Of a stretch of 64,000 nucleotides of DNA, positions 1 through 64,000 are shown piece by piece. A program made the position numbers and the translations under genes. The notes below the pieces were generated by a model. The model made no database searches, was not told where the DNA came from, and saw only the letters and a list, made by a program, of their open reading frames with translations. Position 1 is the first letter of the stretch, and each line of letters begins with the position of its first letter. This stretch comes from Eledone cirrhosa (taxonomy: Eukaryota), in contig OZ024750.1 of the NCBI GenBank assembly GCA_964016885.1, positions 44,082,001-44,146,000 of the forward strand, written 5' to 3'.

Positions 1-300
1 TGAAGTATCAGTCATTGTCAAGGTCGTTGCTATTGTAAGACTTACAGTACAACACCTTACAACAGTTATTAACAGTTTTAGATATGTATGCGTCTGTGTA
101 TGGGCCAGAAAATTCTCATAGAGACGTTGTGTGGCCGTTTTACCAACATACGGCGGTTCTGGAGCATTTTAAGCCTGCTGGAGCCCATCCCTCCCCAGGC
201 CTGAATTCAGCAGATTTCTTCCAGAGAAAGATAGAAAGTGAGAGAGAGGAAATGAGAAAGAGATATAGAGGAAGAATCAACCCCAGTACTAGACTGGTAG

Positions 301-409
<109 letters not shown>

Positions 410-454
410 AGAAAAAAAGAAAATGAGTGTTGCGACGAATGGAATTCATCGGAC

Positions 455-905
455 ACTAGCAGAGGTACCCGGCCTTGCTCCGGTATTAAATAGCAGTTAT
501 GTATACCATTTATGTTAATACTTCAGTGCTACTTCGAAAACTATACCTTTACAAAATCATCGGCTTTTTCCAAAAGGGGGTTCCTGCCCCCAGGGGTATC
601 CTACTCAATATGTGCCAATTCTGAGAGTTCACATTCATCTGTAGAACAAACGTAGCCCATGTGTGAAGTTTTGTGTAAATCGGTTGCGAACTCCAGAAGT
701 TATGACGTTTTGTTGCATTGCACTGCATGTCTTCAGTCGACTCCAAGGAAGCGGTTGAAGGGGGTTATCTGCCGGAGGCCCTATAATCAATATCCTAAAT
801 GAAAGTGCTCATGACCATCCGGAGTACTTAAGTAACCTATGTCTTAAGTTTGGTGAAAATACTGTAGAAATGCATAAGGTTTACACACAGACACACACAC
901 ACACG
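455..905 (+). mobile_element. Possible non-autonomous Helentron/HINE-like element, degraded
   Basis: Starts ACTAGCAGAGGTACCCGGCCTTGCTCCGG, has internal AAGTTTTGTGTAAATCGG and AAGTTTGGTGAAAAT motifs, and ends in a CA/CAGA tract. Resemblance to DINE-1/Lep1-type elements is recalled, not searched. Confidence 0.4.
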
Positions 906-1233
906 TGTGTATGTGTGTGTGTGTGTGTTTGTGTGTGTGTATGTATTTGTGTGTGCGTATGTATGTGTATATCCGTCGGCGCATACTATGTACTGGACTA
1001 AATCTTCACTATTTACTTTTACTATTTTAATAACCTGTCATTTTCGTTTTCAATTTTATTTACATCATTCTTAAACTCCGGGGCTGGAAATCATTCGGTT
1101 ATTTTAAATAGAACATTAGTCTAACGACTCCATTTATACCATAAACTTGGTCTTGTCTTTGCATGAAATTGTTATTCTCGGTCCACATAACGACGTATTA
1201 TCCTCGCTTTTTCTTCCGTTCATTACCAGGGAA

Positions 1234-1371
1234 CGTCTTCCTGTTTTCCTTCGGTTGCAACGTTTCGCATAATATTTACTTCTGCGTTTACAGATTGAAT
1301 TTTTTAGTTTCAGAAGATCCCGTTAATGTTGAAAGCAGCGATTCTTTGCTTAAACTTTAATCTGTTCTTAT

Positions 1372-1402
<31 letters not shown>

Positions 1403-1545
1403 TTATTAAAATAACAGATTAAAGTTTAAGCAAAGAATCGCTGCTTTCACCCTTAACGGGATCTTCTGAAACTAACAAAGTCAATCTGTAAACGCAGAAC
1501 TGGATATTTCAAAAAACGTTGCAACCGGAGGAAGACAGGAAGACG
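1234..1545. repeat. Imperfect inverted repeat (arms of about 135 bp) around a (TA)n spacer
   Basis: GAAAGCAGCGATTCTTTGCTTAAACTTTAATCTGTT in the left arm matches AACAGATTAAAGTTTAAGCAAAGAATCGCTGCTTTC in the right arm. Confidence 0.85.
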
Positions 1546-1583
1546 ATACTTTGGTTCGTGGAAATGTTCCCTATGCAAATAAG

Positions 1584-1628
<45 letters not shown>

Positions 1629-1631
<3 letters not shown>

Positions 1632-1719
1632 CGTTTCTGAATTTGTTTAGCAAGATTCTTTATCTGAAATCGTGTGTTGAAACCGATATTGTTATACTAA
1701 CATGACCCTCCCAAAGTAT

Positions 1720-1724
<5 letters not shown>
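1629..1724 (+). mobile_element. Short (TA)n-embedded interspersed repeat, family A (copies at 29816-29973 reverse and 44655-44749)
   Basis: Shared TCGTTTCTGAATTTGTTTAGCAAGATTCTTTATCTGAAA...GTTGAAACCGATATTGTTAT at three loci. Confidence 0.85.
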
Positions 1725-1762
<38 letters not shown>

Positions 1763-1816
1763 TATGTATGCACATATATATATATTTATATATATATGTG
1801 TGTGTGTATGTATGTA

Positions 1817-1876
<60 letters not shown>

Positions 1877-2084
1877 GGGTATGACATTAAACTACATCCA
1901 GTGGCAAGGCTCCAGTTCGGGAGTTCAGGAGATGTGGGGAATGTGGAGTTACCCCTTAGTTGTCATGACTCCCAGGTCTGCCCTGGCCCGGGGTGGTAGT
2001 ACCTGTTAGGGCTCCATTTATGGGTTAAATAACTACCTTATTCGAGTGGCGCCGGTAAGGTATTGTCAGCCATTGAAAAGAAAT

Positions 2085-3569
2085 ATGGAGAGTCGATCTA
2101 ACAGCACTAGGGTTAGAGCCCCTAATTACACTGTCAAGGAGCAGCCTGGTCGTTATGATTCTGCTTGCTTAGAGCCACAGAGAGGGCCAGTGGATGATGG
2201 ATCAGCTGTCTCTGAGACAAATATAAAGAATGCAGTTTTGTCCTGCAGAAGCGCCATCAAAATGGGCACTTTGAATGTGAGGACTATTCGAACGCTGGAG
2301 AAGAGAGAGGAGTTGGGACATCTGTTCGAGGAGAGTGGTATACAGATACTTGCGATCCAAGAACACAGGATTCTACACGATGAGCCCGTGAGGAGTGTGA
2401 TGATCGGGAGGAAGAGCCAGCTCATCACTACATCGGCAATGAAGAACACAACAAATGCTGCAGTAGGAGGAGTGGGTTTTGTGTTCAGTGCAAAAACCAA
2501 TCTGTTGGTGAGGGAAATAATGCCTATCTCCCCGCGAGTGTTGAGGGTGACCTTCAATGGAAACCCAAGACTGACAGTCATCTCAGCCTATAGTCCAACT
2601 GAGGGGGACAGTGATGTGAATGCCGAGGAGTTCCATGAGGAGGTGTGTAGAGCTGTCAACACCACTCAGGCACACAATATCCTGCTTGTTTTGGGGGACT
2701 TCAATGCACATCTGTGTAAGGAGGGCAGTGAAGATCCTTGCTGGTACTTCCATAACAACACCAACCGAAATGGAAGACTACTGAGAGACACCCTGCTGGA
2801 GGCGAACTTGATGGCGACCAACCTAAGGTTTAGGAAGAATCTGGGGAAGATGTGGACCTACATCTCAGATATGCACCTGTCCAAGTCCCATATTGATTTC
2901 ATTCTGGTGAGGAAAAAGTGGCGGAATAGTGTTCTGAACACGGAACCATACAGCTATTTCAGTACACTGGGTAGTGACCACCGGCTTGTTATGAGTGAGG
3001 TCCGCGTTAGCTTAAGAAAGAGCAAGGCTCAGCCCCGGAGAACAATCTATGACTGGGGAGCTTTCAAGGAAGATGATAAGCTACAGGAGAGGTTCACAGT
3101 GGAAGTGAGAAACAGGTTTAGTGCTCTGTGTGGAGAGTCAGAGGAGAGAAAGATTGGATGGACTGAGGAGAGTGTGACGAGGAGGTACGGGCACTTCACC
3201 AATGCAGTGGCGAAAGCAAGTGAAACCCTGGTGCCGAGGAAAAAGAACAAAGGGAAGCACGTCAGCTCTGCAAACCCAAAAGTGTGTGCAGCCAGAGAAC
3301 ACCTGAAAGCTGCCAGGGACCAATTCTATGCTGATCCTACGGAGGAGAGGATGGAGACTGTGGGGGTGATGAGGGAAAAGCTCTGTACCGCTTACACTGA
3401 GGTCAGAGAGGAAGCACTGATAGAGAAGATCAGAAGTGTGGAGAGAGCGGTTGACAGATCTGGATGTAAGGAGAGCTGGATGATCATCAACGAGATCACA
3501 GGGAGGAAGAAAAGATGTTCGAGTCAGATCCAGGGAACGGGCCCGAGGATAGGAAGAGGAAATGGCTAG
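2085..3569 (+). CDS. APE-type endonuclease half of RTE ORF (first ATG at 2085; frameshifted near 3545)
   Basis: Motifs GTLNVRT, LAIQEHR, SAYSPT, LGDFNAH, HIDFIL and GSDHRLV. Confidence 0.88.
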   Translation: MESRSNSTRVRAPNYTVKEQPGRYDSACLEPQRGPVDDGSAVSETNIKNAVLSCRSAIKMGTLNVRTIRTLEKREELGHLFEESGIQILAIQEHRILHDEPVRSVMIGRKSQLITTSAMKNTTNAAVGGVGFVFSAKTNLLVREIMPISPRVLRVTFNGNPRLTVISAYSPTEGDSDVNAEEFHEEVCRAVNTTQAHNILLVLGDFNAHLCKEGSEDPCWYFHNNTNRNGRLLRDTLLEANLMATNLRFRKNLGKMWTYISDMHLSKSHIDFILVRKKWRNSVLNTEPYSYFSTLGSDHRLVMSEVRVSLRKSKAQPRRTIYDWGAFKEDDKLQERFTVEVRNRFSALCGESEERKIGWTEESVTRRYGHFTNAVAKASETLVPRKKNKGKHVSSANPKVCAAREHLKAARDQFYADPTEERMETVGVMREKLCTAYTEVREEALIEKIRSVERAVDRSGCKESWMIINEITGRKKRCSSQIQGTGPRIGRGNG

Positions 3570-5178
3570 ACCATTTTAGGACCCTACTAGGAGAGCCACC
3601 CTCCACAGCCCAGAGCACTGGGGAGATCAGGCGGCTGTTTGGGGAACTGGATGTTGAGACAGAGCCCTTCACCAGAGAGGAGCTTCAGAGAGCCAAGAAG
3701 AAGATCAAGGAGGGCAAGGCTCATGGAGAAGATGGAGTGGCATCAGAGGTGATGAAGAGGTGTGATTTTGATGATATCATCCTGGGGTTCTGTAACGGGG
3801 CACTGGAGAAAGGAGTTGCCCCGAATCAGTGGAGGATCAGTAACATCGTCCCAGTGCCAAAGAAGGGAGATCTCTCTAACACCAACAACTACCGGGGGAT
3901 CTTACTGACGTCACTTGTGGCAAAGACCCTCAACAGGATGATTCTTAACAGGATCCAGCCTGAGATGGAGAAGAAGCTCAGGGACAACCAGAACGGCTTC
4001 AGAGAGGGTAGATCAACCACCAGTCACATCCTGATGCTGAGGAGGATATTAGAGGGAGCTAGAGCAAAGTGCCTTCCTGCGGTCATGGTTTTCATTGACT
4101 TTAGGAAGGCCTTTGATTCTGTGGACCGTTACTGCCTGATGAAGATCTTACAGGCTTATGGAATCCCCAAGAGGATAGTGGACCTGATATCACTGCTCTA
4201 CACCAACACCAAAGCCCAAGTCATTACACCTGATGGGAGAACAGAGTTCTTTGAGATACTGGCTGGAGTGCTCCAGGGAGATACATTGGCTCCCTACCTT
4301 TTTATCATCGTAGTGGACTATTGTATGCGCCTTGCACTGGAGAAACACCAGGACTCTGGCTTTACTGTAGCACCGGCTCAGAGCAGGAGAGTTGGGGTGA
4401 AAAAGGTATCGGATGCTGAATTTGCCGACGACATAGTTTTGGTGACAAATACAGTGAAGGTGGCAGAGGATTTGATGCGGGAGGTTGAGACTGTGTCGAT
4501 GAGTGTGGGGCTGAGAATGAATGAGACTAAAACAAAATATCTGGTAGAGAATGTTGAGAAGCCAGAGGGGATCACTAATATAGGCGGGAAGCCGCTGGAA
4601 TTGGTTGAGGACTTCCTGTATTTGGGAGCAAAGATTGGGAATACGGAAGTTGATGTGGTTGAAAGGAAGAGCAAGGCCTGGGCGGCGTGTCACAGCTTGG
4701 GATCGGTGTGGAAGTCGGACCTTCGTAGAGACCTGAAGGTCCGCCTCTTCATTGCTGTAGTGGAGTCTGTGCTGCTGTGTGGGTCTGAGACTTGGACACT
4801 GACCAAGAGACTCACTCAGATGGTGGATGGGTGCTACACGAGAATGCTGAGGATGGCTCTGAACATTAATCAGTATACACTGAGGATGAAAAACTCAGAG
4901 CTGTATGGGAGCATCCCAAAAGTCAGCTCAAAAGTGACACAGAGAAGACTGAGGTTGGCTGGTCATGCTCACCGACATCCAGAGTTGACATTGCACTCAG
5001 TGCTCCTTTGGGAGCCCCTACATGGACACACTAGAAGAGGAAGACCAAGGTTAACATATGTTGATGCCCTAAGGACAGACACTGGTCTGTTGGAGATGCA
5101 GGATATGGCAGCGATAATGAGGGACAGAGACCGCTGGAGAGAACTCGTCCATGGATCTCGGGAATTTTACCCGCCTTA

Positions 5179-5179
<1 letters not shown>
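3515..5179 (+). CDS. Reverse transcriptase half of RTE ORF
   Basis: Motifs [46 protein letters not shown] and FLYLG. RTE-type C-terminus GSETW...RGRP...DRDRWRELV. Confidence 0.92.
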
Positions 5180-5239
<60 letters not shown>

Positions 5240-5328
5240 GTGTGTGTGTGTGTATATATACATATATTTTTATGTGTATATTTATATATGTGTATATGTG
5301 TATATCTATATATGTGTATATGTGTTTG

Positions 5329-5372
<44 letters not shown>

Positions 5373-5754
5373 GTGTATATATGTGTGTGTATATGTATAT
5401 ATGTTTATATGTATATATAAGTATATATGTATATATAAGTATATATGTATATATGTGTGTGTGTGTGTTAGTGTGTGTGTGTGTGTGTGTGTGAATGTAG
5501 CGAAAATAATACGTCAGCAATGACGTATTCGTCAGAATATCGTTATGCAGACAGGCAGACATACAGCCAGATATTATAAGGGTTCGACGGAGATCGATAA
5601 CCGGCGCCTGACACCCCTTTAACAACAGAAAATTGAAAAATAAAGCTGCAGTTAGTATCTTTACACCGCAAGGAATATATAAATACAAGTTTGAAGTCAA
5701 TCGGAGTAGAAATGTGGATTTGTATAGACTTTGATAAGTTGTATATATATATGG

Positions 5755-8700
5755 AGGGATAAGGAGAGGGGAATTGAGGAAGGCGTATAGAGGAACAATT
5801 GACCTCAGTATTAGACTGGTACTATATATATAGAGAGAGAGAGATAGAGAGAGGGAGAGGAAATGAGGAAGGGGTATAGAGGAACAATTGACCTCAGTAT
5901 TAGACTGGTACTATATATATATATAGAGAGAGAGATATAGAGAGGGAGAGGAAATGAGGAAGGCGTATAGAGGAACAATTGACCTCAGTATTAGACTGGT
6001 ACTATATATATATATATAGAGAGAGAGAGATAGAGAGAGGGAGAGGAAATGAGGAAGAGGTATAGAGGAACAATTGACCTCAGTAGTAGACTGGTACTAT
6101 ATATATATATAGAGAGAGAGAGAGATAGAGAGAGGGAGAGGAAATGAGGAAGGCGTATAGAGGAACAATTGACCTCAGTATTAGACTGGTACTATATATA
6201 TATATATAGAGAGAGAGAGATAGAGAGAGGGAGAGGAAATGAGGAAGGGGTATAGAGGAACAATTGACCTCAGTATTAGACTGGTACTATATATATATAT
6301 AGAGAGAGAGATAGAGAGAGGGAGAGGAAATGAGGAAGGGGTATAGAGGAACAATTGACCTCAGTAGTAGACTGGTACTATATATATATAGAGAGAGAGA
6401 GATAGAGAGAGGGAGAGGAAATGAGGAAGGGGTATAGAGGAACAATTGACCTCAGTAGTAGACTGGTACTATATATATATAGAGAGAGAGAGATAGAGAG
6501 AGGGAGAGGAAATGAGGAAGGGGTATAGAGGAACAATTGACCTCAGTAGTAGACTGGTACTATATATATATAGAGAGAGAGAGATAGAGAGAGGGAGAGG
6601 AAATGAGGAAGGGGTATAGAGGAACAATTGACCTCAGTAGTAGACTGGTACTATATATATATAGAGAGAGAGATATAGAGAGGGAGAGGAAATGAGGAAG
6701 GGTATAGAGGAACAATTGACCTCAGTAGTAGACTGGTACTATATATATATAGAGAGAGAGATAGAGAGAGGGAGAGGAAATGAGGAAGGGTATAGAGGAA
6801 CAATTGACCTCAGTAGTAGACTGGTACTATATATATATAGAGAGAGAGATAGAGAGAGGGAGAGGAAATGAGGAAGGGGTATAGAGGAACAATTGACCTC
6901 AGTAGTAGACTGGTACTATATATATATAGAGAGAGAGATAGAGAGAGGGAGAGGAAATGAGGAAGGGGTATAGGGGAACAATTGACCTCAGTAGTAGACT
7001 GGTACTATATATATATAGAGAGAGAGATAGAGAGAGGGAGAGGAAATGAGGAAGGGGTATAGGGGAACAATTGACCTCAGTAGTAGACTGGTACTATATA
7101 TATATAGAGAGAGAGATAGAGAGAGGGAGAGGAAATGAGGAAGGGGTATAGGGGAACAATTGACCTCAGTAGTAGACTGGTACTATATATATATAGAGAG
7201 AGAGATAGAGAGAGGGAGAGGAAATGAGGAAGGGGTATAGAGGAACAATTGACCTCAGTAGTAGACTGGTACTATATATATATAGAGAGAGAGATAGAGA
7301 GAGGGAGAGGAAATGAGGAAGGGGTATAGGGGAACAATTGACCTCAGTAGTAGACTGGTACTATATATATATAGAGAGAGAGATAGAGAGAGGGAGAGGA
7401 AATGAGGAAGGGGTATAGAGGAACAATTGACCTCAGTAGTAGACTGGTACTATATATATATAGAGAGAGAGATAGAGAGAGGGAGAGGAAATGAGGAAGG
7501 GGTATAGGGGAACAATTGACCTCAGTAGTAGACTGGTACTATATATATATAGAGAGAGAGATAGAGAGAGGGAGAGGAAATGAGGAAGGGGTATAGGGGA
7601 ACAATTGACCTCAGTAGTAGACTGGTACTATATATATAGAGAGAGAGAGATAGAGAGAGGGAGAGGAAATGAGGAAGGGGTATAGGGGAACAATTGACCT
7701 CAGTAGTAGACTGGTACTATATATATATAGAGAGAGAGATAGAGAGAGGGAGAGGAAATGAGGAAGGGGTATAGAGGAACAATTGACCTCAGTAGTAGAC
7801 TGGTACTATATATATATAGAGAGAGAGATAGAGAGAGGGAGAGGAAATGAGGAAGGGGTATAGGGGAACAATTGACCTCAGTAGTAGACTGGTACTATAT
7901 ATATATAGAGAGAGAGATAGAGAGAGGGAGAGGAAATGAGGAAGGGGTATAGAGGAACAATTGACCTCAGTAGTAGACTGGTACTATATATATATAGAGA
8001 GAGAGATAGAGAGAGGGAGAGGAAATGAGGAAGGGGTATAGGGGAACAATTGACCTCAGTAGTAGACTGGTACTATATATATATAGAGAGAGAGATAGAG
8101 AGAGGGAGAGGAAATGAGGAAGGGGTATAGGGGAACAATTGACCTCAGTAGTAGACTGGTACTATATATATATATAGAGAGAGATAGAGAGAGGGAGAGG
8201 AAATGAGGAAGGGGTATAGAGGAACAATTGACCTCAGTAGTAGACTGGTACTATATATATATAGAGAGAGAGATAGAGAGAGGGAGAGGAAATGAGGAAG
8301 GGGTATAGGGGAACAATTGACCTCAGTAGTAGACTGGTACTATATATATATAGAGAGAGAGATAGAGAGAGGGAGAGGAAATGAGGAAGGGGTATAGGGG
8401 AACAATTGACCTCAGTAGTAGACTGGTACTATATATATATATAGAGAGAGATAGAGAGAGGGAGAGGAAATGAGGAAGGGGTATAGAGGAACAATTGACC
8501 TCAGTAGTAGACTGGTACTATATATATATAGAGAGAGAGATAGAGAGAGGGAGAGGAAATGAGGAAGGGGTATAGAGGAACAATTGACCTCAGTAGTAGA
8601 CTGGTACTATATATATATAGAGAGAGAGATAGAGAGAGGGAGAGGAAATGAGGAAGGGGTATAGAGGAACAATTGACCTCAGTAGTAGACTGGTACTATA

Positions 8701-10724
8701 TATATATAGAGAGAGAGATATAGAGAGGGAGAGGAAATGAGGAAGGGGTATAGAGGAACAATTGACCTCAGTAGTAGACTGGTACTATATATATATAGAG
8801 AGAGAGATAGAGAGAGGGAGAGGAAATGAGGAAGGGGTATAGAGGAACAATTGACCTCAGTAGTAGACTGGTACTATATATATAGAGAGAGAGAGATAGA
8901 GAGAGGGAGAGGAAATGAGGAAGGGGTATAGAGGAACAATTGACCTCAGTAGTAGACTGGTACTATATATATATAGAGAGAGAGATAGAGAGAGGGAGAG
9001 GAAATGAGGAAGGGGTATAGAGGAACAATTGACCTCAGTAGTAGACTGGTACTATATATATATAGAGAGAGAGATAGAGAGAGGGAGAGGAAATGAGGAA
9101 GGGGTATAGAGGAACAATTGACCTCAGTAGTAGACTGGTACTATATATATAGAGAGAGAGATAGAGAGAGGGAGAGGAAATGAGGAAGGGGTATAGGGGA
9201 ACAATTGACCTCAGTAGTAGACTGGTACTATATATATATAGAGAGGGAGATAGAGAGAGGGAGAGGAAATGAGGAAGGGGTATAGAGGAACAATTGACCT
9301 CAGTAGTAGACTGGTACTATATATATATATAGAGAGAGATAGAGAGAGGGAGAGGAAATGAGGAAGGGGTATAGAGGAACAATTGACCTCAGTAGTAGAC
9401 TGGTACTATATATATATAGAGAGAGAGATAGAGAGAGGGAGAGGAAATGAGGAAGGGGTATAGAGGAACAATTGACCTCAGTAGTAGACTGGTACTATAT
9501 ATATATAGAGAGAGAGATATAGAGAGGGAGAGGAAATGAGGAAGGGGTATAGAGGAACAATTGACCTCAGTAGTAGACTGGTACTATATATATATAGAGA
9601 GAGAGATAGAGAGAGGGAGAGGAAATGAGGAAGGGGTATAGAGGAACAATTGACCTCAGTAGTAGACTGGTACTATATATATAGAGAGAGAGAGATAGAG
9701 AGAGGGAGAGGAAATGAGGAAGGGGTATAGAGGAACAATTGACCTCAGTAGTAGACTGGTACTATATATATATAGAGAGAGAGATAGAGAGAGGGAGAGG
9801 AAATGAGGAAGGGGTATAGAGGAACAATTGACCTCAGTAGTAGACTGGTACTATATATATAGAGAGAGAGATAGAGAGAGGGAGAGGAAATGAGGAAGGG
9901 GTATAGAGGGAACAATTGACCTCAGTAGTAGACTGGTACTATATATATATAGAGAGAGAGATAGAGAGAGGGAGAGGAAATGAGGAAGGGGTATAGAGGA
10001 ACAATTGACCTCAGTAGTAGACTGGTACTATATATATATAGAGAGAGAGATAGAGAGAGGGAGAGGAAATGAGGAAGGGGTATAGAGGAACAATTGACCT
10101 CAGTAGTAGACTGGTACTATATATATATAGAGAGAGAGATAGAGAGAGGGAGAGGAAATGAGGAAGGGGTATAGGGGAACAATTGACCTCAGTAGTAGAC
10201 TGGTACTATATATATATAGAGAGAGAGATAGAGAGAGGGAGAGGAAATGAGGAAGGGGTATAGAGGAACAATTGACCTCAGTAGTAGACTGGTACTATAT
10301 ATATATAGAGAGAGAGATAGAGAGAGGGAGAGGAAATGAGGAAGGGGTATAGAGGAACAATTGACCTCAGTAGTAGACTGGTACTATATATATAGAGAGA
10401 GAGATAGAGAGAGGGAGAGGAAATGAGGAAGGGGTATAGAGGAACAATTGACCTCAGTAGTAGACTGGTACTATATATATATAGAGAGAGATAGAGAGAG
10501 GGAGAGGAAATGAGGAAGGGGTATAGAGGAACAATTGACGTCAGTAGTAGACTGGTACTATATATATATAGAGAGAGAGATAGAGAGAGGGAGAGGAAAT
10601 GAGGAAGGGGTATAGGGGAACAATTGACCTCAGTAGTAGACTGGTACTATATATATATAGAGAGAGAGATAGAGAGAGGGAGAGGAAATGAGGAAGGGGT
10701 ATAGGGGAACAATTGACCTCAGTA
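5755..10724. repeat. Tandem satellite with a unit of about 90 bp, roughly 55 copies
   Basis: Unit GAGGGAGAGGAAATGAGGAAGGGGTATAGAGGAACAATTGACCTCAGTAGTAGACTGGTAC(TA)n(GA)nTA(GA)n. Confidence 0.97.
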
Positions 10725-11029
10725 ATAAATATAACAGAACCGGCAAGTCAATTGTACAGGACTTGTCACATGTCATTTAGATATGACAGAACCAGTAATT
10801 CAATGTAACGGCCATGTCACGGGCAGATTTTGCCCGAGGATAGTATTAAGACTACACGTGTCTGTGGAATACTCAGCCACTTCTACCCCTGCACAAAGAG
10901 CAGGTAGTTCAGTTCATCGAACAATTGAAACAAAGAAAAGTTGCCACAACTAACGGACATCTTTCTTTGTTTACATTTATAAATAATATTAGTTTCATAT
11001 AAAAGATGAGAAACAGATGTTGACCAAAT

Positions 11030-11108
<79 letters not shown>

Positions 11109-11153
11109 ATATGTATGTGTATAAGTTTCTGTGTATGTGTGTGTGTAAATATA

Positions 11154-11238
<85 letters not shown>

Positions 11239-11259
11239 ACATATATACATATATATATA

Positions 11260-11295
<36 letters not shown>

Positions 11296-11385
11296 TCATA
11301 TATATAAGTATATATGTAGTATATATATATGTATATATACATACATATTATAACACTTTATATCTTTACATATATATATATATAT

Positions 11386-11564
11386 AACGAAGGAAATGTG
11401 GTAAGGAACAAGATGGACCATAACGCACCAAAGTACTCAATACTTAGGGTAGTAGAGTGGGTAATAGGAACGAGTAGGACCCCGACGGCTGAGCTCAAGC
11501 CGTTTGGACGGGCTAATTCTATCGAAACTGCTTGAGCTCAGCCATCGGGGTCCTACTCGTTCCT
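11386..11564 (+). mobile_element. Short (TA)n-embedded fold-back element, family B (copies at 21896-22090 reverse, 29741-29798 partial, 58389-58582)
   Basis: Shared AACGAA...GTAAGGAAC..GATGGACCATAAC...AGTACTCAATA head followed by a terminal hairpin of about 100 nt. Confidence 0.88.
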
Positions 11565-11797
11565 ATATATATATATATATATGTGTGTTTGTGGTGTGGT
11601 GTGTGTGTGTGTGGCTGTGGGTATGTGTGTGTGCGTGCGTGGGGTCTGTGTGTGTGTGTGTGTGTATAGCATGTGTATATGAAAAATATGGGGCTGGTCT
11701 AAGTATATACATGTTAATGATTTGTGTAATTTTGGGGTAACTGTGTATATATGTAAATATGTACTGGGTGTCAAACTTAATTGTAATTCACACACAA

Positions 11798-12725
11798 ACA
11801 ACACAGCTAATGCTATATACACTCACTATACACTCACACATACAGACACACACACATATACAACACAGCTAATGCTATATACACTCACTATACTCTCACA
11901 CATACAGACACACACACACATACAACACAGCTAATGCTATATACACTCACTATGCACTCACACATACAGACACACACACATATACAACACAGCTAATGCT
12001 ATATACACTCACTATACACTCTCACATACAGACACACACACATATACAACACAGCTAATGCTATATACACTCACTATACACTCACACATACAGACACACA
12101 CACACACATACAACACAGCTAATGCTATATACACTCACTATACACTCACACATACAGATACACACACATATACAACACAGCTAATGCTATATACACTCAC
12201 TATACACTCACACATACAGATACACACACATATACAACACAGCTAATACTATATACACTCACTATACACTCTCACATACAGACACACACACATATACAAC
12301 ACAGCTAATGCTATATACACTCACTATACACTCTCACACATACAGATACACACACATATACAACACAGCTAATGCTATATACACTCACATATACACTCTC
12401 ACACATACAGATACACACACATTATACAACACAGCTAATGCTATATACACTCACTATACACTCTCACACATACAGATACACACACATATACAACACAGCT
12501 AATGCTATATACACTCACTATACACTCTCACACATACAGACACACACACATATACAACACAGCTAATGCTTATATACACTCACTATACACTCACACATAC
12601 AGATACACACACATATACAACACAGCTAATGCTATATACACTCACTATACACTCACACATACAGACACACACACATATACAACACAGCTAATACTATATA
12701 CACTCACTATACACTCTCACACATA
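11798..12725. repeat. Minisatellite with a unit of about 62-66 bp, about 15 copies
   Basis: Unit ACAACACAGCTAATGCTATATACACTCACTATACACTCACACATACAGACACACACACATAT. Confidence 0.95.
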
Positions 12726-13552
12726 CACGTATTTATACCTATATATATAATATATATATACACACACACATATATATATATATTTATATATATATATATA
12801 CACACATATATATACACATATACACTTATACACTTAAAGGTATACATATACACATATGTGTGTAAGTATGTGTCTTATACATATACACATATACACTTAA
12901 GGAATGTATAGACACATGCTTACACACATATGTATATATGTATGTTTATATGTATGTATGTATGTATGTATAATGTATATATGTATGCATGCATGCATGC
13001 ATTTATGTATGCATGCATGTATGTATGTATGTATGTATAAATGTATGTATGAATGTATGTATGTACGTATGTATGTATGTATAATGTGTGTATAATGAAT
13101 AATTGTATGCATGCATATGTGTATGTATGAATCTATGTATGTGTGTATGAATGTATGAATGTATGTATGTATATTTGTATGTATCTAAGTATGTATGTAT
13201 GTATATGTGTATACATGTATGAATGTATTATGTATATTTGTTGGCATATATTTATGTATGTATGTACGTATGTATGTATGTATATACGTAAGTTTGTCTA
13301 TTTGTAGGTATGTATATATTTATGTATGTATGTATATATGTATGTATGTATGCATGTATGTATGTATATACATAAGTTTGTCTATTTGTATGTATGTATA
13401 TATTTATGTATGTATGTATTTATGTATGTATGTATGTATGTATATATGTATATATGTATGTATGCATGTATGTATGTATATACGTAAGTTTGTCTATTTG
13501 TATGTTTGTATATATTTATGTATGTATGTATTTATGTATGTATGTATGTATG

Positions 13553-13962
13553 TCGGGAGAGATGACCCCTTAGCCTTTGTCAAGGCAGAATTCTAGAGAA
13601 GGAAAACTCTGATATAACACCTGCAACCCTGATGGTATCCAATGATGTTGACTTGTTCTTCTTTTTGGTAAATATCATCTTGGTTAAGAGAGTGGGACTG
13701 GCTTTGTGCAGTGCCTTTGCTCACTATAAAAGCTTCACGGCACAGGCATTGCTTTATATCTGGAGATCTCTCTGCATTTGTCGTCACATGGTACCATGGG
13801 CCCAGCACTATGTGTCAATAATTGTCACAAGTGTAGTGTTTGTACCAGAGCTTTCAAGTCGCTGGCTGGACTAAAAAGTCACACTCGTTCAGCGCATCAG
13901 TAGGGGTTCTCCTACATGGATATAAAGTAGTGGCCGTACTCGAAAACGAGTTGGCAGCCACC
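13553..13962 (+). mobile_element. RTE/BovB-like derived non-autonomous element with (TGTA)n tail
   Basis: 13832-13903 reads CSVCTRAFKSLAGLKSHTRSAHQ*, a C2H2 finger typical of BovB-like ORF ends. It is followed by a short 3' UTR with the hairpin ACTCGAAAACGAGT and then (TGTA)n. A second copy lies at 23035-23240. Confidence 0.72.
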
Positions 13963-14067
13963 ATGTATGTATGTATGTAATGTATGTATGTATGTATGTA
14001 TGTATGTATGTATATAGGTAAGTTTGTCTATTTGTATGTATGTATTTATGCATGTATGTACGTATGC

Positions 14068-14267
14068 NNNNNNNNNNNNNNNNNNNNNNNNNNNNNNNNN
14101 NNNNNNNNNNNNNNNNNNNNNNNNNNNNNNNNNNNNNNNNNNNNNNNNNNNNNNNNNNNNNNNNNNNNNNNNNNNNNNNNNNNNNNNNNNNNNNNNNNNN
14201 NNNNNNNNNNNNNNNNNNNNNNNNNNNNNNNNNNNNNNNNNNNNNNNNNNNNNNNNNNNNNNNNNNN
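14068..14267. other. Assembly gap (200 N)
   Basis: Run of n. Confidence 1.
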
Positions 14268-16046
14268 GAGGCGCAGACATGCGCCATTCCCGACAGATCC
14301 ATCCACGACAACCTCCACCTCATGCGATACATCGTAGAGTGGGTAGCTAGGGAACCTGGCACGGGTGGGTCCTTGATCAATTTAGATCAGTCGAAAGCTT
14401 TCGATAGGGTCGACCATCGTTACCTAGCGGCAGTCCTGAGGGCGGCTGGCTTTGGGCCCGTCTTCAGAGGCTGGATCGCTGCCATGCACAGCGACATCTG
14501 CTCTGTGGTGAGAGTGAACGGTCACCTGTCGGAACCGTTCAACATCATGCGCTCGGTCCGCCAAGGATGTCCCCTCTCGTCCCTCTTGTACGTATTGACG
14601 CTCGAGCCATTACTGCACAAACTGGAGACGTTGAGGGGAGTCCCGCGCGAACTAGGATGCGGAAGATCCGTGTCAGCATATGCGGACGATGTCACCGTAG
14701 TGGTGTCGAACGCCAAACACATCGAGGCGATCGGCACTACACTAAGAGAATACGAAGCGGTGACAGGAGCAATGATCAACCAGGAAAAGTCAGTGGGCCT
14801 GCAGCTCGGCACCTGGAGAGGCAGGTCCATGCCGTCCAACAGCGTTGTCGGGCGCTGGACGGACGGACCGGTTAAATTGCTAGGGGTCTGGTTCGGTCCG
14901 GACCTCCAGACGGACAAAAACTGGGACGAGGTGACGAGCAGGGTGGCTTCTCTCACCCAGAAATGGGCGGAGAGGAAGCTATCCCTGAAAGGTCGAGCGG
15001 AGGTGGCTAACGCGTACATCGCGTCTGTCATCTGCTACCGCCTAACCGTCGTACCTTGTCCTAAGCCTCGCCTGACTGCGCTGGAGCGTTTGCTCTTTCG
15101 CTTTTTGTGGAAGGGATGTGCTCCGATGGTCAGGCGGTCCATCTGTTGTCAACACCCGCTACGTGGAGGGCTGGGCATGCCGTGGCTGATGATGCGCAGG
15201 CACGCGCTCAGGCTACGACATCTCCACCTCTTCCTCGACGGTGATCAGGTGTGGTCGCCGTTTGCTAGACGAGTTTTTCCCCAGCTCGTTTCCTTGACGG
15301 AGCTGCAGTCCTGGGTCAAGCGAAGACCGAGAGGGAGCGCCTGGAGACTGGAATGTCTTCAGGCGCTCACAGCCCTCGACCAATCGGGCAATGTGATCGG
15401 TGGAAACTCCACCTCGGCGTTCTATAGAGGATTAGTGGAGGGGAAGAGCGACGACGTACTTGGGGAAACTCTAGGCGTCGACGAAAATCAACTAGCCAAT
15501 CTCTTCGGAAGAACTTTCGGACCAGGGCCTATGGACAACTTCCAGAAATCTCTGGCCTGGCAGTGCTACCGAGGAGCCTTGCCAGTTCGGGATAAACTCT
15601 ACAGGCATGGAGGTGCCGTCAGCCGGGCATGTCCGAGATGCGCGCAGGGCGACGAAACCGTCCTGCACGCACTCGTCCAGTGTCCGAAAATTGCTGATTT
15701 GTGGGTTTATGTCGAACACCTGCTGTCGCGTTTAGGACGGATCCAGCTATCATCTGAGTCTATCGTGAGGATTGCCCCGCCCTCCTCCTTTAGCCGGGAA
15801 GGGCAGGCAGTTTTTATCTGTCTGGTGGCCATGGCGAAAGAGATAGTATGGTGGACACGTTTGAAAGGGCTGAAGACGAGCACTTACCTCTTCGGTGATG
15901 CTCTGATTGACTTTTTCAAATTTCATTTGAAAAGGAAAATCAGAGTAGAGAAGGAAGTGCTCTCTTCCCAGCATTTTGTTGAAAGATGGATGAGAGAAGC
16001 AAGAATGGCCCGAGTGAATGGGCCGACTCTGAGTATATATCTGTAA
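14268..16046 (+). CDS. Tx1/L1-clade LINE ORF2, RT plus C-terminal CCHC; 5' part lost in the gap
   Basis: Motifs LDQSKAFDRV, VRQGCPLS, YADD, KLLGV and CPRC..ETVLHALVQC. The 3' UTR has AATAAA near 16296 and runs into (ATT)n. Confidence 0.93.
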   Translation, partial: EAQTCAIPDRSIHDNLHLMRYIVEWVAREPGTGGSLINLDQSKAFDRVDHRYLAAVLRAAGFGPVFRGWIAAMHSDICSVVRVNGHLSEPFNIMRSVRQGCPLSSLLYVLTLEPLLHKLETLRGVPRELGCGRSVSAYADDVTVVVSNAKHIEAIGTTLREYEAVTGAMINQEKSVGLQLGTWRGRSMPSNSVVGRWTDGPVKLLGVWFGPDLQTDKNWDEVTSRVASLTQKWAERKLSLKGRAEVANAYIASVICYRLTVVPCPKPRLTALERLLFRFLWKGCAPMVRRSICCQHPLRGGLGMPWLMMRRHALRLRHLHLFLDGDQVWSPFARRVFPQLVSLTELQSWVKRRPRGSAWRLECLQALTALDQSGNVIGGNSTSAFYRGLVEGKSDDVLGETLGVDENQLANLFGRTFGPGPMDNFQKSLAWQCYRGALPVRDKLYRHGGAVSRACPRCAQGDETVLHALVQCPKIADLWVYVEHLLSRLGRIQLSSESIVRIAPPSSFSREGQAVFICLVAMAKEIVWWTRLKGLKTSTYLFGDALIDFFKFHLKRKIRVEKEVLSSQHFVERWMREARMARVNGPTLSIYL

Positions 16047-16306
16047 ACTAAAGGTGGAAAACTGGGAGAGGGCACTTGCCTTGGTGGTCAGGGTCATTGT
16101 GGCTTTTTACTGGGCTTTCTCCACAAATGTCCCTCCGAAGTCTCCCCCCTATTGGGGAATTTTTCATTGTTATTTTCATTGGTATTTTTGTTACATCCTC
16201 TGTTTTTGTTTTTTTACACGCAGAAATGCCCATTTGTACCGTCCTGCATTGTCCTGCACTGTCCTTAATGTCTACTTTATGTAAACCCTTGTGGTTAATA
16301 AAGAAA

Positions 16307-16351
<45 letters not shown>

Positions 16352-16844
16352 GGGCGTGGATTGGCAGTATCGGTAGAGAGTCGGACACTATGCTTTGAAG
16401 CATAGAGTTACGTCCCTTTATGATCTGAGTTCAAATCCCGCCGAGGTTAACTTTGCCTTTCATCCTTACGGGGTCGATAAAATAAAGTACCAGTAATGTA
16501 CTGTGTAATTGCTGGCCTTGTGCCTAAAGTAGAAACAATTATTATTATTATTATTCGGTGGATAAGGATGCAATTCAACTTAAGCACTCGACGTCATATT
16601 CTACAAAATAGGGATTAGAATGAGGACGGACAAATAAAGCAAAAGCATCAGATTTTTTTTAATTCCTTCCCCCCACCCATAATTGCCTCGGAAACTTTAC
16701 CTTTCACTCAATTTTGCTGTCTGATGAGATCACGCAACTGATCGTCATTGAAATATGTGTAACGGCTCAATTAATAAAGGACTCTTTAACTTCTAAAACT
16801 TTGAATTTTCCTCACTTCCTCTCCTCCCTCTCTCTCTCTGTCTC

Positions 16845-16883
<39 letters not shown>

Positions 16884-18308
16884 GTATATATATGTATATA
16901 TATATATATAATTGAATAAACAAGAGAGATGAACACTAATATAAACATACATATGTCCGAATTAGTGTCCATCACTCTTGTTTATTCAATTACATTACAC
17001 GGCTCGGAAAAGTTTTTTTCTTAGAGCTATTTAATTGTAAGAGACTACTCTGAGTTTCTAAGTCACTATATATGTGTATATATATGGGTAGATTACACCA
17101 CAAATGTTATATATCATTAAACCTGAATCATATGGGATGTTACAAGATTTCTTACAAGATTTCTCATACATACCATATCAATAACCATTATGGCGGTGGA
17201 TTGGCAGTATTGGTAGAGTGTCGGATGCCATGCTTTGGCGCATAGAGTTACGGCCCTTGCCATTCTGAGTTCAAATCCCGCCGAGGTTAACTTTGCCTTT
17301 CATTCTTACGGGGTCGATAAAATAAAGTACCAGTAATGCACTGGGTAATTGCTGGCCTTGTGCCTAACGTAGAAACAATTATTGATATGGTATGTATGAG
17401 AAATCTTGTAAGAAATTTTGTAACATCGCATATGACTCAGGTTGAATGAAATATAACATTTGTGGTGTAATCTACCCTCGTAATTTTAGACATGGCTTTA
17501 CTGTGTTTACTTCTACACATATTAATATAATAATTGTTTCTACTTTTGGCACAAGGCCAGCAATTACCCAGTACATTACTGGTACTTTATTTTATCGACC
17601 CCGTGAGGATGAAAGGTAAAGTTAACCTTGACGGGATTTGAACTCAGATCCTAAAGAGACGTAACTATGCTAGAAAGCATGGCGTCCAACTCTCTACCGA
17701 TACTGCCAATTCACCGCCCTTAATATTATAATTGTTTCTACGTTAGGCACAAGGCCAGCAATTACCCAGTGCATTACTGGTACTTTAATATTATAATTGT
17801 TTCTACGTTAGGCACAAGGCCAGCAATTAACCAGTGCATTACTGGTACTTTATTTTATCGACCCTGTAAGGATGCAAGGCAAAGTTAACCTCGGCGGGGT
17901 TTGAACTCAGAATGGCAAGTGCCTTAACTCTATACGTCAAAGCATGGCGTCCAACCCTCTCCCAATACTGCCAATCCACCGCCAATGCTCAGTATTTATA
18001 CTTTGAGCTTGTTAATTGCCGGGTATCTATATGAGTTTGTAACTCTATATTTTATTTGTATGTATATATATGTATATTTAATATACATAAGCATATCGTG
18101 AATAGCTACTCGGAGTTATTCTTTGTGGATTGGCAGTATCGGTAGAGAGTCGGACTCCATGCTTTCCAGCATAGTTACGTCCATTTACGATCTGTGTTCA
18201 AATCCCGCCGAGGTTGACTTTGCCTTTCATCCTTATGGGGTCGATAAAATAAAGTACCAGTAATACACTGGGTAATTGCTGGCCTTGTGCCTAAAGTAGA
18301 AACAGTTA
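16352..18308. mobile_element. Cluster of tRNA-derived SINEs of about 190 bp: + at 16352-16540, 17192-17380 and 18125-18308; - at 17532-17720, 17730-17787 (partial) and 17794-17983
   Basis: Pol III A box TGGCAGTATCGG, B box GAGTTCAAATCC, body GCCTTTCATCCTTACGGGGTCGATAAAATAAAGTACCAG, and (ATT)n tail. Confidence 0.9.
16716..16766 (+). ncRNA. Type I hammerhead ribozyme motif
   Basis: Stem I GCUGU/ACGGC, core CUGAUGA, stem II GAUcACG/CGUcAUU, GAAA, short weak stem III, GUA site. AATAAA follows within about 10 nt. Confidence 0.65.
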
Positions 18309-18495
18309 TTCTTTATCTACCAACATTAGGTGAATACGAGAACCTCACACAGTCTCAGCTTTCACTAAGCCATGATATCTAACGGTATTGAGACCTTTTT
18401 CAATTAATTGATATACACACTGGTGTGAACTCTTCAGGAAAACACAAACACACACATATATAAATATATATATAAATATATAAATATACATACAT

Positions 18496-18576
<81 letters not shown>

Positions 18577-18639
18577 TATATATAGATATATAGATATTTA
18601 TATGTACGTATGTATGTATATTTATATATATATTCGTTC

Positions 18640-18795
<156 letters not shown>

Positions 18796-18858
18796 GAACG
18801 TATGTATAATTCCAATTACTGGTACGTATGTAGTTACTTAGCCTTCAATATCAAATTA

Positions 18859-18905
<47 letters not shown>

Positions 18906-19029
18906 TTGTGTGTGTGTGTGTGTGTGTGTGTACACAAGCTTAAGAAATGACTACATCAAATGTCATTATCTCATCACTATTTACAAATTTACCTCAGGCT
19001 GTACTTATTGTTCATTTAGTACATGTTAT

Positions 19030-19841
19030 TGTCGTCGTTGTTGTCGTTGATGTTGTTTCCTGTTGTTGTTGTTGTTGTTGTTATTGTTGTTGTTTCTATT
19101 GTTCGTCTGTGCTTTTCTTAATCTTCTACTATTTACACTATTTCTTCTTCTTCTTCTTCTTCTTCTTCTTCTTCTTCTTCTTCTTCTTCTTCTTCTTCTT
19201 CTTCTTCTTCTTCTTTTTCTTCTCCTTTTTCTTCTTTTTCTTTTCCTTCTTCTTCTTCTTCTTCTTCTTCTTCTTCTTCTTCTTCTTCTTCTTCTTCTTT
19301 TTATTCTTATTCTTTTTCTTCTTCTTCTTCTTCTTCTTCTTCTTCTTCTTCTTCTTCTTCTTCTTCTTTTTCTTTTTCTTCTTATTCTTTTTCTTTTCCT
19401 TTTTCTTTTTCTTTTCCTTTTTTCTTTCTTTTTCTTCTTTTTCTTCACATTATCATTACCATTATTATTTTATTGTTGTTGTTGTTATTATAGTTTTGCG
19501 TTGTTGTTCGTCCCCACCATTTTCCCCAAAGTTTACACCAAGTTTTCCCCTTCTTAGTTCTCTACATACGCCATCTTTGTTTTTAGTATTTTCTTATAGT
19601 TTTCCATGTCGAAGATGTTCGGAAACTTCCAGAAACACAACAACAACAAAGACAACAACAACAGAATTAATGACGACTGTAATATTAACAAAAATAATAC
19701 TAATATTAAATGATAATAATAATAGTAGTAGTATTACTAGTAGTAGTACTAGTAGTAGTAGTGGTGGTGGTGGTGGTGGTAGTAGTGGTGGTAGTAATAG
19801 TACTAGTATTAGTGGTGGTGGTGGTGGTGATGGTGGTAGTG

Positions 19842-19874
<33 letters not shown>

Positions 19875-19917
19875 CCAGTAGTATTAGTAGTGGTACCAGT
19901 AGTAGTAGTATTAGTAT

Positions 19918-19960
<43 letters not shown>
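19030..19960. repeat. Compound trinucleotide microsatellites (TTG, TTC, AGT/GGT)
   Basis: Direct inspection. Confidence 0.9.
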
Positions 19961-19961
<1 letters not shown>

Positions 19962-20039
19962 TGTACTTAAATATAAAGTAATAAAGAATATATGTTTATT
20001 CGAGTTTGGGTTTTGTTCTAATTAACATCTCTGTATATC

Positions 20040-21620
20040 ATCGCCATCATCATCATCATCATCGCCACCATCATCATTAATCATCATCATGTTCAACATC
20101 ACCATCATCATCATCATTATCACCATCATCATGACACCAGACAGTATCACGACAACAACCATCACACCCACTGTCACTCCCCACTACCATATCCACCCCA
20201 CCACTACACCAACACCGACGACGACTACCATCACCCCCACCCCCACCCACACACACACCACCAAAACCTCCAACACCCACTCACTACCACAACTACCACC
20301 ACCACTACACCACCTCCAACACCCACTCACTACCACCACCACCACCACCAACACTACCACCACCTCCAACACCCACTCACTACCACCACCTCCAACACCC
20401 ACTCACTACCACCACCACCACCACCACCAACACTACCACCATCTCCAACACCCACTCACAACCACCACCACCACCGCTACCACCACATCCAACACCCACT
20501 CACTACCACCACTACCACCACCACTACCACCACCTCCAACACCTACTCACTACCACCACCACCACCACCAACACTACCACCACCACCAATACCCACTCAC
20601 TACCACCACCACAATCACAACAACACCCACTCACTACCACCACCACCACCACCACAACAACACCTACTCACTACCACCATCACCACAACAACACCCACTC
20701 ACTACCACCACTACCATTGCCCCCCCCCCACTCACTACCACCACCACCACGAACACTACCACCACCTCCAATACCCACTCACTACCACCACGATCCCCAC
20801 CACTACCACCACCTCCAACACCAACTCACTACCACCACCACTACCAACACTACCACCACCTCCAACACCCACTCACTACCACCACCACCACTACCACCAC
20901 CTCCAACACCCACTCTCTACCACCACCACCACAACAACAACACCAACTCACTACCACCACCACCACCACAACAACACCCACTCTCTACCACCACCCCAAC
21001 ACTACCACCATAACAACACCCACTCACTACCACCACAACAACACTTACTCACTACCACCACCACCACCACCACCACAACACCCACTCACTACCACCACCA
21101 CCACCACCACCACAACACCCACTCACTACCACCACCACCACCACCACCACAACACCCACTCACTACCACCACCACCACCACCACCAACATCACCTCCAAC
21201 ACCCACTCACTACCACCACCACCACAACGACACCCACTCTCTACCACCACCACCACTACCACCACCTCCAATACCCACTCACTACCACCACCACCACCAC
21301 AACACCCACTCACTACCACCACCACCACCACAACACCCACTCACTACCACCACCACCACAACACCCACTCTCTACCACCACCACCACCACAACACCCACT
21401 CTCTACCACCACCACCACCACAACACCCACTCACTACCACCACCACCACCACAACACCCACTCTCTACCACCACCACCACCTCAACACCCACTCTCTACC
21501 ACCACCACCACCACAACACCCACTCTCTACCACCACCACCACCACAACACCACCACCACCAACATACCACGACAACCTCCAACACCATCATCATCACCAC
21601 CATAGCCATCACCATCATCA
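20040..21620. repeat. (CAC)n-rich degenerate minisatellite
   Basis: Recurrent AACACCCACTCACTACCACCACC. Confidence 0.92.
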
Positions 21621-21735
21621 TTTATTAATAATAAATATAATCACGTTATACACAAAATTGCCCAAACCCTATCCCTCTGCATGTTCCCACTAATCAATAT
21701 ATTACATGCTACTACTACTACTACTACTACTACTG

Positions 21736-21774
<39 letters not shown>

Positions 21775-21865
21775 TTGGTGGTGGTGTTGATTCTTTGTTT
21801 TATCATGTTTCTAAACCATCTCGTACTTTTTCCGGTTTCCTAAACACATTCATGCACACACATAC

Positions 21866-21898
<33 letters not shown>

Positions 21899-22092
21899 AA
21901 AAAGTATGACCCCGACGGCAGAGCTCAAGCCGTTTCGACGGCATTTCTGGAGTCCAGAAATAGCCATCGAAACGGCTTGAGCTCTGCCATCGGGGTCATA
22001 CATTTTCCTATTACCCACTCTATTACACTAAGTATTGAGTACTCTGGTGCGTTATGGTCCATCTGGTTCCTTACCACAATTCCTTCGTTATA

Positions 22093-22148
<56 letters not shown>

Positions 22149-22185
22149 TAGACAATTATCAAAGTTGTGTTCAAATCATTTAATA

Positions 22186-22230
22186 GCTGACAATCGTTTC
22201 TTCTAAACTTTCGTTTAGAGTCATCGGAGC
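22186..22230 (-). ncRNA. Hammerhead motif, slightly decayed
   Basis: Minus strand GCU-CCGAUGA-cUCUAAAC gaaa GUUUAGAa-GAAAC gauu GUC-AGC. It carries U4C and a C/A mismatch at the base of stem II. Confidence 0.6.
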
Positions 22231-23034
22231 ATTATTAATGTTTGTACATATAGTTAACGTCCTATTCAACTGAACAATTATATAGATACATATATATTGA
22301 TGTTGTGAGCAACAGTTTCGTATTTGCAGGCTGTACTGGATGCGACATATATTAAACAAGAATTGTACAATAATTCAAATTAAAAACACAGAGTGGAATA
22401 CATGCAACAGATAATACAAGAGAATAGTCTAATAATTAAAGAGTCATTGAGAAAGGAGCATTGAGAGAGAAAGCGTACATTAGCAATACATATGCAGTCG
22501 TGTAGAAAGTCCACATGTGTTAGTCATAAATATGAGAAGGAAATAAGCAAAGGTATTATGTATATGTTGATAAATAAATACTGTATGTTAAGCAAATATG
22601 TTAATGTATTAAAATCTATGGCGGATGTAATATGTTGATAGTGTTCGAATTTGTGTGTGTTGAGAAGAACACAGTTACTGCAGTCCTTTCCATTACATAT
22701 GTTGAATTATATTTTAGTTAATGTTTATATTGAATGTTTTAAGTTAGTTAAAGCAATGGATTATAAATTAGTCTTATTGTATTCTTATTCATGGACAATA
22801 GTTGTTCAACAGGTAGTTTTTCCAACGGTTTAATTTCCGGAAGTGTGTATACGATCCAAGATTAAGGGGAGGTAACTAGCTAATTAAATTCAATTATTTA
22901 AATTATTTGCTCTAATACACATTATAATATATATATATATATATATATACAAATATAAATTCATCGAGAATCTTATTTCGGCTGGTAGAAGTATATACAT
23001 ATCGATATATACATACATACATACATACATACAT

Positions 23035-23240
23035 GGTGGCTGCCAACTCGTTTTCGAGTACGGCCACTACTTTATATCCATGTAGGAGAACTCTTACCGA
23101 TGCGCTGAACGAGTGTGACTTTTTAGTCCAGCCAGCGACTTGAAAACTCTGGTACAAACACTACACTTGTGACGATTATTGACACATAGTGCTGGGCCCT
23201 TGGTACCATGTGACGACAAGAGAGATCTCCAGATATAAAG
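23035..23240 (-). mobile_element. 3' fragment of the same RTE/BovB-like family as 13553-13962
   Basis: Reverse complement of about 13752-13962 with a (TACA)n tail on the left. Confidence 0.85.
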
Positions 23241-23310
23241 ATATATACATACATACATGTATATATATATATATATATATGTATATAGTAATAATATATA
23301 TAGTAATAAT

Positions 23311-23438
23311 AATTGTTTCTAGTTTTGCCACAATGCCAGCAATTAATCCAGTGTATTACTGGTACTTTATTTTATCGACCTCGTAAGGATGAAAGGCAAA
23401 GTTAACCTCGGCGGGATATAATAAACTTTAATCTTTTA

Positions 23439-23514
<76 letters not shown>

Positions 23515-23690
23515 GTTTTTACTTTAGGCACAAGGCCAGCACTTACCCAGTGCATTACTGCTACTTTATTTTATCGACCCCGTAAGGATGAAAGGCAAAG
23601 TCAACCCGGTGGGATTTGAACTCAGATCGTAAAGGGACGTAACTATGCTGGAAAGCATGGCGTCCGACCCTCTACCGATACTGCCAATCC
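23311..23690 (-). mobile_element. Two tRNA-derived SINE copies (23311-23417 partial, 23511-23690)
   Basis: Same body as the 16352 family. Confidence 0.88.
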
Positions 23691-23771
23691 GAAAGAATCA
23701 GTTTTGCATCATATACATATTTAATTACATATTACATATGTTTCACTGTCGATCAGCTCGAGTAATGATTG

Positions 23772-23876
<105 letters not shown>

Positions 23877-24384
23877 ATATTCATGTATATAAGCTAACAT
23901 GTTTTCTTGATACGATCTATTGGCATAATTAATAGTACTATCTATTGGAAAGGCTTCTTCGGGGTTTTCTATGTAAGCGATTCCCCTCAGAACGCTTGAA
24001 TTGACGCTAGAGGTAAATGGACGTCCGTCGATATCGACGATGAATGTCCCAGCTGCCAGTTAATCGCAACAGACTGCTCAACATTCCACTGACACGTCTA
24101 CAGTCCATACGATGGATTCTAAATAGTTTTCTTCTACAGAAATTTGATCATGTTTGGACACGATCCGACACTCTGTTAAATGGTAAAGTATAGACCCCGT
24201 TTGGTCACGAATGACTGGCTTTTGCACGAAGAAATTCCCCTCCGAAGCACAATGTTGTTTGTGGAAGACCAGCTGTCGCCCATACATACCAGTAACTGAT
24301 CTACACGCCACCAATTTTGTCCAAAGGAAACGCAATGGCCGATACAGCTTGACACCAATTAATTAACAAACCAGTTCTACCACT

Positions 24385-24505
24385 GAGTGAACTGGAAAAA
24401 CGTGAAATAAAGTGTTCTGCTCAAGAACACAGCGGAAAGCCCGGTCTGGTAATCGAACTCACAACCCCTCAATTGCATATCCAACACTGTAACCACTAAG
24501 ACACT
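24385..24505 (-). mobile_element. Older tRNA-headed SINE fragment of a different family
   Basis: Minus strand reads TAGTGGTTA...GTGAGTTCGATTACC...TGTGTTCTTGAGCAG. A similar + fragment lies at about 51998-52057. Confidence 0.55.
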
Positions 24506-25159
24506 TGCTTAAGAAAGCATGCTGGGTGATGGAAAAAGGAATCTTATAACTAGCGAAGCGAACTTCTTCACCACGTCCACTCTAATATATGCTGTCTTCT
24601 ACGAAACCACATAATTTTCTTTGCTCTCCTTTTCTAATATTTCCGATTTAATTCTCGAGAATTCTATCTATAGAACAAGTACGACCAGAAATATATCTTA
24701 CAGGCACTGGACACTACCTTATTCTGCCTCTGTGCGTCCATATTTCTCATTGAATTCCATACAATTTATGTACATTCACTTATATTTGACGACACAGACC
24801 AACGCCAATGCTGCTTAAACACATGTTATGCGTTTTATACCCTCTTTGATAATCTATATCTCGTTTAAGAATCATTTCTGTCCCATGAATAACAATCACA
24901 TGGCCACTGTACACCATAACACCAATTTCTGGAAAAAAAAATGCAATAATAGAGTTAGCAGGAAATAGTGAGCTAAAAAGGTGGATTTTGTGTTGATCTA
25001 AACGTTAGTTGGACAGAGATTTATACAAACGCATACATGTACACATATATACTAGAAACTTACACATGCACACACATGTACACAATTATATATTTATATA
25101 TCTCTATATACATTTATCTACCTATATATCTATCAATCTATCTATTTATCTATCTATCT

Positions 25160-25270
<111 letters not shown>

Positions 25271-25403
25271 GAAGACTCCCCCCGCCGTTCTTGCTTTCTT
25301 CTTACTCTCAGTCCATTTTTTAAGCGTAACTTACTAGCAACTACACAGCCACCATATTCTCCATATATATATATATATATTATATATATATATATTATAT
25401 ATA

Positions 25404-25463
<60 letters not shown>

Positions 25464-25690
25464 TCACACACATAAGTGTGCGTGCGTGTTACATCAGTGA
25501 AATCTGGAGTATATGTTGTCTTGGTCAGCAAGATACTTACGACACACACACACTCACAAACACTAGACATCTAAAGTCTATTTGCATATATTCTTTTTAT
25601 ATATACATAAGGAAAATTTAAGTCTTTAGAAACTGGCTGACACACAAGAGATTCACACCAGTGTGTAAATATATATAATCATTATTATTA

Positions 25691-37976: not shown

Positions 37977-40900
37977 GTGCCTTTTCTCTTCACCACCAAC
38001 ATGGCTATGCTAAGAGTAGGCTGTTTAAATGCGCGTGGCCTGGGCTCAACTTGGAAGCAAGCAATGCTTCTAAATGACCTCAGGTCACAACGTATAGATG
38101 TGATGGTTATTTGCGAGGCCCGGATCAGCAACGTGCGACAGCTGGCCCCCACCTTTGATGACTTTGAGATGCACGCATCTCTCTGTCAGCCCGGAGGTGG
38201 GGGTGGAGTTGTCGTTCTGCTGCAAAAACATCTGGGTCTCGCAACACAGATGGTACATTTGGACCCGGAGGGTCGACTAGTGGTTCTGGACCTTGGCAGT
38301 GGTAAAGGCGGAGCGTTTAGGTTGGTAGCCGCCTACGGCCCTTTCGGGTCAATGCGGCCGGACTTCTTCCATCGTCTGGAGACTTTTCTGGGGACGTCCC
38401 GCTCCTTGCTATTAGTGGGGGACTGGAATGGTATCCTAGATGCACGCTGGGACTACGTAGGGGCCTGCCCCGATAGAGAGGGGTGTAATAGCCTCAAAGG
38501 GTTAATCGGTCGATTTGACCTGGCCGATAGATATCGACTAGATTTTCCGACTGCGCCAACCTGGACTTGGGCAAATCGTAGCGGATCATCTAGGTCGTAC
38601 CTAGATAGGTTCTTAGTTAGAATTAAGGATAAGGACTTTTTAAGTTGTCCAAAAATGCGCATGGTTGGCTATTCAGACCACAAATTAGTGACCTGCATGG
38701 TCAACCTTGACAGAACTCATAGACAGGGCCCCGGTTACTGGAAGCTCAACTTGTCCTTGCCGGCAAGTAGAGCCTACAGGAATCGGATTAGTACGTTAGT
38801 TAAGGAACGGTTGACTGGAGCGATCGTCAACAGCAGGTGGTGGGTATCTCTAAAGAGAGAGATTAGAGTAGTCTCGATAGAATTTAGTAAGGTTCTAGCT
38901 GCGGATAGGAATAGGAAGGAAAGGGAGCTAATAGATAGAGTAGAAGAGGCAATTAGAAGCGGCGACGTGGCCAGAGCGCTAGCGTCGAGAACGGCTTTGA
39001 GCCAGTTTTTCGACGCGAAGCACGAAGGCTGCGTTGTCCGAAGTAAAATACGTGCTCTAGGGAACGAGGGGACCAAAGCTGTTAGCTGGGCCCGCGTGAC
39101 AGAGGCCAACAGTGGAACTAAATCCACCATCCGGTCTTTGCGAGACCTGGATGGACGGGCGATTCTTGAGCCTAAGCAGATGTGTGAGGCCTTTCAAAGG
39201 CACTTTGCCCGACTGTTCGGGAGGGGCGGGGAGCCGGTTGGGAACGTGGACTTCGGTCCATACCTCGACGGCCTGCCGCGCCTCTCGGACAGGGAGGCGA
39301 AGTCCTGCGAGGAGCCGATTTCGGCCGCTGAGATAGAGGACGTGCTGAGCCAATGCGGCAAACGCAAATCCCCGGGTCTCGATGGTCTTCCTTACGAATT
39401 ATATCTAGCTATGCCGGACTTGTTCCCCGATCTCCTCGAGGCGGTCTACTGCAACTGGCAACAGAATGGGAGAATTCCCTGTACTGTGACCAAGGGCGTA
39501 GTCACGCTAGTGAGGAAGGACGAGAACAAGGGGGACGAAATAAGTAACTTCAGGCCCATAACTCTGCTAAATACAGAGTTACAGATTTTGGCCAAGGTGC
39601 TAGCAAAGAGGTTGGCGCTTGTCGTGGGCAACCTGGTGGGAGATGCGCAGACATGCGCTATCCCGTCCAGGTCCATCCATGACAACCTCCACCTCATGCG
39701 ATACATCATAGAGAGGGTTGGGAACGAACCCGGCTTTGGTGGGGCTCTGATCAACTTGGATCAATCTAAGGCGTTCGATAGGGTCGACCATGGTTACCTG
39801 GATGCGGTGCTAGCGGCGGCAGGCTTCGGACCCGTTTTCAGGGGCTGGATCACTGCTATGCACAGCAGCCGCATCTGCTCTAGGGTCAAGGTGAACGGCT
39901 ACCTCTCGGAGCCGTTCAAAATCGCGCGGTCCATCCGACAGGGGTGCCCTCTCTCCTCCCTTCTGTATGTGTTGACTCTCGAGCCACTACTGCGGAAGTT
40001 GGAGTTGTTGCAGGGCATCCCTTTGGAACCGGGATTGCGGAAAGCGGTGTCGGCCTACGCCGATGACGTGACAGTAATGGTGTCGACGGCCTCCGAAATC
40101 GAGGCGGTCGGCACCTTACTGAAGGAGTACGAAAAGTTCACAGGGGCTAAGCTGAACCGGGACAAGTCGATCGGTTTGCAACTCGGCACGTGGAGGGGCA
40201 GACCGATGCCCTCCGATGGCGTCGTCGGACGCTGGACGGAGGGCCCGGTGAAGTTGCTCGGGGTCTGGTTCGGACCGGACCTCCAGGTGGAGAAAAACTG
40301 GGCGGAGGTTACGAACAGGGTGTTTGCACTGACCAAGAAGTGGGCCAGTTGCAAACTATCCCTGAAAGGTCGGGCGGAGGTGGCGAACACCTACATAGCG
40401 TCCGTCATCTACTACCGCCTGACCGTAGTGCCCTGCCCAAGGGAAACCCTCACCAAGATGGAGCGCGCGCTCTTCCAATTCCTTTGGAAGAGGCGGGCTC
40501 CTATGGTGAGGAGATCCATCTGCTGTCAACACCCTTCGAAAGGAGGGCTGGGGATGCCGTGGCTAATGATGCGTAAACACGCATTAAGGCTACGGCACCT
40601 CTACGTATTCCTCACCGGACAACCGGTGTGGGCCTCGTTTGTGAGGCGAACCTTTCCCAGACTCGTCTCACTCACCGAGCTGCAATCCTGGGTCAAGCAA
40701 AGACCGAGAAAACTGGGCGCCTGGCACACTGAGTGTGCCCAGGCGCTCACCGCCCTCTGGCAGGCGGATCCGGTTATCAGTGGAGACTCCACCGCAACAT
40801 TCTATAGAGGGCTGGTACGCAGCAGGTGCGACGACGCCCTCGGAGAAGCCCTAGACATGGAGGAGGACGAACTGGCCAGCCTGTTCGGTAGGACATTCAG

Positions 40901-41438
40901 CCCGGGACCTATGGACAACTTCCAGAAGTCCCTGGCCTGGCAGTGCTACCGAGGGGCTTTACCCGTTCGAGAAAGGCTCTACAGACACGGGCGCCCGGGT
41001 AGGGACCCCGCCAAAAAGATCTGTCCCAGATGCGTGTGCGACGAGGAAACCGTTGCACACGCATTGGTACACTGCTCGGGCGTAGCCGATCTGTGGGGCT
41101 ATGTCGAACAACTGCTGTCAAGGGTGGAACCGATCCGGTTGACCACCGAGTCTATTGTAATGATCAAGCCGCCTCCCCCCTTCAAAGATGAAGCAGAGGC
41201 GGTGTTTCTGTGCGTAATAGCCATGGCGAAAGAGGTTGTATGGTGGACGCGTCTGAAAGGACTGAGGTCAGGCACCTTTCTCTCTGGCCAACAACTGGTC
41301 CGTTTCTTCCGATATCATTTCGGAAGAAGGATCAGGATGGAGAGAGAGGTGCTGCACCCCAGCCGTTTCTATGAAAGATGGGTGAAAGTGGCGAGAATGG
41401 CCCGTGTGAATGGGCCTTCACTCTACATCAGACTATAG
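37977..41438 (+). CDS. Tx1/L1-clade LINE ORF2, intact (APE endonuclease, RT, CCHC); first ATG at 38001
   Basis: Motifs GCLNARGL, ICEAR, VGDWN, YLDRF, YSDH, YWKLN, KSPGLDG, FRPITLLN, KAFDRV, RQGCPLS, YADD and CPRC..ETVAHALVHC. No stops over 1153 codons. Confidence 0.96.
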   Translation: MPFLFTTNMAMLRVGCLNARGLGSTWKQAMLLNDLRSQRIDVMVICEARISNVRQLAPTFDDFEMHASLCQPGGGGGVVVLLQKHLGLATQMVHLDPEGRLVVLDLGSGKGGAFRLVAAYGPFGSMRPDFFHRLETFLGTSRSLLLVGDWNGILDARWDYVGACPDREGCNSLKGLIGRFDLADRYRLDFPTAPTWTWANRSGSSRSYLDRFLVRIKDKDFLSCPKMRMVGYSDHKLVTCMVNLDRTHRQGPGYWKLNLSLPASRAYRNRISTLVKERLTGAIVNSRWWVSLKREIRVVSIEFSKVLAADRNRKERELIDRVEEAIRSGDVARALASRTALSQFFDAKHEGCVVRSKIRALGNEGTKAVSWARVTEANSGTKSTIRSLRDLDGRAILEPKQMCEAFQRHFARLFGRGGEPVGNVDFGPYLDGLPRLSDREAKSCEEPISAAEIEDVLSQCGKRKSPGLDGLPYELYLAMPDLFPDLLEAVYCNWQQNGRIPCTVTKGVVTLVRKDENKGDEISNFRPITLLNTELQILAKVLAKRLALVVGNLVGDAQTCAIPSRSIHDNLHLMRYIIERVGNEPGFGGALINLDQSKAFDRVDHGYLDAVLAAAGFGPVFRGWITAMHSSRICSRVKVNGYLSEPFKIARSIRQGCPLSSLLYVLTLEPLLRKLELLQGIPLEPGLRKAVSAYADDVTVMVSTASEIEAVGTLLKEYEKFTGAKLNRDKSIGLQLGTWRGRPMPSDGVVGRWTEGPVKLLGVWFGPDLQVEKNWAEVTNRVFALTKKWASCKLSLKGRAEVANTYIASVIYYRLTVVPCPRETLTKMERALFQFLWKRRAPMVRRSICCQHPSKGGLGMPWLMMRKHALRLRHLYVFLTGQPVWASFVRRTFPRLVSLTELQSWVKQRPRKLGAWHTECAQALTALWQADPVISGDSTATFYRGLVRSRCDDALGEALDMEEDELASLFGRTFSPGPMDNFQKSLAWQCYRGALPVRERLYRHGRPGRDPAKKICPRCVCDEETVAHALVHCSGVADLWGYVEQLLSRVEPIRLTTESIVMIKPPPPFKDEAEAVFLCVIAMAKEVVWWTRLKGLRSGTFLSGQQLVRFFRYHFGRRIRMEREVLHPSRFYERWVKVARMARVNGPSLYIRL

Positions 41439-41702
41439 GTGAGGAAGATGAAAGACCAAGGGAGCACCCCTTCTCTGTGCTCCTGAGGAGAAGGGTTGCA
41501 CACTTTTTTCGGGGGTGTGTGCGACCCCCCAAGGCGCCTCCTCTCTATTGAGGATTTTGTTAAAAATTTTATTTTTTGTTATATCTTATTTTATTTTTAT
41601 ATTTTGTTATTGCCTCCTCCTTATTGAGGACGCCTTTTTGTGTAAACTCCCCCCTTTGTACTTGTCCCACTTTTGATGCCCTAGTGGCAAATAAAAGAAA
41701 TA

Positions 41703-41744
<42 letters not shown>

Positions 41745-41745
41745 C
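41439..41745 (+). other. 3' UTR of the Tx1-like element with AATAAA, ending in (TATC)n
   Basis: GGCAAATAAAAGAAA followed by (TATC)n. This parallels the AATAAAGAAA end of the copy at 16296. Confidence 0.75.
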
Positions 41746-42151
41746 CGACCAATCTATTTATCTATATATCTATCAACATTCTTCAATACTATGCTGGATA
41801 TATTTTCTCCCTCCACCTGTTTTTATCTGTCAGTCCTTCTATCTCTCTTAGAAATGTACTCAGATACACAACAGTGAAAATTTGACTGAAGCCGGCTCTG
41901 CTATTTTGCTCACTGTTGGGGGCATTCTGGCAGCTTCAGACGCCATTTTTTTAATGTATCTCATTCACTTTTCAAGTGATTCCAATTTCGTTTCTCTATT
42001 TTTTAAACTGTTTTCAATCTCCTGCAATTTATTTGAGGAAATACATATGCGTTCAGATCAAACACGCAGAAACTGCAGAAACTACAGTAAAGTGAAATGA
42101 GGTTTATTTTTTTTTTTCACAATCCTAAATGAAAATAATTATAATAATAAC

Positions 42152-42211
<60 letters not shown>

Positions 42212-42383
42212 TAAAATATATAAAATTATTGTGCAAAGGAAATCAGAACTGACCAAACTTAAATGTCATTATATTTTTCTTGCTACCGAAAAATCAAAGA
42301 ATAGTATAATTAAATTTATCATTGGCGTATATTTGCTTGTTCCTTTATACTTATTTTGTATATACATACATACATACATACAT

Positions 42384-42447
<64 letters not shown>

Positions 42448-42632
42448 CATACATATATTCATACATACATATATTCATACATACATATATGCATACATAC
42501 ACATACACGAAAACAGACACATACACACACATATATATATATATATAAATATGCGTTTATGTATAATCATGTAATGCATGTTTTTGTATAAGTATGTATG
42601 TATATATATATGTGTGTGTACATAGAAGGATG

Positions 42633-42709
<77 letters not shown>

Positions 42710-43035
42710 GCATATATACATGTGTGTGTGTGTTTCTGCGTGTGTGTTTGTGTGTGTGTGTGTATGTGTGTTGCTGACTGCGATAGGGAACGGAACATTC
42801 TGTTCCTATAGTAAAATAAACGTTTTGCGTCATAGACCTACAGAGTATCAGAAGTTAGAGTGTTTGATGCTGTGTCTGTTTCTTGGTTTAAGAAATGTAA
42901 CAATAATTACATATATATACACATACACATTCATACAGACACATATTTGCATATATATATATATATACATACATACATATTTGCATGTATATATATATAT
43001 ACATACATACATATATATAAATATATATATATATT

Positions 43036-43111
<76 letters not shown>

Positions 43112-43126
43112 TTGTGTGTGTGTGTG

Positions 43127-43221
<95 letters not shown>

Positions 43222-43256
43222 ATATATATATATGTGTATATATATCTATATATATG

Positions 43257-43295
<39 letters not shown>

Positions 43296-43298
43296 ATA

Positions 43299-43387
<89 letters not shown>

Positions 43388-44490
43388 ATAGTTACCAAAT
43401 TTAGCGGAAAAACTGCCTACGGTATTCGCACTAGTTATCTTCTATATTATATATACTTATATATACACACACATACACACATATATACACATAGAAATAT
43501 ATATATATGTGTGTATATATATATATATTATATATAAATATATATATATATATTTGTGTGTGTATATGTGTGTGTAACGAATATGCAAGAGAGAGAGAAA
43601 GAGGGTGAGATATAAAATATATTTTCTGGCACCCTGTTGAGATTGTTTTTTTTATAAACTTGTTGATGCCCTACTGTTGAGAAAATCGACAAAAGTCACT
43701 GCAATAACACCTTCTACTAAATACTACCAAATAGTTATTTCACATAGAGTTCTCAATTTTACTATTAGATAACATTTTACTTTGATCTAACATTCACTCT
43801 GTTTCATTGCTTTTCTTCTTTCCTTTCTATCTCTCTATCTATCTATTTGTCATTTTTTATTTCTGTCGCTCATTTTCTTTTTCATTTAAGATGGCTTCTC
43901 TTTTTCCTCAATATTTAAAATTGTTTCATCCGTGGCAAAGCAATTTCCAAATTGCTTTCGATATATATAACTCGTGGCGTTATCAGGTTAAAAAGAACAA
44001 CAAAATATAGCATTTTTCTCCCTACGTCTTATAAATATATATTTATGTAGTGGTATAAAAAAAATGAGAAAAAAAATTGGAATACCACAGACGTAGTGGG
44101 GGAAAAACACGATGAAAACGAACAAAATTCTCTTTAAATGTTCGTGATATATTTTCTAAGAAGATCATGTGGCAAATCTTGCGATAAAAATGGAAGAGAT
44201 ATTTCACAAATGCATTCCTAAATAGCGATAGTTTCAGATAGGCAATATCAGCTTTGTGTTATGAATGAAGGAAACAATTTGATACATAAAAATGTTATAT
44301 GTATTTATCATATTTATCACATGTAATGACGGACGTTATCATAGCTCTGAGTATAAGAGGTATGGCAAATAATCACGTAAATGCTGGTTAAGTATAATTG
44401 AGGCTGTAGTTTGGATAAAATGTATTCTACCATTTCATATATGTATATACATACACATATTGACCCAAACAAACACACACGCGCGTACAC

Positions 44491-44569
<79 letters not shown>

Positions 44570-44571
44570 AC

Positions 44572-44655
<84 letters not shown>

Positions 44656-44820
44656 CGTTTCTGAATTTGTTTAGCAAGATTCTTTATCTGAAATCGTGTG
44701 TTGAAACCGATATTGTTATTGGCAACATGAGCCTCCCAAAGTATAACAGTATATATATTTATATATATATATATTTATATATATATATATATATATAGAT
44801 ATGTGTATGTGTGTGTGAGT

Positions 44821-44995
44821 CCCGGGTTCAATCGGGCGCAACCACAGTAAGCTTTCCTGATGATTTCCTTCAAAAGAAAGAATTCCAGTCCTGAAGAAGC
44901 CATTTCTACATTAAATTATATGTAGAAGTAGTAACACAACAGTTAGTTCACTATACCGAGAAGAAATATTTCCCCTTTCGGAGCTTCAGCTCGGT
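44821..44995. ncRNA. Two decayed hammerhead-like motifs (+ at about 44852-44900, - at 44955-44995)
   Basis: The first is a worn relative of the 29666 family, with CUGAUGA at 44857. The second reads ACCGAG-CUGAAGC-UCC gaaa GGG-GAAA uauuu CUU-CUCGGU. Confidence 0.45.
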
Positions 44996-45164
44996 CTGAG
45001 TGTTGCTATACGGAAAAGGAAAAACAACCATATCAATACGCATGCGCAGAGACGGTCACTTCTCCCAGGCGATATGATCCCATATATATATGAATTAAAT
45101 ATATGTATGAATTAAAAAGTGGCAAAGGCGAGAGGGAATTGTCCTTGTGTTTACGTTTGTCTCT

Positions 45165-45219
<55 letters not shown>

Positions 45220-45297
45220 AAAAAGGAGAATTAAGAAGTGTGTCTAAGCTTTTAAAAAATGCAATGAGAATACAGCTTACCTATAAATCAACTTATT

Positions 45298-45459
<162 letters not shown>

Positions 45460-45471
45460 AGCATATATATG

Positions 45472-45505
<34 letters not shown>

Positions 45506-45535
45506 TGTGTATATATATGTGAATATATATGTATA

Positions 45536-45592
<57 letters not shown>

Positions 45593-45624
45593 AGAACAAA
45601 AGAGGGCTAAGAGAGTTCCATGTA

Positions 45625-45691
45625 TTTTATTATGCGCATTTCAAAAACAAACATCATCATGCAATAATATTTGTGTTTTCATCAGATAAAA
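45625..45691 (-). ncRNA. Hammerhead ribozyme motif with intact core, in element 45591-45750
   Basis: Minus strand UUUUAU-CUGAUGA-AAACACAAAUA...UGUUUGUUUUU-GAAAU gcgc AUA-AUAAAA. Confidence 0.82.
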
Positions 45692-45747
45692 CAGGAAGAC
45701 ATGATATGAAGGTTAAAAACACTTGTTGATAGTGCAGTTTTAAATCA

Positions 45748-45802
<55 letters not shown>

Positions 45803-46321
45803 CCGTATTCTCTATGTGAGTTATAAGTGTATATCAAACACAAAATACATCATACAAGGCAGTCGAATAATCACACTGAAGTAGCGACACCCGTCCTTTG
45901 AACCTGTTCACACCTGTATTTAATTTTGACTGGTAATATTTAACATATGACTGAATACTAACTGTATTGAATCTTTAAGAATTAAAGATAAAATTGACTT
46001 CGCAGCTTTCTCAACTAAGAACTTAAAGATCCGGAATAAATACAGGACGGCATTTTGTCTGGCTCTATTTTTGCCAGAGATCATTCATAGATACACACAT
46101 TACTATATGTATGTAAACAATATTTACACACACATACACATACACACACACATACATACAAACACACAAACACACACACAAACATACACACACACAAATA
46201 TATATATATAGATAGATTTATATATATATATATAAACACATACATATATCTATATATATATCTCACCCCTCCTCTCTCTCTGCCTCTCTCTCTCTGTCTG
46301 TATATATATATATTTATTTAT

Positions 46322-46359
<38 letters not shown>

Positions 46360-46426
46360 TTATTTATCTATCTATATATCTATCTATATATCTATATATC
46401 TATATCTATATCTATCTATCTATCTA

Positions 46427-46468
<42 letters not shown>

Positions 46469-46640
46469 GTGACAGACAGAGTGATGGCGTTTGATGCAAG
46501 CAGAGTGTGAGTGAGAGAGAAAAAGTGATAGTACCAAAACAAGAAAGTCTAAAAATGACGGCCGAACAATTCAGCCAAGATGTATAAAATAGAGGCTAAA
46601 TGAGAGATTTATAATAATGCTTTCTCTATTTATTTTTTTA

Positions 46641-46672
<32 letters not shown>

Positions 46673-47359
46673 ATTTTTTATTTTATTTTTTTTATTATTA
46701 TTTTTTTATTATTATTATTATTTTATTTTTTGTTTATAATGAAAAGAAAACCGACAAGAAATATTGAATGTAGGAAAGATTGCCTCCGTAAATGGCTTGA
46801 TGATGCTATTTTGAAGAGAAATTTAGTGAAAAGGTAAGTTTATCTGGTCTGATTGCTAAATGATAACGGCCTACCTTATTGAACCTGGTCATATCTATTG
46901 ATTTACTGGTTCTATAGGGAAGAGAACTGAGCAAAGCAGAAGATGAATAAGTTCACTGAGGAAAGGATGAAGGTCTATGTATGTATGTATGTGTTTATGT
47001 GTTTGTATGTATGTATCTGTGTATGTTCGTATGTGTGTATGTATGTATGTTTGTATGTATGTATGTTTGTTTGTATTCAAATATATGCATTATACATATA
47101 TAATATATATATGTAATATATATATAATGGATCATCGAACAAAATCGTGGATATATATATATATATGTATACATATATATATATATGTATACATATATAT
47201 ATATATAAAACATATAATATAAACATATATATATATATATATGTATACATATATATATATATATATAACATATAATATATATATATATGTATACATATAT
47301 ATATAACATATAATATATATATATATGTAATATATTACATATAATATATATATATATTA

Positions 47360-47418
<59 letters not shown>

Positions 47419-48274
47419 CACACACACATATACATATACATATACATACATATATATATATATATATCCACGATATTGTTCGATGATCCACTCTTCCAGG
47501 AAATCAGTACCCTCTCCCTCCCCAATAAGCTATCATTTACTCAATACTCCCAACCAAATTATTTAATTTCCCGCCTTCTTCAGAGAAGAAGTCCAAATCT
47601 CTTTGTTTCTTTGTCGTCTCCAGTCGAAGATTCGCTGACAAATTGAGGAAAGTCAAAGACATCACCGATTCCAGCCATTGATTGATTAGTATTTTGTTTA
47701 TTTTGCTATGAGTTTAACATTATATTTTATAGTGATCAGTTCTTCTTTTCTTTATCAGTCATTTTTTTCTTTGCACTCCGTCTTCTTCTAACTTCCTTCC
47801 TCTTCCTTTTCTTTATTCCTCTCGTCACCCCTCTCTCCCACCACCCCTCTCTCTCTCACTACCCCTCTCTCCCACCACCCTTTTCTCTCTCTCTCTCACC
47901 ACTTCTATTTAACCCAATAAATGGCTACCCTACTCTCCATCTCCTTTCTATGTGTCATAGAAATATTTCTATTATATTATTTCTTCATCATCCTAACCGC
48001 TTTTTTAATGTCTTCTATTAATCAATCCCTATCTTCTAGAATGTTCTTTTCCTTTTAGTTTCCACAATCTACGATCGATCATTCACCTTTAACTTAACAC
48101 AGCGCCCCCTACTGTTATACAATATTTCTCTTTCATATATTTCTCATCTTTCTTTCATATACACAAATAATAAATAGATATACATTACACAAATCTACCT
48201 TTTTCATATAAACTGCAGACCAACAAAAGAGGTCACTTGGTATGCTAAAAATAGCAGCGAAATGTTCTCTAGAG

Positions 48275-48706
48275 CAGGGATATGCATCATATTCTATTGC
48301 CGGGTCACTTTTGAACATTGTAACAACTATTACGGCCATTAATATTTATTAAGCACTATTCCAAAGATTCACCACAACTTCTTTCTTATAACATGGAACT
48401 GGGGAAATTATAACACACATAACCCTATCAGAAACTCTATTTGGGTCATTAATATTTGTTAAGCACTATTCCAAAGATTCACCACAACTTCTTTCTTATA
48501 ACATGGAACTGGGGAAATTATAACACACATAACCCTATCAGTGAAGCCCTTTAGTATAGGTCAACTAAGAGAAAATTGTATTACGGTTACGAAAAAAATT
48601 CTAAATAAGCCTACAAGGTAAAAATTAAATAGGGTCATCGAGGGGCCACTTTGATTGGTCTGATGGGCCAAATTCTGGCCCAGGGGCCGCCTGTTGCACG
48701 CCCCTG
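48275..48706. mobile_element. hAT (Charlie/Buster-like) MITE with an internal 110-bp-period duplication
   Basis: Imperfect TIRs CAGGGATATGCA / TGCACGCCCCTG, 8-bp flanks CTCTAGAG / TTGTAGAG, subterminal GGGCC..GGCCC motifs. 48337-48430 is repeated at 48447-48540. Confidence 0.7.
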
Positions 48707-49504
48707 TTGTAGAGCATATATGATAAAACTTGCTATTCTGAAAAATAAAAAGCTGAACTTTTGCTAACTAAGTTTGGGATCTGCCATGGCTAAAATGCCC
48801 TTGACCATCTGTCAGTTCAGTCAAGACAGACTTGTATCTACAGAAACAAAGCAACCACAATAATACACACTGCAGTCATTTTCAGTTATAGTCAAAATAT
48901 TTAGTCAAAATATTATAGTGAAGCTTCTATTTCTATTTCAAGTCAGATTACTCGCCCTCCATTTTGTATTTATTCCTACTGACACATTAAACTATTTGTT
49001 AATAGTCACATTAAACTACATCATTATAGAAGCATTATTAAGAATTCCTTTTATATTCTTCTTTAATAACACATTAAACCCTTCACTTATAATCACGTTA
49101 TTCATCGTTATAGTGACATTAATTAGACATAGTTTTATATCACTTCTCTTCATTTCCTTCCTCGTCATATTTCTCCTTCCCACAGTTATTATTACATACA
49201 CGTACATATAATAAAATACACTACGCTATACTTAGACAACTTGCAGAAATATACACACAACTAATCACTTGGTTGCTATCATATATTACGCGCATATACA
49301 CACGTACATACGCATATACAGATAAGCGCAAACACATACACACACTCATTCCTTCATCATACACCCTCTCTGGCAGGTACATACATAAGCACTAATATAT
49401 ACATATACATACAATCTCTCTATATATATGCTCAAATATATTTCAATATATATATATATATATATAAAATTCAGGTTAGAGATGAACATATATATATATA
49501 TATG

Positions 49505-49550
<46 letters not shown>

Positions 49551-49584
49551 TATATATGAATGTTTATATATATATATTTATATG

Positions 49585-50499
<915 letters not shown>

Positions 50500-50680
50500 C
50501 TGACTTCTTTCTTCTCCGAAGTAGCCCTATAGAGATAATATTTGCTCACTCTCCGTGAATACGCCAATTAAATGAACTTTTAATAAAACATTGATTTGAT
50601 AGAGGTCAGATATTTTTGGCTGATGCGGTCAGAATATATGTATATATGTGTATCATTAATATATATATATAAATACAGAC

Positions 50681-50875
<195 letters not shown>

Positions 50876-51345
50876 CATATATATACATTCCCCTCTCTAA
50901 CCTCCAGTTCCGCTTCTCTTAATCCAAGTCCGACAAAAATTAATGGACGTAGGAAACCGACAGCACAATATATATAGAATTCTAACGCATGCGCGGGAAA
51001 AGCGGTAATCTGACATCTATACAACGTCCATATTTGTACTGTGGAAGACAAGAGATTTGAGAATAAAAGGTACGGAAAAGACTCAAAGGGAAATAGTATA
51101 AGACATGTATATAGGAGTATGCTGTATATATATATATATATAAGAATGTAAAAAGCATACATATATATTTCTAAAACAAAAACAGCCCCTTCAATATATT
51201 TTCCGTGCTATTTCCAAGTTCTCCTTCTCTCTATAACCAGTTTTGTATAGAACCTTACGTCCCTTTTCATATATATATATACATATATATATATATGTGT
51301 GTGTGTTGCATGAATGACTATGTACATAGTGTGAATGCATACATT

Positions 51346-51405
<60 letters not shown>

Positions 51406-51952
51406 CATATATACATATATATATACATGTATATATATACACACATACACACACATAAAATATATAAAAATTAAGAATTTAAAAAAAATGATAACTCGCA
51501 AAAATCATGTATTATCAAAGATGGAAGCATTTGAAAGATCTAGAGACAAAATGGTTGCCATCAAGTTTCCGGTTAGAAGACGGCTCCAGGAAACAACATA
51601 GCTGGTTTATATTTTTATAGAAGGCCTGTCGTCCGGCTCGTTCAGTTTGGTTTGCTTTTGTCATGTTACTAATAATTATAGAGAAAATGGTGGAGACATA
51701 TATATATACCACATTTATTTGAGATGTAATAGTTATTGAGGCGGTCTGTATATAATTTATTTTATTTTATGTATATTCCGTTTGCTTCTGATTAAATTTC
51801 TCAAACAAATGTGGTATTTCAACCCTCGTAAATTTAGACACACGATTTACTGTGTTTATTACTACATATATTATTGAAATGCTCAGTATTTATACTTTGA
51901 GCTTGTTAATAACAGGGTATCAGTATGAATTATTAACTCTGGCTTTTATTGG

Positions 51953-51995
<43 letters not shown>

Positions 51996-53223
51996 TTGGA
52001 TTCGTAATCAGGAGATTGTGAGTTCGATTCACGGGCCTGGCGATGTGTTGTGTCCTTTTGCCCTATCCCACGTTGCTCCTTCTACCTGGAGTTGCGACCC
52101 ATAGTTGGTATTAGCAATTGAAAAAACCAATGGAAACATTCTTTCCTCGGTCCGATTTGACGAAAGTCGATCGAGTGTCGATATAAAATAGAAACAAATT
52201 AGATATATAATAAAGAAAATTCTATATTCGATATCTGAAGGGTAATATATATACACATTCACTCACACACACATACTTATATATATATACATTTATCAAC
52301 ATATCTATATATCTATTTATATTTGCATATGCATATGCATATGTATATCTATGTGAATGTGGAAGCAGTATCTCCGAATGTTTAAGAAGTTCTCTTCCCA
52401 AACATTAGCTTGGCGATATTATCCCAGTTGGGCAAATTTCATTTCTCATAGTCTTGTGATAGAAACTCGGTAGACGGAAACTCTATAGAAACATGTCGGG
52501 AGGAGTGTATCTGCAATTCAAAGAGCCAGCATTTCATACATTCTGCCACACTGGATCTACATTAAGAGTAATCGCGTCTGTGAAATGGTCAACAGTCTAT
52601 ATGTTAAGTATAAAATCAAAGGAAAAACTCACCTCATTTCCAACGTGAGGATGTAATTGTAAGAATTTGTCAATTCAATAACCCATCGAATATAACTTTT
52701 AGTAATTATAAGAAAATGAAAATACGTCGAATACCCGACATTATGATCGTAAGTGTAACAGACTTACCACTAGGCCACGCCGCTACAAACAGCGGGAGAA
52801 AGCAAAAGAGTAAATGAAAGTTAGATAGCTTGTAACATGTATAAACTCCTACATAGCAATATTTTAAAGTTCCATTATATAGATAAAACTTACCTTTTTG
52901 CCAGTGATTTCCCCTTGAGAATTTTCCACGTCCAAAGATAATTTCTCGTCATTTCTCAACAAATTTTATCTCACATGTTCTTCTAACACTGTTTGTTATT
53001 ATTTGATAACAACATTTCTCTTCTATTTATCATCTCTCTCTGTCTCTCTATCCCCCCTCTCTCTCTCTCTCACTCTCTCTCTCCCCCCTCTCTCTCTCTC
53101 TCCGCCACTGTCTTCCCCCTCTATATGTTGTATTTATACACAAAGGTAGAAATAATTCATTCATATATCAATATACAGAGAAAGAAATAGAGAGGCATAA
53201 GTAATATACATATATATATATAC

Positions 53224-53290
<67 letters not shown>

Positions 53291-53378
53291 CATACATATA
53301 TATACACTTATATATATATATACACACACATATATATATATATAAAAATATATATACATATACATACCTATATATACA

Positions 53379-53490
<112 letters not shown>

Positions 53491-53853
53491 CATATATATA
53501 CACTTATATATATAGAGAGAGATAGATAGATAGAGAGACAGTGACAGAGACAGATAGAGAGAGAGAAAGATAGAGAGAGAGAGGGACGGGGGAGAGATGT
53601 ATGGACGTATATATATATATATGTGTGTGTTTGTGTGTGTGGAAGTATGTGTGTACAGAACATGGGAGGCAAATTGATAGATTATCTATGTTCACATTTA
53701 ATATTTCACATCTCACGAGACTTATTCTATTTCCAAATATTTGGCAGAAATCAAATTATCTATATAGCATCAAATCTCTATACACAGAGACATATATACA
53801 CACAGACACACATACAGACAGGCATACATACACTCACACATACACACACATAC

Positions 53854-53912
<59 letters not shown>

Positions 53913-53920
53913 CACACACG

Positions 53921-53982
<62 letters not shown>

Positions 53983-54022
53983 TATATATAAGAACAAAAG
54001 ATGGTTAGAGGAGTTCCATGTA

Positions 54023-54089
54023 TTTTATTATGCGCATTTCAAAAACAAATATCATCATGCAATAATATTTGTGTTTTCATCAGATAAAA
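54023..54089 (-). ncRNA. Hammerhead ribozyme motif with intact core, in element 53989-54149 (sister of 45625-45691)
   Basis: Same fold. A G-U pair in stem II of the other copy is A-U here. Confidence 0.82.
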
Positions 54090-54535
54090 CAGGAGGACAT
54101 GATATGAAGGCTAAAAAACACTTGTGGATAGTTCAGTTTTAAATCAACATATATATAAGTATATATATATTGCACACGGTACCATAACAGAACTGTTTCA
54201 TCATTCATTTGTTCTCATTCTGAGGCAGTTTTGAATGGCGCAAGTTGGTAATTTTAACTCGGGAATTTAATATTCTCCGAGAGAGAAAAGCCTTCTGACG
54301 ATGATCTCTTTTTCAATAGAAATTCACTTGGATTATCTATTTTTTGCTGATTTTTTGCTGATCTGAAACCTCGGTTTGCATATGTTTGCATATCGAAGAC
54401 TTCTCCTTTCGTTTACCTTTCATCCTTATGGGGTCGATGAAATAAAATAGCAGTAATACACTGGGATAATTGGTGGCCTTGCACCAAATGTAGAAACAAT
54501 TTATATATACATATATATGTATATATTTATACATG

Positions 54536-54573
<38 letters not shown>

Positions 54574-54586
54574 TGTGTGTGTATAA

Positions 54587-54666
<80 letters not shown>

Positions 54667-54793
54667 GTGAGGTCTTTTTTACAAAATGAAAAATAACCGA
54701 AGTGTCCTACACGAGTTAATGTATAAGGAAAACAGATGAAATCGAAAATGCAACTGGAGTCTTTTTTTTTTTAAATATATATTTATTTGGTTC

Positions 54794-54829
54794 CTTTACC
54801 GGTTTCGCAGTTCTTCTGCTTTTCAAAAG
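54794..54829 (-). ncRNA. Minimal hammerhead motif, U3-A8 core variant
   Basis: Minus strand CUU-UUGAAAA-GCAG aagaa CUGC-GAAAC cg GUA-AAG. Palindromic ACCGGU in stem III. Confidence 0.68.
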
Positions 54830-55074
54830 TAGAATTGAGATGGAGGGTTTGTCGTTTTCCTCACGCGTAAGAAAAACCCCAAACCCAAATAAATATATAT
54901 TTAAAAAAAAGAAGACTCCAGTTGCATTTTCGATTTCATATTTTTTCCCTAAGGTAACACACTAGAGAGAGAGTGTGCCATCAATAAAACAGGGAAAACC
55001 ACCAGTGTATGGAATCTATACTCTATCGAAGGCAGGGTAGGCACACAATGTATATACGCTATAACTATATTACA

Positions 55075-55155
55075 CACACGTACACATCTAAAGAGATCTG
55101 TTTCGCCAGGAGGTAGTTGACTGAAATGGAATACCCTATGGCTCTTTACCGCGTG
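55075..55155 (-). ncRNA. Hammerhead motif with long stem II, decayed core
   Basis: Minus strand CACGCG-GUAAAGA-GCCA...UGGC-GAAACA...UGUA-CGUGUG. Homologue of 60528-60605. Confidence 0.6.
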
Positions 55156-57182
55156 CAAGACAATTCTAAAAGAATATAAAGCGACCGTCTAGCTACACGC
55201 GGCAGAGAAATGTCACAGCGTATTTAGGGCAGTGAACCAGTGGTGTCTGGGGGACGAGCTGCTAGAAAGGGCAGCCCAAAACCATTCAGAGAAGTGTGCT
55301 CAACCAAACAGAGAGAGAGGAAAGACTGTTATAAGGAGTGAAATATCACAGCGAATAGACTCTCGTTATTCCCTGTCAATAATATGCTCAAAGGAGAAGG
55401 AATCCTGAGCTCTTTAAAATACAATATGTTGAAAAGGTAACACACTAGAGAGAGAGTGTGCCATCAATAAAACAGGGAAAACCACCAGTGAATGGAATCT
55501 ATACTCTATGGAAAGCAGGGTAGACACACAATAATTAAAAATATAAATTAAAATGTATATAGGCACCTCTATAACTATATAACACACGCGTACACATCCA
55601 AAGAGATCTGGGGTGTCGTTGATATAGGTTGTACCTAGCTTACTAGTCCAAAGGCACAGTAGCAATTGTAGCAAAAGCTAAGGAGACAGATAAAGGAAAC
55701 ATCAGCGCTCGTCAGTAAGAAAGTGAGATTAATGTGCTGGTGAGTTGTTATCAATCAGCTGGATGTTGTGTGGGAAAACTTACATATCTTAGAATCCTCT
55801 TTCTTATGAATCTGTTAATTAAATAAGATATGTTAGAGTATAATTAGATAGCAATGTTCCCCAAATAAAGAAATCTGTTTTGAGAACATAAATAAAGATG
55901 AATATTTTAGTTGATTCCAATGTGTTGGTAGAGTAAAGACTACATTAAATATACTACTAAAAATGATAGCAGAATCAAATGTCCTCATCACAGATATTTT
56001 GGACAAGCTAGAGGCTAACAGGAACAAAATAAGAAAGCAAATATGATTTTGACTGTGTTATACGTAAGCAAAATTAGGTTCGTGAGAAATTAGAGGGGTT
56101 CTCCTGACTGGAAAAAATAAAATAAATGTGAACAATAAAAGTCAGTTTTCAGAAGGGGAAAAGAGCAACCCCCCCCCCCCCCCAAAAAAAAAACAGAAAG
56201 AAAACAACACCATACAAAACAATAAGTCAAAATGTTCGAAGCTTTCAGCACTGTCATCAAGCAGAATAAGATGAAAATATCTATAAAACATGCTGCATGC
56301 ACTTAAGGAATTTGTCGCTAGAAGCGTCTTTCTTTCGTTGTAAGAATCCTGGTTGGATAGAGAAAAATGTTGATTATCCAATCAAATTCTTTGATGTCAT
56401 TTGACGGCCACAAAACATGGATGACACGTAACTTAGGGCAAAGAGATAGCAAGATTGGTGATAATCTCTATATTTGTTCAGCTAATGACGGTGATAAGAT
56501 AGCTGGTTCCATTTGTTATGATATTTATTTTACATTTTAAAGTAGACCTAACAACAGGCACCAGAGAACATTGCCTAAGGTACTAGCAAGTCAACGCTGA
56601 TTCCAACAGAACATTTGTTTTTTTGTTGTTAATTTTTTGAGTTCGCCATTTTTTTCTTCTTCTCTTGCTTATAACTATGATGGCTCTAGATATCTATGTT
56701 AAATAATATAAGTGAAACCGAAGAAAATTAGATATAATCTATTAGTTGTCATACTAGCAGCTATACGATTTCAGTGACAATCATGAAAATAATGAATAAC
56801 AAATAAACGGTTATGCTAATTCTAGCTTGTTATAAAGCGTTGTCTTCCAGTTGATTAGTGTATAGCAGGTTTTTAATAACTCTTTGATTCGAAGTAGGTA
56901 ACTGATAGAAAAAAACAAACAAATAAACAAAAACGCAAACAAAAATTAAACAAAAACAAAAAGCAATATGGCTGATAATTAATATTTTTCTAGACTAATC
57001 TGACTAAAAGCGTATGACAGCATCTTTATAATAACGCGTGTGAATATTGTTTCGTACGAGTTACAGCCTCTATAGTGAAGAAGAAAAATATTAAATAAAA
57101 TATAATTTAACAAAAAATAAACACAACATGAAACAACTAATTACATGTTGGCAATTTATTCTCTCTCGTGATTATTACTGGT

Positions 57183-57259
<77 letters not shown>

Positions 57260-57311
57260 CATAGGCAAACACATATGTATATATATGTATATATATGTAT
57301 ATATATATGTA

Positions 57312-57369
<58 letters not shown>

Positions 57370-57373
57370 TACA

Positions 57374-57428
<55 letters not shown>

Positions 57429-57429
57429 C

Positions 57430-57465
<36 letters not shown>

Positions 57466-58056
57466 GTATGTGTGCGTGTGTGTGTGTGTGTGCATGTGTA
57501 TGTGCGTGTATGTGTGTGTATGTATGTATGTATATACGTGTGTGTATGTGTGTACATTGTTTTGGCCATACTGCTTGCTAACTCTATAAGTTGCTTCAAT
57601 TTCAGTAAATATATGCTAATTATGTTCCATTAGCGAAGCAACGAGAAAAATAAAGCAGTTCTGTAGGATAATTAAATAGAGAGTCCTCCGAGGAGAGAAT
57701 TTCATTAGCTAGACAATAGCAGCAGATATTTCAAATAGAGCTTGTGGTTTAAAAATAAAAAATCTTGTCAATGTTGAACATATTTTTTATACGGTAAGCA
57801 TTTCAATTTGTCCTTTGGGGGGTTTATTAATTTATGAGCTAGGTATTTATTATTTTTCGTTTTAAACTTGCAGATACAATAGCAACGAAACAGATATTAC
57901 ATCAATATTGTAAGTATCTATAAACACGACAAATAAAATAAAAATGGTAGAAAAATTGAATAAAATAAACTACAATAAATGAAATATATTAGAAAGTATA
58001 TAAACTTTGTAGTAAAGAATTTCTTTGATGAACATTTTGAAATCCCTCCATCAAAT

Positions 58057-58215
58057 AATTGTTTCTACATTTGGCACAAGGCCAGCAATTTTCCCAGTGC
58101 ATTACTGGTACTTTATTTTATCGACGCCGTGCAATTATTCTAGTGCATTACTGGTACTTTATTTTATCGACCCCGTAATGATGAAAGCCAAAGTTGATCT
58201 CGACAGGATTCGAAC
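58057..58215 (-). mobile_element. Partial tRNA-derived SINE with an internal duplication (another partial + copy at about 54411-54500)
   Basis: Same body as the 16352 family. Confidence 0.8.
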
Positions 58216-58314
58216 TGTATATATGTATATGTATACACATACACACCCACACCCCCACACACACATATATACATATATATATACATATATATATATACAT
58301 ATATATAAATATAC

Positions 58315-58345
<31 letters not shown>

Positions 58346-58579
58346 CAATTATATATATATATATATACACACACATATATATATATATAACGAACGAAGT
58401 TTTGTAAGGAACGAGATGGACCATAACCGACCAGAGTACTCAATATTTAGAGTAGTAGAGTGGGTAATAGGAATAATGTTTGACCCCGACGGCAGAACTC
58501 AAGCCGTCTCGACGGCTATTTCTGGACTGAAATAGCCCTCGAAACAGCTTGAGGTCTGCCGTCGGGGTCAAACATTTTT

Positions 58580-58680
<101 letters not shown>

Positions 58681-59492
58681 GTGGTTACACAACAGTTAGT
58701 TCACCATCCTCAGCTCGTAATGGGCAAGTTATGAATGAGAGTTGGAAATTAGAACTAAAAATTAAAAATTAAAAAATTAAAAATCGAAAATCAGAAATCA
58801 AATATCAAAAATTAGAAATTAATAATTAATAATTAAAAATTACAGAATTTTCAAGTGAGAATCTAGATTGAGGTGAGTAAAAAAATATAGAAGTGAGTAA
58901 ATAATATATGCACCTATACTATCTACTACGTAGAGAGATGTTTAAGTAAGGAGTTTTGAAAGGGGTATTAATGTTACAGTTATATTATCTACATACTGAA
59001 CGATAGTACTGTACAGTAGAACGGAGGGTAATTTACTGTATGAAAGGTAGTAGTTAGTCGGGTACATAGTTAGAATTTCTATCAAATGGAACAAAACCCC
59101 AAAAAAACAGATATAAAGTACACAAAAGAAAAAAACTAATAAATGCAAAATACACATACAGTACATATATGCAAAATGAGATAGATGATTAATATGATTG
59201 TCAATTTGTCCATATATAGATTGAATTGAGGGGCTTCTGTTCAAATGCGATTTGGTGCAGGAAAATAGGGGTTTATCGGTGTTTTTGTTTCCGCGTAATT
59301 ATCCTGTCGAAAGTTATTATTATGTCCGTCCAGTATCAGGGATTTCCATCCCCATGGTAGAGGGAATTTCCGGGTGTAGCTGGTGGCTGGTTCCACTCTT
59401 CTCCACTATATCGGTTACATCATAAAGCGCTCAACTAATTAAAGCTAATTTCTTAGGGTAAACATTGATGCAATTCAATTCAAGCACTCAAC

Positions 59493-59528
<36 letters not shown>

Positions 59529-59611
59529 GTATAGAATTAGCCACCGTGGAAACATTTGTAAGCACACGGAATAAATTACCTTTTTATGATGTCTACCTGT
59601 TATTATTCATT

Positions 59612-59723
<112 letters not shown>

Positions 59724-60304
59724 TTTAAAAAATAGAGGTGTAACACACGAGTTGTAATATATTAGTAAAAGGAAAAGAAAATGCTGACAAATTTTTCCCA
59801 CTGAAAAATAGTTTAATTAGGAATAAGTATAAATTAGTAATAAGTATTGGTTAGTATTCAGTTTTAGTTTTAAGTTTATACCGGTTGCGCATTTCTTATG
59901 CTTTTCAAAAATAATTTTGAGATAGAGCGCCTGTGATATTTGCCCTAATCTGGAGCAAACATCACGGGCGCTCTATCTCAAAATTATTTTTGAAAAGCAT
60001 TAGAAATGCGCAACCGGTATAAACTTAAATCTAAAACTGAATACTAACCAATACTTATTACTAATTTATACTTATTCCTAATTAAACTATTTATCACTGG
60101 GAAAAATTTGTCAGCATTTTCTTTTCCTTTTACTAATATACATATAAATAAATTAACCGAGTCATAAACTCGCGTTACTCCCTGTAAATTATAAGCTCAA
60201 AGGAAAAATAATCCTGGGCTCTTCAAATATAATATGTAGAAAAGATAATACACGACAGAGAGAGAGAGTAAAGAGAGAGAGAGAGCGAGAGAGAGAGAGA
60301 GAGA

Positions 60305-60390
<86 letters not shown>

Positions 60391-60527
60391 GTGTGAGTGT
60401 GTGTTTATCAATGTATAGGGAAACCCACCAGTGTATGGAATCTATAAACTACGAAAAGTGAGGGAGACGCATAATAATTTAAAATATAAATAAGAATGAA
60501 TTTACCCACCTTTATAACTATATATCA

Positions 60528-60605
60528 CACAAGTACAAACCCAAAGAGATTTGTTTCGCCAAGAGTTAGTGAACGCAATGAATCACCCAGGTTCATCAGC
60601 GTGTG
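60528..60605 (-). ncRNA. Hammerhead motif with intact core and long stem II
   Basis: Minus strand CACACG-CUGAUGA-aCCuGG..GUGA..UCAC..CUuGGc-GAAACAAA...UUUGUA-CUUGUG. Confidence 0.7.
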
Positions 60606-60806
60606 GTAAGTGAATACATTCCAGACAATTCCAAGAGAACTTAAGATAAATGCCTTGCAACACATGGTAGAGAGAAGGTAATGTGTGCAAGCGGCACTAA
60701 ACCAGTGGCCTGGGGGGGGTGGGGGGGTTAGAAATCGCAGCCCCAAACAACTCAAATAAGGCTGCTCTACTAAAGAGAGAGAGCGAGAGAGAGAGAGAGA
60801 GAGAGA

Positions 60807-60876
<70 letters not shown>

Positions 60877-60927
60877 AGACTGTTAGGAGCAATGAGCAAA
60901 CATCACGGACGCTCTATCTCAAAATTA

Positions 60928-60964
60928 TTTTTGAAAAGCATTTAGAAATGCGCAACCGGTAAAA
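60928..60964 (+). ncRNA. Minimal hammerhead-like motif with UUGAAAA/GCAA core (also + at 59987-60022 and - at 59876-59911)
   Basis: UUU-UUGAAAA-GCAU uuagaa AUGC-GCAAC cg GUA-AAA. Homologous to 54794-54829 with a compensatory change in stem II. Confidence 0.58.
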
Positions 60965-61111
60965 CTTAAAACCAAAATTGAATACTAACCAATAGAATTA
61001 CTAATTCTCATTTACTCCTAATTAAACTATTTTTCACTGTGAACAATTTGTCAGCATCTTCTATTCCGTTTACCAATATATAATAACTTGTGTGTTACAC
61101 CTCTATTCTTT

Positions 61112-61188
<77 letters not shown>

Positions 61189-61199
61189 GGGTTTTCACC

Positions 61200-61466
61200 C
61201 TAAACTCTATGCCACAAAGCATATTCTCCGACGCCCAAATGATTGTCCCAATCCATCGCCCTTAATAATAATAATAATTGTTTCTACTTTAGGCACAAGG
61301 CCAGCAAATTATCCAGTACATTACTGGTACTTTATTTCATCGACCCCGTAAGGATGAAAGGCAAATTTAACCTCGGCGGGATTTGAACTCAGAATGGCAA
61401 GGGCCGTAACTCTATACGTCAAAGCATAGCGTCCGACCCTCTACCGATACTGCCAATCCACCGCCC

Positions 61467-61534
<68 letters not shown>

Positions 61535-62697
61535 TAATTGCTCTGCCTTTAGCACAAGGTCAGCAATTTGCAAGAAAGGGGAAATTGGTATTTTATCGTC
61601 CCGGCTGGAATGAAAGGTAAAGTTGTTCTCGGCGAGATTTGATGCCCAAATCTAACGAGACGAAAGAAATACCGCAAAGCATGTTGTCCGACGCTCTACC
61701 GATCCAGCTTCCTTCTATGGCTTCTAATAATGGTTTCTGATTTAGGCACAAGGCCAGCAATTTGAAGAGAAGTTGATTAAATAGATAAAAGGCAAAGCAA
61801 ACATTGATGGCATATGAACTCAGTGAATTACTGGTACTTTATTTTATCGGTACCGTAAGGATGAAAGGTAAAGTTAACCTCGGCGGGATTTGAACTTAGA
61901 CCATAAAAGGCCGTAACTCTATGCTGCAAAGCATGGTGTCCGACCCTCTACCGATACTGCTAATCCACCGGCCTTTACAACCCTCATAATAATAAAATCA
62001 TCATAGAATAATAATTGTTTCTACTTTAGGCAAAAGGTCATCAAATTACCCAGTTCATTACTGGTACTTTATTTTATCGACCCCGTAAGGATGAAAGGCA
62101 AAGTCAACCTCGGCGGGATTTAAACTCAGATCGTAAAGGGACGTAACTATGCTGGAAAGCATGGCGTCCGACCCTCCACCGATACTGCCAATTCACCGCC
62201 CTTTATCATAGAATAATAATAATAACAATAATTGTTTCTACTTTTGGCACAAGGCCAGCAATTATTCCAGTGTATTACTGGTACTTTGTTTTATCGACCC
62301 CGTAAGGATGAAAAACAAAGTTAATCTCGGCGGGATTTGAACTTACAATGTCAAGGGCTGTAACTCTTTGCTTGCAAAGCATGGCGTCCGACACTCTATC
62401 GATACCGCCAATCCACCGCCCTAAAATGAAGGTCTTTCGAGCTTGCCAGGAGTCGAACCTGGAATCTCCTGATCCGTAGTCAGGCGCGTTATCCATAATG
62501 ATAGTATCAATTGTAATAATTGTTTCTACTTTTAGCACAAGGCCAGCAATTACCCCAGTGTATTACTGGTACTTTATTTTATCGACCCTGTAAGGATGAA
62601 AGGCAAAGTTAACCTCCGCGGGATTTGAACTCAGATCATAAAGGGCCGTAACTCTATGCTGAAATGCATGGCGTCCGACCCTCTACCGATACAGACA
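61200..62697 (-). mobile_element. Same-orientation cluster of about seven tRNA-derived SINE copies or fragments
   Basis: Repeated ACTGGTACTTTATTTTATCGACCCCGTAAGGATGAAAGGCAAAGTTAACCTCGGCGGGATTTGAACTC separated by (AAT)n. Confidence 0.9.
62438..62496 (-). pseudogene. 5'-truncated tRNA-Arg(ACG)
   Basis: Minus strand ATGGATAACGCGCCTGACTACGGATCAGGAGATTCCAGGTTCGACTCCTGGCAAGCTCG. Anticodon arm CCTGA/TCAGG with ACG and T arm CCAGG/CCTGG are present; about the first 14 nt are absent. Confidence 0.88.
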
Positions 62698-62889
62698 ATT
62701 GTAATAATTGTTATCAGACATTATAAATCCTATTTCCACTGATATTTAAATGTTATTTGCTAGGAATTGGTTCATATTCATAGAGATCGATAACTTTTAA
62801 TATTTACTGCGAATCTATAATATATTGATTGCTTTTGACAAAATAATATATCAAAGTTTGTGAAGAGAGTTATGAAGTATATAATGAAG

Positions 62890-63430
62890 GGGGTGGTGTG
62901 GTGGTGGTGGTGGTGGTGGTGTGGTGGTGATGTGGTGGTGATGTGGTGGTGGTGGTGGTGGAGAGGTGGTGTGGTGGTGATGGGGTGGTGGTGGTGGTGG
63001 TGGTGGTGTAATGGTGGTGTGGTGGTGATGTGGTGGTGGTGGTGGTTGTGGTGGTGGTGGTGGTGGTGTAGAGATGGTGTAGTGGTGATGTGGTGGTGGT
63101 GGTGGTGGTAGTGGTGGTGATGTGGTGGTGGTGGTGGTGGTGGTGTAGATGTGGTGGTGATGTGGTGGTGGTGGTGGTGATGGTGTAGATGTGGTGCGGT
63201 GTTGGTGGTGGTGGTAGTGTGGTGGTGTGGGGTGGTGGTGTTTGAGGTGTGGTGGTGGTGTGGTGGTGTGGTGGTGGTGTGGTGGTGTGGTGGTGTGGTG
63301 GTGGTCGTGTGGTGGTGTAGTGATGGTGTGTTGGTGTGGTAATAATGTGGCGGTGATGTTGTGGTGATGTAGTGGTTAGGTGGTGGTGAGGCTGTTGTGA
63401 GGTGGCGGTAAGGTGTTGGTGAGGTGGTAG
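62890..63430. repeat. (GGT)n/(GTGTG) low-complexity tract
   Basis: Direct inspection. Confidence 0.9.
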
Positions 63431-64000
63431 TACAGTGCTGGTGCAGTGATGATCACGTAGTGGTATTTTGGGAAGTAGACGGGTGTGTTATGGGGGAGGT
63501 GCACTCAAATAAAATCTGATATATTTTACTATTATTTACTAAATCGATTTCATTGAAAATATGCAATATAAGAAGCAAATTCGATCTCCAGCAACATTTA
63601 AAAAATTGTACAATATGGCGTTGATCTTAAGATACTGTAAATTATCTATGTCTGTAGACGTCTGTTATTTCCAATCTGATTGATATCGATCTTTGTTGTC
63701 TGTTGTATGTCGTTCTCTTTTTCTCTCTCTCTCTCTCTTCCCCCTCTCTCACTCCCACGCCTCTCTCTTCCCCCTCTATATGTGCATCTCCCTCTTCTCT
63801 CCTTCCATTCTCTCCCACCCTTCTTTCTATTAATTTAAGAGTTTCAGAAAGATCATCTCTGATCAAGTAGATCTAAGATCAAAGACATTCCAGCCGTGAC
63901 CACCCTGCGTTTATTTTATATTTCAAGTAAACAGGGTCCACTCATTCAACGCATTCCTTCTATGATGTAATTATGTGATTTGAGAGATATTAAGCAGGTA

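Follow-up and report, generated by a model that had tools for sequence, protein, structure and literature searches.

A short hammerhead-bearing element in TA tracts of the Eledone cirrhosa genome and its probable link to Penelope-like elements

Results

Repeat content of the locus

The sequence analysed here (the window) is a 64,000-nucleotide stretch of Eledone cirrhosa DNA (GenBank assembly GCA_964016885.1, contig OZ024750.1, positions 44,082,001 to 44,146,000 of the forward strand), 46% of which is simple repeat. Three plus-strand regions encode LINE-type reverse transcriptases (RTs), two of them together with an AP-endonuclease domain. The first (1872–5182) is flanked on both sides by TA repeats and uses two overlapping frames to encode its endonuclease and RT. 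The second lies at 14022–16046, and the third (37977–41438), an uninterrupted frame of 1153 codons, is 72% identical to it in DNA sequence; the best named relative of this RT (37977–41435) is from Argonauta hians (66%), and the top match reaches 76%. Neither an open reading frame (ORF) of the Penelope-like element (PLE) type nor a GIY-YIG domain was found in 136 translated stretches of the window, with 72 of 192 short frames left out.

Two minisatellites occupy 5766–10724 (89-bp unit, about 55 copies, 97% identity) and 32352–34633 (21-bp unit, about 108 copies). An abundant SINE-like repeat of about 186 bp at 16352–16537, which may resemble octopus SINEs, has more than 12 relatives (e.g., 17196–17377, 61279–61466 and 62016–62201), and a 172-bp tandem form of it is present at 25903–26406. 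A 203-bp repeat occurs at 13760–13962 and 23035–23232 with 95% identity; its frame 13730–13900 matches a C2H2 zinc finger weakly, short of the curated cut-off (E 9e-5).

Two copies of a short element inserted in TA tracts

On the minus strand, the window contains two copies of a short element. Copy A (45593–45749) is 157 nt long, non-coding and devoid of terminal inverted repeats, with 31% GC (30–31% across the two copies); copy B (53991–54148) spans 158 nt. The copies align end to end at 93.2% identity and are separated by 10 difference events, comprising seven substitutions and three one-base indels. Searches by blastn, by nhmmer --max and with a covariance model built from both copies put the size of the family in the window at two: the model scored 111 bits for each copy, and its next match, at 26 bits, was a microsatellite. 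No tandem copies are present in the window, and no exact 31-nt match to the element was found in bacterial and archaeal genomes. Once TA repeats are stripped, the first and last bases are the same in copies A and B. An earlier reading made from the sequence alone (the sequence-only reading) had correctly matched the two copies, with ends at 45591–45750 and 53989–54149; the true ends lie 1–2 nt further inside.

That both copies adjoin TA tracts, as this reading had also noted, was confirmed in two of two cases. The tract that served as the insertion target of copy A meets its 3′ end (45294–45592), and a further tract (45750–45799), preceded by two extra bases, lies at its 5′ end. Copy B is bracketed by a 19-mer in which AG interrupts a TA repeat; it is identical on the left (53972–53990) and right (54149–54167), the non-TA interruption included. 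Among 1,978 left–right pairings of TA tracts in the window, six matched: the true pair, two trivial pairings within one tract, and three arising by chance. We read the 19-mer as a target-site duplication of copy B; at the flanks of copy A, no such duplication is recognisable. Beyond the element ends, the flanks of the two copies have only microsatellite in common, and copies A and B are thus separate insertions. The island to the left of the copy A TA tract (45284–45293) ends in the same nine bases as the right end of the element, possibly by chance or as the trace of an older relative.

Two other ways of accounting for the pair were rejected. The copies are not terminal repeats of a single 8.4-kb element, as the interval consists of microsatellites and short islands with no domain matches and copy B has a target duplication of its own. 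Derivation from a MITE or a Tc1-mariner element is contradicted by the termini, where 3–4 of 20 bases match, and by a duplication of 19 bp rather than the 2-bp TA.

Further families reside in TA tracts of the window. One family, of about 190 bp, bears a long GC-rich hairpin at one of its ends and is found at 11387–11563, 21897–22088, 58390–58581 and 29742–29801; three of its copies have both ends in common and one is truncated. A 93-bp family with fixed ends lies at 1630–1723, 44656–44749 and 29817–29972, and about 62 additional bases lie inside one copy, which makes the short form resemble a product of internal deletion. At 971–1585, two copies of one element end face each other across a short TA tract, producing a long inverted repeat.

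Each copy carries a type I hammerhead motif

As judged from its sequence, each copy contains a genuine type I hammerhead motif with a predicted cleavage site, not a new kind of ribozyme. Core bases are designated by the hammerhead position numbering. Along the minus strand the order is stem I, CUGAUGA, stem II, GAAA and AUA, and the motif covers 45623–45693 in copy A and, with the same anatomy, 54021–54091 in copy B. Stem I has eight pairs (45693–45686 with 45630–45623; seven A-U and one G-U), not the six previously assigned to it, and may be extended by four more (45697–45694 with 45619–45616) beyond a 3-nt bulge. The core box CUGAUGA, C3–A9 (45685–45679), is intact in both copies. It is followed by a long stem II (45643–45678; 36 nt) in which 15 of 16 positions are paired below a 4-nt loop; its base consists of an A-U pair at 10.1–11.1 and two further A-U pairs, with a C·U mismatch at position 4. 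The stem II hairpin has z-scores of −3.2 (copy A) and −4.4 (copy B). G12–A14 and then an 8-nt palindrome representing stem III occupy 45632–45642 (palindrome 45639–45632), and the GAAA of the core lies at 45642–45639 in copy A. Cleavage is predicted after AUA, between 45631 and 45630 in copy A, 38 nt from the 3′ end of the element, and between 54029 and 54028 in copy B. With H17 at 45631 (54029 in copy B), the core thus agrees with the minus-strand site proposed before.

The core bases C3–A9, G12–A14, A15.1–U16.1 and H17 are complete in both copies, and the core is flanked by an open stem I and a closed stem II, as in type I. Stem III, with at most two pairs in the monomer, lacks intramolecular stability. 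The usual, though not obligatory, G10.1–C11.1 pair is replaced by A-U in both copies. The core had been called fully canonical, which is true of its unpaired bases and not of the 10.1–11.1 pair. Nor is the element “little more than a hammerhead”: the motif takes up 67–71 of 157 nt (43–45%), less than half of its length. Since the terminal loop of stem II sits 16 positions from the core, we infer that this stem is too long for the usual contact between loop 1 and loop 2; the C·U mismatch at position 4 and the stem I bulge might substitute for that tertiary contact. Three features depart from the fast canonical type, namely the A-U pair at 10.1–11.1, the distant stem II loop and the palindromic stem III. 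What the present analysis adds to the earlier reading is the 19-bp duplication, the palindromic stem III with its dimer design, and the Penelope context.

Other hammerheads are found nearby. A 232-bp minus-strand island that ends at a TA tract (29221–29452) bears a textbook minimal motif of PLE type, with C3 at 29369, a palindromic 6-nt stem III and a cleavage site predicted at 120 nt from the 3′ end. A second hammerhead family has a stem III of four pairs. It includes 29583–29715 (minus strand), a short TA-flanked island in which the PLE-type motif at 29710 is intact; a related head-to-head inverted pair at 30000–30184, an arrangement typical of PLE insertions; and a decayed plus-strand copy at 44818–44900 (44857).

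The motif is not a product of chance, and its excess conservation is weak

A structure descriptor found four motifs in the window (those of copies A and B and those at 29710 and 29369), compared with a mean of 0.01 per dinucleotide shuffle (300 shuffles of 33,985 unmasked bases). When the element itself was shuffled, any match appeared in 4 of 100,000 sequences. These near-zero counts indicate that the motif is real and exclude chance. In Rfam, no family, including those of tRNA type, reached its gathering score anywhere in the window. A scan by E-value returned 511 matches, and among the 150 listed, nearly all were microsatellites matched to miRNA models. Even with the threshold relaxed to E 10, none of the Rfam hammerhead models matches the element, a silence that is uninformative because the textbook motifs at 29369 and 29710 were missed as well. 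Searched alone, it gave weak Rfam matches, mostly to C/D snoRNA models (best E 0.51), which were rejected because they depend on the word UGAUGA.

The same data bear on the possibility that the pair reflects a local duplication or assembly artefact of a dead remnant, or that the hammerhead is a chance look-alike. Only two copies are seen in the window, 8.4 kb apart on one strand, and the lack of an Rfam hammerhead match would suit such an origin were it not shared by the 29369 and 29710 motifs. The 10 difference events and unrelated flanks, the target duplication belonging to copy B alone and the near-absence of the motif from shuffled sequence all speak against it, and we regard this explanation as extremely unlikely.

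One of the 10 differences between the copies falls within the 67-nt motif and nine in the remaining 90 nt (Fisher p 0.028). In 23% of random placements, at most one difference falls in some 67-nt window; the Fisher figure is the fairer of the two because the motif was defined by structure, and it still rests on n = 2 sequences. The sole change inside the 67-nt motif, at 45652, converts a U-G pair of stem II to U-A, so that pairing is indeed preserved, as had been claimed; among 29 pairs, none has changed on both sides and one has changed on one side, and no compensatory change is seen. Outside the 67 nt, copy B loses the outermost pair of the stem I extension through the change at 45697. The differences are therefore mostly outside the motif, as the earlier reading had it, and the apparent excess of conservation, from two sequences, is weak. 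If the excess is real, the copies would stem from different source lineages in which the ribozyme had been under selection.

Folding favours a dimeric hammerhead

Folding energies were calculated without hammerhead tertiary energy and served solely to rank motifs. In the predicted minimum for the whole element, the 5′ arm of stem I (45692–45688) pairs with 45679–45675, which comprises A9 and the base of stem II, and the core box is hidden. Pair probabilities for stem I are 0.08–0.17 in whole copy A and about 0.01 in whole copy B, and they rise to 0.45–0.87 in three of four trimmed constructs. The palindrome has a pairing probability of at most 0.001 in the monomer; with a second copy, it forms a self-duplex of −10.5 kcal/mol.

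Forced into its active form, the monomer lies 5.9–7.1 kcal/mol above the free ensemble for copy A and 5.7–9.2 kcal/mol for copy B. For the motif at 29369 the corresponding cost is 6.4–7.2 kcal/mol, and for that at 29710, which has a true stem III of four pairs, 4.0–6.9 kcal/mol. The model thus points to the 29710 motif as the best monomer candidate in the window, and the element does not keep the place it had been given as the foremost candidate for an active ribozyme. A double hammerhead costs 3.2–3.9 kcal/mol in trimmed tandems and 5.1–5.8 kcal/mol in whole elements. These modelled costs speak for a dimer mechanism. Cleavage by isolated copies would probably be poor: for the monomer, efficient cleavage appears improbable, and for the dimer we would give even odds to detectable cleavage. 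In the measurements of PMC1636495, an AUA site was the slowest of four triplets on purified RNA and ranked second of four during transcription.

A LINE-dependent SINE would fit the ends and not the interior

LINE-type insertion is compatible with target duplications of variable length and with TA ends, and the window holds three LINE RTs, one of them TA-flanked. The element could then be a SINE-like passenger of an AP-endonuclease LINE, comparable to schistosome Sm-alpha, in which the hammerhead frees units from read-through transcripts. Its duplication and TA ends are in keeping with this idea. The interior of the element is not: Pol III box patterns identified no box A on the hammerhead strand with up to one mismatch, four T runs of at least four bases would stop Pol III, and no tRNA-type match reaches the Rfam gathering threshold. 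The 3′ ends of the three LINEs are also dissimilar to the element (best E 0.42). A Pol III SINE and the sharing of a LINE tail were rejected on these grounds, and we consider a LINE passenger very unlikely. Like the element, Sm-alpha is a short repeated retroelement with a type I hammerhead (PMC6765202); unlike Sm-alpha, the element has no Pol III promoter boxes, contains internal T runs and is not tandem.

Discussion

Resemblance to the ends of Penelope-like elements

The features of the element that are most readily compared with known systems are those of PLE ends. Metazoan PLE hammerheads are described as type I, with a short palindromic stem III, mostly solitary and acting as dimers; in a tested example, the monomer did not cleave and the dimer cleaved at a low level (PMC4209133). 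According to the text and tables of PMC8557442, the Hydra and Naiad clades insert into TA microsatellites, with a TA preference in 26 of 27 families in the Hydra-clade table, and the listed Hydra-clade hammerheads are almost all on the sense strand and close to the 3′ end. There, the cleavage site lies 30–355 nt from the 3′ end: 10 of 24 entries have a distance of 30–50 nt, and the value for the octopus family is 36 nt; the count leaves out one entry with a 5′ position only and one antisense duplicate. The element likewise has a sense-strand type I hammerhead with a palindromic stem III 38 nt from its 3′ end, lies in TA tracts and is solitary.

It differs from Hydra-clade PLE ends in having no ORF and in the fixity of both ends. 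Its stem II of 16 positions is also longer than the approximately 3–8 bp of the listed Hydra-clade motifs and the 7–8 bp of schistosome PLE motifs (PMC4209133). The extra base after A9 and the G10.1–C11.1 pair, said in PMC4209133 to be conserved in PLE hammerheads, are both missing here. In the Hydra clade, 10.1–11.1 is often not G-C, with U·U and G·U on record and an A-U combined with a long stem II in PLE-X1_sTam (PMC8557442). A search with three exact motifs of 11–13 nt from the element gave no matches in the supplement of Naiad, Chlamys and Hydra consensus sequences (PMC8557442), and by eye, neither the octopus Hydra family nor any of the three octopus Naiads has a 3′ end that looks related to the element. 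The idea of a Naiad half-core, in which the core halves lie 35–50 nt apart as they do here, was set aside because the octopus Naiad 3′ ends look unrelated by eye; this comparison covered three octopus Naiads, together with the start of Naiad_Esco. The searches revealed neither a parent nor a homologue, and assignment to any named family is therefore unproven.

Based on these comparisons, we propose, at a probability of roughly 60%, that a TA-targeting PLE gave rise to the element through its 3′ terminal repeat (pLTR), so that this short, non-autonomous retroelement would be a solo pLTR or dispersed monomeric retrozyme. With no linked ORF for RT and GIY-YIG in the 136 frames scanned, it is not an autonomous PLE, and its sequence suggests that it would work like a PLE end or a monomeric retrozyme. 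A type I hammerhead on the sense strand, close to the 3′ end and with a palindromic stem III, is what a PLE terminal repeat should have; the partial tandem or inverted arrangement and variable 5′ truncation of such repeats are not seen here, where both copies are solitary and have one common 5′ end (n = 2). PMC3846280 reports solo pLTRs, target duplications of 8–10 bp and host DNA captured between pLTRs; in the account of bioRxiv 10.64898/2026.07.22.740005, animal retrozymes, monomers among them, derive from pLTRs. A supplement to PMC13282606 attributes 6.83% of the Octopus vulgaris genome to PLEs. The textbook PLE-type hammerheads in other TA-flanked islands of the window, one of them in a head-to-head inverted pair, are also in keeping with the proposal.

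The common 5′ end is what separates this proposal from ordinary truncation, in which the copies would be 5′-truncated ends of a full-length coding PLE and their shared start a preferred stop of reverse transcription. PLE insertions are for the most part 5′-truncated with the hammerhead end retained (PMC8557442, PMC4209133), and the 38-nt distance to the 3′ end fits. Yet copies A and B begin at the same base, no coding remnant was found upstream of either, and other TA-targeting families in the window are fixed-ended too (three of four copies of the 190-bp hairpin family and three of three of the 93-bp family). We rate plain truncation as an unlikely origin.

Resemblance to retrozymes and other dimer-dependent hammerheads

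Non-LTR retrozymes are described in PMC7229834 as units of 150–450 bp with GC below 50%, target duplications above 4 bp, tandem arrays and self-paired circles. The element could be a monomeric offspring of such a classical retrozyme, whose tandem array is transcribed, cut into units, circularised and reverse-transcribed. Its 157 nt, low GC and duplication of more than 4 bp match the published description, the fraction of monomers ranges from 0 to 1 across retrozyme families (bioRxiv 10.64898/2026.07.22.740005), and a dimer-type hammerhead suits tandem transcripts. However, the window holds no tandem copy, the circularised unit shows no high degree of self-pairing (z 0.08 and −1.04; 52–58% paired), and the element ends differ from the cleavage site. 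Nor would we expect a circular template to yield, twice, the same permutation of exactly one unit. We judge this route distinctly unlikely, while noting that it and plain truncation are close variants of the same PLE-linked picture.

More generally, the element shares with animal non-LTR retrozymes a non-coding sequence, size range, low GC, a type I hammerhead, a 19-bp duplication (in one of two copies) and a probable PLE partner; unlike them, it is not tandem in the window, its circular fold is not unusually stable, and it lacks the canonical 4-bp stem II with loop contacts. Weak stem III and a palindrome that is fully paired in the double hammerhead recall the hammerheads of newt and axolotl satellites and of Aedes repeats. 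Those dimer-dependent motifs sit in tandem satellites (PMC7229834; PMC3088659, Fig. S8 legend), unlike the element, and axolotl HHR_Amex1 keeps its loop 1–loop 2 contacts. Among predicted frog retrozyme dimers, one of nine cleaved in vitro (bioRxiv 10.64898/2026.07.22.740005). The sCYDV-RPV (+) hammerhead (PMC1636495) is a natural example of an AUA site combined with a long, interrupted helix II; unlike the element, this hammerhead belongs to a viral satellite RNA of unrelated origin, its helix III has 6 bp and its helix I is looped.

Proposed mechanism

For the preferred origin from a PLE terminal repeat, a plausible mechanism can be outlined. First, a PLE located elsewhere would supply the reverse transcriptase and GIY-YIG nickase; a TA tract would be nicked, and the transcript of the unit would be copied in trans from its 3′ end by target-primed reverse transcription. 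Staggered nicks would then give rise to the target duplication. In this proposal the donor would already be a short unit rather than a randomly truncating full element, and the ends would stay fixed for that reason. The TA-flanked LINE at 1872–5182, with its intact-looking RT, is an alternative mobiliser. The hammerhead would be inherited from the parent PLE. Two copies could join via the 8-nt palindrome and exchange stem I strands, and the resulting double hammerhead would cut tandem or read-through transcripts, with a single genomic copy being mostly inactive.

A bolder and very improbable reading is that of a fixed-ended, dispersed “hammerhead SINE” with its ribozyme under selection despite its copies never being arranged in tandem, in which pairs of copies on the same strand cut and free the RNA between them. 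If this were so, distant copies, here 8.4 kb apart, would meet in one transcript via the 8-nt palindrome, and the released host RNA would bear 5′-OH and cyclic-phosphate ends, ready for circularisation or PLE-driven transduction. The long stem II with its C·U mismatch would then be a new way to make, or to forgo, the contact between stems I and II.

Significance

Since invertebrate genomes are known to hold many hammerheads, both at PLE ends and in retrozymes, the finding is an expected one. The element is a further example of this known class; its stem II is unusual, and its target duplication is clean. The duplication is seen within a TA tract, where such duplications are usually indiscernible according to PMC8557442. 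Returning to the pLTR origin, a compact, fixed-ended unit is the intermediate kind predicted by the model that retrozymes come from pLTRs, and its short length makes it an easy construct for monomer-versus-dimer assays. No prior description of the element family was found in the literature searched, which is weak evidence of novelty as most subscription journals and the repeat databases fall outside that scope. The words hammerhead and ribozyme are absent from the main text of the two cephalopod repeat papers searched, and PLE-type hammerheads appear to be little studied in cephalopods.

Two less regular motifs also occur in the window. On the plus strand, 16709–16776 carries a hammerhead-like motif with a stem I of five pairs, a stem II of five pairs with a 3′ insertion and a short stem III; this motif is single-copy, and its covariance-model match is weak (19.5 bits). 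On the minus strand, 60530–60612, kin to 55474–55610, belongs to a repeat family flanked by GA tracts and contains a degenerate hammerhead-like motif in which stems II and III are both long.

Follow-up and report, generated by a model that had tools for sequence, protein, structure and literature searches.

Penelope-type elements (PLEs) have been described as inserting in the form of partial tandems; at the 5' end there is often a further copy, inverted and 5'-truncated, the tail measures 30–40 bp, and their bias towards (TA)n is reported to hide target duplications (Craig et al., PMC8557442). The supplement of the same paper records, for two species of Octopus, Naiads that target (TA)n. The account of Penelope gives an identical layout plus a repeat of 34–37 bp (Schostak et al., PMC2377424). 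According to Frangieh et al. (PMC11167929), both strands of AT-rich DNA are nicked by a PLE protein, which initiates reverse transcription at a pair of internal positions marking the limits of the tail; the purified protein inserts uncleaved RNA, ribozyme cleavage being dispensable in vitro. A minimal, dimer-type hammerhead is described as typical of PLE terminal repeats, with a U3-A8 variant in Schistosoma, and opposite-strand minimal hammerheads 100–700 bp apart were noted for PLEs in 2014 (PMC4209133), when Cervera and de la Pena also proposed a circular template for PLE tandems (PMC4209133). Non-LTR retrozymes are reported as tandem non-coding units with type I hammerheads (PMC7229834; 10.64898/2026.07.22.740005), expressed as circular RNAs in coral, mussel and axolotl (Cervera and de la Pena, 2020; PMC7229834). 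PLEs are thought to move the animal retrozymes, on the basis of co-occurrence and terminal-repeat similarity (PMC7229834; 10.64898/2026.07.22.740005), and an active retrozyme is defined by two complete ribozymes in consecutive units (Li et al., 2026; 10.64898/2026.07.22.740005). Ribozymes in both polarities, finally, are given as the mark of the Avsunviroidae. Excerpts of these sources, and of PMC6431247, PMC8969392 and PMC6765202, served for the comparison that follows.

The locus described here is a decayed, non-coding Penelope-type element of a known kind that joins two different self-cutting RNA motifs, ribozymes A and B. It occupies positions 54661–55610 (E1) of a 64-kb window, the whole stretch of DNA that was analysed, which consists of AT-rich animal repeat DNA rich in microsatellites. 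A sister element lies at 59724–61113 (E2), and the two are diverged members of one family whose shared unit is 74–83% identical. Their homology, claimed in an earlier note on this DNA, is borne out by three blastn segments: 55474–55610 against 60417–60553 (E 2.5e-32, 81%), 55355–55456 against 60164–60264 (E 4e-23, 82%) and 55060–55317 against 60513–60783 (E 7e-14). Over three segments of the shared unit, 84/101, 111/137 and 151/203 aligned bases are identical. The two shared motifs that the note had quoted do occur in the window only at 54992/60418 and 55090/60543, the first having an additional copy with one mismatch at 55475. Neither blastn nor nhmmer found a third family copy in the 64-kb window, a weak 62-nt match at 51859–51920 being the sole further trace.

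At its left end E1 abuts a (TA)n microsatellite (54600–54660), the probable insertion target. The single-copy end that follows (54661–54723, minus strand) consists of 28 extra nucleotides and a tail of about 35 nt (54689–54723), compared with a tail of 34 nt in E2. The tails are homologous, since only 1/2000 shuffles reached the score of the E1 tail against 59724–59800; against the right E2 tail alone the match is not significant (133/2000). Read on the minus strand, this end of E1 is a PLE-type 3' tail. Next comes a fold-back (54724–54951), with arms at 54724–54790 and 54885–54951 that are complementary at 63/67 positions and enclose a loop of 94 nt. Inside it, a weaker palindrome with its centre near 54868 suggests that the right arm has lost an antisense copy of ribozyme A. 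The plus-strand order of E1 is an inverted tail and A, a direct A remnant without ribozyme, and 1.3 B units. E2 consists of an inverted tail and A (59724–59943), a direct A without tail (59955–60140), a B unit with (GA)n expansions (about 60158–60910) and, at the right end, A and tail (60894–61113). In both elements, then, a tail within the 30–40 bp described for PLE derivatives stands at one or both ends and is missing from the inner copy. Moreover, the hairpins of E1 and E2 end at corresponding positions to within about 4 nt; given that the tails are also homologous, we regard the end structure as shared by descent. The (TA)n tract contacts E1 at the left, tail end only, and flanks E2 on both sides. 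No target duplication was found at E1, the longest match between its flanks being 5 nt; its right end, which lacks both (TA)n and a duplication, could be the product of a later deletion. By eye, the middle A of E2 (59971–60157, minus) starts with GT and ends with AG on the B-sense strand, and A could in principle be spliced out there, with a poor 3' site.

Ribozyme A of E1 (54791–54832, minus strand; motif 54826–54797, cut after 54797) is, as predicted from its motif, an intact minimal type I hammerhead. Its core has no mismatch if a U3-A8 pair is allowed, helix II has 4 bp and is closed by G10.1-C11.1, helix III is palindromic and helix I is paired at 4/6 positions. The earlier note had placed it in the left fold-back; it does lie within the fold-back of E1, in the 94-nt loop rather than in an arm. 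In E2 all three copies of A carry A13C, with cut sites at 59879 (minus), 60019 (plus) and 60961 (plus). Within the end module, the region of ribozyme A is the one best conserved between the elements (40/49 identical), and the stretch between the A cut site and the tail could not be aligned (1916/2000 shuffles). One pair of helix II is altered on both sides between E1 and E2 (G-C/U-A), a compensatory change that is not beyond shuffles (123/500). In E1, A is unpaired in the loop and its core is intact, whereas the corresponding A of E2 is fully paired in the hairpin and carries A13C (n=2).

All three motifs of E1, namely A, B and a second copy B', lie on the minus strand. Ribozyme B (55075–55155, cut after 55081) is a type I hammerhead with a long helix III and a mutated core: helix I has 6 bp, helix II is long, helix III has 7 bp, and the core reads GUAAAGA, with C3G and G5A plus a change at the variable position 7. 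C3G has been reported to abolish hammerhead cleavage (PMC11167929). B of E2 (core 60599–60534, minus) has an intact core and G10.1 changed to A. Of B', only helix III, the GUA (55591) and, from helix I, the 3' strand remain, and there is no catalytic core. The earlier note had described two B ribozymes with different lesions, whose consensus restores a canonical hammerhead. The lesions do differ between B of E1 and B of E2, and these must be the pair in question because B' is coreless; with two copies, a consensus is a choice and not a majority. In isolation B of E1 folds into a three-way junction, which does not form in the fold of the whole E1. Across the three B sequences 88% of the cells are paired, and 0/18 pairs show compensatory changes.

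The repeat within E1 consists of a first segment of 150 nt (54951–55100, plus strand) and a second of 177 nt (55434–55610), in which 142/150 aligned bases are identical; the first carries deletions of 22 and 5 nt relative to both the second and E2. The minus-strand GUA sites (H17 positions) at 55081 and 55591 are indeed 510 nt apart, as had been claimed earlier, while the two segments start 483 nt apart because the first copy lacks these 22 + 5 nt. The cut-to-cut unit (55081–55590, minus strand), a retrozyme-like monomer of 510 nt, is non-coding and has a GC content of 41%. That B is repeated in tandem without an intervening A holds for the direct junction between the units, but the repeat is partial (150/177 nt) and amounts to only about 1.3 units, since homology is lost beyond 55610, a point 19 nt upstream of the second cut site. 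E1 thus does end inside the second ribozyme copy. A continuation past this point was rejected, as 55611–55700 did not align with 55101–55200 (1807/2000 shuffles score as high). At the junction (55340–55360, plus strand) both ends of the E2 unit meet directly, within about 6 nt at 55349–55355, where E2 has module A; here module A was either added to the unit or lost from it. Because this junction coincides with the ends of the E2 modules, private slippage is an unlikely source of the tandem: it would demand breakpoints exactly at the borders of A.

Four hammerhead descriptors each matched one site in the 64-kb window, namely A of E1 (two descriptors), B of E2 and B of E1; matches arose in 0–1/2000 dinucleotide shuffles of either element and in none of 40 block-shuffled windows, counts that are optimistic because the descriptors were written after the motifs had been seen. 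Rfam gave no hammerhead match for E1 or E2 at E<=10 and none for the whole window among the 150 of 302 matches listed; the sub-threshold matches, only to hairpin-type miRNAs and similar, were discarded. A 22-nt motif had no match in prokaryote genomes. A 19-nt motif had 21, which are taken as chance since at 21/21 loci the match does not extend beyond the 30 nt around the motif. Eight short exact motifs from the window, mostly on one strand, had no relevant match in the Naiad/Chlamys supplement, including the octopus Naiad consensus. The minus-strand 510-nt circle of E1 folds with a z of -2.95 against 60 shuffles (plus strand -1.66), and the B unit of E2 with a z of -1.3 on the minus strand. 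A viroid-like rod was rejected for the A+B unit (z 0.01 and -0.17, 55–62% paired). E1 has no ORF of at least 120 aa, and therewith lacks the hallmark of an autonomous PLE, an ORF with a reverse transcriptase (RT) of telomerase-like type and a GIY-YIG endonuclease. Pfam searches of all six frames of 54951–55610 and of the right flank, with stops as X, gave no family at or near the cut-off, and no coding remnants were found in the unit or this flank.

Elsewhere in the window, Pfam matches of 4/11 ORFs were to LINE-type RT and/or AP-type endonuclease domains, and GIY-YIG was found in none. LINE-type ORFs lie at 2010–5179, 14022–16046 and 37977–41438, the last an open frame of 1153 aa with endonuclease, RT and zf-RVT domains; AP-type endonuclease is present in two window ORFs, and one LINE ORF has its best named match in the octopod Argonauta hians (68%), a single match from which an octopod host appears probable. 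A separate minimal hammerhead candidate at 29341–29369 (minus), within about 29221–29440, has an intact core, a palindromic helix III, a 5-bp helix I and a U-U at the base of helix II. A (TA)n tract lies about 120 nt downstream of its cut, in the same geometry as in A, and the candidate, which has no similarity to E1 or E2, may represent a 3' end from a different PLE family. A fold-back at 1234–1545 has arms that are 89% identical around a central (TA)n, each with a hammerhead-like motif with one core change (1468–1428, minus) that ends about 25 nt from the (TA)n. GC-rich hairpin elements of about 110 nt adjoin (TA)n at 58467–58584, 21894–22011 and 11464–11566 and have a common flank of about 70 nt, also found at 29732–29798. 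A SINE-like repeat of about 90–170 nt, which may resemble octopus SINEs, occurs at 54412–54500 and at least 17 other sites, and is partly tandem with a 172-nt period at 25903–26406. Finally, an 89-nt satellite of 55 copies (97% matches) fills 5766–10724.

From the anatomy, homology and ribozyme motifs of the elements, and from the absence of an ORF and of a target duplication, all observed directly, we infer mobilisation by a PLE, the strand and the 5' truncation: with a probability of about 0.6, E1 is a 5'-truncated copy of a non-autonomous, PLE-dependent retroelement made from a minus-strand source RNA, and E2 belongs to the same family. The earlier note was right in reading the element as copied through RNA. 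The source RNA would be the minus strand, with tandem 510-nt B units, a hairpin holding A and the tail of about 35 nt. A PLE endonuclease would nick the (TA)n tract, and the PLE reverse transcriptase would start at the tail, copy A and 1.3 B units, and halt inside the second B ribozyme. In E2, one B unit would have been joined by an opposed second end, as is typical of PLE insertions; this copy may have been primed from the other nick and joined via the short B-unit sequence that starts A. It speaks against this model, however, that E2 is more simply read as a plus-strand PLE copy: its fold-back arms start with about 11–15 nt of B-unit sequence, and at one point or another there must have been a chimeric template of plus polarity. 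A minus-strand template is the simplest reading of E1, whose ribozyme motifs are then all in sense. In favour of the minus-strand PLE-dependent copy we count the intact, unpaired A of E1 as opposed to the mutated, paired A of E2, and the contact of (TA)n with the tail end of E1 only, together with the agreement of layout and U3-A8 hammerhead with published PLE forms, the homology of tails and hairpin limits, the conservation of the A region, the minus-strand position of all three E1 motifs, the minus-strand circle of E1 folding better than its shuffles, the octopus PLEs that target (TA)n and the Argonauta hians match of a LINE ORF. Against it count the lack of an autonomous PLE partner among the window ORFs, the negative motif comparison with the Naiad/Chlamys supplement, the availability of only two copies, the absence of compensatory changes in B and the non-significance of the one in A, the weak fold signal of E2, the failure of B to form in the fold of the whole E1 and the lack of an Rfam hammerhead. 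The permuted partial tandem had earlier been taken to fit copying of a circular template. It is compatible with a circle but does not require one, and the idea itself is already published; partial tandems are also the normal form of a PLE insertion, and two copies cannot show permutation. A single permuted copy would look the same if a linear multimer had been copied with 5' truncation, or if a deletion had occurred later. The ends of the E2 unit abut within about 6 nt at the internal junction of E1, which suggests a single fixed boundary of the unit. If E1 did arise as a PLE-dependent minus-strand copy, we hold it somewhat less than evenly probable that its B part was read from a circle rather than from a linear multimer.

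The main rival is a plus-strand PLE derivative, in which the unit would be the 941-nt repeat of E2 that ends in A and tail, with B an antisense passenger from an older insertion. Taken alone, E2 is explained no less well as a plus-strand PLE copy: it has the textbook layout of an inverted truncated copy, a direct truncated copy without tail and a longer copy with tail, the junction from B unit to A is present in all three copies, and the left arms are 97% alike and 89–90% alike to the right copy, as for separate templates. PLE ribozymes are, furthermore, expected in sense to the tail. E1 would then be a damaged copy that lost A at its internal junction and whose right end was deleted, which requires a near-precise loss of A on top of a terminal deletion. 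Moreover, the B helices are kept in both elements (88% of cells paired), and the sequence upstream of A in E1 has no significant match to the end of the B unit (563 and 835/2000 shuffles). We therefore find this derivation, and with it the damaged-copy account of E1, rather unlikely.

Two further explanations fare worse. A private local duplication within a MITE-like fold-back DNA element, with ribozyme motifs that are chance or irrelevant, would suit the terminal inverted repeats of E2 in (TA)n, the restriction of the tandem to one locus and the other hairpin repeats in the window. Yet the positions brought together at the E1 junction are, with a tolerance of about 6 nt, those on either side of A in E2, the ribozyme motifs appear in 0–1/2000 shuffles, the tail lies outside both hairpins at homologous positions and no transposase-type duplication is seen, although (TA)n would mask a TA duplication; we consider it very improbable. 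That A and B are linked at two loci had likewise been offered as an argument against chance. Chance is rightly dismissed, but the linkage at both loci is inheritance from one ancestor and not two independent associations, since E1 and E2 share tail, hairpin limits and ribozymes by common descent. Alternatively, an ambisense viroid-like circle with A and B on opposite strands could have replicated from RNA to RNA before being reverse-transcribed into the genome. The repeat unit of E2 does carry A on the plus and B on the minus strand, different hammerheads of opposite polarity, as in the Avsunviroidae. However, the A+B unit is not a rod (z 0.01 and -0.17), the unit of E1 is without A, A is a minimal motif of the dimer type that goes with a PLE tail, and opposite-strand hammerhead pairs 100–700 bp apart are already known for PLEs, all of which makes the circle highly implausible. 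We give equally little credit to a circular RNA with two different hammerheads in opposite polarities, replicated from RNA to RNA in the manner of a viroid and written into a cephalopod genome by a PLE reverse transcriptase, as the origin of the family, with the 510-nt unit of E1 as its one-ribozyme deletion form.

A milder version, in which a circular retrozyme acquired the 3' end of a PLE, is likelier, if still doubtful. If true, it would give physical evidence for the way in which retrozymes are mobilised by PLEs: a cis signal for this mobilisation is not established in the texts examined, and it would be identified by a retrozyme-like unit in physical linkage with a ribozyme and tail of PLE type. 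As they stand, E1 and E2 are two decayed copies of a known element class, whose parts and layout are already known; the joining of the two ribozyme units is a modest twist. Neither the texts examined nor the listings and abstracts on octopus hammerheads, opposite-polarity genomic hammerheads, non-autonomous PLEs and Terminons reported a composite in which a long-helix-III hammerhead unit is combined with a minimal hammerhead and tail of PLE type.

Among known systems, the Avsunviroidae and other viroid-like circles resemble E2 only, whose unit is likewise shorter than a kilobase and has hammerheads on both of its strands. They are set apart by a rod-like fold combined with ribozymes in both polarities, whereas the A+B unit has a z of about 0 on both strands; the elements are genomic with PLE-type ends, and the unit of E1 is of one polarity. 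Non-LTR retrozymes are closer to the B unit, which is likewise non-coding and of GC below 50%, with a type I hammerhead and a length of 510 nt, within the reported family range of 51–972 bp, and which is arranged head-to-tail as far as 1.3 units can show; PLE mobilisation and circular intermediates have been proposed for retrozymes. The differences are that E1 has only 1.3 units with a truncated second ribozyme, that neither element has an intact B, that helix III of B has 7 bp rather than 1–2 bp, and that a hairpin and tail of PLE type, with a second ribozyme, adjoin the B unit. Of the two complete ribozymes in consecutive units that mark an active retrozyme, E1 has none, B carrying C3G and G5A and B' being coreless. 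From PLEs, E1 and E2 differ in having no RT/GIY-YIG ORF, in a body formed by a second, unrelated hammerhead unit, and in that the sequence following the inner A copy is not tail. With PLEs of the EN+ clades (Penelope/Poseidon, Neptune, Hydra, Naiad) they share the partial tandem, the inverted truncated copy, the tail of about 34 nt and the (TA)n flank, and A resembles the PLE ribozyme as a minimal type I motif with a palindromic helix III and a U3-A8 core about 70–120 nt upstream of the tail. A tandem or inverted copy, a tail, a minimal hammerhead near the 3' end and a microsatellite target without clear duplication, as expected of a non-autonomous PLE derivative, are all present: in E1 and E2 a unit of retrozyme-like character is fused with a 3' end of PLE type.
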